DNA of 64,000 bases from an uncultured Actinomycetes bacterium. Its GTDB lineage: Bacteria > Actinomycetota > Coriobacteriia > Anaerosomatales > CAVRZR01. This document shows positions 1-64,000 of this stretch, in pieces. The notes beneath the pieces are model-generated. The model had not been told where the DNA came from and searched no databases. It saw nothing but the letters and a program-made list of their open reading frames with translations. How positions within the stretch are numbered: the first letter of the stretch is position 1; each line of letters begins with the position of its first letter. A program made the translations under genes and the position numbers. Location of the stretch: NCBI GenBank assembly GCA_963809535.1, contig CAWEJW010000001.1, positions 617,354-681,353 on the forward strand. The letters run 5' to 3'.

Positions 1-479
1 CCTCGAGCGTCGATCTGCGTCTCGGGTCGGACTTCCAGGTCTTTCGCAACTCACGCTATCCCTACATCGACCCGGGCAGAGAGCAGGCCGGGCTGACCGA
101 GCGGGTCGACGCTTCGCTTGAGGAGCCCTTCGTGCTCCACCCGGGGGAGTTCGTCTTGGGCACGACTGTGGAACAGATCACGCTGCCTGACGACATCGTC
201 GCGCGGCTCGAGGGGAAGTCATCGCTCGGCCGACTCGGGCTGCTGATCCACTCGACGGCAGGGTACGTCGATCCGGGGTGGACCGGGCGCCTCACGCTCG
301 AGCTTAGCAACGTGGCGAACCTGCCGATCGTGCTCACGCCGGGCATGAAGATCGGGCAGATCTCTTTCGCGCAGATGACGACTTCGGTCAACAGGCCCTA
401 CGGCTCGCCCGAACTCGGCAGCAAGTACCAGGGGCAGCAGGAGGCGACTCCCAGCAAGGCGTTCCTGAATAGCGAGTAG
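1..479 (+). CDS. dcd: dCTP deaminase (5' end outside window)
   Basis: Frame 3 is open from the window edge. Translation SVDLRLG..FQVFRN...[58 protein letters not shown] matches the dCTP deaminase (dUTPase-fold) signature. Confidence 0.85.
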
Positions 480-482
480 CTG

Positions 483-1577
483 TTAGAGACCCCTTGTGAC
501 CTTGGACACCAGTGGGGTGGGGACGAACCCCGCGACATACTTGCCCGTCGAGGACTCCATGAACGGAAGCCATTTGAGCTTCCGGCGAATGTTGCGCGCG
601 ATGTGCTCGCTGCTCTTGGCGTACGCTTCTAGCGCATTGTCTGGCGCGTTGTTGGCGATAGCCTCGCCGGCGAGGCGTCCCGCGTTGAGCGCGTAGGAGA
701 TGCCCTCGCCCGACGTTGGGGACATGAAGCCGGCGGCCTCGCCCGCAAGGAGCACTCGGCCCCTTCCGGGAACGACATCCTCAGCTGAGCGCACCGACAG
801 GGCTACGCAGGCCTCCCGCTTCACTGCCTGGCCCAACTGCGGGAGTCGCGTCCTCAGCATGGAGAGCACAATGTCCTGCTTCTCGTGCGGCCGGTTGGTC
901 TTCGGGTAGAAGACCGATCCAACGATTGCGACGTCGCCCTTCGGGACGACGTATGCGTATCCGAAACTGTCGCCAATGTTGCGCATGTAGATGCAGTCGA
1001 AGTACGGCTCGATTTCATCGCCCAGACAGCAGAAGTCCTGGAGGGTGACGTACGTGGCGACGGATCCCACACCGAGCGTACGTCGCACCGTGGAGCGGGC
1101 ACCGTCGGCACCCACCAGGTTCTCGCAGCGCAGCGTCCTGACACCCGAGGGATCCTTCAGCGCGACCGTCACGCCGGAGGGATCCTGCTCGAAGCCGACC
1201 ACGGGTGCGGAGGGCGCGAGCTCGACGGTGTCGGGGAGCAGATCGAGCAGCCATTCGTCGAATCCCACGCGGTCGACGTTCAGGAACTTCAGCCCCGTGG
1301 GCTTGCGGATCTGCCGGTCCCAGTCGACGTAGCGGAACCAGACGAATCGCGGTTCGCGGATCAGATCCGCGGGCAGGTCGCCGTAGGGTGACAGGAACTC
1401 CTGGGCGTACTCGTTGAGCATTCCCCCGCAACTCTTGTCACGAGGAATGGCCGAAGAGTCGACGAGTAGCACGCGCCCACGCTGCGACGCGCCGAGGGCG
1501 GCCATACACCCCGCAGGGCCGGCGCCGACCACGATGGTGTCGTAGCTCAGTGTGCTCGGATTCACGGGCGAAACCAT
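483..1577 (-). CDS. FAD-dependent oxidoreductase, geranylgeranyl-reductase-like
   Basis: N-terminal Rossmann motif YDTIVVGAGPAGC. C-terminal GEAAGFMSPTSGEGISYAL is typical of the GG-reductase/FixC-like flavoprotein family. Confidence 0.7.
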   Translation of the reverse strand: MVSPVNPSTLSYDTIVVGAGPAGCMAALGASQRGRVLLVDSSAIPRDKSCGGMLNEYAQEFLSPYGDLPADLIREPRFVWFRYVDWDRQIRKPTGLKFLNVDRVGFDEWLLDLLPDTVELAPSAPVVGFEQDPSGVTVALKDPSGVRTLRCENLVGADGARSTVRRTLGVGSVATYVTLQDFCCLGDEIEPYFDCIYMRNIGDSFGYAYVVPKGDVAIVGSVFYPKTNRPHEKQDIVLSMLRTRLPQLGQAVKREACVALSVRSAEDVVPGRGRVLLAGEAAGFMSPTSGEGISYALNAGRLAGEAIANNAPDNALEAYAKSSEHIARNIRRKLKWLPFMESSTGKYVAGFVPTPLVSKVTRGL

Positions 1578-1703
1578 GACTCGGAAGGATACAGCATTGT
1601 CTGAGCCGCGCGTCTTCGAACGCGCGAGCTGCGTGGCGCTCGGGTCGACAACTCTGCCGTTCGATGGTCTTACGTATTCGCTCAGGTGCCCGAGATGGTG
1701 CGG

Positions 1704-1709
1704 TAGAAT
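1704..1709 (+). promoter_or_regulatory. -10-like hexamer TAGAAT upstream of the Cys-rich ORF
   Basis: TAGAAT lies 44 nt upstream of ATG 1753, and GGAGGA is 6 nt before the ATG. The same TAGAAT hexamer recurs before several genes in this window. Confidence 0.35.
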
Positions 1710-1752
1710 CTGACGCGCGCCGCTCGGCGTCGGTCGTGACTGGAGGACTCGA

Positions 1753-2028
1753 ATGGCCCGGTGCTGGGAACGACGCGGATGCGATGAAGAGATGCAGGCC
1801 GACTGCCCTCACGCGAGCGAGCCAGGGGACAGATGCCCGACGAAGTGTGCCTATGCGCGGTGCGACCGGCCCACTCACGAGCTGACTGTCGATCCGGAGC
1901 TGGTGTTCGACCCTGATGTCGACAGGGACGCGGCCATACGCGAGCAGTGCCTCTACTGCGCCTTCTTCCTCCAGCACGGGCCGCGTGCAGCCCCACCCGA
2001 GACACGCCGCCCGACCGCAGAGGTATAG
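1753..2028 (+). CDS. small Cys-rich protein (8 Cys), function unknown
   Basis: SD GGAGGA upstream. N-terminus is MARCWERRGCDEEMQADCPH...RCPTKCAYARC plus a distal CLYC. See findings. Confidence 0.55.
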   Translation: MARCWERRGCDEEMQADCPHASEPGDRCPTKCAYARCDRPTHELTVDPELVFDPDVDRDAAIREQCLYCAFFLQHGPRAAPPETRRPTAEV

Positions 2029-2119
2029 CCTTCGCGCGCTAGACCCCGACGAGGGCGGGAACGTACTTTCATAGCGCGGGCGGCCCGACCCCCGCGCACC
2101 GACGTCCAGGAGGCCTCGG

Positions 2120-2347
2120 ATGCAACCCTATTACTATCGTCTTCAGGATCCCGACACTGTCTACGGCCTGCTCCGCGATCTGTTCCTTGCGGCGGCGATC
2201 ACGTGCTTCCTTGGCGCGCTGCGTGAGATTGCTGGCAGCTTGATGTTCGCGGGTCGGATCAAGGCGCTGGACAAATACGGCGACGCCTACACCCCCGAGG
2301 AGCGCGAAGCCCTCATCCACAAGATCAAGGTCCGGTCGATCCGCTAG
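2120..2347 (+). CDS. small hypothetical protein with one hydrophobic segment
   Basis: AGGAGG sits 6 nt upstream of the ATG. 75 aa with a hydrophobic core LFLAAAITCFLGAL. No family recognised. Confidence 0.5.
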   Translation: MQPYYYRLQDPDTVYGLLRDLFLAAAITCFLGALREIAGSLMFAGRIKALDKYGDAYTPEEREALIHKIKVRSIR

Positions 2348-2356
2348 CACTGGTCG

Positions 2357-3130
2357 ATGAGCTGGGATTCGGTCGCGCGGGAGCTTCTGCTTTTCGGCAG
2401 ACAACTCGAGGAGAAGGGCGCTGCCCAGACCGGTGATGCCTTTACGGGCATCCCAGAGGCGGACGAGCTGCTGCGCTCGAATGCGACTGCATTCGTTCTC
2501 GGCATCCTTTTCACGCAAGGGATCCCCGCCGAGCGTGCGTGGGCCGGCCCATATCTCCTGCGCGAGCGGTTGGGACACCTCGACCTCGAGCGCCTGGCTG
2601 CTGAGCCCGATAGTGTGCGCTCGGCGGTGCAACAGCCTCCTATGCTGCACCGATTCAAGAACACACTCCCGCACTGGATCTCCTCGGCTGCCTGGCGGAT
2701 CCTCGAGGAATACGAGGGAGATGCTTCAGAGATCTGGCGGCCGGGAAGCTCCGTCATCGATGTGACCGAGCGGCTGAGCGCATTTAGCGGCATCGGCCGC
2801 AAGAAGGCCGTGATGGCCGCAGAGATCCTCTGGCGTCACTTCGGCGCTTCGCTCGACGGACGCGAGCATGGGCAGGTTGCCTACGACGTGCACGTGCGCC
2901 GCGTGTTCCTTCGCGCAGGGCTCGTCGAGCGTGACTCCATCGAGGCGATCGAGGCTGCGGCAGCCGCGGTCTGCCCCGAGGCACCGGGCACGCTCGATCT
3001 TGCCGCGTGGCTCGTGGGTCGGGAAAGCTGCCGGCCGAGGGCTCCCCTGTGCGAGGCGTGCAGACTCGGATCGGTCTGCCCGCGTCGAACGTGGATCGCT
3101 GTCGAAGGGGTTGGAGCGCGCCGTGGCTAG
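2357..3130 (+). CDS. HhH-GPD / endonuclease III-like protein with [4Fe-4S] cluster loop
   Basis: SGIGRKKA helix-hairpin-helix-like segment. C-terminal C-x6-C-x2-C-x5-C (CRPRAPLCEACRLGSVC) is the Fe-S cluster loop spacing of the EndoIII/MutY superfamily. Confidence 0.6.
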   Translation: MSWDSVARELLLFGRQLEEKGAAQTGDAFTGIPEADELLRSNATAFVLGILFTQGIPAERAWAGPYLLRERLGHLDLERLAAEPDSVRSAVQQPPMLHRFKNTLPHWISSAAWRILEEYEGDASEIWRPGSSVIDVTERLSAFSGIGRKKAVMAAEILWRHFGASLDGREHGQVAYDVHVRRVFLRAGLVERDSIEAIEAAAAAVCPEAPGTLDLAAWLVGRESCRPRAPLCEACRLGSVCPRRTWIAVEGVGARRG

Positions 3131-3136
3131 GGCGCC

Positions 3137-4540
3137 TCAAGCGAGCGAGCGCATCACGAGACCGGAGAGCAGCTTCGGGTAGAAGTACGTGGACTTCTGT
3201 GGCATCGTCTCGCCCGCCAGCGCGACGTCGCGCAACTGCTGCATCCGAGTGGGGCGCAGGACGAAGACGACGTCGTGGGCGCTCCCCATCTTCAGCGCCT
3301 CGTGCGCGTCCTTCACGAAGGTCAGACGATCCAGCGTCTCCGGGCGGTCCGGGTGGATGTCCAGGAGTGGAGAGAGCACGAGCTCCTGCAGGACCGCGAC
3401 GTCGAGGTGCTTCCATGCCGAGGACAACGCCAGGGGGATCGCTCGGTCGAGGTCGACGTCGTCACGCAAGCGCACGAGGCGTCGTCTCCCGTCACGCGTC
3501 TGCACAATGAAGCTGATCGGCTCGTCAGGGCGCAGGGCGTCCGCCGGGTGCCCGGGAGGCAACTCTCCGACCTCGAAGTGCTCGGTGAGCCCTTGCCAGA
3601 ACTGGTCGGTATCGAAATCCGCTGCGGCGTCTGCCACGCGATGGGTCGGAAGGACGGCGAGCTCGGGATCGTCCATGTTCGCGAGTGCCATCATCACGAA
3701 GTCGTAGGGCGGCTCGTCGGCGAGCGTCCGAATGCTGTGCGTCACGCCGGAGTCGTCGGTTGGATCGACTGCTGCGTCACAGCGGTTGACGGCCGCAGCG
3801 CGTCGTTCGTCGCGGTACGTGAGGGCCGTCAAGTAGCGATGGTGGCCGTCGGCGATGAAGATCTGCGCCCCGCTGAAGAGACTCTCCAGACGCCGGATCG
3901 TATTCTCATCCGTGAGCGTCCACAGCCGGTTTTCGACACCATCGTCGCCTAGTGCATGCTCCAGCGGCCGGCCGCTCATCGTCTGCTCGAGGATCTCCGA
4001 GGTCTCGAGGTTCGGGTCGGAGAAGAGCCCGAAGACGGGGCTGAAGTTGGCCGCGCACGCGCGCGTGAGGCTGAGGCGATCGTCGAGCGTCTTCGGCAGG
4101 GTGCGCTCGTGCGGGAGAACGACGGCATCGTCGAAACGCTCGAGGCCGACTGCCGCGATGAGCGCGACGCGGCGGGCTTCAGCGTCTCCGCGCATCCAAC
4201 GTTGTTCCAGCACGTAGATACCGGCGTCGGCATCCTGGGCCACAACACCCTCCCGCCGCCACTTCTCCCAACGCGATGCGCCCGTTGCGTAGCGGTTGTT
4301 CGGCAGAGTCGAGTCGAGTGGACCCTCGGGAAGCTCCAGCGCGACGACGTTGTGGGCGCTGCGTCCGAGCAGCTCCGCGCGCTTAGCTTCACCGACGACA
4401 TCGTACGGCGGCGCCGTGAGCGGTGTGATGTCGACAGACGGGCTCGCGTATCTGAAGCCGCGGAACGAGCGGACGCGGGCCAACGTCTCAGTCCTTTCGG
4501 CTGGCAAGCGAAGGGATGCGGGAGGGGTGTCGTGAGTCAT
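3137..4540 (-). CDS. DUF1015 family protein
   Basis: N-terminal SFRGFRYA motif, 467 aa length and ADGHHRY motif are typical of DUF1015. Confidence 0.75.
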   Translation of the reverse strand: MTHDTPPASLRLPAERTETLARVRSFRGFRYASPSVDITPLTAPPYDVVGEAKRAELLGRSAHNVVALELPEGPLDSTLPNNRYATGASRWEKWRREGVVAQDADAGIYVLEQRWMRGDAEARRVALIAAVGLERFDDAVVLPHERTLPKTLDDRLSLTRACAANFSPVFGLFSDPNLETSEILEQTMSGRPLEHALGDDGVENRLWTLTDENTIRRLESLFSGAQIFIADGHHRYLTALTYRDERRAAAVNRCDAAVDPTDDSGVTHSIRTLADEPPYDFVMMALANMDDPELAVLPTHRVADAAADFDTDQFWQGLTEHFEVGELPPGHPADALRPDEPISFIVQTRDGRRRLVRLRDDVDLDRAIPLALSSAWKHLDVAVLQELVLSPLLDIHPDRPETLDRLTFVKDAHEALKMGSAHDVVFVLRPTRMQQLRDVALAGETMPQKSTYFYPKLLSGLVMRSLA

Positions 4541-4616
4541 AGCAGTCTAGCGCAGGGAGTTGGTGGGCCGCCAGGCTCGAAGCGTGCCCGTCCACCTACG
4601 TGCGAGTGATGTGCCC

Positions 4617-4946
4617 TCAGGCGCCCAACAGGGCGCGAACGATCACGAATGAGATCATGCCGATCACTGTCGCGCCGAGGAAGCTCCTCGTTACACGGTA
4701 GGCGAGCGCCGTTACGGCGCACGCGATCACCCACGGGTTGGACCACGGGACGATGAACTCGCCTCCGGGCCGCACCACGGTGTTGGCCACCAGCGCTCCC
4801 ATCACCGAGACGGGAATGAACTCCAGCCAGCGCATGACCGGCGTCGGGAGTTCGACGCGCGAGACCGCGGCGATCGGTAGGAACCGGATCAAGAAGTTCA
4901 ACACGGCCATCCCGATGATGACGCCCCAGACGACGGAGTCGCTCAT
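4617..4946 (-). CDS. azlD: AzlD-type branched-chain amino acid transport protein
   Basis: 109-aa polytopic hydrophobic protein directly downstream of an AzlC-like gene and overlapping it by 4 nt. Confidence 0.7.
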   Translation of the reverse strand: MSDSVVWGVIIGMAVLNFLIRFLPIAAVSRVELPTPVMRWLEFIPVSVMGALVANTVVRPGGEFIVPWSNPWVIACAVTALAYRVTRSFLGATVIGMISFVIVRALLGA

Positions 4947-5668
4947 CGGAAGATCACCGCTCCGAGCGTCGCGGCGATCATGGAGGCGACGACGACATAC
5001 CAGCTCGGCGGGATCGCGATGCCAATGGTCTGCAGCACCGGCAGGGCGATCACGATGGCCGCTCCGAGGAGACCGATCAGGACCTGACGGCGGTTCTCTG
5101 CGAGTGCGACGAACAAGGCGGTGAACATTGCGGGCATGGCGAACTCAACGCCGAACCGATTGGGATCGCCGATGAGACCCGCGAACGCAGCACCCAGAGC
5201 CGTCCCCAGCACCCACCCCGTCCAGGCAATCGCGCCGACGCCTGCCATCGAGCGCCACGTGGCGCGCCCCTCGCGCAAGTCGGTGATGTTGACGGCGAAC
5301 GTCTCGTCGGTGAGCGAGAACGCGAGGATCCCCTGGACACGCGCGGGCGCGGTGCGAAGGTAGGGCGAGATCGTGCTGCCGAACAGGAGGTATCGCAGGT
5401 TGACCACCGAGGTGGCGATGAGCACCGCGGCGACCGTCCCAGTGGTCTTGATGACTTCGAGAGCGATGAACTGGCCGGCGCCCGCCAGTGCTGTGGCCGA
5501 GCAGACGGTGGCCTCGAAGACGGAGAATCCGATCGTTCGCGCGAGGATTCCGAAGGCCATGCCTGCGGGCACATAGCCGAGGAATATCGGGAATCCAAGT
5601 CTGATCCCCCGAAGCAGGGCACCGGGTTCCTTGGCTCCACGCGTGTCCTCTAAGGGGCCGTCGGGCAT
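4943..5668 (-). CDS. azlC: AzlC family branched-chain amino acid permease component
   Basis: Motifs GFPIFLGYVPAGMAFG, AGAGQF and SLTDETF. Start placed at the internal ATG (MPDGPLE), as the longer ORF start is less likely. Confidence 0.75.
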   Translation of the reverse strand: MPDGPLEDTRGAKEPGALLRGIRLGFPIFLGYVPAGMAFGILARTIGFSVFEATVCSATALAGAGQFIALEVIKTTGTVAAVLIATSVVNLRYLLFGSTISPYLRTAPARVQGILAFSLTDETFAVNITDLREGRATWRSMAGVGAIAWTGWVLGTALGAAFAGLIGDPNRFGVEFAMPAMFTALFVALAENRRQVLIGLLGAAIVIALPVLQTIGIAIPPSWYVVVASMIAATLGAVIFR

Positions 5669-5786
5669 GCGCGGAATGGTAGCACGTGGCGTATTTCTTG
5701 CGAGCACGCGAATCAACGGTGGAGCCGCGCCTGCCAACGGGAGTACACTCTAGGCAAGGGGCATCCGCCGCGAGGAGGCGACTGCA

Positions 5787-6155
5787 ATGGAGTTCACGAT
5801 CACGTGCCCCAACGACGGCCCGGTCGAGGTCTCGATCGAGGACGTTGACACGGTCGTGCTCCAGGAGCCCGAGCGCGCTGAGATCGTGTTCACCTGCCCC
5901 CACTGCGGCGAGCCCATCACGGTGCAGCTTGTCATCCCGAGCTTCCTCATGGCGGCCATCGAGGCGATGGCCGAGGACGGCGACGGCCACCCCCCCATAG
6001 CCGGCCTGGTCGCCCTCGTTTCGGAAGACACGATCGTTGTGGAAGAGGCGCGCGCAGAGAACGATTCAGTGATCGAGGCCTACTGCGAGTACTTCCACCG
6101 GCAGCTTGACGAGGTCGACTGCGCCGACGACGCGATCTCGGAGATGGACGCCTAG
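5787..6155 (+). CDS. hypothetical protein with CPxx...CPHC zinc-ribbon-like pair
   Basis: GAGGAGG SD upstream. CPND(x29)CPHCG followed by an acidic tail. No family recognised. Confidence 0.5.
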   Translation: MEFTITCPNDGPVEVSIEDVDTVVLQEPERAEIVFTCPHCGEPITVQLVIPSFLMAAIEAMAEDGDGHPPIAGLVALVSEDTIVVEEARAENDSVIEAYCEYFHRQLDEVDCADDAISEMDA

Positions 6156-6325
6156 GTCCCGCAGTCCGTCGCTCTCTTCCTTCTGAGGCATCCGCCCACA
6201 AACGCGAGCGCGCCGTTCCCTTCTGCTACCATCAAGTGCGCGCGCCTGGAGCGCACTCGTTCGCCGATGTTCGAGCGAGGACATGTCGCCTGATGGGCGA
6301 CTGAGAAAGCGAGGAGGCACGAGAG

Positions 6326-6883
6326 ATGCCGTTCGTCTTCGGGGCGATTGCATTGATCGTCGTTATTGCCGCCTTTGGCCTGATTGCCATCTACAACCGC
6401 CTCATCGTGCTAAGGAACCGTGTTGACAACTCGTGGTCGCAGATCGATGTGCAGCTGCGCCGTAGGTACGACCTGATCCCCAATCTCGTGGAGACGGTCA
6501 AGGGCTACGCCTCGCATGAGAAAGAGACCTTCGAGCGCGTGACGCAAGCGCGCAACATGGCCATCAACGCGCAAACGGTCAAGGAGCAAGGCGAGGCCGA
6601 GAACATGCTGACCGGGGCACTGAAGAGCTTGTTCGCGGTCGCCGAGGCCTACCCCGACCTCAAGGCCAACCAGAACTTCTTGTTGCTGCAGGAGGAGCTC
6701 ACGAACACCGAGGGCAAGATCTCCTATGCGCGGCAGTTCTACAACGACTCCGTCATGAGTTTCAACACCGCGATACAGAGGTTCCCGTCCAACGTCATCG
6801 CCGGGATGTTCGGGTTCACCGGCCGCGAGTACTTCGAGATCGAGGCAGCTGCGGCCGCGCCGGTGACGGTGAACTTCTCATAG
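6326..6883 (+). CDS. lemA: LemA family protein
   Basis: N-terminal TM helix, then [43 protein letters not shown]...ARQFYNDSV, the LemA signature. Confidence 0.85.
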
Positions 6884-6935
6884 TCGCACTACTGCGCGCT
6901 CGGCTGTCGCTCTTGTTGTCTGGGCCGGTGCCGCC

Positions 6936-7736
6936 TTGCTAGGCAGCATTGCGTTTCCGAACATCGATCCTGTTCTGGTTCGGATCGGCCCTGTTGTCAT
7001 CCACTGGTACGGCATCGCCTACGTCATCGCGTTCGTGGGCGCCGGACTGGTCGCGCACTACCTGATCAGGCGCTGGGAGCTGCCGCTGACCAACGACGAT
7101 CTGATCGAGATCGTTCTGGCGGCAGTCATCGGAGTCATCGTTGGCGCCAGGGTCGGGTATGTGCTCTTCTACGGCGGCGCCACCTATTGGCGACATCCGC
7201 TCGAGGTCTTTGCGGTATGGGACGGTGGGATGTCGTTCCACGGAGGTCTCGCCGGCATCCTGATCGCCGCGTGGGTCGAGTCCCGCCGCAAACCGGTGAC
7301 GTTCCTGCGCCTCTGCGACATTGGCGCGGTCGGCGCGCCCATCGGCATCTTCTTCGGCCGCCTGGCCAACTTCGTGAACGGCGAGCTCTGGGGACGGCCG
7401 ACGACTCTGCCGTGGGGCGTGGTCTTCCCGGGAGCAGGTCCCCTACCGCGTCACCCCTCACAGCTGTATGAGGCGTTCCTTGAGGGTGCGGTGCTGCTCA
7501 CCGTTCTGTTCGTGCTCGCGCGTCAGAAGCGTCCTGAGGGGGAGATCACCGGCTGGTTCATGGTGCTGTACGGGGTCTTCAGGATCGGCATCGAGTTCCT
7601 CCGACAGCCCGACGCCCAGTTGGGCTTCGTCGTCGGCCCCTTCACCATGGGGCAACTCCTGACTCTGCCGGTCGTCGCATTCGGCGTGTGGCTTCTCTGG
7701 CGTGCGAAGCGTCACTCGAGGAAGACTCAGGAGTAG
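6936..7736 (+). CDS. lgt: prolipoprotein diacylglyceryl transferase
   Basis: Motifs IDPV..IGP..IHWYG, GGMSFHGG, GRLANFVNGELWGRPT and HPSQLYEA. Confidence 0.9.
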   Translation: MLGSIAFPNIDPVLVRIGPVVIHWYGIAYVIAFVGAGLVAHYLIRRWELPLTNDDLIEIVLAAVIGVIVGARVGYVLFYGGATYWRHPLEVFAVWDGGMSFHGGLAGILIAAWVESRRKPVTFLRLCDIGAVGAPIGIFFGRLANFVNGELWGRPTTLPWGVVFPGAGPLPRHPSQLYEAFLEGAVLLTVLFVLARQKRPEGEITGWFMVLYGVFRIGIEFLRQPDAQLGFVVGPFTMGQLLTLPVVAFGVWLLWRAKRHSRKTQE

Positions 7737-7764
7737 CGGCTCGGCGGGCCGTTCTCTGGAAAGT

Positions 7765-7974
7765 CTATCGGGCGGTGGAGCCGATGGGAGTGCGGGACCA
7801 GCAGGGGCCTTGGCGGTCGAAGCAGCGCACGCTCTCGCTCGGACGCAGCTGCCGCGGAGGTGAGCACGCTGTGCAGCAGAATTGCGGGAACGAGCCGATG
7901 AGATCCTTCAGGTCCGGATCGTCATACGGCTGGGCCTCAGGCTGCTCGATCGTGTGGAGTAAGTAGCATGGCAT
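7765..7974 (-). CDS. possible small Cys-rich protein (very uncertain)
   Basis: ORF in an otherwise unexplained 400-bp gap. GC-rich third codon positions, but the opposite-strand frame shows the same bias. No SD seen. Confidence 0.2.
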   Translation of the reverse strand: MPCYLLHTIEQPEAQPYDDPDLKDLIGSFPQFCCTACSPPRQLRPSESVRCFDRQGPCWSRTPIGSTAR

Positions 7975-8140
7975 CGGGCACCGCGTTCGCTTGGGATCCG
8001 TAGGCTGCAGGTCCAAGGGAGATATCGGCACATGCTAGGTGCAGGTTGAAGGCATATGGGCCCCTCTCGGTACGATGTCCGCTAGGGACGGTAGGTCGAC
8101 CTCGACGGCGAAGCACCACCGGCTCCTCAGAGGAGAGCGC

Positions 8141-9205
8141 ATGATACTGACTGGGCGAATAGCGAAGGCTATGATGGCGGTCCTCACGACACTGGTGCTC
8201 GCCGGCACGCTGGCGGCGTGTTCCGGCCAGGCCACGCCAGCCTCCGTCACGTCGGCATGGCCGAGAGCCGACGCTGAGAAGACCGTTTCCAAGCCGGCGT
8301 CGCCACCGCGGTGGCCCCTCACGGGGCTCAACGCCCCCAATGTGGCGTCGACCCAGCGTCGAATCCTGGCGGTCAAGATCGAGAACTCGCCGGCCGCACG
8401 CCCTCAGACAGCGCTCAATCGCGCCGATGTGGTCTACGAGTCGCTCGCCGAGGGTGGCATCACTCGCTTCAACGCGCTGTTCCATTCCCAGGAGCCCGAG
8501 GTCGTCGGCCCGGTCCGCAGCGCACGACTCTCCGACGGCTGGATCGTTCCGCAGTACAACGCGTTGTTCTTCTTCTCCGGCGCCTCGTCCTTCGTTCTCA
8601 GCTCCCTTCGCAAGCTGAGCATCCCTCTCTTCAGCCAGGACCAGGGCATCGGCCGGCCGTACTTCAGATCGAGCGCCAAGGCTGCGCCCCATAACCTGTT
8701 CTTGAGGCCGAACGTGGCTCGCGAGGAAGCGCGAAGGCTGGGATACCCAACGAGACAGACCCTGAAGCCACTGGCCTTCGAACAGCGTGCGGTCTCACCG
8801 ACCCCCACCGTCACACGCATCGATATCCCATTCTCGCCGGCGCAGCGGACGACCTGGACGTACGACCGGGCGAAGAAGGGGTACGTGAGAGCCAACAACG
8901 GCGTTCGGCACATCGATGCGGAGACGGGTCAGCAGGTGCGCGCCCGCAACGTCGTCGTGATGTGGGCACCGATGCGCTCGAGCGGCCATCCAGATAAGTT
9001 CGGGAATACCACGTTCGACATCGTTCTGGGCGGGACGAACAGGGCGTCGGTGTTCCACGACGGTCAGCAATGGGACGGGACCTGGACGGCGAGCAGAAAG
9101 TCGCCGCCGGTCTTCAAGGCCGACGACGGCACGCTCATCAAGCTCGCCCGCGGCACCTCTTGGTTCGAAGTCATCCCGACGAACGTGAACATCTCGTTGA
9201 AGTAG
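8141..9205 (+). CDS. DUF3048-family lipoprotein
   Basis: AGGAGAG SD precedes the internal ATG. Signal peptide with lipobox LAAC. Motifs [34 protein letters not shown] are typical of DUF3048. Confidence 0.75.
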
Positions 9206-9332
9206 TCAGGGGCGGCGGCGGGTCTCCCGCGGTTGTTGCGTGCGCGAGCGCGCGGGTACAATCGTGGCCTGTATTCGAGACCAACCGGCGAGGGCGGCAG
9301 CAGGCGTCCGGAGCCGAAAGGAGCACATTACT

Positions 9333-10229
9333 GTGGCTGAGAACCAGAGGGAGACTGGCACGCTCAGGGTGAAGACCGGCCTGGCCGAGATGCTCAAAGG
9401 CGGCGTCATCATGGACGTCGTGACTGCGGATCAGGCCAAGGTTGCCGAGGATGCCGGCGCCGTCGCGGTCATGTCGCTCGAGCGGGTGCCCGCCGACATC
9501 CGCGCGGCCGGCGGCGTTGCCCGCATGGCCGACCCCACCAGAGTGGTGGAGATCCTTGAGGCGGTGAGCATCCCGGTCATGGCGAAGTGCCGCATCGGGC
9601 ATTTCGTGGAGGCACAAGTCCTTCAGTCCCTCGGCGTTGACTACATCGACGAGTCCGAAGTCCTCACTCCCGCCGACGAGCAGTATCACGTCAACAAGTG
9701 GGACTTCACGGTGCCTTTTGTGTGCGGCTGCAGGGACTTGGGTGAGGCACTGCGCCGGATCGCCGAAGGTGCGGCGATGGTGCGCACGAAGGGGGAGCCC
9801 GGAACCGGCAACGTGGTCGAGGCCGTCCGGCACATGCGCACGGTCACAGACGGGATCGCCTGGGTGGCAGGGCTTCGCGAGGAGCAGCTCTTTGACGCTG
9901 CCAAGACACTTGACGCGCCGTATGAGCTCGTCAAATGGGTGCACGACAACGGCAAGCTCCCCGTGGTGAACTTCTCAGCGGGCGGCATCGCGACGCCTGC
10001 TGACGCGGCACTCATGATGCAGCTCGGCTGCGACGGTGTGTTCGTCGGTAGCGGCATCTTCAAGAGCGGCGACCCGTCCAAGCGCGCGAAAGCCATCGTG
10101 GAGGCCACGACGCATTTCCGTGATCCTGCTGTCATCGCTTCGGTGTCGCGCGACCTCGGCGAAGCGATGGTGGGCATCAACATCTCAGAGATCCCTGAGT
10201 CCGAACGCATGCAGGAACGGGGCTGGTAG
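9333..10229 (+). CDS. pdxS: pyridoxal 5'-phosphate synthase lyase subunit PdxS
   Basis: Motifs [38 protein letters not shown] and [17 protein letters not shown] start with AAAGGAG upstream. Confidence 0.95.
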
Positions 10230-10230
10230 C

Positions 10231-10818
10231 GTGCGCATAGGCGTCCTCGCACTGCAAGGCGCGGTGCGCGAGCACGTCATGATGCTCGAGGCTCTCGATG
10301 TGGGGTACGTCGCAGTGCGCACCTCGCACCAGCTTGACGACCTCGATGGCCTCATCATTCCCGGCGGCGAGTCAACTGCGATCGGGAAGCTCATGGAGAC
10401 CGCGGGCTTCTATGAGCCCATTCGCGAGCGCCATGAGGCGGGTATGGCGGTGTGGGGGACATGCGCCGGCGCGATACTCATCGCGTCTGAGATACTCGAC
10501 CAGGCTCCGGGCCAGCGCAGCCTCGAGTTGATGGACGTCACTGTCCGACGCAACGCCTTCGGCAGGCAGGTCGACTCGTTCGAGGCAGATCTCGATTTCT
10601 CTGGTCTGCCGGACGGCGAATTCCGCGGGGTGTTCATTCGCGCTCCGTGGATCGAGCTGGTGGGAGAGCGTGCTCGCGCTCTGGCCACGCACGATGGGCG
10701 CGTGGTCGCTGCTCAGCAGGGCGATCTGCTCGCGACGGTGTTCCACCCCGAACTTACTGGCGACCCCCGGGTGCACCGCTTCTTCATCGAGCACGTCGTC
10801 GGCGTCGCCCGCCGATAG
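10231..10818 (+). CDS. pdxT: pyridoxal 5'-phosphate synthase glutaminase subunit PdxT
   Basis: Motifs IGVLALQGAVREH, PGGESTA, GTCAG and FHPELT. GTG start lies directly after the pdxS stop. Confidence 0.9.
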   Translation: MRIGVLALQGAVREHVMMLEALDVGYVAVRTSHQLDDLDGLIIPGGESTAIGKLMETAGFYEPIRERHEAGMAVWGTCAGAILIASEILDQAPGQRSLELMDVTVRRNAFGRQVDSFEADLDFSGLPDGEFRGVFIRAPWIELVGERARALATHDGRVVAAQQGDLLATVFHPELTGDPRVHRFFIEHVVGVARR

Positions 10819-10895
10819 GCGCTACGGCTTGACATACAACCCCGAGCAGACGGGCCTCCTACGTTCGTCGGCATCACGCGTCGAAGGGAACGTCA

Positions 10896-11651
10896 ATGTC
10901 CGGGCACTCCAAGTGGGCGACGACGAAGCACCGGAAAGCCGCGCAGGACAAGAAGCGCTCGGCGCTGTTCAGCAAGCTCGCGCGGATGATCACGGTTGCG
11001 GCGAAGACGGGCGGAGATCCGAGCCCCGAGAATAATGCGTCGCTTGCGGCAGCCGTCGCCAAGGCGAAGTCCTATTCGCTGCCGAGGGACAAGATCGACG
11101 TTGCCATCGCCAAGGCCTTCGCCGCCGGTGGTGGCGAGAACTACGAGGAAGTGGTCTACGAGGGGTATGGGCCCGCTGGAATCGCCATCTACGTTGAGGC
11201 TCTGACCGATAATCGGAACCGCACGGCGGCGGATGTGCGGAGCGCATTTACTCGTGCCGGTGGCAATCTCGCGTCATCGGGGGCCGTGGCCTTTCAGTTC
11301 GAGCGCAAGGGCCAGATCGTCATTGACAGGACGGCCGCTCCAGACGAAGACGAGTTGCTGCTCGCTGTGGCCGACGCGGGTGGAGAGGACCTTGAAGAGG
11401 GCGATGATGAGTGGGTCGTGATCACCGCGCCCGCCGAGGTGGCCTCAGTCCGCGACGCGCTCGAGGCCGTTGGTGTAGCAGTACGCGGCGTCGAGCTCAC
11501 CATGGAGCCGACGACCCCGGTCGTTGTGTCTGTCGAAGACGCGAAGAAGGTGCTGCGCCTGATCGACAACCTGGAAGAGCACGACGACATTCAGAACGTT
11601 TACCACAATATGGAACTAACGGACGAGATCGCTGAGGCGCTCGAGGGGTAG
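10896..11651 (+). CDS. yebC: YebC/PmpR family DNA-binding transcriptional regulator
   Basis: MSGHSKWATTKHRKAAQDKKRSALFSKLAR..., full-length YebC signature. Confidence 0.95.
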   Translation: MSGHSKWATTKHRKAAQDKKRSALFSKLARMITVAAKTGGDPSPENNASLAAAVAKAKSYSLPRDKIDVAIAKAFAAGGGENYEEVVYEGYGPAGIAIYVEALTDNRNRTAADVRSAFTRAGGNLASSGAVAFQFERKGQIVIDRTAAPDEDELLLAVADAGGEDLEEGDDEWVVITAPAEVASVRDALEAVGVAVRGVELTMEPTTPVVVSVEDAKKVLRLIDNLEEHDDIQNVYHNMELTDEIAEALEG

Positions 11652-11788
11652 GACAGGATCGTCGCCCGCCGTTGATGTGCACCTTCGTGTTCGCTTTACG
11701 CGTCCATGCCCGCGCGCTACCCTGAACATATGTTCGATAGTCAGGCAGGCGACTGCGAACACATCCGCCGAGAGGGAGGGGCTCCCGC

Positions 11789-12322
11789 GTGATCATCCTC
11801 GGCATCGACCCCGGGCTTGCGAACACGGGGTGGGGCGTCGTCGAACACGTCGGATCGGGCTTTCGCTGTCTCGCGTACGGGTGCGTGACCACGTCGCCGG
11901 ATGAACCAACGTCGACACGACTGGCGACGGTACACCGCGAGATCGCTATGGTGATTCAGCGCTACGAACCCAGCGAAGCCGCAGTCGAGAGCGTGTACTT
12001 CGGGACCAACGCCAAGACCGCGTTCGCAACGGGCCAAGCTCGTGGCGTCGCACTGCTCGCGACCGCGAACGCGGGGCTTGCGCTCGGCGAATACGGACCA
12101 GGTGAGATCAAGATGGCCGTCGTCGGGACAGGCAGCGCAGACAAGCAGCAGGTACAGTACATGGTGCGCGCCATCCTCGGCCTCCCCGGCGATCCCCAGC
12201 CCGATCACGCGGCCGATGCGCTCGCCGCCGCCATCTGTCACGCGCACCAACGCAAGGCAAACGCCGTCGAGGCACGGACCCCTGGGCAGCGGACGGCCCG
12301 CCTCGGGACCGGGGCCAACTGA
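11789..12322 (+). CDS. ruvC: crossover junction endodeoxyribonuclease RuvC
   Basis: IILGIDPGLANTGWGVV... and ADALA.AICH. First gene of a ruvCAB operon. Confidence 0.9.
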   Translation: MIILGIDPGLANTGWGVVEHVGSGFRCLAYGCVTTSPDEPTSTRLATVHREIAMVIQRYEPSEAAVESVYFGTNAKTAFATGQARGVALLATANAGLALGEYGPGEIKMAVVGTGSADKQQVQYMVRAILGLPGDPQPDHAADALAAAICHAHQRKANAVEARTPGQRTARLGTGAN

Positions 12323-12915
12323 TGATCGCGTTCCTTACGGGTCGGGTCGCGAGCAAGACCGCCGATCACTGTCTGCTCGATGTGGGAGGTGTCGGCTTCA
12401 AGCTGGCGATGTCGACGTCGGCGTTGGCTTCACTGCCCGCAGAAGGCGACACGGTGACGGTGCACACTCTCCTGTACGTGCGCGAAGACGAGCTCTCGCT
12501 CTTCGGCTTCGAATCCGTCGAGGAGAAGGCACTCTTCGAGAACTTGCTCACGGTGTCCGGAGTCGGCCCGAAGGTCGCTTTGGCGGCGCTGTCCTCATTC
12601 TCGCCGGAAGCGTTCACCGAGGCGATCGCGCGCGAGGACGCGACGCTGATCGCGTCGGTGCCCGGCATCGGCAAGAAGACGGCTCAGCGCATCATCCTGG
12701 ATCTGAAGGACAAGCTTGGCTTGCCAGACTTGACGGGAGCGCCCGCAGCGGGCGGGGCAAGCGCCGACGTTGCCGCCGAGGCGGCACAGGCGCTCCTCGG
12801 CATGGGCTTCTCCTCAGCCGAGGTAGCCGGCGCGCTCAAGGGCTACGACGGACCTGCGGGTGATGCACAAGCTCTGCTCAAGCACGCGCTCCGTCGTTTG
12901 GGCGGTGGCGTGTGA
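12322..12915 (+). CDS. ruvA: Holliday junction branch migration protein RuvA
   Basis: MIAFL.G.V. and [22 protein letters not shown] HhH motifs. Start overlaps the ruvC stop. Confidence 0.9.
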
Positions 12916-14012
12916 GCACCGTCTGGGAACCATCGGGAGCAGGACCGACCGCGAGCTCCGACTCGGGCGCGGGCGGCTCAGACGAAGTAGAGCGGCTGGT
13001 CTCGGCCGAATTCACCGAAGACGACTTGGAGATCGACCGGAACCTGCGGCCCAAGCGCCTGTCCGAGTACCTGGGCCAGACCCGGGTCAAGGAGAACCTC
13101 GCGGTGCTCATTGAGGCGGCGCGTGGACGCAACGAGCCGCTCGACCACATGTTGCTCTCCGGCCCGCCGGGCCTTGGCAAGACCACGCTCGCGGGGGTCA
13201 TCGCAAACGAGCTCGCGGTTGCCATCAAGACGACGAGCGGACCCGCTGTCGAGCGCTCGGGTGATCTGGCCGCCATCCTCACGAACCTCGACGAGCGGGA
13301 CGTGCTGTTCATCGACGAGATCCACCGCCTCAACCGCGTCGTGGAAGAGGTGCTCTATCCGGCGATGGAGGACTTCACGCTCGACATCATCATCGGGAAG
13401 GGACCGGCGGCGCGCTCGCTGCGCCTCGACCTGCCGCGGTTCACGCTCATCGGCGCGACCACGCGCACGGGGCTGCTCACGGGGCCGCTGCGCGACCGCT
13501 TTGGCATGGCATTCCGCCTCGAGTACTACGACGCCGAGGAACTCAAGGCGATCGTCGAGCGCTCTGCACGAATCCTCGGCGTCGAGATCGACGACCTTGG
13601 TGCCGCCGAGATCGCACGCCGTTCGCGCGGCACACCTCGGCTCGCGAACAGACTGCTCAAGCGCGTGCGGGACTATGCGCAGGTGCGCCGGGACGGACGC
13701 ATCACCGAAGACGTCGCCGCCGAGGCGCTCGCGTTCTTCGAGGTCGACCACTTAGGGCTGGATCGGATGGACGTGCAGATCCTCGAGACGCTCGCGGTCA
13801 AGTTCGGCGGCCGGCCGGTGGGGCTCAACACGATCGCGAGTGCGATCGGCGAGGACGCCGACACGCTCGAGGACGTCTACGAGCCGTTCCTGCTGCAGCT
13901 CGGCTTTCTCGAGCGAACGCCGAAAGGGCGTCAAGCGACGCCGAGGGCGTTCGAGCATCTGGGACTTGAGCCGCCCGTAACCGCAAGACCGCCGCAGCCC
14001 GGCCTCTTCTAG
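12912..14012 (+). CDS. ruvB: Holliday junction branch migration DNA helicase RuvB
   Basis: Motifs [25 protein letters not shown] and ATTR.G.LT.PLRDRFG. Confidence 0.95.
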
Positions 14013-14027
14013 CACGTCTGGGCTGAC

Positions 14028-14480
14028 ATGAGCCGACCCGTCCAACCCTTACGCGTGCAGCCTCTGTGGGCGCGGGTCGATCAGAATCGCGTCAAGCTCG
14101 CGGCGTTCGTGATCTCCTTCATCCTCGGCTCGGCGCTCCCCTTCACCCGTGCGTTCGTCGCCTTGCCCGCGTCTCTGATCGGCGCCTTCGGCGCGTACTA
14201 CGAGGGTTGGTGGGGCTCCGCCACCTTCACCGGTAGTCTTCCCATCGTGATCCTTGTGGGCTTCGGGCTCTTTGCCGTAGCCGGCGCCTTCATAGCCGCT
14301 TTCCAGCTTTCGAACGCCGAGGACTGGGTGCGCAGCGGAGACGTGTCCTACGACGGGATCCTCTATGCGGCTACGAGCGGCACGCCGCGCGTCGAGCGGG
14401 TCGAGGCGCGGCGGTCTGCGAGACTGCGCGAGGTTCTCCGCACGGACGGCATCGCCGCCCCGCCACTTGAGAAGCCATAG
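14028..14480 (+). CDS. hypothetical membrane protein
   Basis: Two or three hydrophobic helices. No family recognised. Confidence 0.5.
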   Translation: MSRPVQPLRVQPLWARVDQNRVKLAAFVISFILGSALPFTRAFVALPASLIGAFGAYYEGWWGSATFTGSLPIVILVGFGLFAVAGAFIAAFQLSNAEDWVRSGDVSYDGILYAATSGTPRVERVEARRSARLREVLRTDGIAAPPLEKP

Positions 14481-14498
14481 TCAGCTGAGGTTGCCGAC

Positions 14499-14924
14499 GT
14501 GTACGAACAGGACTACATCTTGCGGATCATCGGCCTGTGGGGCCAAGCGATTCGCCGCGCGCTCGAATCGCTTCGGCTTGGGCATGAGCAGGAGGCACTC
14601 GACCTCACTGAGCATGCGATGGAGTTGGCGCTCGACACGGACCCGTCTCTGGCTCTGAGGCTCACACCGGAGGGACTCGTCGCCTACCTTGGAATCGGTG
14701 GAGAGATCGACGCGCAGCGTGCTCGGATGCTGGCCGATGCCCTGGATGCGCGCTCGCGAGTCCTGCTCGCGATGCACCGGGATGCCGAAGCCGACCTCGA
14801 CATGGCACGCGCTGATGCGGTTCGGACCGCCGCAGGCATCGTGGCGGGGGATATCGACGAGATGCTGACAGGTGAGCTTCGAGATCCATCCACCGAACGC
14901 CCAGACGATGGACCGCCTGCCTAG
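14499..14924 (+). CDS. hypothetical helical protein
   Basis: GTG start. Alpha-helical, acidic composition. No family recognised. Confidence 0.45.
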   Translation: MYEQDYILRIIGLWGQAIRRALESLRLGHEQEALDLTEHAMELALDTDPSLALRLTPEGLVAYLGIGGEIDAQRARMLADALDARSRVLLAMHRDAEADLDMARADAVRTAAGIVAGDIDEMLTGELRDPSTERPDDGPPA

Positions 14925-14991
14925 CGTACCCGTGGGACACACCCTGGTTAACCGGCACGCTCTCCTGATGGGTAGATAGAGAGCCAAGGAA

Positions 14992-15615
14992 GTGGTGACA
15001 ATGCGCGCCTTGCGTCGCGCTAGCCGGTTGACGGCGTTCATGTTATTGGTCGCGATGCTCGCCACGTTGTCGGCGTGCCGCTCGACCACGGGCGACACGA
15101 CGGTTCCCGCGTCGTCACCCAGCGCTCCCGAAAAGGAGGCTCAGATGCTCACACTCTCCTCTCAGGCCTTCGAGAACGGAGGCCTGATCCCCGTCGAGTA
15201 CGCCGCGACCGGTGTGGCCGGCGGACAGAACATCTCGATACCGTACGAGTGGCGAGGTGCGCCTGACGGCACGAAGTCTTTCGCTCTCGTACTCGTCGAT
15301 CTGCACCCGGTTGCCCACTCGTGGGTGCATTGGATGGTGACCGGCATCGCTCCGGAGGCTAGCTCACTTGCCAGAGGAGCCTCCGGCAGTGCGATGCCGG
15401 CGGGAGCGGTCGAGCACCCCAACACCTCGGGGAGGTCTGGCTACAGCGGGCCGCAACCACCCATCGGCTCCGGGAACCACGAGTACAACGCGACGTTGTA
15501 CGCCCTCGATATCACCTCTCCCAATCCCGCCGCAGGGACGCTGCACGAGTTCGTGGCCGCCATAGACGGACACGTGTTGGCGTCGGCCGACTGCTCGGGG
15601 CTCTTTGGCCGCTAG
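14992..15615 (+). CDS. YbhB/YbcL (PEBP / Raf-kinase-inhibitor-like) family lipoprotein
   Basis: Signal peptide with lipobox LSAC. PEBP motifs S.AF..GG.IP..Y, FALV..D.......W.HW and Y.GP.PP.G.G.H.Y. Confidence 0.8.
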   Translation: MVTMRALRRASRLTAFMLLVAMLATLSACRSTTGDTTVPASSPSAPEKEAQMLTLSSQAFENGGLIPVEYAATGVAGGQNISIPYEWRGAPDGTKSFALVLVDLHPVAHSWVHWMVTGIAPEASSLARGASGSAMPAGAVEHPNTSGRSGYSGPQPPIGSGNHEYNATLYALDITSPNPAAGTLHEFVAAIDGHVLASADCSGLFGR

Positions 15616-15685
15616 GGACGACTCAAACCGGGGCGTTGCTCGCCCTCGGGCACGCCTTTGACCGCTCCGCGCAGGCCGGCTCGGC

Positions 15686-16033
15686 TCAGACGGTGACCTT
15701 CGCCGTCCAGAGACCGTGGAGGTTGCAGTGCTCCATGGCTGTGAGCACGGTACCCGCGTCAAGTCGGACAACGGCGGTCACGTCTGGGTCGAGTGCGACT
15801 GGAGAGAAGTCGAAACGTGCGATCGGCGAGTCGCCGGCGAAGAGCATGACCCACTCGATGAAGTGGTCAGGCTGGTTCGGATGTGGAACGTAGTGGCCGA
15901 CCTTGACGGTCACTTTGACCGTGTCGCCGGTGCGCTCCGCAGCGATGTAGGGCGTGTGCTTCTTCTGGAAGTCGTCCGCGGCCTCGAGGTCGGTGATGTA
16001 GTACACGGGGCCGAGGATCGGTGCGTCGCTCAT
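15686..16033 (-). CDS. 1Fe superoxide reductase (neelaredoxin / desulfoferrodoxin centre II type)
   Basis: Start placed at the internal ATG with AGGAGG upstream. Motifs KKHTPYI, HPNQPDHFIEWV and CNLHGLW are the SOR iron-ligand motifs. Confidence 0.85.
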   Translation of the reverse strand: MSDAPILGPVYYITDLEAADDFQKKHTPYIAAERTGDTVKVTVKVGHYVPHPNQPDHFIEWVMLFAGDSPIARFDFSPVALDPDVTAVVRLDAGTVLTAMEHCNLHGLWTAKVTV

Positions 16034-16188
16034 TCGGTCCTCCTGAGTCTCGTTCCGTCTGTCCGGCAGAACGCCGGTCATGGCGTATATACCCGCCCGG
16101 CGCCATACCTTCCGAGCTTCGGAGATTCGGTCTACGCACCCGGCCTCGAGTAGAATCCAGACAGTCTCACCAGCACCCGAGGAGTGAC

Positions 16189-16776
16189 ATGACGGACCGG
16201 GCACCGAACACTCTTGCGGGACGCGACACCGCCGTCCTCGTTCTGATCGACATGCAGGAGAGACTCGCTGCTGCAATGTCGGATCGTGAGCGGGTGCTGG
16301 CGGCTGCCGTGCGCATGACGCGCGTGTTCGCGCTCGTGGGGGCACCGATCATGTTCACCCGCCAGTATCCCGAGGGGCTCGGGCCCACCGAGTCCGTGCT
16401 CGAGGATGTGCTGCTCGGGCTCGCCGAGGAGGGCGCGACGGTCATCGGCGTGGACAAGGCAGCGTTCTGCGCCTGTCAGGAGCCAGGTTTCTTGGATGCT
16501 CTCGGGGCGCGAGACCGCCCGCAGGTTGTGCTCGCAGGTATGGAGACCCATATCTGCGTCACGCAGACTGCACTCGACCTCGCGACGCGCGGCTTTCAGG
16601 TGCACGTGGCGGCGGACGCATGCTGCTCGCGAGACGTGATGATGCACGACATCGCGCTGGAGCGTCTCCGCTCGGCGGGGGTGGTCGTCACCTCCTCGGA
16701 ATCAGTGATGTACGAACTTGTCGGGCGCGCAGCCACGGAGGAGTTCCGATCGCTGCTGCGAATCGTGAAGAGCTGA
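16189..16776 (+). CDS. isochorismatase-family hydrolase
   Basis: TAVLVLIDMQ...G.ETHICV.QTALD. TAGAAT at 16151-16156 and GAGGAG before the internal ATG. Confidence 0.75.
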   Translation: MTDRAPNTLAGRDTAVLVLIDMQERLAAAMSDRERVLAAAVRMTRVFALVGAPIMFTRQYPEGLGPTESVLEDVLLGLAEEGATVIGVDKAAFCACQEPGFLDALGARDRPQVVLAGMETHICVTQTALDLATRGFQVHVAADACCSRDVMMHDIALERLRSAGVVVTSSESVMYELVGRAATEEFRSLLRIVKS

Positions 16777-16867
16777 ATCGGGCCGAGCCTGTGAGTGCGG
16801 TCGCGTTCGAGTACGTGCTGCTAGACCGCGCATTCGGCGGGTGTTGCGGCCGCCCGCTCGCGGCAGG

Positions 16868-16873
16868 TACAAT
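16868..16873 (+). promoter_or_regulatory. -10-like hexamer TACAAT upstream of cspA, implying a ~140-nt leader
   Basis: GGTACAAT lies 149 nt upstream of ATG 17022. Long leaders are usual for cold-shock genes. Confidence 0.35.
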
Positions 16874-17021
16874 CTTCCGTCGGCGGGCCATTTAGGCCCG
16901 GAGTCGCGACAGGTTTGTCTGCACGACGGCACGGGGTTCCACGGGGGCCACGCAAACCGCAAGGGGACAAGCGCGTCGCACGAGCGTTTCCCCACGCGGT
17001 GGGGCGGAAGGATGGGTTGGC

Positions 17022-17225
17022 ATGGCTGAAGGTACCGTCAAGTGGTTCAATCCGGACAAGGGCTATGGCTTCATCTCTCGTGAAGATGGCGAAGATCTCT
17101 TTGTCCACTTCTCCGAGATCCAGATGGAGGGCTTCAAGACCCTCGATGAGGGCATGGCTGTCGTCTTCGACGTGACGACGGGCCAGAACGGCAAGCTCCA
17201 GGCGAGCAACGTTCGGCAGGCGTAG
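17022..17225 (+). CDS. cspA: cold-shock protein (CspA family)
   Basis: [33 protein letters not shown] contains the RNP-1 and RNP-2 motifs. Confidence 0.95.
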
Positions 17226-17250
17226 ACGACAAGCGGAGGCAACCTTCGGA

Positions 17251-17287
17251 GGAGCGGTCCCGCAGGGGCCGCTCCTCTCTTCGTGCT
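17251..17287 (+). terminator. intrinsic terminator after cspA
   Basis: GGAGCGGTCCC-GCAG-GGGCCGCTCC hairpin followed by the T-rich stretch TCTCTTCGTGCTT. Confidence 0.6.
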
Positions 17288-17390
17288 TGCGTTCGCCGCC
17301 CAGCCGCGCCGCCTGGTTTCAAGCCGGGTGCATCCCTGCCGGGGCTTGGGCCGCGGTTGCGCCGCAGCGTGAAGGATGGTTGGCGCGGTG

Positions 17391-17396
17391 TAGAAT
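17391..17396 (+). promoter_or_regulatory. -10 hexamer TAGAAT 6 nt before the queH ATG (leaderless candidate)
   Basis: GTGTAGAATCGCCGC-ATG with no SD between the hexamer and the start codon. Confidence 0.4.
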
Positions 17397-17402
17397 CGCC
17401 GC

Positions 17403-18023
17403 ATGAGCATCGTCCTCCACGCCTGCTGCGGTCCGTGCCTGATAGAACCGCTCGAAGCTCTCGCCGCGAACGACGACGTGGTCGTCGTGTTCGCGAATCC
17501 CAACATCGCGCCGGCGGACGAGTACGATCGCCGGCGAGAAACGCTGTGGTCGTACGCCGCGACGGTCGGGACCGAGGTGGTCGAGATCGCCTACGATCAC
17601 TGTCTGTGGAGGAACGCGGTCCGCGGGCTCGAGCACGACCAGCCCGCCCGTTGCGCAGCATGCTATCGGCTTCGGCTGGGGATGACTGCGGATTGGGCGA
17701 GGCGCCACGGATACGCGAGCATCGCGACAACGCTTACGGTGAGTCCGTACCAGGACGCGGAGGCTATTCGCCGGGCGGGAGAGGAGGTTGCCGGTCTCGC
17801 GGGCGTTGCGTACGTGCACCGCGACTTCCGCGACCGCTACCCCTCAGCGATGGCTCGCGCGCGTGAGTTTGGTCTGTATCGGCAGAACTACTGTGGTTGC
17901 CCCTTCTCGCAGAAGGAGGCCGAGGACACACGCGCGCGGCGGCGCGCTGAGCGAGAGGCCTCTCGGCTCGCCAGGCAAGCAAAGTCCTCGGAGTGCTGGA
18001 CCCCGGTCGATGTCCGACGCTAG
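17403..18023 (+). CDS. queH: epoxyqueuosine reductase QueH (DUF208)
   Basis: LHACCGPC, ..CAACYRLRL, TTLTVSPYQ and YRQNYCGC are QueH signature cysteine motifs. Confidence 0.85.
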   Translation: MSIVLHACCGPCLIEPLEALAANDDVVVVFANPNIAPADEYDRRRETLWSYAATVGTEVVEIAYDHCLWRNAVRGLEHDQPARCAACYRLRLGMTADWARRHGYASIATTLTVSPYQDAEAIRRAGEEVAGLAGVAYVHRDFRDRYPSAMARAREFGLYRQNYCGCPFSQKEAEDTRARRRAEREASRLARQAKSSECWTPVDVRR

Positions 18024-19065
18024 CCCCCCGCTCCTCACCGACGACTTCGACTACGACCTTCCGAGCTGGGCGATAGCCCAGGCGCCGGTCGAGCCACGCG
18101 ATTCGTGTCGCCTGCTGGTCTTGGACCGGCGCAGCGGACAAGTCGATCACCGCACGTTCGCTGACCTCCCGGACTATCTGCGGGAGGGCGATCTCCTCGT
18201 GGTCAACGAGACCCGGGTCATCCCTGCCCGGCTCAGGGGCCACAAGGAAGAGAGTGGGGGAGCGGTCGAGGTGCTCCTTCTGCGTGAGCGCTACGCCGAC
18301 ACGTGGGAATGCCTGGTCAAGCCCGGTCGCCGACTCCGACCAGGCGCACACATCGTGTTCGGCGACGGCGATCTTACGGGTTTCGTTGTGGACCTGGTGG
18401 AGGGAACCGGCGGCCGTCTGATCAAGTTCACGGCGTCAAAGGGCTCGTTTCTCAAAGCCGTCCACCGTCTCGGCGAGATGCCGCTTCCGCCATACATCAC
18501 ACGCCCGCTCGAGAATCCCTCGCTCTACCAGACGATCTTCGCCAAAGACGAGCGCAGCGCCGCGGCACCGACAGCGGGTCTGCACTTCACAACGGAGCTG
18601 ACTGAGCGGCTCACGCGCCAGGGCGTCGATGTCGCAATGGTCGAGTTGGACGTCGGTCTCGATACATTTCGGCCGGTCACCGAGGACGATCCGCGCGAGC
18701 ACAGCATGCACCAGGAGCACTTCAGGGTCCCGGAGGGTACCGCGACTCGCATCGCCGAGGCGAAGCTTAGGGGCGGCCGGATCGTGGCGGTCGGAACCAC
18801 GTCCGTGCGAGCCCTGGAGAGCGCTATTGACCGTGAGACCGGCGAGGTGTCGACACACGAAGGAATGACGAGCCTGTTCGTGCTACCTGGCCACCACTTC
18901 TCGGCTGTCGACGGCCTTGTGACTAACTTCCACATGCCACGCTCGACATTGTTGATGATGGTGAGTGCCTTCGCCGGCCGGGAAGCCGTTCTCACGGCGT
19001 ATCGAATCGCTCTCGAGGAGGGCTACCGCTTCCTCTCCTTCGGGGACGCGATGCTCATCATCTGA
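18010..19065 (+). CDS. queA: S-adenosylmethionine:tRNA ribosyltransferase-isomerase
   Basis: Motifs FDYDLP...IAQ.P...RD..RLLV, PPYI, AAPTAGLHFT, VGTT..RALE and FHMP.STLLMLV. Start at the internal ATG overlapping the queH end. Confidence 0.95.
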   Translation: MSDASPPLLTDDFDYDLPSWAIAQAPVEPRDSCRLLVLDRRSGQVDHRTFADLPDYLREGDLLVVNETRVIPARLRGHKEESGGAVEVLLLRERYADTWECLVKPGRRLRPGAHIVFGDGDLTGFVVDLVEGTGGRLIKFTASKGSFLKAVHRLGEMPLPPYITRPLENPSLYQTIFAKDERSAAAPTAGLHFTTELTERLTRQGVDVAMVELDVGLDTFRPVTEDDPREHSMHQEHFRVPEGTATRIAEAKLRGGRIVAVGTTSVRALESAIDRETGEVSTHEGMTSLFVLPGHHFSAVDGLVTNFHMPRSTLLMMVSAFAGREAVLTAYRIALEEGYRFLSFGDAMLII

Positions 19066-19108
19066 CTGCAGCTCTCCGTGGCGTGAGACGGCGAGCATGG
19101 AGCGAGGA

Positions 19109-20050
19109 CTACTGGGTCGTTCTCGTCCACCACGTCCAGTTCGGATTCCCCTGCGCAGGATCCGATCCCGCTGTTCCCGGGGCGATCGCGAAGCCGTCGG
19201 CCACCGGAATACCCGGGCGGCTGTACACCTGCACTCCAAGGTCGTCCTTCGCGGCCGTGACGAACGTGGGCGCGCCATCGGCCGTGGTCGGCACGATGAA
19301 GTCCGACGGCAGCGAGGGCCAGACGCCGAACGCAGGTATGGGGGCGGAAGTGAGGGCGTATGTCTGACCGCCGAGAAGGCGCGTCACGATCCTGAAGGCG
19401 AGTGTCGCGCCGTCAGGGGTCAGCGCAACCTGTCCTGATGTCGGCGTGGAGTAGACCGTCAGCGCTTCGGGGGCGCCGCCCGTGCCAAGAGCGGAGCTGG
19501 TCGTACCGGCGGTCGTCAGCTGAGAGCGATCGATCGCGAGCGTCCCCGCCGACCGAAAGACGATGGCGTTCACGGCTATGAAGTCCGGTGCGACAGCCGG
19601 CTGCGCAGTCGCCGAGAACCCCGTAGGGGCACTCGGCTGCGTAGACTCGACGGCCCCACCACCCGGCACCGACGCATCGAGGTTCTTGTCCGACGTGCTC
19701 TCGCCCGGCGCGAAGGACGAGCGGGTCGACGTTGTGGTGGGCGACACGATGCCGCGCAAGCCTGGGATGGCCGCGAACGCCGCGACGATGAGCACAGCTG
19801 CCGCGGCTCCCGCCCACGCCAACGTGTTCCGTTGGCGAGCTCGCTTGCGGGCGGCGGAGAGCTCATCGGGGGCGACCGGCCCGGGGGCGAGGACGTTCTC
19901 CAGCGACTGGGGAGTCTCCTCGAGGCCGGCCTCACCAGCGAGCGCGACCGCTTCGGCCGGACTCGGCTCAAGAGCAGACGAAGCGGCGGCAGCAGCAATG
20001 GGCGCTGCGTCCTCGGCGCCGCTCTCGCTCGAGGGCTGCATGAGTGGCAT
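19109..20050 (-). CDS. membrane-anchored extracytoplasmic protein; probably the C-terminal part of the anti-sigma factor
   Basis: Ala/Pro-rich linker, one TM helix (LAWAGAAAAVLIVAAFAAI), then a ~220-aa exported domain. It overlaps the zf-HC2 ORF by 83 nt in another frame. Confidence 0.5.
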   Translation of the reverse strand: MPLMQPSSESGAEDAAPIAAAAASSALEPSPAEAVALAGEAGLEETPQSLENVLAPGPVAPDELSAARKRARQRNTLAWAGAAAAVLIVAAFAAIPGLRGIVSPTTTSTRSSFAPGESTSDKNLDASVPGGGAVESTQPSAPTGFSATAQPAVAPDFIAVNAIVFRSAGTLAIDRSQLTTAGTTSSALGTGGAPEALTVYSTPTSGQVALTPDGATLAFRIVTRLLGGQTYALTSAPIPAFGVWPSLPSDFIVPTTADGAPTFVTAAKDDLGVQVYSRPGIPVADGFAIAPGTAGSDPAQGNPNWTWWTRTTQ

Positions 20051-20266
20051 CGGAGCGCTCAGCCTCGACGGCGGCCATCACCCGGGCATGCAGCGGTGCC
20101 GATGCCGCCGGAGCGTGAGCTCGCTGGAGGAGGGCAAGACCCTGCACGAAGCGGGCGCACTCTGAGCACTCCATGCAGTGGGCTCTGACTTCGGCAAAGA
20201 CCTCAGGCGAGACAGGCTCGCGATCGACAACCTCGGACAAGATCTGCTGGGCTTGCGTGCAGTCCA

Positions 20267-20270
<4 letters not shown>
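19968..20270 (-). CDS. zf-HC2 anti-sigma factor (N-terminal sigma-binding domain)
   Basis: H-x3-C-x2-C motif (HCMECSEC). ATGA overlap with the ECF sigma stop. The C-terminal 25 aa are Arg/Cys-rich and look out of frame. Confidence 0.7.
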
Positions 20271-22112
<1,842 letters not shown>

Positions 22113-22214
22113 GTTCACGTCGGTGCCGCAAGACGAACGAAAGTTGCTATCATTGTTCCTCGGGTCGGCGGCGTCCGTGGATGGCGCCGTCGGTGTTGTG
22201 TCACGGAGGTAGCG

Positions 22215-22520
22215 ATGAGTTCCCAGACATCGAGTCTGATCCTGTACTTCGCGCTCTTGGCGGTGGCCTTCTACTTTCTCATCATTCGGCCCCAGCAAAC
22301 GCGTCAACGGCAGCAGCGCGAGCTGATGTCGAAACTCAAGCCCGGCGACCGGGTCGTGACCGTGAGCGGCATCTTTGGGACCGTCGAGTCTGTCGATGCC
22401 GATACCGTGATGCTGCGCGTTGCCGAAGGCGTCGACATCGAGTTCGCACGCGGCGCAATCTCGCAGATCGTCGAGTCGTTCTCGGCTGGCCACACAGATT
22501 CGGAGCCGCCGAACGAGTGA
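22215..22520 (+). CDS. yajC: preprotein translocase subunit YajC
   Basis: Motifs FYFL.IRPQ.....Q...L..L..GD.V.T..GI.G.V. Confidence 0.9.
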   Translation: MSSQTSSLILYFALLAVAFYFLIIRPQQTRQRQQRELMSKLKPGDRVVTVSGIFGTVESVDADTVMLRVAEGVDIEFARGAISQIVESFSAGHTDSEPPNE

Positions 22521-22678
22521 GCCGGCTCGGCATCGCGGGCAGAAGCGTGCCCGCAGTCGGCCAAGACTCTCGCAAGACAGGCGCGTACGTAGCCGTGTTT
22601 CGCCACGGCGTCGACTCGCCACACGGGTATGCGCGCCCCTCGCGGGCGTAGAACGCAACACGCTAGGAAGGCCAAGGA

Positions 22679-23995
22679 ATGGATCAGAGACAGAAGAACT
22701 TCATCTCGCTCGGGGTCATTGCAGTCCTCGTGATCGCCTCGTGGGTGCTGTTCATCCCGCCGAACAAGAAGATCACGCAGGGCCTCGACCTTCAGGGCGG
22801 GATCTCGGTGATCCTCACAGCGCAGGAGACGACCGCGACCGCGGTTACCGCTGCCGTCATGGACCGCGCCGAGCTGATCGTGAACAACCGCGTGAACAAG
22901 CTGGGTGCGTCGGAGGCTTCGATCCAGAAGCAGGGCAGCGATTCGATCCTCGTTCAGCTGCCGGGCATACGAAACGCGCAGGAAGCCCTCAAAGTGCTCG
23001 GTTCAACGGGTCAGCTGGAGTTCGTCGATGTAGAGTCGATCACGGATTCTGCGACGGTCGCAGCGCTTCAGTCTGGGGAGCAGAACGTCCAGCTCAAGAC
23101 CGGCACCTACACGCCACTCATGACCGGCGAGGTCATCACGAACGCGAGCGTGGGCACTGACTCGACGACGAACAAGATCGTCGTGAACGTCTCTATGGAC
23201 AACAAGGGTCGGCAGATCTGGGCCGACTACACCACGACTCACGTCGGCAAGCAGGTGGCGATCGTCCTGGACGGCAGGGTCGAATCGGCGCCGTCCGTCA
23301 ATGAGCCGATCACGGATGGGCGCACCCAGATAAGCGGCAGCTTCACCGCCGCGGAGGCGAAGAACCTCAAGACCGTGCTCGAGACGGGCGCGTTGCCCGT
23401 CACGCTCGTCTTCTCTGAGTCGAGAGTCGTGGGTCCTACACTCGGCCAGGACTCTCTTCGCCAGGGCGTCCTCGCGGGACTCCTTGGTCTCGTTCTCGTC
23501 TCCATCTACATGGCTCTCTTCTATCGCGGGCTCGGCCTGATCAGTTGGGGCTCGCTCTTCATCTTCGCGTCGATCTTCCTCGGCGTGCTCGGTCTGCTCT
23601 CGAGCTTTGGTTGGTTCGCGCTGTCGCTGCCGGGCGTCGCAGGTATCGTGCTCACGATCGGCATCGCTGCCGACTCGACCATCCTGATGCTCGAGCGCTT
23701 CAAGGAAGAAGTGCGGATGGGAAAGACCCTGCGCAGTGCGGCGAAATCCGGCACGATGCACGCGTTCTTCACGAGCATGGACGCGGACCTGGTGACCTTC
23801 GTCTCGGCCCTGGTGCTCTTCCTCGTGGCGGTCGGCCCGGTTCGTGGATTCGCCCTGACACTCATGATCGGCATCGCGTGTGACCTCACCGTCGCCTTCC
23901 TCTTCACTCGCACGTCGATCATGCTCTTCGCCGAATCGGGACTCACGAAGGTGCCCTGGCTGTTCGGCCTGAAGGGGGGTGCCGCTCGTGCGTAA
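22679..23995 (+). CDS. secD: protein translocase subunit SecD
   Basis: Motifs LGLDLQGG, I....V..LG..E..I...G...I.V.LPG, VAIVLDG and GIA.D..I...ER..EE. Confidence 0.95.
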   Translation: MDQRQKNFISLGVIAVLVIASWVLFIPPNKKITQGLDLQGGISVILTAQETTATAVTAAVMDRAELIVNNRVNKLGASEASIQKQGSDSILVQLPGIRNAQEALKVLGSTGQLEFVDVESITDSATVAALQSGEQNVQLKTGTYTPLMTGEVITNASVGTDSTTNKIVVNVSMDNKGRQIWADYTTTHVGKQVAIVLDGRVESAPSVNEPITDGRTQISGSFTAAEAKNLKTVLETGALPVTLVFSESRVVGPTLGQDSLRQGVLAGLLGLVLVSIYMALFYRGLGLISWGSLFIFASIFLGVLGLLSSFGWFALSLPGVAGIVLTIGIAADSTILMLERFKEEVRMGKTLRSAAKSGTMHAFFTSMDADLVTFVSALVLFLVAVGPVRGFALTLMIGIACDLTVAFLFTRTSIMLFAESGLTKVPWLFGLKGGAARA

Positions 23996-24884
23996 GCAAA
24001 TCGATTTCATGGGTCACAAGTGGATCTTCTTCGGGCTCTCGGCGGTGCTGATCGTCATCTCGATCGCCAGCTTGGCGATCAAAGGCCTGAATCTGGGCAT
24101 CGAATTCGAGGGCGGCACTGTCGTCAACTTCACGGCGGCGAAGGACGTTACCATTGGTCAGATGCGGAACGCCTTCACCGATGCGGGGATACCCGAGCCT
24201 GGGGTTCAGTCCGTTCAGGGAGGTGGCTTCATCGTCCGATTCGCAGAGTCGAATCCGGACAAGGCGAACGCTGCCTACCAGCAGGTGATCAAGACACTCT
24301 CGCTGCCGAGCGACGCCGGCGACGTAACCACCATCGGTCCCGGATGGGGGAAGCTCGTTACCAGCCGTTCACTCCTCGCGGCCGCACTGGCGATAGCCGC
24401 CATCCTGCTCTACATCTCGCTACGCTACGACTACAAGATGTCGCTGACGGCTGTACTGGCGCTCGTGCACGACGGCATCATCGTGCTCGGCATCTACTCG
24501 CTGTTCGGCTTCGAGGTCACGCCGAACACGATTGCGGCACTGCTCACGATCCTCGGTTTCTCGCTCTACGACACGATCGTCGTCTTCCATCGGATCAAGG
24601 AGAACTCCCAGCACATCTCCAAGCAAACGTTCTCACAGATGGCGAACGAGTCGATCAACCAGGTTCTTGTGCGCTCCATAAACACGTCGCTCACGGCGCT
24701 GATTCCCGTCGTCATGCTGCTGATCTTCGGCGGGTCGACGCTGCAGGACTTCGCCTTCGCACTCTTCATCGGCCTCATCTCGGGTGCATACTCGTCCATC
24801 GGCGTCGCCGCGATCATCTACTCGATGTGGAGAGAGACCGAGCCGCGGTTCCAGGCGCTCAAGAAGAAGTACGCAGCCGCGTAG
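23988..24884 (+). CDS. secF: protein translocase subunit SecF
   Basis: IDFMGHKW..., GI.F.GGT and L.GFSLYDTIVVFDRI-like motifs. GTG start after GAAGGGGGG. Alternative starts are 23979 and 24009. Confidence 0.95.
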   Translation: MRKQIDFMGHKWIFFGLSAVLIVISIASLAIKGLNLGIEFEGGTVVNFTAAKDVTIGQMRNAFTDAGIPEPGVQSVQGGGFIVRFAESNPDKANAAYQQVIKTLSLPSDAGDVTTIGPGWGKLVTSRSLLAAALAIAAILLYISLRYDYKMSLTAVLALVHDGIIVLGIYSLFGFEVTPNTIAALLTILGFSLYDTIVVFHRIKENSQHISKQTFSQMANESINQVLVRSINTSLTALIPVVMLLIFGGSTLQDFAFALFIGLISGAYSSIGVAAIIYSMWRETEPRFQALKKKYAAA

Positions 24885-24916
24885 CGCACCTGGACTACGT
24901 CAGCTTGTCGAATTGC

Positions 24917-24943
24917 CGGGGCCGACCGTTTGTGTCGGCCCCG
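24917..24943 (+). terminator. hairpin after secF (10-bp perfect stem)
   Basis: CGGGGCCGAC-CGTTTGT-GTCGGCCCCG. The downstream tract is only weakly T-rich. Confidence 0.5.
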
Positions 24944-24948
24944 TCGTC

Positions 24949-24954
24949 TAGGAT
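24949..24954 (+). promoter_or_regulatory. -10-like hexamer TAGGAT 6 nt before the recJ-fusion ATG (leaderless candidate)
   Basis: TCTAGGATGGGCAC-ATG with no SD. Confidence 0.35.
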
Positions 24955-24960
24955 GGGCAC

Positions 24961-27900
24961 ATGGGGAAGGCTCGACACGCGCTGAGTCGCTGGCAGCTTG
25001 CACCCGCGGACGCTTCGGCCGTACACAGGCTCGCATCAGCGGTCGGTCTGTCCGAGATCACGGCGCGAGTCCTCGTCGGCCGCGGGATGACCGATCCCGA
25101 GACTGCCGAGCGCTTCCTTTCGCCCGATCTTGAGCGTGACTGGCTCGACCCGTCCCTGATCCCGGGCATGTCCGAGGCTGCCGACCGGGTTGCCCAAGCC
25201 GCCGGCTCGCACGAACGCGTCGTGGTCTTCGGCGACTTCGACCTGGACGGGATCGCGTCGGCTGCGCTTACCGCTCTCGGCCTGCGGGCCATGGGTGCGG
25301 ACGTCCGGGCAATCGTGCCGCACCGATTCCGGGAGGGGTACGGCCTATCACCGGCTGCGCTTACGCGCGTGTTCGCCGCCCATCCCGACCTCGTCGTCAC
25401 CGTCGATTGCGGAATCTCGGCCAGAGCCGAGGTCGCGGTGCTGGCAGCGCGGGGAGTCGCATGCGTCGTCACCGACCATCACGAACCCGGCCGGGACCTG
25501 CCTCCAGACATTCCGGTTGCGAACCCCAAACTCGACCCCGCTTGTCCATCGCACGCCCTTGCGGGCGCGGGCGTCGCTCTGAAGCTCGTGCAGGCGGTCG
25601 GCGAGCGCCTCGGCTTCCCGGACGTGTGGCGTGACCTTGTGGACCTCGCCACCCTGGGGACGGTCGCGGACATCGTCCCCCTCACGGGCGAGAACCGCGC
25701 GCTCGTCTCGGCCGGCCTTCGAGCGATGAGCGCCGCGCCGCGGCTCGGCATCGCAGCTCTCGCCTCCGCGGCCGGCATCTCACTCGAGTCACTCGATGCC
25801 GACAACATCGCGTTCGCGCTGGCGCCCCGCCTCAACGCGCCGGGGCGCATGGGCGATCCCGACGACGCCCTTCAGCTGCTCCTCACTGACGATTCGGTCC
25901 TCGCCGAGCAACTCGCGCTTTCCCTGGACGAGCAGAACCGCGCGCGCCAGACCAGCGAGCAGGACCTGACCGAGGCGGCGCTCGCCCAAGCGGAGAGGGT
26001 CTACGCAGGTGAGCGGGCGCTCGTGCTGGCCGGGGAAGGCTGGCACGAGGGCGTGAAGGGCATCGTTGCGTCCCGCGTCGCCGCGGAGTACGGGGTCCCG
26101 ACCCTGCTCTTCACCATCGAGGACGGTGAGGCCCGAGGCTCTGGGCGGACGGCGGGCTCCGTCGACCTCTTCCGCGCGCTGTCGGACGCGAGTTCGTGCC
26201 TCACGCGCTATGGAGGTCATGCGGCAGCCGTGGGATGCGCGCTTCCCCAGGGATCGCTCGACCAGTTCCGGCGCGACTTGCTGGAGGTGCTCGACGCGCT
26301 CCCAGCAGAGGAGCTGGCCGTCGAGTTGCGCTACGACGCCGACATCGCTCTGGAGGACGTGGGTCTGGAGCTCGCGGCCGAGCTCGAACGGTTGGCGCCA
26401 TACGGTTCGGGAAACCCCAAACCGATCCTCGCCACCCGGTCGGTCTTCATGAATGGGCGGCAGCGAGTGGGTCGGACCGGCAGTCACCTGCGCTTCATGG
26501 CGTTCGATGGCGGAGCGTCCGTGCCGGCGATCGCCTTCAGATGTCGAGACATCGAAGAAGTCGTCGCCAAGGACGGTCCCATGGACATCGCGTTCGAGAT
26601 CGCGGCCGACGAATGGCGCGGTCGCCGACGCGTCCAGCTCCTGGTGCGCGACATGAAGGACTCGTCGGTCGCGGGCGGTGTCGAGGAGCCCCTCACCTCG
26701 ATCGGCATACTCATCGAGGACCTCTTCGAGCGCGCCGACGAGATCATCGCCCGTGAGGAATACGCCGGTATCGGCGACGCCGAGTCCTTCCACACGAAGC
26801 TGGCTGGCGTCACCTTCGAAGGGCGACAGGACGTTCTGGCCCGGCTGGCGCTGGGTACCCCTTTGCGTCTGGAGCGCCAGCCCTCGAATGAGCACGACAC
26901 GAACGCGATCGCTCTCTTCGATCCATTCGGGGACCAGGTAGGCTTCTTCAACCGAAGACTCTCGGCAGCGCTCGCGCCGGTCATCGACTCCGGAACCACC
27001 TACGACGTTGAAGTCACGGACGTGACCGGGGGGGACGAAGGCCGCAGCCTCGGCGTGAACGTCTTGGTGAGCCAGCGGGGAGCGAGCCAGGCAGCCGAGG
27101 CCTTCGCCGAGCTACGGGCACAGCGGCGGGCCAAACTCGCGGCCATGCCGGCGTCAGAGTTGGATGCAGAGCTCACGCGCCTCTTCCTCGGCGACAGGCG
27201 GCTCCACGCGGCACAAGCGCGGGCGCTCGCGCATCTTGCGCAAGGTGCGAACACGCTGCTCGTCATGGCAACGGGCCGCGGCAAGTCCGTTGTCTTCCAC
27301 CTCCACGCTGCGCGCTTGGCGCTTCGCGACGCTCGCGCGTCCGTGTTCGTGTACCCGCTTAGGGCGCTCGTATCGGATCAGGCCTTCCACCTCGAGAACA
27401 CGTTCGCCGAAGCGGGATTGGCGGTGCGCACGCTCACAGGGGAGACTTCTCCCGGGGCGCGTGACGAGACGTTCGCGGACCTGACCGAGGGCTCGCTCGA
27501 CGTCGTTCTCACGACACCCGAGTTCCTCGACCACCATGCCGCTCGCTTCGCCGATGCTGCCCGCGTCGGCTTCGTTGTCGTCGATGAAGCCCACCACGTC
27601 GGCATGGCCAGAGCCGGACATCGGCCGGCGTACGCCAGACTCGACCGCGCGCTCGATGCCCTGGGCAACCCTCTCGTGCTTGCGGCGAGCGCCACCGCGG
27701 GGGATGAGACTGCTCGGGCGATACGGTCGGTTTTGGGCATTGACAAGGTCGTCGCGGACCCAACCGTGCGCGACAACCTTCGAATCGAGGACAAGCGAGA
27801 CCACGCCGACAAGGACACGTACATCTGCTCGCTGGCGGCGAGCGGCGAGAAGATGATCGTCTACGTGAACTCGCGTGAGCAGTCAGTGCGCCTCGCGCGC

Positions 27901-28608
27901 ATGTTGCGAAAGCGGGTACCCGGGGTCGCCGCGCGCACGGCCTTCTACAACGGCGGGTTGTCGCGTGAGGCGCGCGCCGCCATCGAGCACGCGTTCCGCA
28001 CCGGCGAGGTCTCGGCTGTCGTCGCCACAAGCGCGTTCGGGGAGGGAGTCAACATCCCCGACATTCGACACGTCGTGCACTTCCATCTGCCCTTTGGGGA
28101 AGTCGAGTTCAACCAGATGTCCGGTCGGGCAGGTCGCGACGGGGCCTCCGCGTCCGTGCACCTTCTCTTCGGGAAGAAGGATGCGCGCATCAATGAGGCC
28201 ATCCTCTCGGCCCTGGCACCTGGGCGAGAGGACCTGGCTGCGCTCTACCTCGTGCTACGCGACGAACAAGCGGCCTCGGGCGGGAGTTTCGAGGTCACGA
28301 ATGCCGAACTCGCCGAGCGGGCGCATCGCCGTCGCAAGCAGTTCGCGCTCGACGAGCGCGGCGTCTCTTCGGCCCTCGGGATCCTCCGCGAGTTGGGGCT
28401 GGTGGACGGGGAGGGGCACGGGTCCTATCGGCGACTCACCCTCCTGCCAGCTCCCGCCGAGAAGCTCGATCTGTCCGACTCAGTGCGCTACGCCGAGGGA
28501 CTCGATGAGATCGCCGAGTTCGGAGAGTTCAAACAGTGGGTGTTCTCGGCTGAACCGGCGTTGTTGCTCGAGCGGTTCAACCGTCCTATCCTGCCAACAC
28601 AGCTCTGA
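24961..28608 (+). CDS. recJ: RecJ exonuclease fused to a HIRAN domain and a RecQ-like DEAH helicase (1215 aa)
   Basis: N-terminus has the DHH family motifs (FGDFDLDG, DHH in VVTDHHEP, DHHA1 region). The middle (about 26788-27075) is HIRAN-like: LAGVTFEGRQD...L.RQPSNEHD.NAI.LF. The C-terminus has helicase motifs I (ATGRGKS), II (VVDEAHHV) and VI (QMSGRAGRDG). Confidence 0.85.
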   Translation: MGKARHALSRWQLAPADASAVHRLASAVGLSEITARVLVGRGMTDPETAERFLSPDLERDWLDPSLIPGMSEAADRVAQAAGSHERVVVFGDFDLDGIASAALTALGLRAMGADVRAIVPHRFREGYGLSPAALTRVFAAHPDLVVTVDCGISARAEVAVLAARGVACVVTDHHEPGRDLPPDIPVANPKLDPACPSHALAGAGVALKLVQAVGERLGFPDVWRDLVDLATLGTVADIVPLTGENRALVSAGLRAMSAAPRLGIAALASAAGISLESLDADNIAFALAPRLNAPGRMGDPDDALQLLLTDDSVLAEQLALSLDEQNRARQTSEQDLTEAALAQAERVYAGERALVLAGEGWHEGVKGIVASRVAAEYGVPTLLFTIEDGEARGSGRTAGSVDLFRALSDASSCLTRYGGHAAAVGCALPQGSLDQFRRDLLEVLDALPAEELAVELRYDADIALEDVGLELAAELERLAPYGSGNPKPILATRSVFMNGRQRVGRTGSHLRFMAFDGGASVPAIAFRCRDIEEVVAKDGPMDIAFEIAADEWRGRRRVQLLVRDMKDSSVAGGVEEPLTSIGILIEDLFERADEIIAREEYAGIGDAESFHTKLAGVTFEGRQDVLARLALGTPLRLERQPSNEHDTNAIALFDPFGDQVGFFNRRLSAALAPVIDSGTTYDVEVTDVTGGDEGRSLGVNVLVSQRGASQAAEAFAELRAQRRAKLAAMPASELDAELTRLFLGDRRLHAAQARALAHLAQGANTLLVMATGRGKSVVFHLHAARLALRDARASVFVYPLRALVSDQAFHLENTFAEAGLAVRTLTGETSPGARDETFADLTEGSLDVVLTTPEFLDHHAARFADAARVGFVVVDEAHHVGMARAGHRPAYARLDRALDALGNPLVLAASATAGDETARAIRSVLGIDKVVADPTVRDNLRIEDKRDHADKDTYICSLAASGEKMIVYVNSREQSVRLARMLRKRVPGVAARTAFYNGGLSREARAAIEHAFRTGEVSAVVATSAFGEGVNIPDIRHVVHFHLPFGEVEFNQMSGRAGRDGASASVHLLFGKKDARINEAILSALAPGREDLAALYLVLRDEQAASGGSFEVTNAELAERAHRRRKQFALDERGVSSALGILRELGLVDGEGHGSYRRLTLLPAPAEKLDLSDSVRYAEGLDEIAEFGEFKQWVFSAEPALLLERFNRPILPTQL

Positions 28609-28630
28609 CGGGAAGGACGAGCGCAGAGTC

Positions 28631-30859
28631 ATGCCTGCGACGCTCGAACAGATAGAAGCGCACGTACAGGAATACAATCCTGGCGCGGACCTGAGCGGGC
28701 TGGCCGACGCGTACGAGTTTGCCGTCGAGGCTCACGAAGGTCAGATGCGCAAGTCTGGCGAGCCCTTCGTTCGGCACCCACTCGAGGTGTGTCTCATCTT
28801 AGCCGAGCTCCACCTCGACACGGCAACGCTCATGGCGGCCCTCCTGCACGACGTCGTCGAGGACTCCGGGGTGCCGCTTTCGGTCATTCGCGAGCGATTC
28901 GGTGACGAGGTCGCCGACCTCGTGGACGGTGTCACCAAACTCGGCAAGATCAAGTTTGCCTCGCTGGCCGAGGAGCAGAGCCAGAACATGCGCAAGATGC
29001 TCATCGCGATGGCCAAGGACATCCGCGTCATTCTGATCAAGCTCGCCGACCGTCTCCACAACATGCGCACGCTCGCGGCCTTGCCCGAGGAACGGCGGCG
29101 CGAGAAGGCCATCGAGACGATGGAGATCTACGCGCCGCTCGCGCACCGCCTGGGTATCTCAAGCATCAAGTGGGAGCTCGAGGACCTGGCGTTCTACTAC
29201 CTTGAGCCGCACAAATTTCACCAGGTTGCACGGATGGTCGCCGAGAGCCGAGAGGCGCGCGAGGCCTACCTCAATCAGGTCGTCGACCAGCTCCAGACCG
29301 AGTTGCGCGCGATCGGCGTCGAAGCCGACATCAAGGGGCGCCCGAAGCACCTCTACAGCATCTATCAGAAGATGGCGCGCAAAGGTAAGGACTTCAACGA
29401 GATCTACGACCTCATCGCCCTTCGCGTCATCGTCGGCTCGGTCAAGGACGTATACGGAGCACTCGGCACCGTTCACTCCATTTGGAAGCCGGTCCCGGGC
29501 CGCTTCAAGGACTATGTCGCGATGCCCAAGTTCAACATGTATCAGTCGCTGCACACGACCGTCATAGGTCCTGCCGGTCGCCCGCTGGAGATTCAGATCC
29601 GCACCGAAGAGATGCATCGCACCGCCGAGTACGGCATCGCTGCTCACTGGCGCTACAAGGAAGGGAGCCGGGGAGACGAGTCGTTCGACGAGAGACTCGC
29701 ATGGCTGCGTCAGATGCTCGAGTGGCAGACCGAGCTCAAGGACCCCCGCGAGTTCATGGAAGCCCTCAAGATCGACCTGTTCGAGGACGAGGTCTTCGTC
29801 TTCACTCCCAAGGGCGATGTCGTGTCCCTTCGAAGGGGATCGACTCCGATCGACTTCTCGTACGCAATCCACACCGAAGTCGGAAACCACACGGTCGGAG
29901 CCAAGGTGAACGGCGCGATCGTCCCGCTCGGCTACGAGCTGCAGATGGGCGATCGCGTAGAGATCATGACGAACAAGAGCTCGTCTCCGTCGAGGGACTG
30001 GCTCAACATCGTGCGCACGTCGAGTGCGCGGTCCAAGATCCGAAGCTACTTCTCGAAGGTGAACCGGGTCGACGATCTCCAGCATGGCCGAGAGGAGCTC
30101 GGCAAGGTCATGCGCAAGCACGGCATGGGGATCGGGTCGTCGACGGCCGCCAAGGCCCTTGAAGCCGTCGCCAAGGACATGAACTACGCGTCTGCTGACG
30201 ACATGCTCGCCGGCATCGGAGGAGGCAAGCTCTCGGCCAAGCAAGTCGGCACCAAGCTCCTCAAGCGCATGGCAAAAGAGGGCCAGAGTGGGGTCGCCGA
30301 GAAGCTCCCCCCAGAATCGCCGGGTACGCTTCCACTCACGCAGCCGATGCGGCCACCGCGCTCGAAGCGCCACAAGACCGGTGGGGGCGTGAAGGTCGTC
30401 GGTATCGACGACGTGCTCGTGCGACTGGCGCGCTGCTGCAATCCCGTTCCCGGCGACGCCATCGTCGGTTTTGTGACCCGCGGCAGGGGAGTGTCGGTTC
30501 ATCGCCGTGACTGCCCGAACGCGGCTGAGTTGCTCAAATCACCCGAGAGGATCATCGAGGTCGAGTGGGACCGCGCGGCGGCCGCAACGTATCAAGTTGA
30601 GATTTACGTTGAGGGTTTGGACCGGATGCGGCTCCTGCAGGACGTAACCGCGGCACTTGGGGAGTCAGGCGTGAACATCCTCGCGGCTTCGGCGAACACA
30701 CATCACGACGGCATCGTGAACATGCGGTTCCTCTTCGAGCTGGGTGATATGGACCAGCTCCAGTCGGTGCTGCGGACCGTGCACGCGATCGACGGGGTCT
30801 TCGAGGCGCGCCGCATGCTGCCGGGCGAAAGCAGCGGCCAGCGCAAGGCGGGCGGCTAG
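28631..30859 (+). CDS. relA: bifunctional (p)ppGpp synthetase/hydrolase RelA/SpoT
   Basis: HD domain (HPLEV...LHDVVED), synthetase domain (RPKH.YSIY.KM, DL.A.R.I), TGS and ACT regions. Internal ATG with GAAGGA SD. Confidence 0.95.
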   Translation: MPATLEQIEAHVQEYNPGADLSGLADAYEFAVEAHEGQMRKSGEPFVRHPLEVCLILAELHLDTATLMAALLHDVVEDSGVPLSVIRERFGDEVADLVDGVTKLGKIKFASLAEEQSQNMRKMLIAMAKDIRVILIKLADRLHNMRTLAALPEERRREKAIETMEIYAPLAHRLGISSIKWELEDLAFYYLEPHKFHQVARMVAESREAREAYLNQVVDQLQTELRAIGVEADIKGRPKHLYSIYQKMARKGKDFNEIYDLIALRVIVGSVKDVYGALGTVHSIWKPVPGRFKDYVAMPKFNMYQSLHTTVIGPAGRPLEIQIRTEEMHRTAEYGIAAHWRYKEGSRGDESFDERLAWLRQMLEWQTELKDPREFMEALKIDLFEDEVFVFTPKGDVVSLRRGSTPIDFSYAIHTEVGNHTVGAKVNGAIVPLGYELQMGDRVEIMTNKSSSPSRDWLNIVRTSSARSKIRSYFSKVNRVDDLQHGREELGKVMRKHGMGIGSSTAAKALEAVAKDMNYASADDMLAGIGGGKLSAKQVGTKLLKRMAKEGQSGVAEKLPPESPGTLPLTQPMRPPRSKRHKTGGGVKVVGIDDVLVRLARCCNPVPGDAIVGFVTRGRGVSVHRRDCPNAAELLKSPERIIEVEWDRAAAATYQVEIYVEGLDRMRLLQDVTAALGESGVNILAASANTHHDGIVNMRFLFELGDMDQLQSVLRTVHAIDGVFEARRMLPGESSGQRKAGG

Positions 30860-30860
30860 G

Positions 30861-31508
30861 TTGTTCCTGGAGAGGCTCGTGCTCGGCGAGCTGCAGACGA
30901 ACTGCTGGGTGGTCGCCGACGACTCGGACGGCCCCGCGATCGTGATCGACCCCGCAGGTCACCCGTCGGATGCCGAGCGCATCGCACTCGCGGCGGCTCC
31001 CCGCGAGGTCGTTGTGATCGTCTTGACTCACGCGCACTTCGATCATCTGGGCGCTGCGTCCGCACTTCTTGAGGCGACTGGTGCGACGCTCGCAGTGCAC
31101 AGGATCGATGCGTCACGGATCACCTCACCCGCTGCCGGGGGCACCGGGGGCGCGCTGTTCGGTTTCGCGGACGTGGCCCCCCACGCCGACCGACTCCTCG
31201 ACGATGGCTCGCTCGTCGCGGCCGGGGCTTTGGCCCTCGAGGTGTGGTCTACTCCCGGTCATACCGAAGGATCGATCTCGCTTCTCGCTTCCCGCGGCGA
31301 GCACCCGATGCATCTGTTCTCGGGAGACACGCTGTTTGCAGACAGCGTCGGTCGCACCGACTTCCCGGGCGGCGACGCGCGAGCGCTGCAACGATCGATA
31401 GCGCGGATCGCCGCCTTGCCGGATGAAACGGTCGTCCATCCCGGACACGGACCTGACACGACGGTGGGGCGCGAACGGAGGCTCAACGCGTTCTTTCCGA
31501 GGGCGTGA
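30861..31508 (+). CDS. MBL-fold metallo-hydrolase (glyoxalase II-like)
   Basis: THAHFDH motif, TPGHT.GS and GD.LF......R.DFPGG. TTG start directly after the relA stop. Confidence 0.8.
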   Translation: MFLERLVLGELQTNCWVVADDSDGPAIVIDPAGHPSDAERIALAAAPREVVVIVLTHAHFDHLGAASALLEATGATLAVHRIDASRITSPAAGGTGGALFGFADVAPHADRLLDDGSLVAAGALALEVWSTPGHTEGSISLLASRGEHPMHLFSGDTLFADSVGRTDFPGGDARALQRSIARIAALPDETVVHPGHGPDTTVGRERRLNAFFPRA

Positions 31509-31582
31509 TGTGCGCTCGACCGAGCTCATCGCGTGACCCTCGCTGCGTCAGGAGGCGGGCGGGGGATGATTTCCGTCATCAA

Positions 31583-31599
31583 CCCGTTATGTTAACGGG
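31583..31599. promoter_or_regulatory. 17-bp perfect palindrome CCCGTTA-TGT-TAACGGG (candidate operator)
   Basis: 7-bp inverted arms with a 3-bp spacer, 11 nt upstream of the TACAAT hexamer, overlapping the expected -35 position. Confidence 0.35.
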
Positions 31600-31609
31600 C
31601 CTTAGGGGG

Positions 31610-31615
31610 TACAAT
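31610..31615 (+). promoter_or_regulatory. -10-like hexamer TACAAT for the cytochrome operon
   Basis: GGGTACAAT lies 211 nt upstream of ATG 31826, in the only long non-coding gap upstream of the island. Confidence 0.35.
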
Positions 31616-31825
31616 CCGACGTAGCGGCGAACCGCGGGCAACGGGGTTCGCCTCCCGAAGGTTGAGCGGGGGAACCAGATCGCTCGGGGGAGCAGTAAGG
31701 TTCCCGAACCCTGCCAAGCCACGGTTGGGTCTCTCGGTCTTGGGGCCGGCATCCTGTCACGGATGGGAGGTGCTGATAGCGGGGAAGTGACAGCAGATGA
31801 TCTTGCGATCAAGGAGAAGAAGACA
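31616..31825 (+). promoter_or_regulatory. ~200-nt structured 5' leader of the hexahaem cytochrome gene (class unknown)
   Basis: Stems are GGCGAACC(31626-33)/GGTTCGCC(31645-52), GAGCG/CGCTC and GGGAACC/GGTTCCC (mutually nested or pseudoknotted), and CTGTCAC(31754-60)/GTGACAG(31786-92) just before AAGGAG. Confidence 0.3.
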
Positions 31826-33307
31826 ATGAAGAAGGTTCTTATCGTTGTGGCGCTTGCAGTGGCGTTGACCTTTGCGATAACCGTCGTTGCATTCGCCGAT
31901 CACTCGCCGTCGTTCTACATCCAGTGGAACGAAGAGGGCGGCTTTGAAGGTGCGAACGCGTTCGTCACGAGCCCGCACGCCGGGTACGTCGAGGGCACAC
32001 AGAAGTGCGGCGTGTGCCACGCCGTCCACCGTGCAGCGGTTCAAGGTCTGGGTTGGGAGCCAGGCGGTCAGCTCTATCCTGCCGAGATCGGCGGAGAGAA
32101 CAGGGCCGCGCGGCTGCAGTACAGCGCACCGTTCTTGGGCGAAACACAGATGCTGCTGCAGACTCCCGTCTCGGGAAATTGTGACTACTGCCACATCACG
32201 ACCTCGATCGGCGCGATCCAGATCTATGCAGGTAAGGTCAAGTATCGCCTCGAGGCCAACGACGCTAATGGTGGCTCGAACTGGGAAGGTGGGTTCGCCC
32301 ACAACAACGCATGCACGGCGTGCCACGCGGTGCATGGTGCGTTCGCCAACCCGTTCGTCGCTGCTCCGACCGCAGCCGACAACGTCGTGTTCCAGGGCCC
32401 CTTGGCCGCCAAGGTCGTGAAGGGTTACGCCAAGAACAAGAGCACGACATGGCAGCGCGAGATCTACCTTGCCGGCACGAACTACGAGTCGAGCCTGTTC
32501 CCCGGCGTCCAGCCGGTCGTATCCTCAGCGGTCGACCCGCTGAACACGCCGCTCTTCGCGTCGAAGGCTGACGCGCTGGCGGGCACGAACGCTCGGGTCG
32601 GTGCTGATGTTGCCGACGCGCAGGTCAGCGCGCACTGCACGTTCTGCCACGAGAACTACGGCTACGCTGCAGAGGCCATGAACAACAGGGAGTTCTTCGG
32701 CAAGACGGTCGCCGAGGTTGCAGCGATCACCGGCACGAACAACCAACTGGAGTCCTACAAGCAGGGCGCGGGCCTCTTCCAGGGTCAGTGGAACATCAGG
32801 CTGGTTGCTGACGGCCCGCAGATCAGCGCACGCAACGCCTACAGCACGACGCCTACCGGCGGTACTGCTCCGTGGCTTGGCCCGGGCTTTGATGGGCACG
32901 TCGCCGTCAAGAACCACCCGATGAAGAGGGCCGTCACCACTGGCTGGTCCTCGGCTGGTGGCGCCGCTATCGCCCAGGTCGCATTCAAGGGCTCGGATAC
33001 GTGCCGTTCCTGTCACGACGCAGGTGTCGAGGGCGCTGGTGGAGTCATCATCCAGTCGTTCCCGCACTTCACGCCTGGCTACTTCAAGTTCCTGATTTCC
33101 GCGGACAATCTGGGCGCGGAGATGATGAACATCAACGCGATCCTCAAGGCGAACCCCAGGGCAATGACCCAGGGGGTTCTCGACACGGTCTGGGCAACGC
33201 TGGACGACCCGGCTGTCCAGGAAGCTGCTGAGTGCACGTCTGACGGTGCCTGCCTGAAGTGCCACATCAACGCTGACAAGAGCGCTGGTATTGGCCTTAC
33301 GTTCTAG
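31826..33307 (+). CDS. secreted hexahaem c-type cytochrome (493 aa)
   Basis: AAGGAG sits 9 nt upstream. Sec signal MKKVLIVVALAVALTFAITVVAFA/DH. Six CxxCH motifs: CGVCH, CDYCH, CTACH, CTFCH, CRSCH, CLKCH. Confidence 0.85.
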   Translation: MKKVLIVVALAVALTFAITVVAFADHSPSFYIQWNEEGGFEGANAFVTSPHAGYVEGTQKCGVCHAVHRAAVQGLGWEPGGQLYPAEIGGENRAARLQYSAPFLGETQMLLQTPVSGNCDYCHITTSIGAIQIYAGKVKYRLEANDANGGSNWEGGFAHNNACTACHAVHGAFANPFVAAPTAADNVVFQGPLAAKVVKGYAKNKSTTWQREIYLAGTNYESSLFPGVQPVVSSAVDPLNTPLFASKADALAGTNARVGADVADAQVSAHCTFCHENYGYAAEAMNNREFFGKTVAEVAAITGTNNQLESYKQGAGLFQGQWNIRLVADGPQISARNAYSTTPTGGTAPWLGPGFDGHVAVKNHPMKRAVTTGWSSAGGAAIAQVAFKGSDTCRSCHDAGVEGAGGVIIQSFPHFTPGYFKFLISADNLGAEMMNINAILKANPRAMTQGVLDTVWATLDDPAVQEAAECTSDGACLKCHINADKSAGIGLTF

Positions 33308-33346
33308 GCTTGACACTACAGACTGCTACTGACGCAGTCGAAGACA

Positions 33347-33373
33347 GGGTGGCCCTCCTTCGGGGGGGCCACC
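33347..33373 (+). terminator. hairpin after the hexahaem gene (partial terminator or stabiliser)
   Basis: GGGTGGCCC-loop-GGGCCACC followed by TTGCGTCTGTGTG. Confidence 0.5.
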
Positions 33374-33439
33374 TTGCGTCTGTGTGCGGCGCATGGGTCC
33401 TCCCATGTCGCGCTGGGTACCGTGATAGGATTCTTGAGG

Positions 33440-34444
33440 ATGACTTCCGGAATGGTGCCGAGGTCGATGGAACCGCAGGACGCAAAGCCAATGTCACGCA
33501 GACGGCGGGGAATCATCCTGGGCGTCGCCGGGGCTGTTCTGGTGTTGCTCGTTCTAGGGGCGGCCGCCTCGTCCCTTCCGTCCGGCTGCTCTTCTGTCTG
33601 TCACCGCGCCCAAGCCAAGACCCTCGCTTCGAGCGATCACAGCAATGTGTCCTGCTACCGTTGCCACCTGGCGCGCGGCGCCTGGAGCTACCCCGGCTTC
33701 ATTGGATCGATCCTGTTTCGCATGAATACTCGTGCGCTCACAGGCTCGGGCTACCACACTGCGGCCGTTCAAACTTCTCGGAGCGCGTGCATCCAGTGTC
33801 ATGAGGGGACATTCGAGCGGACGAGCCAATCCGGCGGGATCCGCATCAAGCACTCGAGCTGCGCACCCGGCCCCACGTGCGACCCATGCCATGCGGCCGT
33901 CGCTCACGGCTCGGCAGTGCGCTGGGACGGCACGTACTCGATGGATGACTGCGTTGCGTGCCACAGGGCGCAGACGGCTCCCACGGCGTGCGACACGTGC
34001 CATACCCAGAAGGCGCGGGCCGCTCGCACGCGCGGGGCGTGGCAGGTCACCCACGGCCCGAACTGGGAGAAGACGCACGGCCTGGGAGATCTGGATACCT
34101 GCAGCACCTGTCACGGTGAGGGGTTCTGCGAGAGGTGCCACAAGGCCCCTGTGCCCCATCCTGAGGACTGGGGCGGCACCCACGGGCAGTACGCGATCGA
34201 GGACCGAGCTTCGTGTGAGACCTGCCACTCCTCCAGCGCCTGGTGCGCCTCCTGCCATGGGACGCAGATGCCTCACCCGAGCGGATTCCTGCAAGAACAC
34301 AGCTCGATCGCCAGCGGCCTGGTCGATCCGGAGTGCACACACTGTCACGACGAGAGCGACTGCGCCACCTGCCACACCTACCACGTGCATCCGGGCGGTG
34401 CCTCTGGTGTCCCCGTGCTCCCAACCGCTACCGATGCCCGATGA
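33440..34444 (+). CDS. membrane-anchored multihaem c-type cytochrome (11 CxxCH + 1 CX3CH), NapC/NirT-like topology
   Basis: An N-terminal RRRR-TM helix (GIILGVAGAVLVLLVLGAAA) is followed at once by CSSVCH. Paired motifs such as CSTCHGEGFCERCH, CETCHSSSAWCASCH and CTHCHDESDCATCH follow. Start ambiguous, 33440-33491. Confidence 0.85.
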   Translation: MTSGMVPRSMEPQDAKPMSRRRRGIILGVAGAVLVLLVLGAAASSLPSGCSSVCHRAQAKTLASSDHSNVSCYRCHLARGAWSYPGFIGSILFRMNTRALTGSGYHTAAVQTSRSACIQCHEGTFERTSQSGGIRIKHSSCAPGPTCDPCHAAVAHGSAVRWDGTYSMDDCVACHRAQTAPTACDTCHTQKARAARTRGAWQVTHGPNWEKTHGLGDLDTCSTCHGEGFCERCHKAPVPHPEDWGGTHGQYAIEDRASCETCHSSSAWCASCHGTQMPHPSGFLQEHSSIASGLVDPECTHCHDESDCATCHTYHVHPGGASGVPVLPTATDAR

Positions 34445-35730
34445 CCGCCCTAGGGCCTGCATCCTCACTCCGGTTATTCGGTCTCACAGTGGGAGGCCTG
34501 GACTTCAATGGTGCCTACAATTCCTTCCTGAAGGCCCTGCGCGAGCCATCGGCGGATCCGACGTTGACGCTGCTCTTTGTTGCGGCTGCGGCGCTACTCG
34601 TCCTGCTCATCGCGTTGGCAGTCGCCATGGTGGCGACGCCGTCTCGCAAGCGGGTCGTGAAGGTCCGCCGATACCGCGGGTCGCCCGAGGAGATCGCGGC
34701 TGCCCGTGCCGCGGTTGCTGCGCGAGCCGCTTCGGCGGCCGATGAAGGCGACCGCGAGGAGAGCCCGGCGAAGCCCGAAAAGGGAGGACCTCGACCGTTC
34801 TGGTCCAGGCCTACGTTCTTCATCGTCGTTGGCGTCGTGATCCTGGCACTGGCCGCCTATGGTGCCACGTCCACCAACGCCTACTGCGCCCGCACGTGTC
34901 ACGGCGGCACGCCCGCGGTGCGTTCGGCGACCAAGGTCGGACATGCCCCGTGCACCTCGTGTCATGAGGACAACGCGATCACCGGGGTCTTCGACAACAC
35001 CGTGGCTCGCGCCGCGATGCTGGCGGGCCAGGCCGCAGGCCGCAGTCCAGATACCCCGAATGTCGCCGCCGAATCGGCGGCTTGCCTGCACTGTCACGAA
35101 GCGGTGAAGACGGGCATCGTCGAGTCGTCGTCCGGGGTCAAGATGTCCCACGCCGAACCTCTGAAAGCCGGGCAGCCCTGCACCAGTTGCCACCCGGACA
35201 CAGGTCACGTGAGTGCGGGATACACCATGGGCATGCCTCCGTGCCTTCCGTGCCACGATGGCAAGACGGCGCCGATCACGTGCAGTCTGTGCCATCGAGG
35301 GGACCCCATGAGTCCAGTCGTGGCCGCTGCCTCAAACGAGGCGTCGGGCGGAGTGAGCTACCCGGCGGTCCGGGCGGCAAACCATGAATGCGGGGGCTGC
35401 CACGATCAAGAGCAGACGTGCGATCCCTGTCACGGCATCCGGATGCCCCATAGCCAGACGTTCATCGAGGGCGGCCATGCGAGATACGCCGCGTGGAACA
35501 ATAAGCAGACCTACTGCTCGCGCTGCCACCAACTTTCCACCTGTGCGGGGAAGTGCCACACGTCGTTCAACGGGCCGACGGGGCACAGCGCTGATTGGGA
35601 GGTCATGCACCAGGACTCTCCATGGGATTCGGGGTGCCCCTGCCACAGCGCGAGAAGCCCGCGTGCCGGCCCGCTGTGCTACCGGTGTCACGATCCGAAG
35701 ACGAAAGAGCTGCTCCCCCTGAGACCCTGA
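34441..35730 (+). CDS. membrane-anchored multihaem c-type cytochrome, paralog of the preceding gene (9 CxxCH + 2 CX3CH + 1 degenerate CPCH)
   Basis: ATGA overlap with the upstream stop. Two TM helices, the second followed at once by CARTCH. Collinear with the upstream paralog (MPPCLPCHDGKTAPITCSLCH versus MDDCVACHRAQTAPTACDTCH). Confidence 0.85.
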   Translation: MTALGPASSLRLFGLTVGGLDFNGAYNSFLKALREPSADPTLTLLFVAAAALLVLLIALAVAMVATPSRKRVVKVRRYRGSPEEIAAARAAVAARAASAADEGDREESPAKPEKGGPRPFWSRPTFFIVVGVVILALAAYGATSTNAYCARTCHGGTPAVRSATKVGHAPCTSCHEDNAITGVFDNTVARAAMLAGQAAGRSPDTPNVAAESAACLHCHEAVKTGIVESSSGVKMSHAEPLKAGQPCTSCHPDTGHVSAGYTMGMPPCLPCHDGKTAPITCSLCHRGDPMSPVVAAASNEASGGVSYPAVRAANHECGGCHDQEQTCDPCHGIRMPHSQTFIEGGHARYAAWNNKQTYCSRCHQLSTCAGKCHTSFNGPTGHSADWEVMHQDSPWDSGCPCHSARSPRAGPLCYRCHDPKTKELLPLRP

Positions 35731-35764
35731 GGCATCGACAGGCGCTTTGTGCCGCGACCACAGC

Positions 35765-35794
35765 GGCCCGCCGAATCGCTCTCCAGGGCGGGCC
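35765..35794 (+). terminator. possible terminator hairpin after the cytochrome operon
   Basis: GGCCCGCC-14 nt-GGCGGGCC followed by TTGCTGCATCTTC. The loop is long and the T tract weak. Confidence 0.3.
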
Positions 35795-36010
35795 TTGCTG
35801 CATCTTCGGGACGGATCACTTCAGCGGTGCCGCGAAGGTGCCGATACTCTGGCACGGACGGACATGTGGCTAACCCCGGTCCTCTTCTCCTGCCGGGGCT
35901 GCCGACCGCAGCGACCCTCGCCTGTTACGGGGGTCGTTCTGCGTCCTAGGGGCGCGGGGCCCAGGGAGGTCGAGCGTGCTGCCGACCAGATGCGCCCATC
36001 TGCGGACGCG

Positions 36011-37099
36011 TCATTTGCTTTCGGGGATACGCAGGATCTGGATCCGGTTGTTCGTCGTGTCCGCTACGGCAAACCAGTCGCGTTCCTTGTCATAAGCGAT
36101 GCCCGTTGGGTTGTTGAACAGGCCGTCTGTCGCGCCGTAGTCGCCGTACATGGCCGACGTCTGGTCGTGCTCCTTTGCCACTTTGCCGGTTTTGGCATCC
36201 AGCACGATGATCTTGAACTTGAACGCGTCGACAAGCACGATCCTGCCCTTGGCATCCATCGTCATCCCTGTGGGCATCTCGAAGGGATTCTTCGGGTCGG
36301 GTGTGCGCCGAATGTCGACTGTCGAGGAATCCTCGCGATTGGGAGCCGTGCCGGATATCCAGAGCAGGCGGCCGTCTTCTGAGTACGCCTTCACGCGTCG
36401 GTTCTGAGTGTCGGAGACATAGAGGGTGCCATCCGGACCGAGAAGGATCCCGTGCACCACGTCGAACTGCTCCTTGTCGGTCCCGCGGGTGCCGCCAAGC
36501 TGCATCAAGATCTGGTCGTCAGGCGTGAACACCGCGATGCCCTTGGTACTGCCGACGGCGATCTTGCCGTCACGAACGTCGACGACATTCGGCAGCTCCA
36601 CCCGCCATTTGGTCACGAACGTCCCGTCTGGACGGAACTCAAGAACCTGCCCGCCGAAGTCGGCGGTCCATAGATTGCCGTCCTCGTCCACCGAGATCCC
36701 CTCGAGTGAAACGATGCCCTTGGGTTCGATGACCCGCTTGACCGTGCCATTGGGATTGAACCCGACGATGTGGGAGTGTCCAGAGATCGCCCAGATCGTG
36801 CCATCGGGGCCAATGGCGACGTCGGTGGGTGCTTCGAGTTGCTGGTCAGCTTGGGTGCCCCACCCGTAGAGCGACCTGACCCACGTGACTCCGGATGGCA
36901 GCTCGGCCTTCGTCGGAGCTGCTGAGGGACGGGTCAATCTGAGCACGCCGTACGCCACGACGGCGAGAAGCAGCACGAGTACCCCAAGGATAACGGCGAG
37001 CACTCGGCGCTGTCGTCGATTGTCGACGTACTCGACGACGGTTTCGGCGTATTCCCCAGGCTCTTGGATTCCGGGCGTTGTCTCGGGCGTCTCGCTCAT
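36011..37099 (-). CDS. membrane-anchored NHL-repeat beta-propeller protein
   Basis: GGAGGA SD and an N-terminal TM helix (VLAVILGVLVLLLAVVAYGVL). Repeated blades follow: P.GIA..DG.I.V.D..N.RV, e.g. GPDGTLYVSDTQNRRVKAY and FNNPTGIAYDKERDWFAVADTTNNRIQIL. Confidence 0.8.
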   Translation of the reverse strand: MSETPETTPGIQEPGEYAETVVEYVDNRRQRRVLAVILGVLVLLLAVVAYGVLRLTRPSAAPTKAELPSGVTWVRSLYGWGTQADQQLEAPTDVAIGPDGTIWAISGHSHIVGFNPNGTVKRVIEPKGIVSLEGISVDEDGNLWTADFGGQVLEFRPDGTFVTKWRVELPNVVDVRDGKIAVGSTKGIAVFTPDDQILMQLGGTRGTDKEQFDVVHGILLGPDGTLYVSDTQNRRVKAYSEDGRLLWISGTAPNREDSSTVDIRRTPDPKNPFEMPTGMTMDAKGRIVLVDAFKFKIIVLDAKTGKVAKEHDQTSAMYGDYGATDGLFNNPTGIAYDKERDWFAVADTTNNRIQILRIPESK

Positions 37100-37130
37100 G
37101 AGTCAGTCCTCCAGGCGCGGCTGGCGCAGT

Positions 37131-37907
37131 CTACTTGTCCGTGGCTTCGGCCTTCTTGAGGCCTTCTGTGGCGGAGGCGTCGTCAGGCAGGAACTGCAGC
37201 GCGTACTTGAAATCCTTGGCGGCTGAAGTCTTGTCGCCGGCACCCAACTCGGCCCATCCCCGCAATACGATGATATCGGCCGCCTGCTCGTCCAGCGCCA
37301 GTGCCGCATTGAAGGATTGGATCGCTTCCTTGTACTTCTTCAGGTTCTGCTGTGCAGTGCCTCGCAGCACGAGCAGCCTGATGGTCGTACTGTTGTTCTG
37401 CGCCTCGTCGGGGACACGAATCCCCTTCTGGAGGTTCGCGTTGAACTCCTCTTTCAGCAACGCCTCGTCCTTCAAGAGGTATGCCTGGGAGCGCGCCAAA
37501 GCCTCCGCGTTCCTTCCTTCGAGGATGAGGAGGTGGAGGTCGACGTTGTTGACCTCACGGATGGTCTTGTCGGTGACTTGCGTGCGAGCGCGCACCAGGG
37601 CTTCCTGCGCGCCTTCCTTGTCGCCAACGGCGTACAACGCCTCGGCGTAGTCAGCCCACGCCTGCCCATTGCCAGGGTTCGCTTTGACAGCCGACTCGTT
37701 GGCGGCTCGCACCGACTCAGCCCAGGTACGCGGCGTGGAGCGGAAGAACACCCCCGTCAACAGAGCGTACGCAAGCACGGCCACGATCAGGCAGCCGACG
37801 CCGATGGACGCCCAGAGCAGTATGCGGGATACCCGATCTGGCGAAGACTCGAGAGGTTCTTCCACGTACTCAGGCGTCTCAGAGAATGGCGAGCCACTCA
37901 TTTGCAC
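37131..37907 (-). CDS. membrane-anchored TPR-repeat protein
   Basis: One TM helix (ILLWASIGVGCLIVAVLAYALL), then TPR-like helical repeats (AWADYAEALYAVGDKEGAQEAL; YKEAIQSFNAALALDEQ; AAKDFKYALQFLPDD). Upstream of and co-oriented with the NHL gene. Start is GTG 37907 or ATG 37901. Confidence 0.75.
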   Translation of the reverse strand: MQMSGSPFSETPEYVEEPLESSPDRVSRILLWASIGVGCLIVAVLAYALLTGVFFRSTPRTWAESVRAANESAVKANPGNGQAWADYAEALYAVGDKEGAQEALVRARTQVTDKTIREVNNVDLHLLILEGRNAEALARSQAYLLKDEALLKEEFNANLQKGIRVPDEAQNNSTTIRLLVLRGTAQQNLKKYKEAIQSFNAALALDEQAADIIVLRGWAELGAGDKTSAAKDFKYALQFLPDDASATEGLKKAEATDK

Positions 37908-38153
37908 GACCTCACTTCCCGACGCCTGCCTGCGAGCAGCCGGGCCCCCTGGGTCAGCGGCGTTCCTTCAAGTTCGACGCCTGCCCACTACGTCCTGCCG
38001 TTGTGCCCGGGCCGTCCAGTGCTTTGCGACTCCCGTGCCAGCAACAACGATACTCCCAAAGGCCGTTGGCGGGCATGATATCCATAGAAACTCCTTGGAC
38101 CGGTCTCGCCTGCGTCTTCGGGGGTCTCACATGTTGCTGACCAGCAGAATTGG

Positions 38154-38183
38154 TTGTGGGAAAGGGCGTGGACGCTCTATAAT
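38154..38183 (+). promoter_or_regulatory. candidate promoter of the large cytochrome gene (-35 TTGTGG, 18 nt, -10 TATAAT)
   Basis: TTGTGG at 38154-59 and TATAAT at 38178-83, in the 357-bp divergent region between the TPR and cytochrome genes. Confidence 0.4.
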
Positions 38184-38264
38184 GCGTGCTGAGCATCTTG
38201 GGGGGCCACGGGCGCTCTGGGGTTCCTGCACGAGTGTGACAACTGCAATTGCGAGGGTCGCCTG

Positions 38265-40982
38265 GTGAGTCGCATGGGACCGGCGCTATTTGGACGCCAC
38301 TGGGTCGTCGCGGTCTTTCTTCTAGCTGCGGCGGTCTTGGCGTTGGCGCCTTTCGCTGTCGCGGGCGTGTCAGATGTGCCAGCTGACCTCCACGCGGCTG
38401 CGGGCGCGAAGTCGCCCATCGTGGTGAGTCTGTCTTGGGCCGCCCCATCTGGGTCCTCGGTTTCCGGATACCGCGTGTACGTGGCGGAACACGAAGACGG
38501 CCCGTATGATCTGGCGACATCAACGCCCGGCTACTCGTTTGACTACGTTGAAGGGGAATCCGGGTGGCCCTACTACTTCCTAGTCACTTCGGTTGACGCC
38601 GACGGCGTGGAGTCCGCCGCAGCCCAGGCTGGTCCAGTCGCGTCCAAGTGGATCGAGTCGCCACATGGCGCCTTCTCGGAAACCAGCCACAACTGCGAGC
38701 ATTGTCATTCGGTTCACGACGCGGACGGCAATCTTCTGCTCGATATTCTGAGGACGGATGAGGCGTCCGACACCCCAGACCAGTCCAGGGCCTGTTTCCG
38801 ATGTCATGGAGGGCAGTCAGCCGATTCGGCGAACGTCGAGGACGGCTCTCGCGACTCCTTCGCGCTTGCCAGCGGGCATTCCGTCGATGCTTCAGCAAAT
38901 GCCGGCTTGATCAGCGCGTGCTCGAGCTGCCATTGGGTTCACGGCGACTCCGAGGTTCGCCCGATGATCCCAGCATTGACGGTCAATGGACTCTCGGTAG
39001 CATCCAGCGGGCCCGAGCTGTGTTACGCGTGCCACGACGCAAAGAACACTTGGTACGACGGCAACTACCCCTCGCCATCGTCCCCTCCGCGAGACGCCTC
39101 AGGGTACCCGGTGAGCGGAACCTGGATGGGCCCGGCGACCTACAAGGGTGGGTCCAACGCGCACCGGCTCATTCCTGAGACGACGCAGACTGCGGGGTTT
39201 GTGGCGCCCGTCCGTCGTGCGCAGGGAGACTGCCTGTACTGCCACGCGGCCCACAGGGGCTCGAACAAGTACGACTCCCTCTTGACGACCTTCACCCCGT
39301 CGACCACGTCATCGCTGGCCTCGGATCAGAGGCACGGCACCTACGCGGCGCTATGTCTCGACTGTCACGGTGGATCCGTGCCGAGCGGCTTCGAGACGGC
39401 GCCGACGGATATCGCGCAGTTCGTCACCACGTCGACAGCAGACGCCACGTCGGGCCATCGAATCAAGACAGCCGGCGGGACCCTCCCCGTAGGGGCGCCG
39501 CTGCCCTGCTATGAGTGTCACAACCCCCACGGATCGACTCGCGGGAATGCGAGCATGCTCTCCGATGTCGTGGGCGGGAGTCTTGAGACGAGTAGCGACG
39601 CCGGAGTGCGGCATTTCTGCTTCAGCTGCCATACGACCTCCGACACGGTTCGCGGGTGGGACAGCGATGAGTCGATCTTCTCTCCGGTCGGAGAAACCGA
39701 CTCCGTTGTCGGGATTGCGCGGACCGGAGGCGTGCTTCGGCTGCCGCCTCTGGCGGCTCACTCCCAGGCGAGTGCCACTTCGTGCTATGCGTGTCATGGC
39801 TCCGACTATCGCACCGGCGGCAGCAATGTCCACAACCCGGGTCTTGGCGGCTACGACCCCGAGGCGCACACCTCGACGGTAACCACCGCGACGATCACGA
39901 TCCTCGGGACGCCTTACACGGACCGCGCATGCGCAGACTGCCATGTTCTCGAGCTGGGCCCGCTCCACATGCCTCCAGCCGACTGCGCAGACTGCCACGA
40001 CACGCTCGTGCCGATCCCCGGCGGCTGGGACAAGGGCTGCGTCCAGGCAGGTTGTCATCCGGCAGGCTCACCGCTCGAGATCCATGTCGACATCGACGCC
40101 TCACACATGCGCTCGGCGGAGCCTACGGCCGCCGACACCTGCTTCGTCTCCGAGTGCCACACGGGCGGTGGTAGCCTCGCGGACATCCACGCGAACAAGC
40201 AGAGCTGCGACACGTGCCACAGCTTGGACAGAGCGCCGACCGGCAACTGCGAAGCGAGCGGCTGCCATGATTTGGGCAAACCACACGAAGATCTGACGAT
40301 CGCCCACACGTCGAGCGGTGGCACCGACTTCGTCTCGGTCGGGATCCAGGACAGGCGCCACGGCTACTACGACGGCGTGACCGCAAACTGCTCGGATTGC
40401 CACATCACAAGCCTGATCCCGCTGCACTCGGGCGATTGTCAGACGTGCCACACGAGCTCCGTGAGCGAAGCCGTCAAGGACGCTATCGCGAACGACGACA
40501 CGAACTGCACGTCGTGCCACCCGGGCCACCACAGCGGAGATATCGACGCTCACTACAGCGTGGTCAGCGACGGCTGCCACAAGTGCCACAACGCGGATCC
40601 CTATGTGGACTCGTCCAACGTCACCTGCACGGGATGCCACACGCCACCCAACAGGGAGACGTTCGTCAACCCTGAGCGCATCACTGGGACCATCCGCCTT
40701 GTCTTTGGCGACTGCGATGTGAGTGGCAGCGCTCCGCCTGAGCATTCATATGCCGTGTGGACGGTGCGGAGTGGCGGGGCAGACGGGCCGGTTGTGGCTT
40801 CTGGCGGGGGCTTCGACGGCAGCGGGTGGGATGGCATCGATGATGTCATGGTCTTCGCACAGCCACAGCCATATCACGTCTACATCGAGTGGTACGACAG
40901 GGAGTCGGACAACTCGGGGGAGAGCTTCTTCTCTCAGGTAGACGTGACCACGTCAGGCCAGCTCGCAACGTTGCACTACTAG
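38265..40982 (+). CDS. large exported multihaem c-type cytochrome with N-terminal FN3-like domain (17 CxxCH + 3 CX4CH; 905 aa)
   Basis: Signal/anchor HWVVAVFLLAAAVLALAPFAVAG. FN3-like segment (SLSWAAPSGSSVSGYRVYV...YYFLVTSVDADGVES). Then 17 CxxCH motifs plus CVQAGCH, CFVSECH and CEASGCH, and a haem-free beta-rich C-terminal ~100 aa. Confidence 0.85.
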   Translation: MSRMGPALFGRHWVVAVFLLAAAVLALAPFAVAGVSDVPADLHAAAGAKSPIVVSLSWAAPSGSSVSGYRVYVAEHEDGPYDLATSTPGYSFDYVEGESGWPYYFLVTSVDADGVESAAAQAGPVASKWIESPHGAFSETSHNCEHCHSVHDADGNLLLDILRTDEASDTPDQSRACFRCHGGQSADSANVEDGSRDSFALASGHSVDASANAGLISACSSCHWVHGDSEVRPMIPALTVNGLSVASSGPELCYACHDAKNTWYDGNYPSPSSPPRDASGYPVSGTWMGPATYKGGSNAHRLIPETTQTAGFVAPVRRAQGDCLYCHAAHRGSNKYDSLLTTFTPSTTSSLASDQRHGTYAALCLDCHGGSVPSGFETAPTDIAQFVTTSTADATSGHRIKTAGGTLPVGAPLPCYECHNPHGSTRGNASMLSDVVGGSLETSSDAGVRHFCFSCHTTSDTVRGWDSDESIFSPVGETDSVVGIARTGGVLRLPPLAAHSQASATSCYACHGSDYRTGGSNVHNPGLGGYDPEAHTSTVTTATITILGTPYTDRACADCHVLELGPLHMPPADCADCHDTLVPIPGGWDKGCVQAGCHPAGSPLEIHVDIDASHMRSAEPTAADTCFVSECHTGGGSLADIHANKQSCDTCHSLDRAPTGNCEASGCHDLGKPHEDLTIAHTSSGGTDFVSVGIQDRRHGYYDGVTANCSDCHITSLIPLHSGDCQTCHTSSVSEAVKDAIANDDTNCTSCHPGHHSGDIDAHYSVVSDGCHKCHNADPYVDSSNVTCTGCHTPPNRETFVNPERITGTIRLVFGDCDVSGSAPPEHSYAVWTVRSGGADGPVVASGGGFDGSGWDGIDDVMVFAQPQPYHVYIEWYDRESDNSGESFFSQVDVTTSGQLATLHY

Positions 40983-41143
40983 CTGGCGCGCCGGGCGGAC
41001 AGTCAACTCCGGTACACCTTGCTCGCTTCGCGGGTTGCCTTCCGGATGCGCTGCAGTGCATCCGAGGTATCAGCTCTCAACACTGCCTTTGCTTCGGTGC
41101 GCTAGAGTATGAAACCGCATCGAGCCCTGGATCGGGAGTGTGG

Positions 41144-42424
41144 ATGGACGCTCGCGCACCCAAAGGCACCACCGACTTGCTCCCCGATGTCGCTCGCGCT
41201 TGGGAGTACATGGTGCGCGTCGCGCAGGACCTCTTCGCGCGCTACGGATACGAGCCGATCTACTCGCCGCTCTTTGAGCACACCGACGTGTTCACTCGCG
41301 GCATCGGTGAAGCGACCGATATCGTGACCAAGGAAATGTACACGTTCGACGATCGAGCCGGTCGTAGCCTCACACTGCGTCCCGAGGGCACCGCGAGCAT
41401 CGTTCGAGCGGCGCTCGAGCACACGCTCGTGCCGCAGGGCTCATTCGCGAAGCTCTACTACGCCGGGCCCATGTTCCGCTACGAACGCCCTCAGAAGGGG
41501 CGGATGCGTCAGTTCTGGCAGATCGGCGTCGAGGTTCTCGGGGCGGCCGAATCAAGCGCCGATGCGGAGATCATCGCGGTCCTCGTTCGCTACTTCGAGG
41601 CCTTGTCGATCCCGCGTGCGCGGATGCGGCTTCTCCTCAACTCCATGGGAGATGAGGTCTGCAGGCCCTCCTACCGCGAGACGGTGGCTACCTACATCCG
41701 CGCCCACTCCGCTGACCTGTGTGCAGAGTGCAACCGCCGTGCAGGAACGAATCCCTTGCGCGCGTTCGACTGCAAGGTCCCTGGCTGCCAAGAAGTCATG
41801 TCCGACGCACCGCTCCTGCGAGATTGCCTGTGTTCTGAATGTGCGGAGCACTATGTGGAGGTCAAGCGCTACCTGGATGACCTCGGCATCGCCTACGAGG
41901 AGGATCCGAGGCTCGTGCGGGGCTTGGACTACTACACGCGCACCGTGTTCGAGATCCAGGCGGAGGGTCTGGGGTCGCAGAACGCGATCGGCGGGGGAGG
42001 ACGCTACGACCGGCTCATGGAGGAGTACGGAGGCCCGGCGACGCCGGGACTGGGATGGGCTCTGGGCTTCGAGCGCACACTGCTGGCTCTGCAGGCCGCC
42101 GGCGTCGCGATCCCTGCGCCACCACGTGCAGACGTCTACGTTGCGTGCGCCGACCCCTTGTTGAGAGAGACGGTCTTCCGCTTGACACAGGACTTGCGCG
42201 ACGCTGGCATCTCAGCCGAGATGGATCACCAGGCTCGCAGCTTGAAGGGGCAGCTCAAACAGGCTGACAGACTGTCGGCGCCTCACGTGCTCATCGTCGG
42301 TCCCGAGGAACTCGCAGACGGGGAGGTCACGCTGCGCGACATGCGCACCAAGGGCCAGACGCGCGTGCGAGTCGCGGACGTGGTCGTTCATATGCGCTCG
42401 TTGCTCGACGGAGAACCTGACTGA
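41144..42424 (+). CDS. hisS: histidine--tRNA ligase
   Basis: Motifs PKGT.D.LP, Y.GPMFRYERPQKGR.RQF.Q.G.E, GGGRYD and an anticodon-binding C-terminus. TAGAGT at 41103-08 and GGGAG SD upstream. Confidence 0.95.
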   Translation: MDARAPKGTTDLLPDVARAWEYMVRVAQDLFARYGYEPIYSPLFEHTDVFTRGIGEATDIVTKEMYTFDDRAGRSLTLRPEGTASIVRAALEHTLVPQGSFAKLYYAGPMFRYERPQKGRMRQFWQIGVEVLGAAESSADAEIIAVLVRYFEALSIPRARMRLLLNSMGDEVCRPSYRETVATYIRAHSADLCAECNRRAGTNPLRAFDCKVPGCQEVMSDAPLLRDCLCSECAEHYVEVKRYLDDLGIAYEEDPRLVRGLDYYTRTVFEIQAEGLGSQNAIGGGGRYDRLMEEYGGPATPGLGWALGFERTLLALQAAGVAIPAPPRADVYVACADPLLRETVFRLTQDLRDAGISAEMDHQARSLKGQLKQADRLSAPHVLIVGPEELADGEVTLRDMRTKGQTRVRVADVVVHMRSLLDGEPD

Positions 42425-42470
42425 TCACTCGGCGGGCAAAGCCCTCCGATCCCGAAGAAAGGCCGCACCG

Positions 42471-44240
42471 ATGTTCGATGCCCGATACTCGACACGTACT
42501 CACGTCGCAGGTGCGCTTCGTGCCGCTGACGTGGGGGAATTGGTGACGCTCGCCGGGTGGGTGGCGAAGCGCCGCGACCACGGCGGGCTCATCTTCGTTG
42601 ATCTCAGGGATCGCAGCGGGATCGTTCAGTGCACGTTCGATCCCGGCACCGGCTCCGATGCCTTCGCGCTGGCAGAGCGCGTTCGACCCGAGTGGGTCAT
42701 CGAGCTGTCCGGCACCATGCGTCATCGACCCGAGGGCACCGAGAATCCCGCGATGCCGACTGGCGAGGTCGAGGTCGCGGTGGCGTCGATGCGCGTTCTC
42801 AACACGAGTGAGACGCCGCCGTTTGAGATTGAGGCCGGAATCGACACGGATGAGCTCACGCGTATGCGTTGGCGCTATCTCGACATCCGACGCCCGGAGG
42901 TCCTCTGGGCGCTCGAGTTGCGCGACCGCGTCACGCAGCGCTTCCGACGTTCGCTTGGCGACCGCGGCTTCATGGAGGTCGAAACGCCCATCCTCACGAA
43001 GTCGACGCCGGAAGGCGCGCGCGACTTCGTGGTGCCGAGCCGCATGAGCCCGGGCAAGTTCTATGCGCTTCCGCAGTCGCCGCAACTGTTCAAGCAGTTG
43101 CTCATGGTCGCGGGGGTGGAACGCTACTACCAGATCGCGCGCTGTTTTCGAGACGAGGACCTGCGCGCTGACCGCCAGCCTGAGTTCACGCAGGTTGACA
43201 TCGAGATGTCGTTCGCGACCCAGGGCGACATCCTTGCCATGATGGAAGACGTCATGGCCGAGGTGCTCGCCGAGGCGGACCTCCATATGGGCACGCCGCT
43301 GCGGCGGATGACCTACGCCGAGGCGATGGATCGGTACGGCTCGGACCGGCCCGACACCCGCCTCGGAATGGAGCTCGTCGACGCGAGCGAGGTATTCTCG
43401 GCGAGTGACTTCAAGGTCTTCGCCTCCGCGCTCGGTTCGGATGGCGTCATCAAAGGACTCAATGCCCGTGGGGCCGGCGACTTCGCGCGCAGCCACATCG
43501 ACTCGATGAACCAGGTCGCGATCGACGCCGGCGCGAAAGGGCTCGCGTGGGTAGCGTTCCCGACAGACGGGGATGTGCGCTCGCCGATCGCCAAGTTCTT
43601 CAGTGACGCCGAAATGGCCGCTCTGCGTGAAGCCTTTGCCGTAGAGCCCGGTGATCTCGTGCTCATGATCGCTGATGCCCGCGACATCGCGAACGAGGTG
43701 CTCGGGGTTCTTCGTTTGAGGATGGCCGACGAGCTCGGCATCGAGCGCACGGGGCTCGACGCTCTCTGGGTCGTCGACTTCCCGATGTTCAAGTGGGATG
43801 CCGAGGAAGAGCGCTACGCCGTCAACCACCACCCCTTCACTCAGCCGTTCGCCGAGCACGTGGATCTGATCGAGTCGGCGCCGCTCGAGGTGCTCTCGCA
43901 CAGCTACGACTTCATCGTGAACGGCTACGAGATCGCTGGCGGGACGCTGCGTATCCACGATCCTGCAGTCCAGCGTCGCGTCCTCGCGCGACTCGGACAC
44001 TCATCTGAGGAGGCCGAGGAGAAGTTCGGCTTCCTGCTGGAAGCACTGGGCATGGGGGCTCCTCCGCACGGGGGCATCGCTCTGGGTCTCGATCGCCTCG
44101 TCATGCTGATGGCTAACGCGGCCTCGATTCGCGACGTCATTGCCTTCCCGAAGACGTCCTCCGGCGCTGATCCGATGACGGGAGCGCCGGAGAGCATCTC
44201 GCCGAGGCAGCTCAAGGAAGTCCACCTGCGAGCCGATTGA
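42471..44240 (+). CDS. aspS: aspartate--tRNA ligase
   Basis: Motifs GWV...RDHGGLIFVDLRDR.G, FRDEDLRADRQPEFTQ.D.E, GGS.RI and PPHGG.A.G.DR. Confidence 0.95.
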   Translation: MFDARYSTRTHVAGALRAADVGELVTLAGWVAKRRDHGGLIFVDLRDRSGIVQCTFDPGTGSDAFALAERVRPEWVIELSGTMRHRPEGTENPAMPTGEVEVAVASMRVLNTSETPPFEIEAGIDTDELTRMRWRYLDIRRPEVLWALELRDRVTQRFRRSLGDRGFMEVETPILTKSTPEGARDFVVPSRMSPGKFYALPQSPQLFKQLLMVAGVERYYQIARCFRDEDLRADRQPEFTQVDIEMSFATQGDILAMMEDVMAEVLAEADLHMGTPLRRMTYAEAMDRYGSDRPDTRLGMELVDASEVFSASDFKVFASALGSDGVIKGLNARGAGDFARSHIDSMNQVAIDAGAKGLAWVAFPTDGDVRSPIAKFFSDAEMAALREAFAVEPGDLVLMIADARDIANEVLGVLRLRMADELGIERTGLDALWVVDFPMFKWDAEEERYAVNHHPFTQPFAEHVDLIESAPLEVLSHSYDFIVNGYEIAGGTLRIHDPAVQRRVLARLGHSSEEAEEKFGFLLEALGMGAPPHGGIALGLDRLVMLMANAASIRDVIAFPKTSSGADPMTGAPESISPRQLKEVHLRAD

Positions 44241-44538
44241 TGCGGTAGCGACCGCGGGTGCGGCCAGCGCCCGTGGCGTGGCCCCTGCGTCGTGTGCGTT
44301 GTGGGGGTCAGAAAGAGAGGGTAGACTCAAGACAGGCTTCGCCTTGCTGGTGACTCCGGCACATACGGTCGAACCAACACTTCTGACACGGGAGCCTCAT
44401 CATCCCGCGGTGGACAGGTATCCCGGCGACGGGAAGCTGGAAGCCGATGGTGCGGGCACCCACCTGCCGAGGCAGGTTCACCGCGTCGGGGACACAGCAA
44501 GGCGAGGCACACCTGTTCACAGCAGTGGAGGCAGCAGA

Positions 44539-45162
44539 ATGCGCAGCAGATTCGTAGCAGTGGCCCTGGTACTCGCCATTGGCCTGGCAACGTTCCTTCT
44601 CGTCGGCTGCGGTGGCAGCAACGCAGAGGAGCCGGCGACCACCGACACGACCGCGCAGACGGCCGTCACGCCAGCAGCTCCCGCGAGTGCGGCAGTCGCT
44701 CCCGTGGTGGATCGCTCTCCTGCGGAGGAGGTCGTCTACGAGCCATTCCCGACAGATCCTCAGATCACCCCCAAGCCGGTACTCCAGCTCCTCGAGGCGA
44801 AGCAGCCGATGATCGTCTACTTCTATGACACGACCCAGAAGACGTCGAATGACGAGAAGGAAGGCGTCGACGGGGAGGGTGGTCTGGACTTGATCATGTC
44901 CGACTACCGTGGCGCGATCGATCTCGTGTCTTTTGACGTGGGCAAGTTCGTGAAGACCAGCTCCACTGGCAAGATCACTGTCGACCCCGCCTTTTCCGAC
45001 AGCGCGTCGGGCAAACAGACCGCGTCTCTGGCTGCCGAACTCGGTGTCGACTTCACGCCCTATGTCGTCATTGTGGATGGCGACGGCTACATCATCGCGC
45101 GGTTCCGAGGCTGGGAAGACACCGAGAACATCGAGCGCGAGGTTCTGCGCGCCACCAGCTAG
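44539..45162 (+). CDS. lipoprotein, possibly thioredoxin-fold
   Basis: GGAGG SD before the internal ATG. Lipobox LLVGCGG, an Ala/Pro/Thr linker, then a domain ending ...TPYVVIVDGDGYIIARFRGW. Confidence 0.6.
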   Translation: MRSRFVAVALVLAIGLATFLLVGCGGSNAEEPATTDTTAQTAVTPAAPASAAVAPVVDRSPAEEVVYEPFPTDPQITPKPVLQLLEAKQPMIVYFYDTTQKTSNDEKEGVDGEGGLDLIMSDYRGAIDLVSFDVGKFVKTSSTGKITVDPAFSDSASGKQTASLAAELGVDFTPYVVIVDGDGYIIARFRGWEDTENIEREVLRATS

Positions 45163-45168
45163 GGGACG

Positions 45169-46557
45169 ATGGATAGCCTTTTCGACGAGCAAGCTGACGC
45201 CGCGCGCGCAGCGGTTGCCCCGCTTGCGGTGCGGATGCGTCCCCGCAACCTTGCGGAGTTTGTCGGTCAGTCCGATGTCGTCGGGCCGGGGACCTGGCTT
45301 CGGCGGGCCATCGAAGCGGACTCGCTTTCATCTCTGATCCTCTACGGCCCCGCGGGCACAGGCAAGACCAGCCTTGCCCGGGTCATCGCTGCGGAGACGA
45401 CCGCGCACTTCGAGGAGGTCTCAGCTGTCTCATCCGGAGTCGCGGAACTGCGCAAGGCCATCGACGCGGCCAGCGATCGCCTGGCCCTCTCGGGCAAGCG
45501 CACGATACTCTTCGTCGACGAGATCCATCGGTTCTCCAAGTCGCAGCAGGATGCCTTGCTTCACGCCGTGGAGGACAAGCTCATCGTGCTCATCGGTGCG
45601 ACGACCGAGAACCCGTTCTTCGAGGTCAACGCACCCCTCATCAGCCGCTCTCGCATCATCGTGCTTGAACCCCTCTCCGACCCCGAGATCCTCGCGATCA
45701 TCGAGCGGGCGCTTACCGACGATCGCGGCTTTGGTGGCCGTGTCTCGGTCGATCCCGATGCGCTGGACGTCGTCGTGCTCACAGCGGGCGGTGACGCCCG
45801 GGTGGCCCTAACGACGCTGGAGATCGGCGCGACGCTCGCGCCCGAGGACGCGGCAAGCGTGCGCCATGTGCGTCTCGAGCACGTGCGCGAGGCCACGCGC
45901 ACGCGGCAGCTCCCATACGACAAGACCGGGGATGTGCATTACGACGTGATCTCGGCGTTCATCAAGTCGATGCGGGGCAGCGATCCTGACGCGGCGGTCT
46001 ACTGGCTGGCACGGATGATAGAAGGGGGAGAGGACCCGAAGTTCATCGCGCGTCGCATCCTCATCTTCGCGTCAGAAGACGTCGGGAACGCGGACCCGCA
46101 GGCGCTCCTCGTGGCTCACGCAGCATTCAAGGCTGCTGAGTCGATCGGGTGGCCCGAGTGCCGCATCAATCTGTCCCAGGCTGCCGTCTACATGGCGCTT
46201 GCGCCAAAGAGCAACGCTTCGTATCGCGCGATCGACTCCGCCCTGAGCGAGGTGCGAAAAGGCCCCGCCCGGGGCGTGCCGAATCACCTGAGGGACCGAC
46301 ACCGCCCGGGTGCGGATGAGTACGGGGACTACCTCTACCCCCACAGCTACCCCGGAGCCCACGTGGAACAGCAGTACCTTCCGGACGGCATCGACCGTGG
46401 TGCATTCTGGAGCCCCTCAGAGAGGGGATGGGAGGCCGAGCGGACGGTGACGATGAGCGGGCCCAATGGCGCGCCCACGGGCCCGAAGACGGCTGGTTCG
46501 ACGCACGACCATGCGGATGGCGGCGAGGCTCTCGGCGAGGGCGCCAAGCAGCGGTAA
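45169..46557 (+). CDS. rarA: replication-associated recombination protein A (MgsA/RarA AAA+ ATPase)
   Basis: Motifs PLA.RMRP..L.EFVGQ, GPAGTGKTSLA, FVDEIHRF.K.QQD, HYD.ISAF.KS.RGSDPDAA.YWL and YLYPH. Confidence 0.9.
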   Translation: MDSLFDEQADAARAAVAPLAVRMRPRNLAEFVGQSDVVGPGTWLRRAIEADSLSSLILYGPAGTGKTSLARVIAAETTAHFEEVSAVSSGVAELRKAIDAASDRLALSGKRTILFVDEIHRFSKSQQDALLHAVEDKLIVLIGATTENPFFEVNAPLISRSRIIVLEPLSDPEILAIIERALTDDRGFGGRVSVDPDALDVVVLTAGGDARVALTTLEIGATLAPEDAASVRHVRLEHVREATRTRQLPYDKTGDVHYDVISAFIKSMRGSDPDAAVYWLARMIEGGEDPKFIARRILIFASEDVGNADPQALLVAHAAFKAAESIGWPECRINLSQAAVYMALAPKSNASYRAIDSALSEVRKGPARGVPNHLRDRHRPGADEYGDYLYPHSYPGAHVEQQYLPDGIDRGAFWSPSERGWEAERTVTMSGPNGAPTGPKTAGSTHDHADGGEALGEGAKQR

Positions 46558-46614
46558 CGCGCTGATCCTCTGCTACACTGGTCGCGACGAAACGGGCGGC
46601 TCAAAGGACACGTC

Positions 46615-46971
46615 GTGACCCCGGCCCTGACCGTGGTTCTCCTGCTCAGCGGCATCGCACTATGTGCGACGGGCATATGGGCCCTGGTACGCGTCGGACT
46701 CGCGTCGAAGTCCGTGCAGCTTCTCGCGGACGACCTCGAGGAGCGCATCATCCCTCTCGCCGAGAAGGCCGACGTGACGGTCGACGCCATGAACGCCGAG
46801 CTGCTGCGGGCCGACATGATCATCACGCAGGTCGAGGACGTGTCCGAGCGGGTCTCCTCCGCATCAAGCGCCGTCGCCACGATCGTGAGCGCGCCCATGG
46901 GAGCGGTGAGCGGCCTGAGCGAGCGACTGCGCAGGGCGATATCTTCGGGTAAGAAGGCGCGCGAGCAGTAG
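46615..46971 (+). CDS. DUF948-like membrane-anchored coiled-coil protein
   Basis: An N-terminal TM helix followed by a helical region with the layout typical of DUF948. Confidence 0.6.
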   Translation: MTPALTVVLLLSGIALCATGIWALVRVGLASKSVQLLADDLEERIIPLAEKADVTVDAMNAELLRADMIITQVEDVSERVSSASSAVATIVSAPMGAVSGLSERLRRAISSGKKAREQ

Positions 46972-47008
46972 TATGGCGGCCGCAGAACGGCCCCTATCGG
47001 AGGCAATC

Positions 47009-47410
47009 ATGTCTACAGACCACATCACGCTGACCGTGCCGGCGAAGGACGAATACGCCAAGACCGCGCGCATGACGGCAGCGGCCCTCGTCAGCCGCAT
47101 GGACATCCCGTACGACGATCTGGACGACGTGAAGACGGCCACAGAGGAGGCCTTCATCTACGCGTGCGACGCCGAACCCGCTTCCGGAGAGGTCACGCTG
47201 CATTTCTACGTCGATGACGAGTCACTGCGGATCGAGGTGCCTATCGCCCCGGGCTCGCGGACGTGGAGCGAGGATGCGGACAGACGCAGCGCTCTTGCGA
47301 CCTTCATCCTGCAGGGAGTCTGCGACACCTACGAGATGTCTTCCGACGAGTCGGGCGCATGGCTCCGCCTGTCCAAGCGTTTCGGCCCGGTGAGCGTGGA
47401 TGCCGGCTAG
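47009..47410 (+). CDS. putative anti-sigma regulatory factor (RsbW/SpoIIAB-like fold, degenerate)
   Basis: GGAGG SD. Size and position (directly upstream of and overlapping the SigB/F-type sigma gene) fit, as does the pattern L.VPA..EY....R......V......P.DDLDD.K.A..EA. No clear ATP-binding N/G boxes. Confidence 0.45.
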   Translation: MSTDHITLTVPAKDEYAKTARMTAAALVSRMDIPYDDLDDVKTATEEAFIYACDAEPASGEVTLHFYVDDESLRIEVPIAPGSRTWSEDADRRSALATFILQGVCDTYEMSSDESGAWLRLSKRFGPVSVDAG

Positions 47411-48182
47411 GGGCAAACAGCCGCAGACCCGCAAGCTCTCCTGGGACAAGGTCTACACCAGGGAGCTCTTTCGTCGCTATCGACTGGAAGGAGACGAAGC
47501 GGCTCGCGACGAGCTCATCACCATGTACCTGAACCTGGTGAAGTACCTCGCAAGCCGGTTCAGGAATCGCGGAGAGCCGGTCGACGACCTCGTTCAGGTG
47601 GGGACGATCGGCCTCATCAAGGCGATCGACCGTTTCGACATCGAGCGGCAGGTCGAGTTCACGACGTACGCGACCCCGACCATCGTCGGCGAACTCAAGC
47701 GGTACTTCCGGGACAAGGGATGGGCGATCAAGGTCCCGCGGCGACTACAGGAACTCTCGTTCAAGGTGAACCAGGCAGTGGACGCGCTCACGCAGCAGAA
47801 CCAACGGTCGCCCAGCATCGAGGAGATTGCCAGGTACCTCGGGGTCACGACCGAGGACGTCCTCGAGGCGATGGAGACGTCGGAGGCGTACAACTTCGTG
47901 TCGCTGGAAAGCGACAGGGGCTCGGACGGCTCCGACACGTTCAGCATCCTCGAATACATCGGCAAAGACGACGCGCTCATGGCGGTCGTCGACGATCGGA
48001 CCACACTCTCATTCGCGCTGAAGCAGCTCACGCCACAAGAGCAACGCGTCCTGTACTTGCGCTTCTTCGAGGGTCTGACGCAGACAGAGATCGCCCATCA
48101 GCTAGAGATCTCGCAGATGCAGGTTTCCCGTTTGTTGCGCAGGACGCTGCGCACCCTGCGTGAGCACGTGGTGAAGGAGTAG
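47400..48182 (+). CDS. SigB/SigF/SigG-subfamily RNA polymerase sigma factor
   Basis: Motifs DDLVQVGTIGLIKAIDRFD, F.TYA.PTI.GE.KRYFRD..W...VPRR.QEL and QTEIA..L.ISQMQVSRL. Confidence 0.85.
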   Translation: MPARGKQPQTRKLSWDKVYTRELFRRYRLEGDEAARDELITMYLNLVKYLASRFRNRGEPVDDLVQVGTIGLIKAIDRFDIERQVEFTTYATPTIVGELKRYFRDKGWAIKVPRRLQELSFKVNQAVDALTQQNQRSPSIEEIARYLGVTTEDVLEAMETSEAYNFVSLESDRGSDGSDTFSILEYIGKDDALMAVVDDRTTLSFALKQLTPQEQRVLYLRFFEGLTQTEIAHQLEISQMQVSRLLRRTLRTLREHVVKE

Positions 48183-48188
48183 GGCTGA

Positions 48189-49391
48189 ATGCCCGACCAG
48201 GCCAATCAGACCAACCGGTTCGCGCGGCTCCGTAGTACGGCGGTAGCGGTGTGGACGGCCATCGGCATCCTGCTGCTGATCTACGCCGGCGGGCTGGTAG
48301 TCAGCCGCATCAGCTCGGCTATCGTCCCCTTTGTCATCGCGGGCATCATCGCGTTCCTGTTGCGAGCACCCGTTGACTATCTCGAACGGCGCACGGGACT
48401 GCCCCGCGGTTTGGCCGTGATCCTGTGCTTCGTCATCGCCCTCGCCGTGCTTGTGGTCGCCGGGCTGTTCCTCATACCGCCTCTGGTGAGGCAGATACAA
48501 GCTTTTGCCTCAGCGGTCCCCGACTACCTCACGGCCGCACAGAACATCGTCAACAATCTGCAGCAGCAATACAGCTCGCTGGCGGCTCCAGTCTGGATCC
48601 GCAACGTAGTGAGCGCGGCCACAAACGATATCGGTGCACTCGCTTCGAGGATAGCGGAGGGCGCGGGCGGCCTCATCCTTGCGGCGGGAACCGGCGCAGT
48701 CACCGCGCTTATCGACGTACTCCTCGCGCTGGTCGTCGCCTTCTGGCTGCTCAAGGATCTGCCGACCATGCGGCGCGAACTGGACAAGCTCGTCGGCCCT
48801 CGGTTCGAGGAAGACGCCGAAGTCCTTGTGGTCACGGTGAATCGTGTCGTTGGCGGCTACCTGAGGGGCCAGACGATCGCGTCCTCTGTGACCGGCACCC
48901 TTTCCGCCATCGGGCTGGCGATCATCGGCTTGCCCTACGCGCTCGTACTCGGACTCATTGTGTTCGTGCTCAACTACATCCCCTACGTAGGTCCGCTCAT
49001 GGCCGGGGTCATCGCGGCCACGGTGGGGCTGTTCCAGAGCCCGCTGCAGGCCCTCCTAGCGATAGTGGTCGTCGTCGCGGCACAACAGATCACCGACAGT
49101 TTCATCACCCCAAGGGTGATGTCGCAGCAGGTGAACCTGCACCCAACATTCGTCATCTTCGCTCTCCTGGTCGGCGCCACGCTTATGGGCATTCCCGGGA
49201 TGATCATCGCCATCCCCATCGCCGCCCTCATCCAGGGGCTCTTCGTCTACTATTACGAGCGTCGCACGCGTCGGCAGCTTGCGAGCGAGAGCGGCGCTTT
49301 CTTCAAGGCTCCCACGAGTCCCGCCGAGGAAGAGCCGTCAGAGGAGACGCCGCCACCGCCGTCCGCGTGGAACGTCCCGCCGGGACAGTGA
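48189..49391 (+). CDS. AI-2E family transporter (PerM-like)
   Basis: Eight-helix hydrophobic profile. The LNYIPY.GP motif and the G.PG....IP conserved C-terminal segment are present. Confidence 0.8.
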   Translation: MPDQANQTNRFARLRSTAVAVWTAIGILLLIYAGGLVVSRISSAIVPFVIAGIIAFLLRAPVDYLERRTGLPRGLAVILCFVIALAVLVVAGLFLIPPLVRQIQAFASAVPDYLTAAQNIVNNLQQQYSSLAAPVWIRNVVSAATNDIGALASRIAEGAGGLILAAGTGAVTALIDVLLALVVAFWLLKDLPTMRRELDKLVGPRFEEDAEVLVVTVNRVVGGYLRGQTIASSVTGTLSAIGLAIIGLPYALVLGLIVFVLNYIPYVGPLMAGVIAATVGLFQSPLQALLAIVVVVAAQQITDSFITPRVMSQQVNLHPTFVIFALLVGATLMGIPGMIIAIPIAALIQGLFVYYYERRTRRQLASESGAFFKAPTSPAEEEPSEETPPPPSAWNVPPGQ

Positions 49392-49448
49392 GGCGCGTCT
49401 GCACGTTCCGCGCGGCCGAACGCGAAGCAGCGTCAAAGGAGCCCGTAC

Positions 49449-52076
49449 GTGAGATCCGACGAGATACGCGAGAGCTTCCTCTCGTACTTCGAGAGCAAGG
49501 GCTGCAAGCGGATGCCCTCCTCCTCGCTCATCCCCGACGACCCATCGCTCCTCTTGACGACGGCGGGGATGGTGCAGTTCAAGCCGATCTTCCTCGGCTC
49601 GAAGACCATGGGATTCACGCGCGCCACCACGGTCCAGAAGTGCGTTCGTACGACCGACATCGACATCATCGGGACAACCGGCCGCCATCACTCGTTCTTC
49701 GAGATGCTCGGCAACTTCAGCTTCGGTGACTATTTCAAGAGCGAGGCGTGCGCGTGGGCGTACGAGTACTCCACTGAAGTGCTCGGCCTCGACCCGGAGC
49801 GACTGTGGTACTCGATCTATGAGGAAGACGACGAATCCGAGAGGATCTGGGTCGAGGAGATCGGCGTGCCTCCCGAGCGCATCGTCCGCATGGGAGCCAA
49901 AGACAACTTCTGGTCCGCGGGCCCCACAGGGCCGTGCGGCCCCTGCTCGGAACTCTACTACGACCAGGGCGAGGAGCTCGGTTGCGACTCACCCGATTGC
50001 GCCCCGGGATGCGACTGCGACCGGTACCTCGAGTACTGGAACCTCGTCTTCATGCAGTACGACAGGCAGGAAGACGGCTCGCTCGTGCCACTCCCCAAAC
50101 AGAACATCGACACGGGGATGGGTCTCGAACGTATCGCCGCGGTACTGCAGGGCGTGAAGTCGAACTTCGAGACCGACATTCTTCGCTCGATCATGACCGA
50201 GGCCGAGGCCGTGACCGGGGCCGCCTACGGCACGAACGAGAAGACCGACACCAGTCTTCGCATCCTCGCCGATCACAGCCGCGCGGTCGCCTTCCTGATC
50301 GCGGATGGCGTACTGCCGTCCAACGAGGGTCGCGGCTACGTACTTCGTCGCCTCCTGCGTCGGGCGGTGCGGCACGGCCGCCTTCTCGGGGTGAACGATC
50401 TGTTCCTCGGCCGTCTCACCAACCTCGTCATCGAGCTGATGGGCGACGCATATCCCGAGATCGTCGAGCACCGGGAGCTCATTGCCGGGATTGTGCAGGC
50501 CGAGGAACAGCGTTTCGGCGCGACCCTCCGACAGGGAATGACGTTCCTCGAAGACGAACTAGGCGTGCTCGCACAGTCGCGCATCGGCGTACTGGACGGC
50601 CGGACTGCGTTCACGCTGCACGACACGTACGGATTCCCCGTCGAGCTCACAGCCGAGATCGCGGCAGAGGCCGGTGTGTCCGTCGACATGGAGTCCTTTG
50701 AACACGAGATGGCAGCACAGCGCGAGCGGGGGCGCGCGGGCGTGAAGGACGAGTCATGGTCGACGTACGGTGGAGTGTGGGCCCAAGTGGGTGCCGTACG
50801 CCAGCGGTGCGAGTTCCTCGGGTATGCGCAGGACGAGGCCGATGCAACCGTCACAGCGATCGTCTCCGAAGGCGGCTTGGTATCGGAGCTGGTCGTCGGG
50901 GCGCGCGCCGAGGTCGTGCTGGATCGCACGCCCTTCTATGGCGAACAAGGCGGCCAGGTCGGTGACACGGGTGCGTTGCAAGGCGAGGGCATCCTGTTCC
51001 GGGTCGACGGCACGAAGATCGCGGCACCGGGCGTCTCCGCGCACATCGGGGAGCTGATCCAAGGCACGCTCAAGGTCGGCGACACGGTCCACGCGGCCAT
51101 CGATGTCCTTCGGCGGGAGCGCATCCGGCGCAACCACACGGCGACGCACCTTCTGCACTGGGCACTGCGGCTCGTCCTCGGTGAGCACGTGAAACAGTCG
51201 GGCAGCTACGTCGCCCACGACCGTCTTCGCTTCGACTTCACTCATTTCGAGGCCATGACCTCCGAGCAGCTCGGCAAGGTCGAACGTCTCGCGAACGCGA
51301 AGATCATGGAGAACCACCCGGTCCGGGCGTACGAGACCTCGCTTGCGACCGCGCGCGAATCGGGTGTGACGGCGCTGTTCGGGGAGAAGTACGGCGACTT
51401 CGTACGGGTACTCGAGGTCGGCAACTTCTCGAAGGAGCTTTGCGGCGGCACGCACGTGGCCCGCACGAGCGAGATCGGGCTTCTCACGATCCTTTCAGAG
51501 TCCAGTGTCGGCGCGAATCTCAGGCGCATCGAGGCAGCGACATCGTTCGACGCGCTCGAGTACGTGCGAACCGAGGAGGCCGAGCTGGCCGAAGCCGCCG
51601 CCGCTCTCAAGGTGTCGCGATTCGACGTGTCGGAGCGGGTCGTGGCGTTGACGAGACGCGTGAAGGATCTTGAGAGCGCGCAGGCGCGCGCTAAGGTCGC
51701 CGTCTCCGAAACGGGTCTCTCCGCGCTCGAACAGAACGTGGTCGACGTGGGCTATCCGCTGCTCGTCGCGCGCGTTCCTCCTGGCGAAGCTGCTGATCTG
51801 CGACACGCGTGGGATGTCATGCGTACACACATGCATGGCGGCGCCGTCGTCCTCGCAACGACCTCCTCCGAGAGCGGGGCGCCGCTCCTTCTCGCGGCAG
51901 CGACGCCGGACGCTGTCGCGGCGGGCTTCGACGCCGGCGCTGTGATACGCGCGATAGCACCAGCGGTGAAGGGTGGAGGCGGCGGCAAACCCGAAATGGC
52001 GCAAGCCGGCGGGAAGGACGCCGCCGGGATCGAGGACGCGCTCCGCCTCGCTCGCGAGACGCTGGGCGCAGGGTAG
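49449..52076 (+). CDS. alaS: alanine--tRNA ligase
   Basis: Motifs IR..FL.YF...G......S.L.P..DP.LL.T.AGM..FK, FEMLGN.SFGDYFK, CGPCSE, editing-domain HTATHLLH and C-terminal DHHA1. Confidence 0.95.
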   Translation: MRSDEIRESFLSYFESKGCKRMPSSSLIPDDPSLLLTTAGMVQFKPIFLGSKTMGFTRATTVQKCVRTTDIDIIGTTGRHHSFFEMLGNFSFGDYFKSEACAWAYEYSTEVLGLDPERLWYSIYEEDDESERIWVEEIGVPPERIVRMGAKDNFWSAGPTGPCGPCSELYYDQGEELGCDSPDCAPGCDCDRYLEYWNLVFMQYDRQEDGSLVPLPKQNIDTGMGLERIAAVLQGVKSNFETDILRSIMTEAEAVTGAAYGTNEKTDTSLRILADHSRAVAFLIADGVLPSNEGRGYVLRRLLRRAVRHGRLLGVNDLFLGRLTNLVIELMGDAYPEIVEHRELIAGIVQAEEQRFGATLRQGMTFLEDELGVLAQSRIGVLDGRTAFTLHDTYGFPVELTAEIAAEAGVSVDMESFEHEMAAQRERGRAGVKDESWSTYGGVWAQVGAVRQRCEFLGYAQDEADATVTAIVSEGGLVSELVVGARAEVVLDRTPFYGEQGGQVGDTGALQGEGILFRVDGTKIAAPGVSAHIGELIQGTLKVGDTVHAAIDVLRRERIRRNHTATHLLHWALRLVLGEHVKQSGSYVAHDRLRFDFTHFEAMTSEQLGKVERLANAKIMENHPVRAYETSLATARESGVTALFGEKYGDFVRVLEVGNFSKELCGGTHVARTSEIGLLTILSESSVGANLRRIEAATSFDALEYVRTEEAELAEAAAALKVSRFDVSERVVALTRRVKDLESAQARAKVAVSETGLSALEQNVVDVGYPLLVARVPPGEAADLRHAWDVMRTHMHGGAVVLATTSSESGAPLLLAAATPDAVAAGFDAGAVIRAIAPAVKGGGGGKPEMAQAGGKDAAGIEDALRLARETLGAG

Positions 52077-52082
52077 CGGCGC

Positions 52083-52541
52083 GTGCGCGTACTCGCGCTG
52101 GACATCGGCGGCCGACGCATCGGAGTTGCCGTGTCCGATCCTACGCAACGGGTCGCCACGCCGCTCTGCGTACTCGACGCTGCGGTCGTCACGCGCCCGG
52201 CGGCGATCCTCGAGATCATCTCTGAGTATGACGTCGGGCTCGTCGTGATCGGTCTGCCGCTGTCCCTGGACGGGACGGAAGGGCAGCAGGCGAGGCACGC
52301 ACGCGAGGTGGGCACACGCCTTGCGGGGTCGCTCGGCGTACCCGTGGCATATGCCGATGAGCGGCTTTCGAGCGTCGAAGCGAAACGCGCCATGAGCGCA
52401 GCCGCCGTCCCGGACAAGAAGAAGCGGGGCCGCATCGACATGGTTGCGGCGTCACTGTTCCTTCAGAGCTATCTCGACGCGGAAGCTGCAGAGGCGGCCG
52501 CGTCTGGAACCGCACGAGACTCGAGCGAGCGGCATGTCTGA
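52083..52541 (+). CDS. ruvX: Holliday junction resolvase-like pre-16S rRNA nuclease RuvX/YqgF
   Basis: Motifs LALD.G..RIGVAVSD, GLP....G and DER.S..A. Confidence 0.9.
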   Translation: MRVLALDIGGRRIGVAVSDPTQRVATPLCVLDAAVVTRPAAILEIISEYDVGLVVIGLPLSLDGTEGQQARHAREVGTRLAGSLGVPVAYADERLSSVEAKRAMSAAAVPDKKKRGRIDMVAASLFLQSYLDAEAAEAAASGTARDSSERHV

Positions 52542-53724
52542 CGACACTCGTGATCTCGCGCCCGTGGGTGCCGAAGGTCGTGAACCCGGGCGCGAGCCCT
52601 CGTCAGCTCGGACCGCCCTGCCGGACACTATGGTTCCCCGGAGGAGCGCGAAAGGCGTGCGGACACGTCGTCGACTGAGCCCGAGGGTGCGAACCGCGGC
52701 GGCAATCGGGCTCGTGGTGCTGGTCGCCCTGATAGCGGTTGGTGTCGGCTACTACAGCTGGTGGAGCGCCAACACCCGCCCCCTTGTAGACGTCGCCGCC
52801 GGCCAGCCGGTCACGATCGTCATCCCAAAGGGAGCCAGCACCGCTGAGATCGGGCAGCTGCTCGCCGAGAAAGGCATCGTTGCGAATCCGCGTCAGTTCC
52901 GGACACGAGTTCGCGACGCCGGGGTCGGGCAGGACCTTCTCGCCGGGACGTACGATCTTCGGACCGGCATGGGTTACGACGCGGCCATCGCTTCACTGAC
53001 GGCCGGGCCGTCCGTCATCCGGACGAAGGTCACGATCCCCGAGGGTTTCACGCTCGAGCAGACAGCCGCGCGATTCGAGAAGGCAGCCGGAATCCCGGCC
53101 GAAAAGTTCCTTGCGCTGGCCAGGGGGCGAGCTTCGGAGTTCGCTGCCGACCACCCGTATCTCGCTAAGGCTTACGCAGGTTCGCTCGAGGGCTACCTCT
53201 TTCCCAAGACGTATCAGGTGAAGCAAGGCGCGACAGCGCGAGATGTCATCGAGATGATGCTCGACCAGTTCGACCGTGAGATCGCCGACGTCAATATGCA
53301 GACAGCTACCTCGCGGGGGTTGGACCTCGGGGACGTCGTGGTCCTTGCGTCGCTCATCGAGCGAGAGACGAAGGTGGCGAAGGAGCGGCCGCTCGTCGCG
53401 TCGGTGATCTACAACCGACTCAAGCTGCGCATGCGCCTCGGTATCGACGCAACGGTGGAGTACGTGCTCCACACCAACCGCCTGCGGCTTACGTACAAGG
53501 ACCTGCAAGTGGACAGCCCCTACAACACCTACAAACACTTCGGCCTACCACCCGGGCCGATAGCCAGCCCCGGCCTTGACTCGCTCAAAGCAGCCGCTGC
53601 GCCTGCCGATACGAACTACCTGTACTACGTGCTCACGGCCAAGGATGGATCGCACACCTTCGCGAGCACAGCGGCGGAGTTCGAGCGGGCGAAGGCGAAG
53701 TCGAAGGAGGTCTTCGGCCAGTAG
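52534..53724 (+). CDS. mltG: endolytic murein transglycosylase MltG (YceG-like)
   Basis: TM anchor, then motifs ..IPEG.T..Q......, ASLIE.E......ERP.VA.V..NRL...M.L..D.T..Y and SPYNTY...GLPPGPI..PG. Confidence 0.9.
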   Translation: MSDDTRDLAPVGAEGREPGREPSSARTALPDTMVPRRSAKGVRTRRRLSPRVRTAAAIGLVVLVALIAVGVGYYSWWSANTRPLVDVAAGQPVTIVIPKGASTAEIGQLLAEKGIVANPRQFRTRVRDAGVGQDLLAGTYDLRTGMGYDAAIASLTAGPSVIRTKVTIPEGFTLEQTAARFEKAAGIPAEKFLALARGRASEFAADHPYLAKAYAGSLEGYLFPKTYQVKQGATARDVIEMMLDQFDREIADVNMQTATSRGLDLGDVVVLASLIERETKVAKERPLVASVIYNRLKLRMRLGIDATVEYVLHTNRLRLTYKDLQVDSPYNTYKHFGLPPGPIASPGLDSLKAAAAPADTNYLYYVLTAKDGSHTFASTAAEFERAKAKSKEVFGQ

Positions 53725-54674
53725 TGAGTGAGAATGGACATGCGGCCATACGCATCATCAATGCTCGAAAGGTCTTCCGATCCTTGCGAGGGGGCGGCAA
53801 AGTCGCCGTGGAGGACGTCACGTTCTCGGTGGATCAAGAGACCATCCACGGTCTGCTCGGACCGAACGGAGCCGGCAAGACCACGACGCTGAAGATGCTT
53901 CTCGGGCTCGTTACGCCCACGGGCGGTGAATTCGAGGTCGTGGGTATGCCCGCGCGCCAGCCGGGAGCGAGGAAGCGGCTCGGCTTCCTGCCCGAGCAGC
54001 CCTACTTCTCCCCGCAGCTCACCGCCGGGCAGGCGATGCTCCTGTACGGCCGTCTGTCGGGTCTTGACGGCCAGACCGTCAAGTCGCAGATGAGCGAACG
54101 TCTTGCACGCGTCGGTCTCGAAGGACGCGAGGGCATGCTGCTGTCGAAGTTCTCCCGAGGGATGCTACAGCGTCTGGGGATCGCCCAGGCTCTCATCGCC
54201 GATCCCGAAGTCGCCATCCTCGACGAGCCGGCCTCGGGCCTCGATCCGGTGGGCCAGCGTGATGTCCGGAACCTCATGCTCGACCTCCGAGCGGCCGGCA
54301 CGACGGTGTTGCTCTCGTCCCACCAGCTCTCTGAGGTCGAAGCGGTCTGCGATCAGGTCACTATCCTGAGCCACGGACGCGTGGCGGCAAAAGGGCACAT
54401 CGACGAGCTGCTGAACACTGTCGGCCAGACCTCCGTGCGTGTTCAGGGTGTGGGCGACGCGCTTCCGGATTCGGTGATACCACTAGTTTCTGACGTTGCC
54501 GCCAGCGGCGGGACGTGGATCTTCTCGGTTCGCGACGAGCTGGCGCGACAGGTCGTTGACGTGCTGGACGACGCTGGCTGGCGGCTCGTATCAATGACGC
54601 CGAAGCGGGATTCGTTGGAGGAGTATTTCTCGAGGCTCCTGGAGCTGGACTCGGCTGGAAAGGCAGCTTCGTGA
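53724..54674 (+). CDS. ABC transporter ATP-binding protein
   Basis: Walker A GPNGAGKTT, signature FSRGMLQRLGIA and Walker B ILDEP. Confidence 0.85.
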   Translation: MSENGHAAIRIINARKVFRSLRGGGKVAVEDVTFSVDQETIHGLLGPNGAGKTTTLKMLLGLVTPTGGEFEVVGMPARQPGARKRLGFLPEQPYFSPQLTAGQAMLLYGRLSGLDGQTVKSQMSERLARVGLEGREGMLLSKFSRGMLQRLGIAQALIADPEVAILDEPASGLDPVGQRDVRNLMLDLRAAGTTVLLSSHQLSEVEAVCDQVTILSHGRVAAKGHIDELLNTVGQTSVRVQGVGDALPDSVIPLVSDVAASGGTWIFSVRDELARQVVDVLDDAGWRLVSMTPKRDSLEEYFSRLLELDSAGKAAS

Positions 54675-55402
54675 GGGCCGTGTGGGCCATCGCGGGCTCG
54701 GTCGTCGCCGATGCGCTGCGACGCAAGGTCGTCTACATCGTGCTCGCGTTCGCGGCGTTCATGGCCATTTCCATACCGCGCCTGCCCAGCTACGGCGTCG
54801 GCGTTGTGGAGGCGGTGTTCCGGGAAGTCGCGCTGGCTCTCATGTACGTGGTCGCTATGGTGGTGGCTCTGTCGCTCTCGGCCAACCGCGTGCCGGGCGA
54901 GGTGGAGCGACGCACCATCTACAACGTTCTGGCGCGCGATGTCCGCAGGTGGCAGTACCTCTTGGGATCGTGGCTCGGCGTCTTCCTGGTCATGGCGGGT
55001 GTCGTGGCGGCTTTCACGGCTGTCAGCATGATCGTGGGTGGCTACACCTACGGAGCGCTCATGTGGCGTCTGTGGCAGGGTGCGCTGGCGATCTGGCTGG
55101 AAACCGGCGTGGTGGCCGCCTTCGCGATCGCGATCTCGACCGTCACTGGCCCGGTGCCCGTGACCGTGGCCTCGCTCGCCTTCATCTTCGTCGGTCATCT
55201 AGGGGGAGGGCTCGCAGGATCAGAGGGCGCAGGCGCAGCATCGTTCTACCCGACGTTGGAGACGTTCAACATCATCAACCCCGTCGCCCATGGGAGCGGG
55301 GTCTCACCCGGCTATGTCGCGCTCATGCTTGTCGTCGGCGCGGCCTGGGTCGGCGCGTTGCTTGGCGCAGGTGCTCTGCTGTTCGAACGCAAGGACCTCT
55401 GA
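54671..55402 (+). CDS. ABC-2-type transporter permease
   Basis: Six hydrophobic helices. Translationally coupled to the ATPase gene (GTGA overlap). Confidence 0.65.
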   Translation: MRAVWAIAGSVVADALRRKVVYIVLAFAAFMAISIPRLPSYGVGVVEAVFREVALALMYVVAMVVALSLSANRVPGEVERRTIYNVLARDVRRWQYLLGSWLGVFLVMAGVVAAFTAVSMIVGGYTYGALMWRLWQGALAIWLETGVVAAFAIAISTVTGPVPVTVASLAFIFVGHLGGGLAGSEGAGAASFYPTLETFNIINPVAHGSGVSPGYVALMLVVGAAWVGALLGAGALLFERKDL

Positions 55403-55405
55403 GCT

Positions 55406-56101
55406 GTGGCCGCGATGCGACGCACACCGGCCCGGCTCGGCGTGATCTTGCTGCTGCTAGTTGCACTCGTGCTAGCACAGAACGCCGCTGCGTCGCTCGC
55501 GCCGAGGGGTTCTTCGGCACAAACGGGGCGGCTCATCGGCCGCGCGGGCTTCGCATACTTGTCCGGGATTCGCACGTTCGCGGCGGCCGTGTTGTGGAAT
55601 CGGCTCGAACCGCAGTTCCACGAGTATTACGCCGACAAGAATCTTGAAGAACAGACGCAGATGCTCCCCACAATCAGGCTTGTGCAGATGCTCGACCCGC
55701 AATTCGTGCAGTCGTACTACATCGCGTCTTGGGTGCTGGCGCGACGTGGCAAGGCTGGCCAAGGGCTCGACAATGCGCGTGAAGGCGTTTCCCAGAACCC
55801 CTCTTCCGGTCTTCTGCGATCTAATCTCGTCCAGGTCATGCTGCTGGAGGACAAGGTCAAGTACGCCGCCGAGGCGGTGGCACAGGCCGACGCCGGGACC
55901 GCTCCTGGCATCATCTGGGCAGACGACGCTGAGAAGTTCGAGGGCTACGCTATCTTTGCAGCCGCCTACCACGTCGCGGGACTGACGGGCAAAGAGAAGG
56001 CCGCGAGAGCAGTAGTCAGCTCGCTCGCGGGCAAGACCAGTACGTCGGGCATCGGCGGCGCAGGGCACGATCATGACGGAGATGGAACGCCGGACCATTA
56101 G
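55406..56101 (+). CDS. hypothetical exported/membrane-associated helical protein
   Basis: N-terminal signal/anchor, helical repeat-like body and a His/Asp/Gly tail. No family recognised. Confidence 0.45.
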   Translation: MAAMRRTPARLGVILLLLVALVLAQNAAASLAPRGSSAQTGRLIGRAGFAYLSGIRTFAAAVLWNRLEPQFHEYYADKNLEEQTQMLPTIRLVQMLDPQFVQSYYIASWVLARRGKAGQGLDNAREGVSQNPSSGLLRSNLVQVMLLEDKVKYAAEAVAQADAGTAPGIIWADDAEKFEGYAIFAAAYHVAGLTGKEKAARAVVSSLAGKTSTSGIGGAGHDHDGDGTPDH

Positions 56102-56636
56102 GGGCGCCATGTCGCTGTTTGAGCCGGACCTGTACTACCGTGCCGTCACCGACATCGATCTGGATGAGCTGATGCACCGAGGGGTGCGGACGCTCCTGCT
56201 CGACCTCGACAACACGCTCGTGCTCCGCAACACCCTGGAGGCGTCGAATGAGGTTCTCGCCTGGCTTCACACGGCCACGGCGAAGGGTCTCAACGTGATC
56301 GTCGTTTCGAACAACTGGCATGAGCGCGTGCAGCACGCTTCCAGTAGCCTCGGGGTGCCCGTCGTCGGGAGGGCCACAAAGCCGCTGCCATCAGGATTTC
56401 GCCGTGCCCTGTCTTCGGATCAGCCGCCACGCACGTGCGCTGTGGTCGGCGACCAGATCTTCACCGATATTCTTGGGGGGAAGCTGCTGGGGGCTACGAC
56501 GGTGCTGGTCACACCTCTCGCGGGCGGATCGGATCTTCCGCACACACGCATCCTTCGCGCACTCGAGCGTCGGATCCTGCGCGGCCGCACGCCTGCGGGG
56601 CGAGTGCGCACGTCAGCAGAGGGGAGCGGGGTCTGA
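56073..56636 (+). CDS. YqeG-family HAD-IIIA phosphatase
   Basis: LLLDLDNTLV (motif I), SNN (motif II) and VGDQIFTDILGG (motif IV). An alternative start is ATG 56109. Confidence 0.7.
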   Translation: MTEMERRTIRGAMSLFEPDLYYRAVTDIDLDELMHRGVRTLLLDLDNTLVLRNTLEASNEVLAWLHTATAKGLNVIVVSNNWHERVQHASSSLGVPVVGRATKPLPSGFRRALSSDQPPRTCAVVGDQIFTDILGGKLLGATTVLVTPLAGGSDLPHTRILRALERRILRGRTPAGRVRTSAEGSGV

Positions 56637-57514
56637 TGCGATCCATAGGCGGGGCGACGAGGCTAGCGGGCGTGATTGGCCATCCGCTGGGGCACACTCT
56701 CTCGCCCGCGATGCACAACGCGGCCTACGAGGCCATGGGCCTGGACTGGGTCTATGTGCCGCTCCACGTTCGCGATGAGCGGGGTTTGCAGGCCGTCCTT
56801 CGCGCAATGCGTGTCCTTCCCTTCGTTGGCGTGAACGTCACGATGCCGTACAAGCAGCTCATGCTGTTGCTCTGTGACGAGGTCGCTGAGATGGCCACGC
56901 TTGCTGGGGCTGTGAACACGGTTCAGTGCGTCGAGGGCAAGCTGATCGGCTACAGCACAGACGGCCGCGGCATCCTCGAAGCCCTGGCGTTGGACGCGGG
57001 CTTCGACCCCGCCGGACGCGAGATCGCGATCCTGGGGGCGGGGGGCGCCGCCGCAGCTGCCCTCGTCGCCTTCGCGTTAGGGCACGCAAGGCGGATCGTG
57101 GTGCTCAACCGCTCGGAGGACCGCGCGAACGCTTTGATCGAGCGGGTTCACGAGCGGCTGCAAGGCGTAGATCTCGTTGCTCTGCCTCTGGATCTGGACG
57201 CGGAGGATCAGGTCCGAGCGGCCGATCTGGTGCTCAATGCCACACCTGTGGGCATGGAGGCGGAGGACCCTAGCCCTGTACCGGTCACGTGGCTTCGGTC
57301 GGGGCAGGTTGTTGCCGATATGGTGTACAGGGCGCAGCCTACCTCCCTCGTGCGGGCCGCGCGGGACGCGGGAGCGGTCGCCCTCGACGGGCTCGGGATG
57401 CTCGTGTGCCAAGGAGCGATGTCGATCGACATCTGGCATGGCGAGGCTGGCAAAAGGGCCCCTCGGGAAGTGATGCGCGCGGCGGCCCTCGCCGCACTCG
57501 ACGGGGGCGCGTAG
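56636..57514 (+). CDS. aroE: shikimate dehydrogenase
   Basis: Motifs G.IG.P..HTLSP.MHN.A, G.NVT.P.K, NT, G.NTD-like STDG.G, GAGGAA.A and D..Y.P..T. Start at the internal ATG (TGATG overlap). Confidence 0.9.
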   Translation: MRSIGGATRLAGVIGHPLGHTLSPAMHNAAYEAMGLDWVYVPLHVRDERGLQAVLRAMRVLPFVGVNVTMPYKQLMLLLCDEVAEMATLAGAVNTVQCVEGKLIGYSTDGRGILEALALDAGFDPAGREIAILGAGGAAAAALVAFALGHARRIVVLNRSEDRANALIERVHERLQGVDLVALPLDLDAEDQVRAADLVLNATPVGMEAEDPSPVPVTWLRSGQVVADMVYRAQPTSLVRAARDAGAVALDGLGMLVCQGAMSIDIWHGEAGKRAPREVMRAAALAALDGGA

Positions 57515-57538
57515 ACCTGCGGGAGTGAAGTCGGCCAC

Positions 57539-59206
57539 ATGACGCCGAGCAGCAAGCGACTGGGTAGGATGCTGGTCAAGTCGGGCGTGATCACTGACGC
57601 CCAGCTTGAGGAGGCGCTCACGCACGTCAACGGGCGCTCAATCACGGCGGCACTCTCAGAACTGGGCTTTGCCGACGAGACGCTCATCGCCCGCACGATC
57701 GCGGACTCGATGAATCTCTGTTACGTCGACCTCGGTCTTGCCGACGTCGATCCTCACGCGGCCACACTCATCCCTATGGATATCGCCCGTCGCTACCGTG
57801 CGTTGCCGATCCGCATCCAAGACGACGAACTCCTCGTCGCGATGTCGGACCCGGCCAACATCTTCGCGATCGATGATCTCAGGGTGGTGACCGGCTACCC
57901 CGTGAGGCCAGTCGTTGCCTCGGAGAGCGAGCTCATGAGCGCGATCGAGAAGCTCTCGACCGCGCAGACGAGCGTCGAAGACATGATGGGGGACCTAGAG
58001 GATTCGCTGGGCGCCGGTGACGACGAGTACGAGGAAACCTCTGACGAAGAGGCTCCCGTGGCGAAGCTCATGAACTTGGTGATCACGGAGGCGATCAGAC
58101 AGGACGCTGGCGATATCTTCTTCGAGCCGCACGAGCATGACATGCGTGTGCGCTTTCGGATCGATGGCGTGTGCCAGGAGGTCCTCCGAAGTCCGAAGAA
58201 GATGCAGCGCCAGCTGATAAGCCGGCTCAAGATCAGCGCCGGTATGGATATCGCCGAGAAGCGCGTGCCGCAAGACGGGCGGTTCTCCGTCGTGCTCGAG
58301 GGCAAGGCGGTGGACTTTCGAGTGGCGGTCCTTCCCACCGTGAACGGAGAGCTCGCGGTCCTGAGACTCCTTCGGCGGGACTCGATCATGATGTCGCTCG
58401 CAGATCTCGGGTTCCTGCAGCAGCCCATGGATCGCCTGCGTGAGGCACTGTCCCTTCCCTACGGCGCAATCCTGGTCACCGGACCGACGGGGTCAGGCAA
58501 GTCGACCACGCTCTACGCAGCGATCAACGAGACCAACGACCCCAAACAGAACTTGATCACCGTCGAGGATCCTGTCGAGTATCGCCTCGCCGGGCTCTCA
58601 CAGGTGCAGGTGCACGAGAAGGCCGGGCTCAGCTTCGCGTCCGCTCTTCGCTCCATCCTGAGGCAGGACCCAGACTCAGTGATGATCGGGGAGATCCGCG
58701 ACAAGGAAACCGGGACGATCGCCGTCGAGGCCGCCCTCACGGGTCACCTCGTGCTGTCGACCCTGCACACCAACGACGCACCTTCGGCGATCACCCGCCT
58801 TACGGAGATGGGCATCGAGCCGTTCCTCACAGCTTCTGCGGTGACGTGCGTACTCGCACAGCGTCTGGCCAGACGCCTGTGCCCTGACTGCAAGCAGAAG
58901 TACACACCCGAAGAGGAGGCGCTGACCAGGGTCGCCTTCCCGTTTAAGCCCGGGAAGCCGCCGAAGCTCTACCGCGCCGTCGGCTGCAAGAAGTGCAGCG
59001 GCATAGGCTACAAGGGGCGCATGGGCGTCCACGAAGTGTTCCGCATGTCCGAGGAGCTTGAGCGGCTGACCGTCGCCAACGCCTCGGCTGACGACATCAA
59101 GCGCCAGGCCATCGCGGAAGGCATGCGCACGTTGCGCGAGGACGGGTTCGAGAAAGTGAGCATGGGTCTCACCTCCATCGAAGAGGTCATGCGCGTCGTC
59201 GTCTGA
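57539..59206 (+). CDS. pilB: GspE/PilB-family type IV pilus / type II secretion assembly ATPase
   Basis: T2SSE_N-type N-terminus (LG..LV..G.IT..QL..AL), Walker A GPTGSGKST, Asp/His boxes and tetracysteine CPDC...CKKC. Confidence 0.85.
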   Translation: MTPSSKRLGRMLVKSGVITDAQLEEALTHVNGRSITAALSELGFADETLIARTIADSMNLCYVDLGLADVDPHAATLIPMDIARRYRALPIRIQDDELLVAMSDPANIFAIDDLRVVTGYPVRPVVASESELMSAIEKLSTAQTSVEDMMGDLEDSLGAGDDEYEETSDEEAPVAKLMNLVITEAIRQDAGDIFFEPHEHDMRVRFRIDGVCQEVLRSPKKMQRQLISRLKISAGMDIAEKRVPQDGRFSVVLEGKAVDFRVAVLPTVNGELAVLRLLRRDSIMMSLADLGFLQQPMDRLREALSLPYGAILVTGPTGSGKSTTLYAAINETNDPKQNLITVEDPVEYRLAGLSQVQVHEKAGLSFASALRSILRQDPDSVMIGEIRDKETGTIAVEAALTGHLVLSTLHTNDAPSAITRLTEMGIEPFLTASAVTCVLAQRLARRLCPDCKQKYTPEEEALTRVAFPFKPGKPPKLYRAVGCKKCSGIGYKGRMGVHEVFRMSEELERLTVANASADDIKRQAIAEGMRTLREDGFEKVSMGLTSIEEVMRVVV

Positions 59207-59335
59207 GAGTCTCTGAGTGCGCGTTGTGCCTGAATCACCATCGTGAGAGTATGAATCCGCGTGTCGCCCGACAGGGGAGAGTCGTGCGGCCGACTTGGTG
59301 CTACCCGACGGGCGAATGCGGAGGAGCTTGAATCA

Positions 59336-60136
59336 GTGACCAGCAGCGGACTCGACGACTTCTTCATCCCGGACGAGGACGACGAGGATCAGGGCACGAT
59401 GCCACCGCCTTCCGACGGTGTGACTGCCTCCGCGACCCAAGACCTTCACGCGCCCCTGGTATCAGGCACGCCCGGACCGCCCTCGGTGCCTGCTGCCGGG
59501 AAGCACGCTCCGGGAGCGCAGGGCGCATCTTCGGCGCCAGCGCCGCAGCCGATGGCGCCTCGGACAGCTCCCGCGCCTGCTCGACCTGATGCAGAGACTC
59601 AGGTCCCGGCGCGCCCGGGCTTTGCGCCCTTCCCAACGCCAGCGCCTCGCGCCGAGGCCTCGCCCGTTTCTCCTGCCACACCACCCAAGCCCGCCGCGCC
59701 CGTGTCAGCTGCGTCCGCAATCGCCGCGCCCGCTACGGCTGCGCAAACCGCTCCCACGCGCCCGGTTCGGACGCGGGAGGAGCAGCTCTCCGCGGCGTTG
59801 GCGACGTTCATGCGCGTGTCCTCGGACGTCGAGGCCGCCGCGCTCGTCAGCATCGACGGCTTCACGATGGCCTCCGCACTTCCCGCGGGGATGCAGGAGG
59901 ACCGTGTCGGCGCGATGTCCGCGGCCATCCTCGGGCTTGGCGAGCGTGCAGCTCTCGAGCTCGGACGTGGCAAGCTCTCGCAGGTCTTCATCGAGGGGGA
60001 CACGGGCTACGTTCTGCTGATGGCGGCAGGGGACAGAGCGGTGCTCACGGCGCTCGCGCGTCTCGAGGCAAAGCTCGGTCTGCTCCTCTACGACATGCGC
60101 GACGTGGCCGAAGCCATCGCCGACATCCTGGGCTAG
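59336..60136 (+). CDS. Roadblock/LC7 (MglB-like) domain protein with Pro/Ala-rich N-terminal region
   Basis: GGAGGAG sits 9 nt before GTG 59336. The C-terminal ~120 aa (VEAAALVSIDGFTMAS...MSAAILGLGERAA.ELG.G.L.QVFIEG..GYVLL...G..AVL.AL) follow the Robl/LC7 pattern. Confidence 0.7.
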   Translation: MTSSGLDDFFIPDEDDEDQGTMPPPSDGVTASATQDLHAPLVSGTPGPPSVPAAGKHAPGAQGASSAPAPQPMAPRTAPAPARPDAETQVPARPGFAPFPTPAPRAEASPVSPATPPKPAAPVSAASAIAAPATAAQTAPTRPVRTREEQLSAALATFMRVSSDVEAAALVSIDGFTMASALPAGMQEDRVGAMSAAILGLGERAALELGRGKLSQVFIEGDTGYVLLMAAGDRAVLTALARLEAKLGLLLYDMRDVAEAIADILG

Positions 60137-60170
60137 CCGAGCAGGGAACCGAAAGCGAATGACGTAGCCG

Positions 60171-61862
60171 ATGGCGCTGAGAGGAAACCTCAACGACTTC
60201 ACGCTTCCCGATGTCTTCCAGCTCATCGCCCTGAGCAAGAAGACCGGTGTGCTGCGCATGCGCCGTGCAGACGGTTCCGAAGGCGACGTCTGGTTCCGCG
60301 ACGGAGAGGTGTTCTTCGCCGAGTCGAATTGGCACAGGGAACGGCTTGGAGAGCGGCTGGTCACAGCGCAGAAGATCACTCCGAGCGCGCTCACGCGGGT
60401 ACTTGAGCTGAGGGCAGCAGAACCAGAGAACGGGCGGCGCCTCGGCAGGATCCTCGTCGACGAGGGCTACATCACCGACGCAGTTCTCGAGGCGTTCGTT
60501 CGAGAGCAGGTGCTCGAGCCGATATTCGACCTCATGCGTTGGGAAGAGGGCGAGTTCGACTTCGAGATGACCCCCCAGACCCCCGAAGAAGACATCGGCC
60601 TGGCCGTCTCCATCGAGAACATAGTGATGGAAGGTGCCAGGCGACTCGAAGAATGGGAGAGGATCAAGAAGAAGGTGCCCTCGACGGACGTGGTCTTCAA
60701 GATGGCCACGGCGCCCGGCGAGGGAAGCTTCGAGATCTCGCTCAAACCCGTCGAGTGGAACCTGCTGCTGCTCGTCGATGGCACCCGGAGCGTAGCCGAG
60801 CTGGCGCGCGCGGCCCACTGGACGGAATTCGACGCGGCGCGAATCGTGTACGGTCTGCACTCCGCCGGACTGCTCGAGGTGGTCAGCGATGAAGAGGCGG
60901 CTCGGCTGCGCGAGGCGATGGCCGAGCGCGAGGCCGCCATGGCGGCAGCCGCATCTGCTCCAAAGGCACCTGCCCCGGTGAGTACGAGCACGGAGCCGTC
61001 AGCAGCCCCTGTGACTGAACCTGCGCCCGAGACCGTCCCACCGGCCCCACCCGGCGGTGAACCTGCCGAGGCTCCGGAGGCCGAGGAGGTCACCGGTCCT
61101 GCAGCCGAGGTTGAGACGGGGGCTGAGCCGGTGGTCGAGGCTGAAGCCGAGGCAGAAGCCGAGCAACCGCCTGTGAGCGTCGAGTCAGCGGTCTCGTCGG
61201 AGGAGTGGCCCGAGGCACAGGAATCGCAGTCGGAGACGATCTTGTACGTTGACGGCGAGCCCGCGACCGTTGAGGTCGAGCTTGACGTTCTCCCACCCGA
61301 GACCGACATCCTGGAAACGCCGACGCCTGAGGCCGGTCAGGTGCAGCCAGATGAAGCTCGCGCCGCGGTCGAAGCTGAGCTCGCCGCGCTGGGTCTGATC
61401 GCCACTCCCGACGGCGTGGTGGAGGCGGAGCCGCCACCCGTCGTCGAGGAGCCTTCGCACGTCGAAGAACCCGAAGAGGCCGAAGAGGCCGAAGAGCCCG
61501 AGGAGCCGACGCATCCGGCGGAAGAGGCACCGGCCGAGGAATCCGGCGAGACTGCGACCGAGGAATCCGGCGAGCCCGTGGCCGAGGTCCCCGAGGAGCT
61601 GATGGCCGAAGCTGGGACGACCCAGACCGAGGTCGCCGTGAGCTTCCAGGAAGAGGCGGCCCTCTTGTTGGAGGCCCGCGAGGACCTCGGCATGAACAGC
61701 ACGATCACGGATGAGATCGCCGCGTTGACCGGCGTTGAACGCACCACGCGCCCTACCGCGAGCGGCGGCACGCCACCCGTGACCACCGCCGTGCCCCGCC
61801 GTGACGCGAACATCGACCGGGGAACCCTCCTCGATATCATCGAGGGCATCAAGAGACTCTAG
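60171..61862 (+). CDS. PATAN (DUF4388) domain protein with long acidic low-complexity C-terminal half
   Basis: The N-terminus LRGNLNDFTLPDVFQLIALSKKTGVLRM....G.VWFRDGEVFFA follows the DUF4388/PATAN pattern. The region from about aa 250 to 490 is E/P/A-rich. Confidence 0.7.
   Translation: MALRGNLNDFTLPDVFQLIALSKKTGVLRMRRADGSEGDVWFRDGEVFFAESNWHRERLGERLVTAQKITPSALTRVLELRAAEPENGRRLGRILVDEGYITDAVLEAFVREQVLEPIFDLMRWEEGEFDFEMTPQTPEEDIGLAVSIENIVMEGARRLEEWERIKKKVPSTDVVFKMATAPGEGSFEISLKPVEWNLLLLVDGTRSVAELARAAHWTEFDAARIVYGLHSAGLLEVVSDEEAARLREAMAEREAAMAAAASAPKAPAPVSTSTEPSAAPVTEPAPETVPPAPPGGEPAEAPEAEEVTGPAAEVETGAEPVVEAEAEAEAEQPPVSVESAVSSEEWPEAQESQSETILYVDGEPATVEVELDVLPPETDILETPTPEAGQVQPDEARAAVEAELAALGLIATPDGVVEAEPPPVVEEPSHVEEPEEAEEAEEPEEPTHPAEEAPAEESGETATEESGEPVAEVPEELMAEAGTTQTEVAVSFQEEAALLLEAREDLGMNSTITDEIAALTGVERTTRPTASGGTPPVTTAVPRRDANIDRGTLLDIIEGIKRL
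61534..61574 (+). repeat. 17-nt direct repeat CCGAGGAATCCGGCGAG x2 (24-nt period) inside the acidic region
   Basis: Identical copies at 61534-61550 and 61558-61574, encoding (A/T)EESGE. Nearby are GAAGAGGCC/GAAGAGCCC iterations (61461-61505). Confidence 0.6.
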
Positions 61863-61874
61863 GAGCCAGGCTGG

Positions 61875-62402
61875 ATGCTGTCCGTAAAAGTCGTGATAAC
61901 CGGCCCCTTCAACGCGGGCAAGACTACCCTCATCAAGACCGTGAGCGAGATCACGGTACTCTCGACAGAGCGTCAAGTGAGTGAGACGGCAAGCGAGGGG
62001 CGTGGGGAGACGACCGTTGCGATGGACTTCGGTCGCATCACGATCTCTGACGACGTCGTCCTCTACTTGTTCGGCACGCCCGGCCAGGAGCGGTTCTCGT
62101 TCATGTGGGACACGTTGTCCGAGGGTATGCTCGGCTTTGTCGTGCTCGTCGACGGAACGGATGAGGACTCCTTTTCCGACGGACGGGCGATCGTCGAGTA
62201 TTTCAGACGACTCTCTGATGTCTCGTTCGTCGTTGCCGTCAATCGGCTGGATGGTTCTGACGAACAGGATCTCGCACGGGCGCGTTCAGAGTTGGGTCTG
62301 GACGACAACGTGCCGGTTCTCGGGGTGGACGCGAGGGACAAGGAATCTGTCAAAGCCGTGCTGTTGGCTCTCCTATACACGATCTTGGAGGCCGTCGGGT
62401 AG
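61875..62402 (+). CDS. small Ras-like GTPase (MglA / conservon CvnD-like ATP/GTP-binding protein)
   Basis: AGGAG SD. G1 GPFNAGKTT, G3 GTPGQERF and G4-like VNRLD. 175 aa. Confidence 0.75.
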   Translation: MLSVKVVITGPFNAGKTTLIKTVSEITVLSTERQVSETASEGRGETTVAMDFGRITISDDVVLYLFGTPGQERFSFMWDTLSEGMLGFVVLVDGTDEDSFSDGRAIVEYFRRLSDVSFVVAVNRLDGSDEQDLARARSELGLDDNVPVLGVDARDKESVKAVLLALLYTILEAVG

Positions 62403-62405
62403 CTC

Positions 62406-62855
62406 TTGTCTCTTTCGTCGGGCATTATCGTTGGCACCGTCGTGCTGGCCGTGTTGCTCCTAGGCGGCGGGTGCCTGGCGGTGCGTGTCCGCCGAACACG
62501 ACATCGTGAACCTTCTTGGCCCCAGCGTGAAGCTGCGGGCAGACATGGCACTTCGTCCGGGCGGTTCGAATCCGAGCAGAATGTCGGGGAGAGGTTAGGG
62601 TCGTGGACTCGCCGACCCGCCGAAGCCAAGCCAGCCGCCAATCCAACGTCAGCGGCAGGAACCGCCGGCGCCCCGGATCAGCGGCCACAGTCGCTTGAGT
62701 TGTCACCCGCGCCTCTCTTATCCCGTGAGCGCCTGATTGCGCCTGTGGAGCTTTGGTTCGGCTCGACCCGGGTGGGCGTCGTGCGGGGTAGCGCCACCCA
62801 TGAGGCGTTCGAGCAGTACGCGAGCGTTCTCTTATCCGAGCTGCCCGAGCGCTAG
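62406..62855 (+). CDS. hypothetical single-pass membrane protein
   Basis: TTG start 4 nt after the GTPase stop, an N-terminal TM helix, then a basic juxtamembrane stretch. No family recognised. Confidence 0.4.
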   Translation: MSLSSGIIVGTVVLAVLLLGGGCLAVRVRRTRHREPSWPQREAAGRHGTSSGRFESEQNVGERLGSWTRRPAEAKPAANPTSAAGTAGAPDQRPQSLELSPAPLLSRERLIAPVELWFGSTRVGVVRGSATHEAFEQYASVLLSELPER

Positions 62856-63027
62856 CCTGCGCCCGAGGCGCAGCCCGTCAGTCCACTGAACTCGCCCTTC
62901 CTTCGCCGTGCTTCATTCGGACTGTAATGCTCGCTGACGCGAACGCCGATGAGAGAGTTGGCGCCGCACGCGTTGGGCGCGGCCGTGCTTGGCGCACGTG
63001 CGGGCACGTTCTCTGAAGGGGCAGCGG

Positions 63028-64000
63028 GTGGCGGAGACTGGACAGAGGCTCGGGCAGATCCTTGTTCGCGCCGGCATAATCAGCGAGAGTCAGCTCAACG
63101 ACGCGCTGGAAGCGCATTTGGGGACTGGCGCGCCTCTGGGCCGCGTGCTCGTGGACTTGGGCTACGCCTCGCAAGGAGCCGTCCTCGCAGCGATCTCGGG
63201 CCAGATCGGCGTCGACTACGTCGACTTTGCGGAACGAAAGCCCGATCCCAACGCGATTGCATCCGTCCCGCGTGAACTCGCCTCGCGCTATCTGGTCATG
63301 CCTGTCGAGATCGTCGACCACACGCTCTTGGTCGCCATGGCCGACCCTCGCAACGTCGTTGCACTTGATGATCTGCGCATCATCACGGGCCTCGACGTCC
63401 GCGCCGCGATCTCCACGAAAGACGAGATCCTGAGCGCGATCGACGAGTACTACAAGATGGCCGAGCAGTCCGAGATCGACGAGTTCATCGGCAGCGCCGA
63501 CATCGACCAAGCCGACCTGGCGAACATCTCGGAGGTCGGCTCGGAAGCTCCGACCGTCAAAGTCGTGAACTTCATCATCCACAAGGCAGTCACGGAGCGC
63601 GCCTCGGACATCCACATCGAGCCGCAGGAGAAGGACCTCCGAGTGCGGTTCCGAGTCGACGGAGTACTTCACGAGGTGATGCGCAGCCCCAAGCCGACGC
63701 AAGCGGCGATCATCAGCCGGTTCAAGATCATGGCCGAGATGGACATCGCCGAGTCACGCAAACCCCAGGACGGGCACTGCAACGTGACTGTCGCGGGACA
63801 CAAGCTCGACTTCCGTGTGTCCACGCTGCCGACCGTCTATGGCGAGCGCGTCGTGCTCCGCATCTTGCGCAAGGACTCGATCCTGCTGCAGCTCAAAGAC
63901 TTGGGCTTTCTGCCGTCGTCGCTCGAGAAGTTCCAGGACTCCTTCACGAAGCCCTATGGCGCCATCCTCGTGACCGGTCCCACGGGATCGGGCAAGTCGA
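63028..64000 (+). CDS. second GspE/PilB-family ATPase (3' end outside window)
   Basis: This ORF is missing from the track because it runs off the window. From GTG 63028 the frame reads VAETGQRLGQILVRAGIISESQLNDALE...APTVKVVNFII..A....ASDIHIEP....RVRFRVDGVL......GPTGSGKS. Confidence 0.85.
   Translation, partial: MAETGQRLGQILVRAGIISESQLNDALEAHLGTGAPLGRVLVDLGYASQGAVLAAISGQIGVDYVDFAERKPDPNAIASVPRELASRYLVMPVEIVDHTLLVAMADPRNVVALDDLRIITGLDVRAAISTKDEILSAIDEYYKMAEQSEIDEFIGSADIDQADLANISEVGSEAPTVKVVNFIIHKAVTERASDIHIEPQEKDLRVRFRVDGVLHEVMRSPKPTQAAIISRFKIMAEMDIAESRKPQDGHCNVTVAGHKLDFRVSTLPTVYGERVVLRILRKDSILLQLKDLGFLPSSLEKFQDSFTKPYGAILVTGPTGSGKS

Follow-up and report, generated by a model that had tools for sequence, protein, structure and literature searches.

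How electrons leave the membrane for minerals or electrodes in single-membrane (Gram-positive) bacteria is, to our knowledge, poorly understood, and we know of no entry cytochrome that has been characterised in the Actinomycetota. A stretch of 64,000 nucleotides from an uncultured Coriobacteriia bacterium (referred to below as the window) raises this question through two overlapping genes, A and B, each encoding a cytochrome with twelve haem sites in which the site adjoining the membrane helix reads C-x3-CH. What are these proteins related to, does the unusual first motif have one history or two, and what role could the pair play? The initial annotation had answered the second question in favour of a single history, reading the odd motif as conserved across the duplication and hence as functional.

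A tandem pair of twelve-haem cytochromes

The features of the locus are collected in Table 1. That A and B are collinear tandem paralogs joined by an ATGA overlap is borne out by the gene coordinates, by BLASTP (25% identity over 322 residues, E 2e-15) and by comparison of the two family profiles with hhalign, whose alignment spans 273 columns, beginning at the membrane helix and ending at the last haem (probability 100%, E 5.6e-45); the peptide pairs quoted in the initial annotation were all found in the two proteins. Gene A starts with the ATG at 33440, with alternative starts at 33452 and 33467, and its stop codon ends at 34444, while the four-nucleotide overlap with B recurs in the related loci L001, L005, L006 and L008. 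The haem motifs of A are CSSVCH and eleven CxxCH, those of B are CARTCH, CAGKCH, CPCH and nine CxxCH. Because A-type and B-type sequences fall into separate clades in the tree, the duplication is, judged from these sequences, ancient. The profile of the B family gathers 586 cluster representatives at E <= 1e-30, and a scan of the genome collection with a narrower B alignment returned three loci. A scan for promoters and terminators gave none above shuffled expectation.

The two proteins differ in their membrane anchors. The single helix of A, predicted at residues 11-35 by AF2, ends six residues before site 1 according to hydropathy and aligns with the membrane helix of NrfH. In B it is the second of two helices that aligns in this way, ending five residues before site 1, and the loop between the helices is about 58-59 residues long, with its PSRKRVVKVRRY motif kept in close orthologs. 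The additional helix and loop had been described as gains of the second copy; they are instead old traits of the B family. From the distribution of charges, the haem domains of both proteins are predicted to lie outside the cytoplasm.

Table 1. Features of the A-B locus, with positions counted from the first nucleotide of the window
Feature	Position	Strand	Basis or remark
Secreted six-haem cytochrome, 514 aa	31763..33307	+	Six CxxCH; Pfam MtrC/MtrF domain II/IV, Paired_CXXCH
Gene A, membrane-anchored 12-haem cytochrome, 334 aa	33440..34444	+	NrfH-like four-haem module and eight further haems
A, single transmembrane helix GIILGVAGAVLVLLVLGAAA, RRRR just before	33509..33568	+	Hydropathy, charge count
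A, haem site 1, CSSVCH (C-x3-CH)	33587..33604	+	TGC TCT TCT GTC TGT CAC
A, Met at the column equated with NrfH Asp89, distal side of haem 1 (putative)	33722..33724	+	Profile alignments
ATGA overlap, stop codon of A and start codon of B, four shared bases	34441..34444	+	
Gene B, paralogous 12-site cytochrome with N-terminal extension, 429 aa	34441..35730	+	
B, transmembrane helix 1	34564..34635	+	Hydropathy; conserved across the B family
B, K/R-rich loop starting PSRKRVVKVRRY, predicted cytoplasmic	34636..34812	+	13 K/R vs 8 D/E
B, transmembrane helix 2	34813..34869	+	Hydropathy; profile-aligned to the helix of NrfH
B, haem site 1, CARTCH (C-x3-CH), preceded by Tyr	34885..34902	+	
B, Met193 at the NrfH Asp89 column (putative)	35017..35019	+	Profile alignments
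B, haem site 10, CAGKCH (C-x3-CH)	35542..35559	+	
B, haem site 11, CPCH, contracted C-x-CH	35635..35646	+	Aligns with CTHCH of A
Membrane-anchored NHL-repeat beta-propeller protein	36011..37099	-	Pfam NHL, E 1.5e-18
Membrane-anchored TPR protein	37131..37907	-	Pfam TPR; same loci as the NHL protein
Secreted cytochrome, 905 aa, 20 haem motifs	38265..40982	+	Three CX4CH

The N-terminal part of both proteins resembles NrfH. Among PDB entries, the A profile (A1) matches NrfH best (2J7A_C, E 3.7e-13, positions 16-152 against residues 17-151), as does the profile of the B family (A2; 2J7A, E 9e-9), and in both profiles the helix and all four haem motifs of NrfH are aligned. The AF2 model of A (pLDDT 85) has NrfH 2VR0_F as its top Foldseek match with a probability of 1.0, and the model of B is poor (pLDDT 62); for the eight-haem part of A, Foldseek gave no solved relative. 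A profile of the N-terminal module of B (A5) retrieved classical NapC/NirT proteins only, namely NapC, NirT, NrfH and TorC tetrahaems, and no ImcH-like protein. With NrfH as the best match of the four-haem module in each family, site 1 is assigned to haem 1, in agreement with the earlier proposal that it corresponds to the quinol-proximal haem. The suspected kinship with the NapC/NirT family is upheld as well, in that NrfH is the best profile match, yet the scores stay below the family cut-offs, with 19.2 bits against 134.2 for A (TIGR03153) and 21.2 against 24.1 for B (PF03264).

Probable histories of the variant haem sites

The relatives of the two proteins tell different stories about site 1. 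Canonical CxxCH is found at this position in 80 of 81 A-type relatives, and CSSVCH is limited to the species-level lineage of the host, where it is present in all six members of the 90% identity cluster of A; a relative with 92% identity (L008) carries the identical site-1 DNA. As these six sequences come from independent assemblies, an error of sequencing or assembly is ruled out, and gene conversion between A and B is ruled out by the unrelated contexts of the two motifs (GCSSVCH and YCARTCH). The doubled TCT codon within the motif indicates that the C-x3-CH of A was made by duplication of one codon, and the sequences thus point to a recent event that became fixed and is tolerated in this lineage.

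In B-type proteins, CX3CH occupies site 1 in 69 of 122 cluster representatives, and the C-x3-CH of B is, by this distribution, an old and selected variant. It travels with other residues: in raw sequence counts, which ignore shared ancestry, an aromatic residue precedes the motif in 75 of 81 sequences with CX3CH and in 14 of 63 with CX2CH, and the column equated with Asp89 of NrfH holds His in 49 of 66 CX2CH forms and Met (39 of 82) or His (22 of 82) in the CX3CH forms. Equating the Met column of A and B with the Asp89 position relies on alignments of low identity and should be read as putative. Because CX3CH goes together with an aromatic -1 residue and with Met replacing His at the probable distal position, the C-x3-CH of B is likely to retune the ligation or the potential of haem 1.

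The view that the odd first motif had been conserved across the duplication therefore does not hold, given that the duplication is ancient and nearly all A-type relatives are canonical. The initial annotation had itself named canonical orthologs as evidence against its reading; for A this is what the relatives show, while the expectation that orthologs keep CX3CH is correct for B. We consider the co-occurrence of both C-x3-CH motifs in one genome most likely a coincidence. A competing explanation is that both are adaptive, the haem-1 pockets of an A-B heterodimer having been retuned in parallel, for instance to suit one carrier or the potential of an acceptor, with a convergent insertion in A. 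The fixation of the A variant in six independent assemblies would fit with this scenario, as would the Met at the putative distal column of both proteins and the recurrence of CX3CH at haem 1 in ImcH, in CymA of Rhodoferax, in one branch of MtrA and in the actinobacterial NapC-like protein P0372. However, a single event among 81 A-types would fall on site 1 with a chance of about 1 in 12, the doubled TCT resembles replication slippage, the residue at -1 in A is Gly and not the aromatic that accompanies CX3CH in B, and Met at the distal column is usual in canonical A-types too (72 of 86 A-family sequences). We therefore regard parallel adaptation as rather unlikely and retain two independent histories.

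Two further sites of B depart from the canonical spacing, while sites 2-6 and 8 showed no variation at all in the motif census. Site 10 is CX2CH in 90 of 122 B-type representatives, CX3CH in 20, CX4CH in 11 and CXCH in one, so that the CX3CH of B, previously taken for a new conversion, belongs to a set of expanded forms that is old in the family. Site 11 had been called degraded, but it is a conserved contracted motif: CXCH with both cysteines and the histidine is found in 73 of 122 representatives, on which ground a decayed site is rejected, and G-C-x-C-H is invariant in close orthologs of B. Its conservation argues that the C-x-CH of B is probably a working haem site.

These sites amount to two natural experiments, one provided by close relatives that differ only in the cysteine spacing of haem 1, the single added codon of A among them, and the other by the conserved CXCH site. 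Both could be used to probe how the haem-binding loop sets ligation and potential, and how much variation the haem-attachment machinery tolerates.

A proposed role in extracellular electron transfer

The neighborhood of A and B is conserved. In L001, L003, L005 and L008, A-B is immediately preceded by a homolog of the six-haem cytochrome, and the NHL protein adjoins the pair in L001, L005, L006, L007 and L008. The same five loci contain the whole module of TPR protein, NHL protein, cytochrome, A and B, which is partial in L002 and L003. A-B occurs with its secreted cytochrome, NHL and TPR companions in at least seven Coriobacteriia loci. The 905-aa cytochrome was also detected in L008; neither it nor the six-haem cytochrome has a relative with a solved structure. 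Searches of the window gave no genes for cytochrome c maturation and no clear ones for quinone synthesis.

We suggest that A and B are translated together and serve, anchored in the membrane, as the entry cytochromes of a module for extracellular electron transfer in an Anaerosomatales-like member of the Coriobacteriia with a single membrane, with C-x3-CH motifs of separate origin and a working C-x-CH in B; we judge this reading, taken as a whole, to be fairly probable. Each protein begins with a helix-anchored, NrfH-like four-haem module, and the remaining eight haems, in three paired-motif repeats, would form a wire leading away from the membrane. Menaquinol or some other carrier in the membrane would hand electrons to haem 1 at the membrane face, from where they would pass along the twelve haems to the secreted six-haem and 20-haem cytochromes, the latter probably being the outer end of the chain, with the NHL and TPR proteins as putative scaffolds in the envelope. 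That A and B form a complex is hinted at by their overlapping genes and by the conservation of the pair. The A/B family, whose five-gene module is conserved, offers a defined and widespread candidate for the entry cytochrome of Actinomycetota.

The electron donor in this proposal is uncertain, because the two Anaerosomatales in culture are described with quinones "not detected" (PMC9686372). It could accordingly be argued that A and B are not quinol dehydrogenases, their helices being anchors only and the NrfH-like module being reused as a wire that is fed by a different donor in the membrane or outside the cytoplasm, for which a hydrogenase or a formate dehydrogenase complex may be considered. 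The scores below the family cut-offs and the missing CXXCHxM, the signature of NrfH haem 1, which neither A nor B has, are in line with such an arrangement. Against this, some A-types keep CXXCHxM, Lys is present at the column of NrfH Lys82 in 28 of 86 A-family sequences, and the whole NrfH module, including the geometry from helix to haem 1, is conserved in hundreds of relatives; moreover, non-detection in two isolates is no proof of absence in the present organism. A role apart from quinol oxidation thus appears to us an unlikely one, and entry of electrons from a membrane carrier is preferred.

A further possibility is that the variant sites are products of decay, free of haem or holding it by a single thioether, which would leave eleven haems in A and nine in B. 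Decay would not be expected to preserve both cysteines and the histidine, none of which is lost at any variant site although the sequences diverge by 30-50%, and loss of haem 1 or haem 11 would break the chain. Mass spectrometry has demonstrated haem on a CXXXCH motif of MmcA (PMC11024163), and for a tetrahaem cytochrome of Kuenenia stuttgartiensis a haem site of the form CKCH has been reported (Ferousi et al. 2019, as cited in PMC7096707). Decay is hence quite improbable, and we continue with twelve haems per protein. That A and B serve, as their NrfH homology might suggest, as partners of a periplasmic nitrite, nitrate, TMAO or sulfite reductase is hardly credible, as no NrfA, NapAB, TorA or MccA-type gene was found in the window or in seven related loci, which excludes an NrfA- or Nap-type partner nearby, the neighbors are in every case multihaem cytochromes together with NHL and TPR proteins, and there are twelve haems per protein instead of four.

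Comparison with known systems

The cytochrome c quinol dehydrogenase NrfH of Desulfovibrio vulgaris (2J7A/2VR0) is alike in the succession of helix, haem 1 and three more haems, in both order and spacing. It differs from A and B in having four haems against twelve sites, in the canonical CXXCH at haem 1 that it shares with NapC and NirT, and in lacking the second helix and predicted cytoplasmic loop of B; NapC, NirT and NrfH are tetrahaem proteins of about 160-200 aa encoded beside a reductase gene, whereas A (334 aa) and B (429 aa) form a conserved tandem pair with no such gene nearby. The C-terminal part of B, in searches with the A2 profile, matches the Geobacter dodecahaem cytochrome GSU1996 (3OV0, E 2e-7), and Pfam Cytochrome_C7 matches are present in both A and B. 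GSU1996 likewise has twelve haems, but it is a soluble protein consisting of four c7-like domains, whereas A and B are membrane-anchored and continue from the NrfH-like module into paired CxxCH-x4-6-CxxCH repeats.

Similar in setting are the multihaem cytochromes of Anaerosoma tenue and Parvivirga hydrogeniphila. The genomes of Anaerosomatales were described to contain "two putative quinol oxidizing multihemes" beside a homolog of MtrA, with Fe(III) reduction by one of the isolates (PMC9686372); these organisms are of the same bacterial class, and the description of their multihaems fits the trio of cytochrome, A and B, the comparison being one of descriptions only. The 20-haem "Q-oxidase" of Carboxydothermus ferrireducens (PMC7829351) is to be listed with them as a close system, and the paired-motif repeats of A match the 20-haem protein P0089 (E 8e-28). 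Neither of these two papers discusses haem motifs, A and B subfamilies, or NHL and TPR companions.

For a branch of MtrA, a Cx3CH that took the place of Cx2CH at haem 1 has been described together with exchange of the distal His, much as is proposed for B-types (bioRxiv 10.1101/2025.05.29.656830); MtrA is a periplasmic decahaem cytochrome of a different family, and its new ligand is Cys, whereas the candidate in A and B is Met. For site 11 of B, the CKCH site of Kuenenia is, so far as its citation in PMC7096707 conveys, a comparable C-x-CH within a multihaem cytochrome with both cysteines and the histidine kept; that protein belongs to an unrelated family and organism, and in the B-type sequences CXCH appears as the majority state of the site.

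A CX3CH motif next to a membrane helix is already known, being present adjoining the membrane domain in all ImcH homologs and in two CymA homologs (PMC6295460; PMC4251993). ImcH of Geobacter sulfurreducens (GSU3259), an inner-membrane cytochrome that serves extracellular electron transfer, is NapC/NirT-like, its first haem motif after the membrane domain is CX3CH as in A and B, it has several membrane helices where A and B together have three, and its genes lie beside those of other multihaem cytochromes as A and B do (PMC4251993; PMC6295460). By description, to which the likeness is confined, the roughly 500 aa of ImcH form one polypeptide with three helices and 5-9 further CX2CH motifs, whereas A has one helix and B two, with eleven further sites in each of these 334- and 429-aa proteins. 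A bolder reading, possible but on the doubtful side, is that A and B form a three-helix heterodimer which is a convergent, Gram-positive counterpart of ImcH, oxidising a carrier through haem-1 pockets that combine an expanded C-x3-CH loop with Met instead of the distal His, and that the B-types are a large family with haem-binding C-x-CH. If this were true, haem binding by CXCH would be widespread instead of an isolated peculiarity of anammox, and the maturation system of Gram-positive bacteria would accept cysteine spacings from one to four.

Tandem cytochrome genes and their NrfH-type part

The interval 33440-35730 is filled by two plus-strand ORFs, genes A and B, and the sequence observation of the initial annotation (ORFs, ATGA junction, haem motifs, paralogy and membrane helices) was borne out in every detail. 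Gene A encodes CSSVCH and 11 CxxCH motifs, and gene B encodes CARTCH, CAGKCH, CPCH and nine CxxCH motifs, giving 12 haem sites that follow an identical order in both proteins, with the CPCH of B paired with the CTHCH of A in the profile-profile alignment. The two proteins align over 322 residues (BLASTP, 25% identity, E 2e-15), and their family profiles over 273 columns (probability 100%, E 5.6e-45). By hydropathy, A has a single membrane helix and B has two; the interhelix loop of B carries 13 K/R versus 8 D/E residues and the N-terminal tail of A contains RRRR, so that by the positive-inside rule the haem domains of both would lie outside the cytoplasm. While the extra helix and charged loop had been taken as gains of the second copy, both the helix and the K/R-rich loop are traits of the B family.

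In Pfam searches with A and B, only Cytochrome_C7 scored above cut-off, NrfH and NapC/NirT remaining below theirs. The A family profile, built from 86 sequences, has as its best match NrfH of D. vulgaris (2J7A_C, E 3.7e-13), with the whole NrfH chain covered and its helix and four motifs all in register. The B family profile likewise matches NrfH best (E 9e-9), and a profile of the B N-terminal module alone finds classical NapC, NrfH and TorC tetrahaems. NrfH (2VR0_F) was also the sole confident Foldseek match of the AlphaFold model of A (pLDDT 85). Because the family profiles, the A model and the B N-terminal profile all point to an NrfH/NapC-type protein, site 1, the motif adjoining the membrane helix, corresponds to NrfH haem 1, in agreement with its earlier placement at the quinol-proximal position. 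Both families share the four motifs and the helix with NrfH but add eight haems, arranged as three repeats of the paired motif CxxCH-x4-6-CxxCH...(M/V)PH, for which Foldseek with the A model and the B-family profile search found, among solved structures, only weak similarity to c7 and GSU1996.

Variant haem sites in the two families

The A-type proteins form one clade and the B-type proteins another, and the tandem pair is present in many Coriobacteriia genomes (loci L001, L002, L003, L005, L006, L007 and L008); the A/B duplication is old. Of 81 twelve-site A-type proteins, 80 have the canonical CxxCH at site 1, the sole exception being the 90% cluster containing gene A, all six members of which, from independent assemblies, carry CSSVCH. 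Its codons (TGC TCT TCT GTC TGT CAC) are identical in the window and in L008, a 92% relative. This pattern points to the duplication of a single codon that became fixed in one species-level lineage, and the CX3CH of A is a recent event, separate from that of B. Adaptive convergence, by which A would have arrived at the spacing seen in many B-types, appears unlikely beside this restriction to a single cluster.

A scan of 1.84 billion cluster representatives with the B profile gave 586 relatives at E <= 1e-30, and of the 150 best relatives, the 122 that are full-length B-types were used to compare the sites. Site 1 is CX3CH in 69 and CX2CH in 53, and sites 2-6 and 8 are always CX2CH; site 10 is CX2CH in 90, CX3CH in 20, CX4CH in 11 and CXCH in one, and site 11 is CXCH in 73, CX2CH in 46 and other in three. 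On a neighbour-joining tree, approximate parsimony points to a minimum of seven changes of state at site 1 and of 15 at site 11. In raw counts ignoring shared ancestry, an aromatic residue occupies position -1 of site 1 in 75/81 CX3CH versus 14/63 CX2CH forms, and the column equated by alignment with NrfH Asp89, on the distal side of haem 1, holds His in 49/66 CX2CH forms, and Met in 39/82 and His in 22/82 CX3CH forms, where Met may have a role at haem 1. CX3CH at site 1 of B is apparently an old, recurrent and selected state. The odd motif is a real finding, while the argument that it was conserved across the duplication, and hence functional, is wrong for A and right for B. The CPCH of B, previously regarded as degraded, is a conserved contracted site with putative haem-binding capacity; given its conservation, decay is rejected as its origin. 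Less expected is that, in a large family, most members have CXCH at one particular site.

Genomic context and the recurring module

The cytochrome block is flanked by relA and an MBL hydrolase gene on one side and by hisS-aspS on the other. Its TPR, NHL, small cytochrome, A and B module is found again in other genomes, where its flanks differ: in L006 it lies between leuD and leuB. In keeping with these differing housekeeping contexts, it behaves like a movable cassette. A second TPR-NHL-cytochrome set lies immediately downstream of the L006 module. Neither cytochrome maturation genes nor clear quinone-synthesis genes were found in the 64-kb window. CX4CH motifs are seen in the 905-aa cytochrome and also in small partner cytochromes of L006 and L007; a varying distance between the two Cys residues seems to be common among cytochromes of this bacterial group. 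The B-type gene of L004, with only five intact haem motifs in one frame, probably reflects either assembly-error frameshifts or a decaying copy. Elsewhere in the window, a predicted MglA/MglB-like polarity set adjoins a pilus motor, and the desulfoferrodoxin gene fits an anaerobic lifestyle.

Features of the window and of two related loci (L004 and L006, in their own coordinates)
Feature	Position	Strand	Remarks
Desulfoferrodoxin (superoxide reductase) gene	15686-16345	-	
RecJ-helicase fusion	24961-28608		1215 aa; RecJ (DHH, DHHA1, OB domains), HIRAN domain, DEAD/Helicase_C helicase
Cytochrome block	31763-40982		Six-haem secreted cytochrome, A, B, NHL protein, TPR protein, 905-aa 20-haem cytochrome
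Gene A	33440 (possible ATG start)-34444	+	AGGA 9 nt upstream of ATG; 33452 or 33467 as start by other gene callers
Gene B	34441 (ATG)-35730	+	Start codon within ATGA
905-aa cytochrome	38265-40982		20 haem motifs, three CX4CH (CVQAGCH, CFVSECH, CEASGCH)
ORFs of 230-294 aa	44278-45162, 55406-56101, 62878-63702		Zero Pfam matches
Putative polarity set and pilus motor	57539-62402		PilB-like secretion ATPase, then Roadblock/LC7 protein, DUF4388 protein, small Ras-like GTPase
L004 B-type gene	6982-8553		Long-read Coriobacteriales MAG
L006 module	4068-9168		

Proposed electron transfer and known cytochromes

Most likely, A and B are the NrfH-type cytochromes through which electrons enter an extracellular electron-transfer chain. 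We suggest that they are co-translated and possibly associate with each other, and that electrons would pass from a membrane carrier through the 12 haems to secreted cytochromes. In both Anaerosomatales isolates, one of them an obligate Fe(III) reducer, "two putative quinol oxidizing multihemes" are clustered with an MtrA homologue, according to the genome paper (PMC9686372), which also reports quinones as not detected. The latter report would suit a role of A and B as anchors without quinol oxidation, which we consider doubtful beside their relation to NrfH. As for the variant sites, mass spectrometry of MmcA showed haem attached at CXXXCH (PMC11024163), and PMC7096707 cites a report of a CKCH site in a tetrahaem cytochrome of Kuenenia; that the non-canonical spacings leave these sites empty in A and B is quite improbable, and haem is expected there. 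Partnership with a soluble reductase is highly implausible, since a terminal reductase gene accompanies the module in none of the loci compared.

Outside the window, an Actinobacteria MAG encodes P0372, a protein of NapC/NirT type (211 aa) in which haem 1 also has CX3CH (CGAICH) and the third haem site is CX4CH; the remaining 63 classical NapC/NirT matches have the canonical motif at haem 1. In one MtrA branch, the change of haem 1 to Cx3CH was accompanied by a new distal ligand at that haem (bioRxiv 10.1101/2025.05.29.656830). Geobacter ImcH, which shows NapC/NirT homology, has CXXXCH as its first haem motif (PMC4251993), and in a genomic survey every ImcH homologue, along with two CymA homologues from Rhodoferax, had CX3CH beside the membrane domain, as at site 1 of A and B (PMC6295460). 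CX3CH beside the membrane helix is an already-known, recurring feature of electron-transfer quinol oxidases.

Follow-up and report, generated by a model that had tools for sequence, protein, structure and literature searches.

A predicted 20-haem exported cytochrome with an FN3 domain, a nine-haem core and a haem-free C-terminal domain: a candidate for extracellular electron transfer in Gram-positive Coriobacteriia

To our knowledge, the crossing of a Gram-positive cell wall by respiratory electrons is described in structural detail only for OcwA of Thermincola potens. OcwA (TherJR_2595, PDB 6I5B) is a nine-haem terminal reductase of the cell surface, and it resembles the 20-haem c-type cytochrome described here in being an exported multihaem protein of a monoderm organism, in holding nine haems in a conserved unit and in its presumed role of taking electrons past the wall. 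No sequence relation between the two proteins was detected: a profile of the nine-haem core (alignment A3) did not retrieve OcwA from the PDB sequences at E<=10. The FN3 domain, the beta-sandwich and 11 further haems of the 20-haem protein have no counterpart in OcwA. OcwA possesses a C-terminal three-helix bundle, whereas the confidently modelled part of the 20-haem protein contains no long helices. Two haems of OcwA are five-coordinate and one is His/Met-ligated, whereas the 20-haem protein has enough conserved His for all of its haems to be bis-His-ligated.

The Pfam MtrC-MtrF domain II/IV model, representing the decahaem outer-surface cytochromes MtrC, OmcA and MtrF of Shewanella, matches aa 145-261 of the 20-haem protein (38.4 bits, cut-off 30). 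There is also a weak match to MtrA of Shewanella (6r2q); the MtrA/DmsE model TIGR03508 reached 19.8 bits against a cut-off of 192.2. All of these proteins share with the 20-haem cytochrome its presumed role of conducting electrons outside the cell. Unlike them, it lacks a porin partner, has no outer membrane to cross and differs in overall architecture. Polymers of c3/c7-type modules (the Geobacter dodecahaem GSU1996, the 16-haem HmcA and the tetrahaem domain of flavocytochrome c3 from Shewanella) share with its 11-haem extension a density of about 25 aa per haem and a mixture of Cx4CH and CxxCH motifs, which is usual in class III cytochromes; in the 20-haem protein, unlike in these polymers, the extension is joined to an unrelated core of nine haems. 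Multihaem cytochromes encoded beside NHL and TPR genes, as here, are found in the Uet cluster of Tenderia, in DFE_0448-0465 of D. ferrophilus and at Gmet_0556 of G. metallireducens. Those clusters are diderm and contain porins and periplasmic carriers, whereas the accessory proteins of the present locus are singly anchored at the N-terminus and the lineage is Gram-positive. We regard the 20-haem cytochrome as a plausible candidate for a system of an already known type.

The cultured Anaerosomatales are Gram-positive and include an obligate Fe(III) reducer that possesses 17 multihaem cytochromes (PMC9686372). In Anaerosoma tenue, whose set of cytochromes is similar, Fe(III) is not reduced and quinones were not detected (PMC9686372). 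The locus considered here was analysed within a stretch of 64,000 nucleotides, hereafter the window, and its features are listed in Table 1.

Table 1. Features of the cytochrome gene, its product and its neighbours (window positions)
Feature	Position	Strand	Details
Six-haem exported cytochrome, 514 aa	31763..33307	+	Conserved in same gene set
12-haem membrane-anchored cytochrome, paralogue of 11-haem gene	33374..34444	+	First motif Cx3CH, next to TM helix
11-haem membrane-anchored cytochrome	34438..35730	+	Pfam Cytochrome_C7 above cut-off; weak NapC/NirT match
NHL-repeat beta-propeller, N-terminal membrane anchor	36011..37099	-	Pfam NHL 1.4e-18; hydrophobic aa 29-47
TPR protein, N-terminal membrane anchor, divergent	37131..37907	-	Pfam TPR families; hydrophobic aa 25-43
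Promoter-like TTGTGG-18 nt-TATAAT	38154..38183	+	82 nt 5' of GTG; read directly
Whole ORF, 905-aa precursor of 20-haem c-type cytochrome	38265..40982	+	GTG start
Predicted signal peptide, aa 1-33	38265..38363	+	Basic n-region, hydrophobic core, ...FAVA|GVSD
FN3 domain, aa ~37-125	38373..38639	+	AF2 pLDDT ~95, seven strands
Nine-haem core, aa ~126-530	38640..39854	+	CxxCH at 144, 177, 219, 253, 323, 364, 415, 452, 507
11-haem extension, aa ~531-805	39855..40679	+	CxxCH at 556, 574, 648, 709, 725, 748, 771, 788; Cx4CH at 592, 626, 662
Cx4CH site 1, CVQAGCH, aa 592-598	40038..40058	+	Cx4CH in 15/24 homologues
Cx4CH site 2, CFVSECH, aa 626-632	40140..40160	+	Cx4CH or CxxCH in 21/24 homologues
Cx4CH site 3, CEASGCH, aa 662-668	40248..40268	+	Cx4CH in two closest orthologues only
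Haem-free C-terminal beta-sandwich, aa ~806-905, ends ...LHY-COOH	40680..40979	+	AF2

The gene, its export signal and its flanks

The open reading frame is present as the initial annotation had described it. An ATG at 38274 offers an alternative start, giving a 902-aa product for which a 100% identical protein (P0001) exists in NCBI/ENA; the GTG start has the sequence GAGGG 7 nt upstream. The N-terminal hydrophobic segment is the only one in the whole protein and is followed by an AVA|G site, and together with the 20 haem motifs it bears out the earlier description of an exported multihaem cytochrome. Judged by its sequence pattern, the signal would be cleaved after AVA. A search of the protein for a lipobox Cys or an LPxTG motif found neither, and it carries none of the known types of wall-binding domain (SLH, LysM, LPxTG). 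The mature protein is strongly acidic, with 104 Asp and Glu residues against 40 Lys and Arg.

The proposal that the gene has a promoter of its own was borne out in part. The 357-bp gap to the divergent TPR gene and the TTGTGG-18-TATAAT element are both there, and the -10 hexamer is perfect, but the -35 hexamer has only three of six consensus bases and a consensus promoter scan did not call the element, which is best regarded as a weak, putative promoter. Downstream of the gene, a terminator scan gave nothing convincing; positions 41043-41064 hold an inverted repeat of 7 bp, but no T-tract accompanies it. Rfam had no match in the 64-kb window.

Haem motifs and domains

The protein contains exactly 17 CxxCH and three Cx4CH motifs, the numbers first reported, together with all four of the CxxCHxxH examples quoted at that time. 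These motifs take up 40 of its 41 Cys residues, and the pattern is, by sequence, far above chance. Four cytochrome families of Pfam match above their gathering cut-offs, among them Paired_CXXCH_1, the model that had been suggested for a check (53.0 bits, cut-off 20.6), Cytochrome_C7 (46.1 bits, cut-off 24.8) and Cytochrom_c3_2 (30.2 bits, cut-off 25). When 24 long homologues of 35-50% identity were compared, all 20 haem sites were found to be kept, and the extra His of the CxxCHxxH sites (151, 226, 330, 422) is retained in 22-24 of the 24. The spacings Cx4CH and CxxCH interchange among homologues at sites 592, 626, 662, 748 and 771, indicating that these are real haem sites; the claim that the Cx4CH motifs are conserved haem sites was upheld in this way, as they align with haem motifs in the homologues. 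In addition to the motifs, 20 His residues are conserved, ten in the nine-haem core and ten in the 11-haem extension, suggesting one distal ligand per haem, and this supply of ligands favours a role in electron transfer over one in catalysis. All 20 predicted sites are probably haem-loaded, for which their conservation is indirect support, and the haems would be bis-His-ligated.

Two building blocks of the 20-haem cytochrome are newly described here. The nine CxxCH motifs of the core are invariant or nearly so across 112 sequences, and with the ten distal His residues they define a family of cytochromes with a core of about 400 aa, usually preceded by an FN3 domain. The 20-haem protein falls within this family (alignments A1 and A3), at 35-60% identity to its members, which carry only the name 'cytochrome c3 family protein' in databases; the closest match among one-genome-per-species contigs has 60% identity. 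The core is confidently modelled by AF2 (pLDDT about 85-95) and, as judged by sequence, has no relative of solved structure, since solved cytochromes gave weak local matches only. The best of these to the core profile was OmcE (7tfs; E=4e-5), over about 40 residues centred on a haem motif. NrfA matched profile A3 at E=0.014 across about 45 residues in a search of PDB sequences, and homology to NrfA was rejected on this ground, as was homology to OcwA.

The FN3-like module noticed initially does fold as FN3 in the AF2 model. A Foldseek search of the segment against the PDB returned FN3 domains for almost all of the top 50 matches, with target-normalised TM-scores of up to 0.80, and the family profile matched FN3 structures of titin (7.5e-23) and of the C. 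thermocellum Fn3-like protein 3mpc (3.7e-9). With the fn3 model itself (Pfam PF00041), the isolated query segment scored below threshold (18.7 bits, E=0.002, cut-off 25); several homologues have a precomputed PF00041 match. Of 119 homologues, 63 have the FN3 domain joined directly to the nine-haem core.

In the 11-haem extension, the AF2 pLDDT is below 50, and the model gives neither a fold nor domain boundaries for it. Its haem sites are kept in 15-24 of the 24 long homologues. At site 592, homologues without Cx4CH carry a CxxCH that shares the same terminal CH, and at site 662 the homologues other than the two closest orthologues have CxxCH or an expanded insert. Profile searches gave partial matches to the flavocytochrome c3 haem domain (7.9e-6) and to Hmc/16-haem cytochromes (about 5e-4), and Cytochrome_C7 reached 18.3 bits on the segment alone, a weak c7/c3 match. 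The distal block thus looks like c3/c7-type tetrahaem modules, with matches that are partial and near or below threshold. A likeness to the Geobacter cytochromes with CxxxxCH...CxxCH repeats had also been suggested. Alternation of Cx4CH and CxxCH is common to both, but the repeat model GSu_C4xC__C2xCH was missing from the Pfam matches both of the whole protein (E<=1) and of aa 536-802 (E<=10), as well as from those of NCBIfam (E<=1), and membership of this repeat family (PF09698/TIGR01904) was rejected. Moreover, the two spacings swap at the same site among homologues, so that no fixed repeat unit underlies the alternation.

The last approximately 100 residues are haem-free and beta-rich, as had been stated; the binding of substrate or wall material that had been suggested for them may be a function of this domain. 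With a 42-sequence alignment, AF2 gave an all-beta domain of seven strands at a pLDDT of 95.1, which is spanned by no Pfam or NCBIfam model. A word-indexed homologue search with the domain alone gave no match and a later profile search gave short fragments only, while an exhaustive HMMER search of 1.84 billion representative proteins yielded 53 matches. In 47 of these 53 the domain lies at the extreme C-terminus, and Tyr is the last residue in 42 of these 47. Among the long carriers, 23 of 24 are multihaem, and the domain recurs at the C-terminal ends of otherwise unrelated multihaem cytochromes. A metagenome scan with a seven-sequence subset of the domain found no conserved partner gene.

Neighbouring genes and distribution

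The protein has the most haem motifs of the cluster, as first noted: 20, against 12, 11 and six in the neighbouring cytochromes. In both the 11- and 12-haem proteins the first motif is a Cx3CH directly after the transmembrane helix; the open reading frame of the former extends from 34243, with the ATG at 34438 as its likely start. The 11-haem neighbour is conserved beside nine-haem family members elsewhere, and in at least 12 loci an NHL homologue of 26-42% identity lies beside a family member. The six-haem cytochrome begins with an 'SPH...CxxCHxVH' sequence resembling the start of the core of the 20-haem protein. The complete set of six genes (a member of the nine-haem family, three further cytochromes, NHL and TPR) is found again in loci L033, L038, L045 and L056, where the neighbours are 42-47% identical to the 12-haem cytochrome, and is partly present in about ten further loci. 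The position of the cytochrome gene between relA-MBL and hisS is conserved in many Coriobacteriia genomes, which makes orthologues easy to find. This position, together with a uniform G+C content of 0.61-0.68, led us to reject a foreign island, and the term 'island' used in the initial annotation is not retained. No cytochrome maturation genes were found in the 64-kb window; a thioredoxin-like gene 3' of aspS was considered as a maturation reductase and rejected, as it encodes a lipoprotein that has no CxxC motif.

A search of one-genome-per-species contigs returned 80 loci, every one of them labelled Coriobacteriia or Actinomycetota or mislabelled 'Eubacteriales'; Anaerosomatales MAGs and EMTCatB1, a biocathode bacterium, are among them. 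Among the loci found here, the FN3 and nine-haem family is confined to Coriobacteriia/Actinomycetota MAGs. Family members also occur in lineages that are not known to reduce Fe(III). In EMTCatB1, the positional orthologue 1c0260 lies between gloB/MBL 1c0261 and hisS 1c0255 (L053); it has 41% identity in the core, and tblastn finds neither an FN3 domain nor an extension.

Proposed role and competing explanations

The reading that we favour, with a probability of roughly 0.6, is that the product is exported by the Sec route, is either soluble or kept in the wall, and acts through its 20 bis-His haems as the long-range element of extracellular electron transfer in a Gram-positive actinobacterium of the Coriobacteriia type. 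Its location, the direction of electron flow, the contacts with partners and a wall-spanning geometry are inferred as follows. Electrons would enter from the membrane via the two anchored 11- and 12-haem cytochromes, which appear to be built like NapC/NirT or CymA, and the six-haem cytochrome would possibly relay them onward. They would then pass along the 20-haem protein, through a 'base' of FN3 and nine-haem core and the dense c3/c7-like extension. The variable far end with its beta-sandwich may touch an acceptor or donor (an Fe(III) mineral, an electrode or a partner) or may retain the protein, and the anchored NHL propeller and TPR protein could be scaffolds or assembly factors. Points against this reading are that no wall-binding domain of a known type and, in the 64-kb window, no cytochrome maturation gene was found, and that the family extends to lineages not known to reduce Fe(III), with Anaerosoma tenue as a non-reducer that has a similar cytochrome set.

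Chains of bis-His haems are reversible, and the same architecture could operate mainly inward, taking up electrons from a cathode, a mineral, Fe(II) or a partner organism instead of disposing of respiratory electrons. The only expression data for a positional orthologue favour such a direction: transcripts of 1c0260 in EMTCatB1 reached 333 TPM on the biocathode in operation, but 94 TPM at open circuit and 44 TPM with BrES, in two replicates (PMC7943316 supplement), i.e. 3.6- to 7.6-fold higher where current was consumed. These data also count in favour of the reading preferred above. Direct electron uptake via multihaem cytochromes of EMTCatB1 was proposed by the authors, 1c0260 not being singled out. 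However, the same order holds an obligate Fe(III) reducer and no sequence feature sets the direction, and we consider a mainly inward flow to be rather unlikely. Less probable still is that the protein is not a wire and serves in the wall zone as a haem capacitor or as a redox enzyme for soluble nitrogen, sulfur or metal species. OcwA shows activity of this type, reducing nitrite and hydroxylamine at two haems with open coordination, and the core profile has its weak local NrfA matches; but with ten conserved distal His available to the nine haems of the core and ten to the eleven of the extension, hardly any haem would be left open for catalysis. A search of the protein for CxxCK found none, OcwA is absent from the matches at E<=10, and the model contains no three-helix bundle.

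Known nanowire subunits carry 4-8 haems in 230-430 aa. Polymerisation into a filament like those of OmcS, OmcE and OmcZ, with the FN3 or C-terminal domain decorating or nucleating the fibre, has in its favour that OmcE is the best structural match of the core profile and that thin appendages of Parvivirga are formed only with ferrihydrite. The OmcE match is local, however, the protein differs from the known subunits in haem number and size (20 haems in 870 aa), no inter-subunit ligand can be inferred, and appendages of 0.8-0.9 nm are too thin for cytochrome filaments, all of which make this explanation very improbable.

As the proposed long-range element, the protein belongs to a family other than that of OcwA, structurally uncharacterised and widespread in subsurface and sediment Coriobacteriia, among them the lineage to which an obligate iron reducer belongs and that of a bacterium dominating a biocathode. 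With 20 predicted bis-His haems on one polypeptide, together with a base that is conserved and a tip that varies, the protein is a concrete candidate for crossing the wall. A wider and distinctly speculative proposal is that FN3 and nine-haem core form a constant, membrane-proximal base which, with variable haem extensions and interchangeable tips, makes up a modular, length-adjustable wire of the Gram-positive envelope, the Tyr-terminated tip serving to dock or retain it. If this were so, the base would be specific to Coriobacteriia and related Actinomycetota, the extensions would vary between 9 and about 30 motifs, with tandem duplications of the core among them, and a previously undescribed Tyr-terminated beta-sandwich would be common to unrelated multihaem cytochromes of lineages with 46-67% G+C. 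The C-terminal domain may provide a new handle on the positioning or target binding of extracellular cytochromes.

Domain organisation of the 20-haem protein

The reading frame at 38265-40982 (+) is genuine and the longest of its region, and its translation contains exactly 17 CxxCH and three Cx4CH motifs, in agreement with the initial annotation, whose composition and domain claims were largely right. Haem motifs account for 40 of its 41 cysteines. An identical 902-aa protein, with an ATG start at 38274, is present in NCBI/ENA on a 1.44-Mb contig, and two near orthologues share 87% and 80% identity. Coding-strand GC3 (0.77) is similar to that of neighbouring genes. Curated Pfam cut-offs were passed by four families, namely Paired_CXXCH_1 (suggested beforehand as a check), Cytochrome_C7, MtrC-MtrF domain II/IV and Cytochrom_c3_2. 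Judged by sequence pattern, the N-terminus is read as a cleavable Sec signal, and neither a lipobox nor an LPxTG motif was found in the protein. The mature protein is strongly acidic, with 104 Asp and Glu against 40 Lys and Arg, of which only 11 are Lys.

Features of the 20-haem protein and of the surrounding window (L numbers denote loci of homologues in other genomes)
Feature	Position	Description
Signal peptide	aa 1-33	Sole hydrophobic segment, then AVA/G
FN3 domain	aa ~37-125	pLDDT ~95
Nine-haem core	aa ~126-530	Modelled, pLDDT 85-95
Eleven-haem extension	aa ~531-805	11 motifs within 275 residues
C-terminal domain	aa ~806-905	Seven-strand beta-sandwich, pLDDT 95.1, dedicated 42-sequence alignment
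Upstream gene order		lgt, pdxS, yebC, ruvB, queA, tgt, secD, secF, RecJ-helicase fusion, relA, MBL hydrolase
Middle of window		Three cytochromes, NHL, TPR, 20-haem protein
Downstream gene order		hisS, aspS, lipoprotein, mgsA, partner-switching sigma module, alaS, mltG, aroE, pilB-like genes
Multihaem cytochrome between relA-MBL and hisS-aspS	30870-31508 / 38265-40982 / 41144-42424	
Same placement in other genomes		L001, L003-L005, L027, L030, L035, L036, L043, L044, L053, L073, L075, L077, L082
Two paralogous membrane-anchored cytochromes	33374-34444 (+); 34438-35730 (+)	12 haem motifs; 11 haem motifs
RecJ-helicase fusion	24961-28608 (+)	One 1,215-aa ORF
Direct repeat	37920-37930; 37975-37985	Exact, 11 nt, 55 nt apart
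Thioredoxin-fold-like protein	44278-45162 (+)	
Partner-switching module	46615-48182 (+)	
PilB-like region	57539-59206, 59261-60136, 60171-61862, 62953-63999 (+)	

The module following the signal, annotated earlier as FN3-like, is modelled with high confidence; its Foldseek list against the PDB was made up almost wholly of FN3 domains, and the family profile matched titin FN3 (7.5e-23) and a clostridial Fn3-like protein (3.7e-9), with the Pfam fn3 model by itself sub-threshold (18.7 bits). In the adjoining core, all nine CxxCH motifs show little or no variation across 112 sequences, and the same is true of ten extra histidines, among them the four of the 'CxxCHxxH' form previously pointed out. 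Haem spacing is 45 aa per haem in the core versus 25 in the extension, for which AlphaFold2 gave a pLDDT below 50.

Haem sites were aligned between the protein and 24 homologues covering the extension, which share 35-50% identity and include in addition the two orthologues. At all 20 sites, a haem motif is present in 15-24 of these homologues. Sites 592 and 626 are Cx4CH in most homologues and CxxCH with the same terminal CH in the remainder, Cx4CH at site 662 is confined to the closest orthologues, and sites 748 and 771, CxxCH here, are Cx4CH in many homologues. A single haem site can have a variable loop in the class III cytochromes c3, and exchange of the two spacings at homologous positions is what would be expected of such a site; the Cx4CH sites singled out initially are conserved as haem motifs, with swaps in spacing. 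The extension holds ten further conserved non-motif histidines. The 20 motifs of the whole protein are thus matched in number by conserved candidate distal ligands, also 20, from which we infer that all of its haems are probably bis-His, low-spin and devoted to electron transfer.

Against all PDB sequences the FN3 domain was the only part of the whole protein to be matched, and neither the core nor the extension alone gave a significant match. A core profile built from 16 sequences yielded short local matches only, to OmcE (4e-5 over ~40 residues), MtrA (7.6e-3) and NrfA (0.014), and OcwA was absent at E<=10. With the full family profile, the core/extension junction and the extension weakly matched the flavocytochrome c3 tetrahaem domain (7.9e-6) and Hmc/16-haem cytochromes (~5e-4). 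The DmsE/MtrA model scored 19.8 bits against a cut-off of 192. The link first drawn to the Geobacter CxxxxCH...CxxCH repeat cytochromes was mistaken, since the repeat model found no match in the protein. The architecture is new among extracellular multihaem cytochromes of Gram-positive bacteria, and two of the components, FN3 with the nine-haem core and the C-terminal domain ending in Tyr, each represent a new family.

Distribution of the core and of the C-terminal domain

Among the best 120 of 160 homologous proteins, all named members come from Actinomycetes or Coriobacteriia MAGs and are titled 'cytochrome c3 family protein'. Exactly nine motifs occur in 50 of the 119 non-self homologues listed (about 500-600 aa), with up to 30 in the others; FN3 is joined straight to the core (gap ~0) in 63, and two core copies, with 23 motifs, are present in 10. 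Between 0 and ~1,040 residues are added C-terminally, with Big_13, fn3 and other Ig-like domains among the additions. When each species was represented by one genome, scanning confirmed 96 loci; the 80 listed all belong to MAGs of Coriobacteriia or Actinomycetota, Anaerosomatales and EMTCatB1 among them. Several loci (L001-L003, L006, L014, L016, L017, L022, L026, L034, L042, L061 and L062) are titled 'uncultured Eubacteriales bacterium'. This label looks unreliable: hisS and aspS of L001 and L003 are ~71-72% identical to those of the window, as in Coriobacteriia-labelled MAGs, and in L001-L003 and L022, where flanks were recovered, relA and MBL match likewise and synteny is identical.

The haem-free, beta-rich C-terminus noted initially was borne out by the model. 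This domain is covered by no Pfam or NCBIfam model, and Foldseek gave no significant match in the PDB, the nearest folds being prealbumin/Ole e 1-like and CBM41/CBM20-like sandwiches (TM-score 0.4-0.56). Among 1.84 billion representatives, searched exhaustively, 53 proteins carry it, 47 of them at the very C-terminus; 42 of these 47 end in Tyr. Multihaem cytochromes with 5-27 motifs make up 23 of the 24 carriers of at least 450 aa, and only three of these 23 have the actinobacterial core. Carriers pair c7/c3 modules with Big_13, PKD or MopE-like domains; their contigs span 46 to 67% G+C, and no conserved neighbouring gene was found on them. Recurrence at cytochrome C-termini without a known model or fold match thus identifies a recurrent, undescribed, cytochrome-associated terminal module, for which binding to wall polymer, mineral or a partner can be put forward purely as a hypothesis. 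In other carriers (loci L083-L097, proteins P0123-P0173) an Ig-like module with 'FWSEDWSGNVE' often precedes the domain; the cytochrome genes in which it is found lie on contigs with a G+C content of 46-67%.

Chromosomal setting and possible role in electron transfer

The window is ordinary chromosome with even G+C, and 'island', the term used at first, was wrong. The interval between relA-MBL and hisS-aspS houses a family member in ~20 other Coriobacteriia-type genomes, a respiratory gene inside a housekeeping block. The same holds for the contig of P0005, the sole other nine-haem family member with this C-terminal domain among the best 120 of 160 homologues. In four loci (L033, L038, L045, L056) a set made up of TPR, NHL, a six-haem cytochrome, a pair of membrane-anchored cytochromes with 11/12 haems and one nine-haem family member is found in identical order, and ~ten more have part of this set. 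The window merges both patterns. In a rough neighbour-joining tree that was built from core sequences and lacks support values, the protein groups among hisS-locus genes; it is therefore tentatively read as the resident gene, with an accessory module inserted upstream.

Evidence for extracellular electron transfer is of several kinds, all of it indirect. The wall of the cultured Anaerosomatales is Gram-positive; one of these organisms depends on Fe(III) reduction, and in both there are 17-18 multihaem cytochromes (PMC9686372). The positional orthologue in EMTCatB1 is gene 1c0260, between gloB (1c0261) and hisS (1c0255), matching L053; from two replicates per condition, its TPM was 333 in closed circuit, 94 in open circuit and 44 in the presence of BrES (PMC7943316 supplement). 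NHL and TPR proteins occur alongside multihaem cytochromes in other electron-transfer clusters. Both anchored cytochromes open with a rare Cx3CH (CSSVCH, CARTCH) a few residues past the transmembrane helix, and a weak match to NapC/NirT was obtained for one of them; together these features fit a membrane entry point. Taken together, this supports a relay that would link the membrane-anchored cytochromes, by way of the 20-haem protein, with the cell exterior, in either direction. From the spacing in solved multihaem proteins, a 20-haem chain, if linear, could span roughly 15-20 nm. The second anchored-cytochrome ORF, with a listed start at 34243, overlaps the first gene by ~200 bp, and its actual start is likely the ATG at 34438, overlapping the stop of the first gene.

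Intergenic regions and other genes of the window

The promoter-like TTGTGG-18-TATAAT described initially does exist upstream of the gene, and was not called by the promoter scanner. The repeat CGACGCCTGCC, which lies between the divergent TPR and cytochrome genes, may be a binding site for a regulator or may have arisen by chance. The stop codon is separated by 161 bp from hisS, whose ATG at 41144 is preceded by GGGAG, and this gap contains a 7-bp inverted repeat without a T-tract.

Upstream, a complete RecJ (DHH, DHHA1, RecJ_OB) is fused to a HIRAN domain and a DEAD/Helicase_C helicase, an unusual arrangement. The thioredoxin-fold-like protein after aspS, conserved in ~12 related loci, is a lipoprotein (start MRSRF, lipobox LVGC) that lacks any CxxC motif, and a ResA-type cytochrome-maturation reductase was therefore ruled out. 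The partner-switching module comprises an anti-sigma-antagonist-like ORF, a HATPase_c_2 anti-sigma kinase and a SigF/SigB-type sigma factor. At the downstream end, a Roadblock/LC7 protein and a DUF4388 protein are encoded between two PilB-like T2SSE ATPases that carry MshEN domains; cultured relatives make pili-like appendages only with ferrihydrite present (PMC9686372).

Follow-up and report, generated by a model that had tools for sequence, protein, structure and literature searches.

Type IV pilus operons of the Clostridia type carry the genes pilB-pilT-pilC-pilA-pilD-pilMNO in this order and lack a secretin. Some Gram-positive species have PilB paralogues, and PilB2 of Clostridium perfringens binds c-di-GMP. 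We know of no GTPase, Roadblock or PATAN genes embedded in such operons, and none were found in the literature searched. A gene neighbourhood of PATAN, Roadblock and GTPase genes has in itself been on record since 2006. Pairs of a Ras-like GTPase and a Roadblock/LC7 protein with a functional link to type IV pilus motors occur in Myxococcus xanthus and Thermus thermophilus (MglA-MglB), and actinobacterial conservons (CvnA-CvnD; MfpB of Mycobacterium) encode a Roadblock protein, a middle protein and a GTPase in this order. PATAN genes adjoin homologues of MglA and MglB (PMC4316618), and cyanobacterial PatA-type PATAN-REC regulators (PixE, PixG, LsiR, TaxP1) were found experimentally to bind the N-terminus of PilB1 as well as PilC, and set pilus activity (10.1101/2021.06.11.447907). 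A preliminary description of the DNA studied here had invoked both the PATAN-Roadblock/MglA gene association and the action of cyanobacterial PATAN proteins on PilB, for which these two papers provide the precedents.

The window, by which we mean the whole analysed stretch of 64,000 nucleotides, stems from a subsurface actinobacterium of the Anaerosomatales (Coriobacteriia). Six co-oriented genes lie on its + strand between positions 57539 and 64000, encoding PilB1, a Roadblock/LC7 protein, a PATAN/DUF4388 protein, a GTPase, a bitopic membrane protein and PilB2, and the gaps between genes at this locus are, in order, 24, 129, 34, 12, 3 and 172 nt (3-34 nt inside the four-gene cassette). This is the co-oriented, short-gapped arrangement given in the preliminary description, which had also assigned each domain correctly (profile matches to Robl_LC7, DUF4388, ATP_bind_1/Ras and T2SSE); of the two ATPase genes that it called full, PilB1 is complete, but PilB2 is truncated by the window end (~324 of ~556 aa). 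The block is conserved in ~100 related loci within an aroE...aroC type IV pilus operon, and the operon order in Anaerosomatales appears to be aroE-PilB1-[Roadblock-PATAN-GTPase-membrane protein]-PilB2-PilC-pilins-PilD-PilM/N/O-aroC, sharing with Clostridia-type operons a common core gene set and order without a secretin. Pilus structural genes were sought near the block, and in every syntenic relative with sufficient sequence the genes immediately after it encode PilC, between one and four pilins (G/FTLxE leader), the prepilin peptidase PilD, PilM and PilO, and then comes aroC. The pilus context of the window block itself is given by synteny only, since the window stops before any pilus structural gene. 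We consider it reasonably probable that the block serves a type IV pilus operon of the Gram-positive type as an accessory module for regulation, in which a GTPase switch, a PATAN adaptor and a tether gate the PilB motors. The type IV pilus genes downstream in relatives support the earlier reading of the block as regulatory wiring of a pilus machine. That wiring had been called undescribed, and no published description of this gene arrangement was found in the literature searched, but the PATAN-Roadblock-GTPase neighbourhood is older knowledge; the novelty is that this set lies within a Gram-positive pilus operon, with a PilB paralogue at each end.

PilB1 (57539..59206, + strand) is a PilB/GspE-type hexameric ATPase of 555 aa with profile matches to T2SSE (3e-138), MshEN (2e-22) and TIGR02538 PilB (5e-186), and its Walker A, Asp box, Walker B, His box and four Cys are all intact. 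Its N-terminal MshEN domain has motif I and a degenerate motif II, the c-di-GMP motif model NF053729 gives 30.8 bits (under the cutoff of 38), and the c-di-GMP site of PilB1 appears to be retained in degenerate form only. PilB2 (63028..64000, + strand; T2SSE 5e-52, MshEN 9e-23), for which a start at about GTG 63028 was set by homology, ends at Walker A with the window. Its N-terminus bears the tandem MshEN c-di-GMP motif with 56.1 bits in the same model, over the cutoff. The two ATPases share ~51% identity, and the sole PilB of lineage L099 is 53% identical to PilB2 versus 49% to PilB1. Judged from these sequences, PilB2 appears to be the ancestral-type PilB and PilB1 a derived paralogue.

The ORF of the Roadblock/LC7 protein (59336..60136, + strand; 266 aa; Robl_LC7 1.6e-14) is open from 59261, but GTG 59336 is its likely start according to an alignment with 14 orthologues (15 orthologous sequences in total) and to the GGAGGAG Shine-Dalgarno in front. 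The protein consists of a conserved acidic N-terminal peptide GLDDFFIPDEDDED, a ~100-aa Pro/Ala-rich linker and a C-terminal Roadblock domain (~59840-60133). Its PDB relatives include 7f8m (5e-24), Rv3364c (9e-9) and CvnB5 (2e-8), the latter two being the nearest named solved structures, and MglB was not among the PDB matches retrieved; the Roadblock partner seems nearer to conservon CvnB than to MglB. The GTPase (61875..62402, + strand; 175 aa; ATP_bind_1 6e-18, Ras 8e-10) shows the motifs G1 GPFNAGKTT, G2 ETTVAMDFG, G3 GTPGQE and G4 NRLD, with G1, G3 and G4 as reported earlier, and additionally G5 DAR. A phmmer search of the PDB returned Rab8A (8e-7) and MglA (4e-4), and Foldseek returned generic small GTPases with MglA (3t1q, 24% identity) among the best matches at rank 7; the GTPase model was poor (pLDDT 66), and the Foldseek search does not separate MglA from Rab/Ras. 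Where MglA has its G2 arginine finger and TVPGQ, this protein has TT and GTPGQ, the type that Wuichet & Sogaard-Andersen assign to groups 2-5 (PMC4316618). It appears to be a small Ras-like GTPase that belongs to the MglA family outside group 1 and is no MglA sensu stricto.

Among the related loci the module adjoins PilB in every arrangement, and at least four gene orders occur: PilB1-Robl-PATAN-GTPase-TM-PilB2 in the window clade, PilB1-PATAN-pseudoGTPase-PilB2 in L015, L018 and others, aroE-Robl-PATAN-GTPase-X-PilB in L022, and Robl-Robl-PATAN-GTPase-aroE-PilB-PilT-PilC in L098-L103. Both the P-loop Lys and the G3 catalytic Gln were kept in 45 of the 46 Roadblock-containing loci, the exception being L003 with a split (frameshift-like) match in the GTPase gene, whereas one or both were lost in all nine Roadblock-less loci (K to T with Q to E/D/A, or Q to R). 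These nine still hold PATAN and a pseudo-GTPase between the PilBs, and in L015 the pseudo-GTPase and PilB2 genes overlap by 4 nt. A neighbour-joining tree places the residue losses at two or three separate points, and because the loci are phylogenetically non-independent, the contrast of 45/46 versus 0/9 rests on about two or three events. The pattern points to co-evolution of Roadblock and the GTPase catalytic residues.

The PATAN/DUF4388 protein (60171..61862, + strand; 563 aa; DUF4388 1.2e-34) combines a PATAN core, which carries a helical insert, with a domain resembling a winged helix, a disordered acidic linker and, at the C-terminus, a conserved motif. An AlphaFold2 model of aa 1-245 reached pLDDT 88.9, but a whole-protein fold search with the model (Foldseek) gave no significant match and the PATAN core therefore yields no mechanistic clue. 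The insert (aa 56-122; 60336..60536, + strand), an alpha-clip insert as in the cyanobacterial PATAN-REC proteins, is a four-helix MshEN_N-like module. Its profile matches are the N-termini of PilF, PilB and MshE, it aligns with c-di-GMP-bound MshE (5htl_B; Foldseek, 58 columns, rmsd 1.4 A, 31% identity), and it is 40% identical to PilB2 aa 6-60 over 58 aa (E 4e-8). The insert thus appears to be homologous to the PilB2 N-terminal module and a copy thereof; both bear the tandem RLGxxLVxxGxIxxxxLxxxLxxQ-type motif of MshE, PilF and PilB ATPases, but here the module sits within a PATAN domain and not at an ATPase N-terminus. With 41.6 bits in NF053729, over the cutoff of 38, it is a candidate c-di-GMP site. 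Of its two 24-residue MshEN motifs, motif II alone fits the published relaxed pattern; motif I has degenerated, with G10 replaced by Q and L11 by K, and the spacer has 8 residues, not 5. Since a single motif passes and the spacer is 8 residues long, c-di-GMP binding by the window's PATAN protein is uncertain.

In the winged-helix-like domain (aa 170-240; 60678..60890, + strand) the model has a strand (175-178), helices (193-201, 208-215, 219-231) and a further strand (235-237), and local Foldseek matches were winged helices, among them those of GATOR1/SEAC subunits and of MarR proteins. The Glu/Ala/Pro-rich disordered linker (aa 245-503; 60903..61679, + strand) contains 27% D+E and 2% K+R by composition, which bears out the acidic tail of ~250 aa noted before, and alignments show that its length varies among relatives from ~150 to ~480 aa in the aligned set, with ~950 aa in one lineage. 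The C-terminal motif (..TDEIAALTG..RP..RRDANIDRGTLLDIIEGIKRL; 61680..61859, + strand) was retained in every lineage aligned, pseudo-GTPase lineages included. This long acidic tail and motif set the protein apart from PATAN-REC regulators, as does the lack of a receiver domain; input from the GTPase, and possibly c-di-GMP, would replace phosphorylation. The membrane protein (62406..62855, + strand; 149 aa) was without match in Pfam and NCBIfam searches. Hydropathy and orthologue comparison revealed a single hydrophobic helix (aa 7-25; 62424-62480) with a mean Kyte-Doolittle value of 2.56, after which the residues RVRRTRHR come. A disordered linker connects this part to a C-terminal motif of ~45 aa, conserved and cytoplasmic (62718-62846: LIAPVELWFGSTRVGVVRGSATHEAFEQYASVLLSEL), which was found in 104 representative clusters and at the extreme C-terminus in every one.

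The preliminary description had pointed to MglA/MglB pilus polarity. In a polarity module of the Myxococcus/Thermus type, GTPase and Roadblock protein would mark one pole and send PilB1 and PilB2, or else PilB and PilT, to opposite ends of the cell for directed twitching. An MglA-family GTPase is indeed paired with a Roadblock protein, the module has a motor paralogue on either side, 9 of ~25 loci have PilT after PilB2, and in M. xanthus it is MglA, SofG and MglB that give PilB and PilT their positions (PMC4316618). However, the GTPase lacks the intrinsic arginine finger and TVPGQ motif of group 1 and resembles MglA weakly, the Roadblock protein did not retrieve MglB from the PDB, RomR/RomX-like genes are absent from the cassette, and the majority of operons have no PilT between PilB2 and PilC. 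The genes also lie inside the pil operon, in contrast to the location of MglA-MglB elsewhere in the genome. Cultured relatives, Anaerosoma and Parvivirga, are non-motile rods with pili-like appendages over the entire cell (PMC9686372), and Myxococcus-like polarity control is therefore doubtful here; we regard it as unlikely. Parvivirga formed pili only on ferrihydrite (PMC9686372), the sole exception to the finding that nothing ties the block to cytochromes, a link that had been offered as speculation. We give still less credence to a conservon-like G-protein signalling unit that has its own output unrelated to pili (e.g. development, stress) and merely travels beside the pil operon. The host is actinobacterial, the order of Roadblock, winged-helix-containing protein and GTPase parallels cvnB-cvnC-cvnD, CvnB5 and Rv3364c were retrieved, and TT, GTPGQ and the DAR G5 match the description of groups 2 and 3 (PMC4316618). 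But a bitopic protein, the putative tether, takes the place of the CvnA sensor histidine kinase, the middle protein is a PATAN protein in which no DUF742 profile match was found, and G4 is N[KR]xD (canonical NKxD in the majority of orthologues), not NxFD. The module is moreover tied to PilB: it adjoins PilB in all four arrangements, in lineages that lack Roadblock the PATAN gene comes directly after PilB1 (in L086 with a gap of 258 nt), and the PATAN protein bears the copy of the PilB N-terminal module.

It is improbable that PilB1 and PilB2 drive separate machines (e.g. a competence pseudopilus and an adhesive pilus) with the cassette serving one of them. Both ATPases are catalytically intact at their modest identity and differ in their c-di-GMP motifs, but the operons examined have one PilC, one PilD and one PilM/O set only, PilB1 has no adjoining platform or pilin genes of its own, and single-PilB lineages retain the module. 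The least probable alternative is that the PATAN protein binds DNA through its winged helix as a transcription factor of pil genes, with its DNA binding modulated by GTPase and Roadblock protein. The domain showed weak MarR_2 and HTH matches, and the original PATAN description, as cited in 10.1101/2021.06.11.447907, predicted DNA binding. These matches (E 0.04-0.12) are however well under family thresholds, winged helices of GTPase regulators such as GATOR1 mediate protein contacts, a long acidic tail is uncommon in DNA binders, and cyanobacterial PATAN proteins are membrane-localised and bind PilB1/PilC, their authors considering DNA binding unlikely (10.1101/2021.06.11.447907).

As an accessory module of the pilus operon, the four-gene switch most likely controls the timing of pilus building by the motor. 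The GTPase would act as a GTP/GDP switch, with the probably dimeric Roadblock protein as its GAP or another regulator of its nucleotide cycle. The PATAN protein would be the adaptor or effector linking this switch to the motor; its insert copies the PilB2 N-terminal module and should therefore share that module's partner or mimic it. The bitopic protein would anchor the complex at the membrane of the pilus base via its C-terminal motif. The output would be permission for, or choice between, two extension ATPases on a single PilC platform, and pili would be made or not. All physical interactions are inferred here, as are GAP activity, the binding of c-di-GMP and the sign of the effect on piliation. 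Binding of c-di-GMP by the PATAN insert may add a c-di-GMP input; enzymes of c-di-GMP are present in this lineage, and in the MAG carrying L001 a GGDEF-EAL gene adjoins a PATAN paralogue.

Downstream of the shikimate dehydrogenase (aroE) ORF, which ended at 57514, six co-oriented genes followed on the forward strand, so that the block placed at 57539-64000 in the preliminary description was borne out by ORFs and family profile matches. The first gene encoded PilB1 (57539-59206, 555 aa), a PilB/GspE-type ATPase (T2SSE 3e-138, MshEN 2e-22, TIGR02538 5e-186). It was followed by a cassette of four genes encoding a Roadblock/LC7 protein (Robl_LC7 1.6e-14; ORF open from 59261, start moved to a likely GTG at 59336 by orthologue alignment), a PATAN/DUF4388 protein (60171-61862, 563 aa; DUF4388 E 1.2e-34), a small GTPase (61875-62402, 175 aa; ATP_bind_1 6e-18, Ras 8e-10) and a membrane protein (62406-62855, 149 aa) that had a single hydrophobic helix at the N-terminus and matched no family. 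The suggested HMM searches gave matches to Robl_LC7, DUF4388 and, for the GTPase, ATP_bind_1/Ras profiles. The sixth gene, encoding a second such ATPase (PilB2), started near GTG 63028. Both ATPase genes had been taken as full-length, which held for PilB1, whereas PilB2 is cut at its Walker A by the window end. Gaps within the cassette were 3-34 nt long, and a Shine-Dalgarno-like GGAGG was found upstream of the Roadblock, GTPase and membrane-protein starts. A promoter and terminator scan of 56000-64000 yielded nothing exceeding shuffled expectation, and Rfam models, c-di-GMP riboswitches included, had no matches on the window or the related loci L001 and L020.

Walker A, Asp box, Walker B, His box and tetracysteine were all present in the T2SSE domain of PilB1, and the same motifs were found in orthologues of PilB2. 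As a yardstick for c-di-GMP binding we used the published motif of the MshEN domain (PMC5013675), defined by two tandem 24-residue motifs which form a four-helix bundle and bind c-di-GMP. PilB2 showed the strongest MshEN motif (56.1 bits against NF053729, the NCBI MshE-type c-di-GMP motif model), motif I deviating from the relaxed pattern in its last residue alone. PilB1 reached 30.8 bits and stayed below the cutoff of 38 because its second half-site was degenerate in all orthologues. The only PilB encoded in a group of related loci (L098-L103) was closer to PilB2 (53% identity) than to PilB1 (49%, both for L099), which makes PilB2 the ancestral motor and PilB1 a derived paralogue.

An exact-sequence look-up of the GTPase found no identical copy on record by which the contig could be extended past 64000, and the downstream context was therefore taken entirely from relatives. 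Scans of genomes at species level and of metagenomes (the latter with the narrower alignment A2) yielded about 100 related loci, of which all named ones belonged to Coriobacteriia or Actinomycetota MAGs; the window GTPase shared 70% identity with its Anaerosoma tenue counterpart. Window and relatives had the housekeeping context alaS-ruvX-mltG-ABC-HAD-aroE in common. Downstream of the block the relatives encoded PilC, one to four prepilins with G/FTLxE leaders, a prepilin peptidase, PilM, a PilN-sized gene product, PilO and chorismate synthase. The gene set of a Gram-positive type IV pilus (PilC, class III prepilins, prepilin peptidase and PilM/N/O at the same locus) was found in L001, L015, L018 and L020, the window itself stopping within PilB2, and the pilus structural genes expected near the cassette are thus present 3' of the block in these syntenic relatives. 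The shared aroE side and the pil genes followed by chorismate synthase place the cassette within a type IV pilus operon of Gram-positive type that occupies the interval between aroE and aroC. The Anaerosomatales in culture are rod-shaped and non-motile and bear many pili-like appendages across the whole cell, which in Parvivirga were formed only on ferrihydrite; pilus genes were not discussed in that study (PMC9686372).

Some pilus operons contained further genes. In L018 PilB2 and PilT were separated by a ParE/Phd toxin-antitoxin pair in opposite orientation (13467-14086). Three genes without family matches (about 534, 181 and 546 aa) lay between PilD and PilM in L020 (16200-20002) and L001 (18501-20252); their N-termini looked prepilin-like (..DDGMTIVEIM.., ..RDEGYTLSELI..) and they may encode large minor pilins or tip proteins.

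The GTPase was described beforehand as a 175-aa protein with G1 GPFNAGKTT, G3 GTPGQE and G4 NRLD, all of which we recovered in the alignment together with G2 ETTVAMDFG and G5 DAR. Against the patterns for a functional GTPase, G1 (GxxxxGK[ST]) and G3 (DxxGQ-like) were intact; G4, with the pattern [NT]KxD, read NRLD in the window and NKVD in most orthologues. Hallmarks of group 1 of the MglA family (MglA/SofG) are TVPGQ as G3 and, beside the G2 Thr, an intrinsic arginine finger (Wuichet and Sogaard-Andersen, PMC4316618). Membership in this group was rejected, as G2 has Thr in place of the Arg finger and G3 reads GTPGQ, not TVPGQ. By alignment with the motif criteria of the same study, TT in G2, GTPGQ and Roadblock coupling assign the protein to groups 2-5. 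Similarity to solved MglA was weak (E 4e-4). The AlphaFold2 model was mediocre (pLDDT 66), its P-loop and switch I being unreliable, and Foldseek retrieved small GTPases in general, MglA not being distinguishable from Rab/Ras.

In the alignment the Roadblock protein (PF03259, 53.8 bits, cutoff 23) began with a conserved acidic peptide (consensus M-A-D-x-G-I-G-D-Y-F-I-S-D-V-D-D-E-L), continued with a Pro/Ala linker that varied among orthologues, and ended with the Roadblock domain. The Asp-Gly pair that MglBs coupled to GTPases of groups 2-5 are reported to carry (PMC4316618) was present as SIDGF. The PDB search retrieved 7f8m, an uncharacterised Robl_LC7 protein (5e-24), and two proteins of conservon type, Rv3364c and CvnB5 (about 1e-8); MglB was absent at E<=1. 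The earlier label Roadblock/LC7 was right, and MglB in the strict sense, the GAP of group-1 MglA, was rejected on this PDB result and the non-group-1 partner GTPase.

These assignments bear on two known systems. That the cassette is a Myxococcus-style polarity module seems unlikely to us: apart from the non-group-1 GTPase and a Roadblock protein without MglB-like similarity, the relatives are non-motile and peritrichously piliated, and PilT is often absent (found in 9 of about 25 operons). An independent conservon-like unit, towards which the Roadblock matches to Rv3364c and CvnB5 might point, appears even less probable. Conservons (CvnABCD) have a membrane histidine kinase CvnA, a DUF742 protein CvnC and an NxFD G4 in CvnD, whereas the cassette encodes no CvnA (no HATPase/HisKA match), its GTPase reads N[KR]xD in G4, and the adjacency to PilB is constant. 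Residues 170-240 of the PATAN protein, considered as a CvnC counterpart, had no DUF742 match even at E<=10 and only sub-threshold MarR/HTH matches, so that we do not claim conservon homology for this middle protein.

The PATAN protein was conserved in its N-terminal 240 aa, with the DUF4388 domain (PF14332, 119.4 bits, cutoff 25) at aa 4-163 containing an insertion of about 40 aa. An acidic, disordered tail and one short motif were all that followed aa 240, and a PatA-type PATAN-REC regulator was rejected as there was no Response_reg match. The long acidic tail was seen as described (aa 245-503, 27% D+E, 2% K+R); it is a Glu/Ala/Pro-rich linker of very variable length, reaching about 950 aa in one lineage, and the C-terminal motif behind it (ending ..VDKxxLLxIIEGIKxL) was kept in every lineage. 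AlphaFold2 predicted for aa 1-245 (pLDDT 88.9) a beta-alpha-beta-beta-beta core with a four-helix insert at aa 59-122, then one further strand, a long helix and a winged-helix-like domain. A longin/Roadblock-like core was not retained, as no match over the whole protein was significant in the fold search (best E 0.02), and since matches to GATOR1/SEAC were local winged-helix matches, we base no claim on them. A role of the winged helix as a transcription factor has little support and is very improbable. PATAN-TPR relatives from Vicinamibacteria (31-35% identity) stood in unrelated context and were left out of the comparison.

The four-helix insert scored above the NF053729 cutoff (41.6 bits), superposed on c-di-GMP-bound MshE (5htl) with 1.4 A rmsd over 58 residues (31% identity), and was 40% identical to PilB2 residues 6-60; in the PDB its profile found only the N-termini of PilF, PilB and MshE. 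Sequence and model together indicate that the insert is a copy of a PilB N-terminus, in agreement with the resemblance described between the PATAN alpha-clip and repeats at the start of the ATPase N1 domain (10.1101/2021.06.11.447907). Motif II of the window protein was near-perfect compared to the published MshEN motif (RLGRILVDEGYITDAVLEAFVREQ), motif I was degenerate, the spacer had 8 residues, and motif II alone passed the relaxed pattern, which makes c-di-GMP binding by this protein plausible but unproven. In PATAN proteins of L098-L103 both motifs passed, and c-di-GMP enzymes exist in the lineage. A Che-like operon (L017, 7289-20417, same MAG as L001) encoded another PATAN paralogue, which was short (248 aa) and tailless; the gene order was GGDEF-EAL protein, unknown, PATAN, CheR-TPR, CheY, PilB-like, two CheW, MCP, CheA and CheB. 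The PilB-like protein there was a pseudo-ATPase with a Walker A K to R exchange and neither catalytic Glu nor His box.

In orthologues of the membrane protein (85-480 aa) an N-terminal helix and basic residues were followed by a disordered linker that varied among them and by a conserved motif of about 45 aa at the C-terminus. This motif defines a small family (104 representative clusters), stood always at the extreme C-terminus, and had no known domains beside it in ten longer relatives tested. The Roadblock, PATAN and membrane proteins, and not the GTPase, each carried a short conserved terminal motif (59336-59390, 61680-61859 and 62718-62846, respectively, forward strand, from alignments) set off by a long, fast-evolving, Pro/Ala/Glu-rich disordered linker.

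The module stood beside PilB in all of at least four arrangements: the window type (PilB1-Roadblock-PATAN-GTPase-membrane protein-PilB2); PilB1-PATAN-GTPase-PilB2, lacking the genes for Roadblock and the membrane protein; aroE-Roadblock-PATAN-GTPase-small protein-PilB, where only one PilB is encoded; and Roadblock-Roadblock-PATAN-GTPase-aroE-PilB-PilT-PilC. In the last type, which represents a sister lineage (L098-L103, e.g. L099, 626-5799), two tandem Roadblock genes, a giant PATAN gene (990-1222 aa, acidic linker of about 950 aa) and the GTPase gene all lay upstream of aroE-PilB-PilT-PilC. Among all loci in which both features were readable, P-loop Lys and catalytic Gln were both kept in 45 of 46 with Roadblock, the exception being a split, frameshift-like match in the GTPase gene (L003), and in none of nine without it. 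Eight of these nine read GxxxxGTTT with GTPG(E/D)E or worse; the ninth (L086) kept the lysine, but its G4 was damaged and it read GAPGRS. Room for a Roadblock gene was likewise missing at a tenth locus (L093, GTPAQD). In a neighbour-joining tree of PATAN domains Roadblock-bearing lineages were the outgroups and Roadblock was lost at two or three separate points, a tentative count since the tree carries no support values. The decayed GTPase gene was kept between PATAN and PilB2, in L015 with a 4-nt overlap with the PilB2 start. We read this decay and retention as suggesting that the Roadblock role is tied to the nucleotide cycle of the GTPase, and that the GTPase has a further, structural role with PATAN and/or PilB that does not depend on nucleotide.

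The best-supported reading, which we consider fairly probable, is that a G-protein switch acts on the PilB motors via PATAN, with a membrane tether and c-di-GMP input. The GTPase and the Roadblock protein, a putative GAP or regulator, would form the switch, and PATAN would serve as an adaptor passing its state to the PilB motors at a single PilC platform. The bitopic protein would tether the assembly to the membrane, c-di-GMP would enter through PilB2 and possibly also the PATAN insert, and the sign of regulation on pili we can only infer. Experimental precedent exists in Synechocystis, where PATAN-REC proteins bind the PilB1 N-terminus and PilC (10.1101/2021.06.11.447907). That the two PilBs serve two machines has little support and strikes us as quite improbable. 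A more specific proposal, a motor-exchange gate and unlikely when taken as a whole, is that the GTPase state, read by the PilB2-mimicking PATAN insert, selects which intact PilB occupies the single PilC, with PilB2 c-di-GMP-competent and PilB1 c-di-GMP-blind. As most operons lack PilT, one PilB might then drive disassembly or a different filament state on an insoluble substrate such as ferrihydrite, and in Roadblock-less lineages the switch would have been frozen, with the GTPase surviving as a pseudo-enzyme that serves as a scaffold.

Small Ras-like GTPases steer type IV pili in Myxococcus and PATAN proteins do so in cyanobacteria; to our knowledge, PATAN has neither a solved structure nor a defined biochemical role. 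Here the presumed partners (GTPase, Roadblock, PATAN, tether and two PilBs) stand side by side in one Gram-positive operon, and the cultured members of this lineage, Anaerosoma and Parvivirga, make pili conditionally. The PATAN-Roadblock-GTPase neighbourhood has been known since 2006 (PMC4316618), as have PATAN-PilB contacts (10.1101/2021.06.11.447907) and MshEN c-di-GMP receptors (PMC5013675) from other work. In the literature we found no description of this module between two PilB paralogues within a pilus operon of Gram-positive type, of its membrane-tether partner, or of the Roadblock-loss and pseudo-GTPase series. This series is a natural deletion experiment, Roadblock with intact GTPase versus no Roadblock with decayed GTPase and PATAN in all, and makes a compact testable system for G-protein-to-pilus-motor signalling, PATAN function and the PilB-like insert as a c-di-GMP sensor or decoy.

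Elsewhere in the window, three multihaem c-type cytochromes were encoded on the forward strand (31763-33307, 34243-35730 and 38265-40982, with 6, 9 and 17 CxxCH motifs), the largest with MtrC/MtrF-like domain matches, and NHL-repeat and TPR proteins were encoded among them on the reverse strand (36011-37099 and 37131-37907). A speculative link between these cytochromes, 17-26 kb upstream, and the pilus operon found no backing in synteny, and the genes in between were housekeeping genes (aspS-like, alaS, ruvX, mltG). The cytochromes are consistent with Anaerosomatales living as Fe(III) reducers. At 46973-48182 on the forward strand, the gene of an anti-sigma-type HATPase_c_2 kinase overlapped the 5' end of one for a SigB-like sigma factor of the sigma-70 family, and an AI-2E family transporter followed (48189-49391). 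A 1215-aa fusion protein (24961-28608, forward strand) combined a complete RecJ exonuclease (DHH, DHHA1, RecJ_OB) with HIRAN and a DEAD/Helicase_C helicase module.
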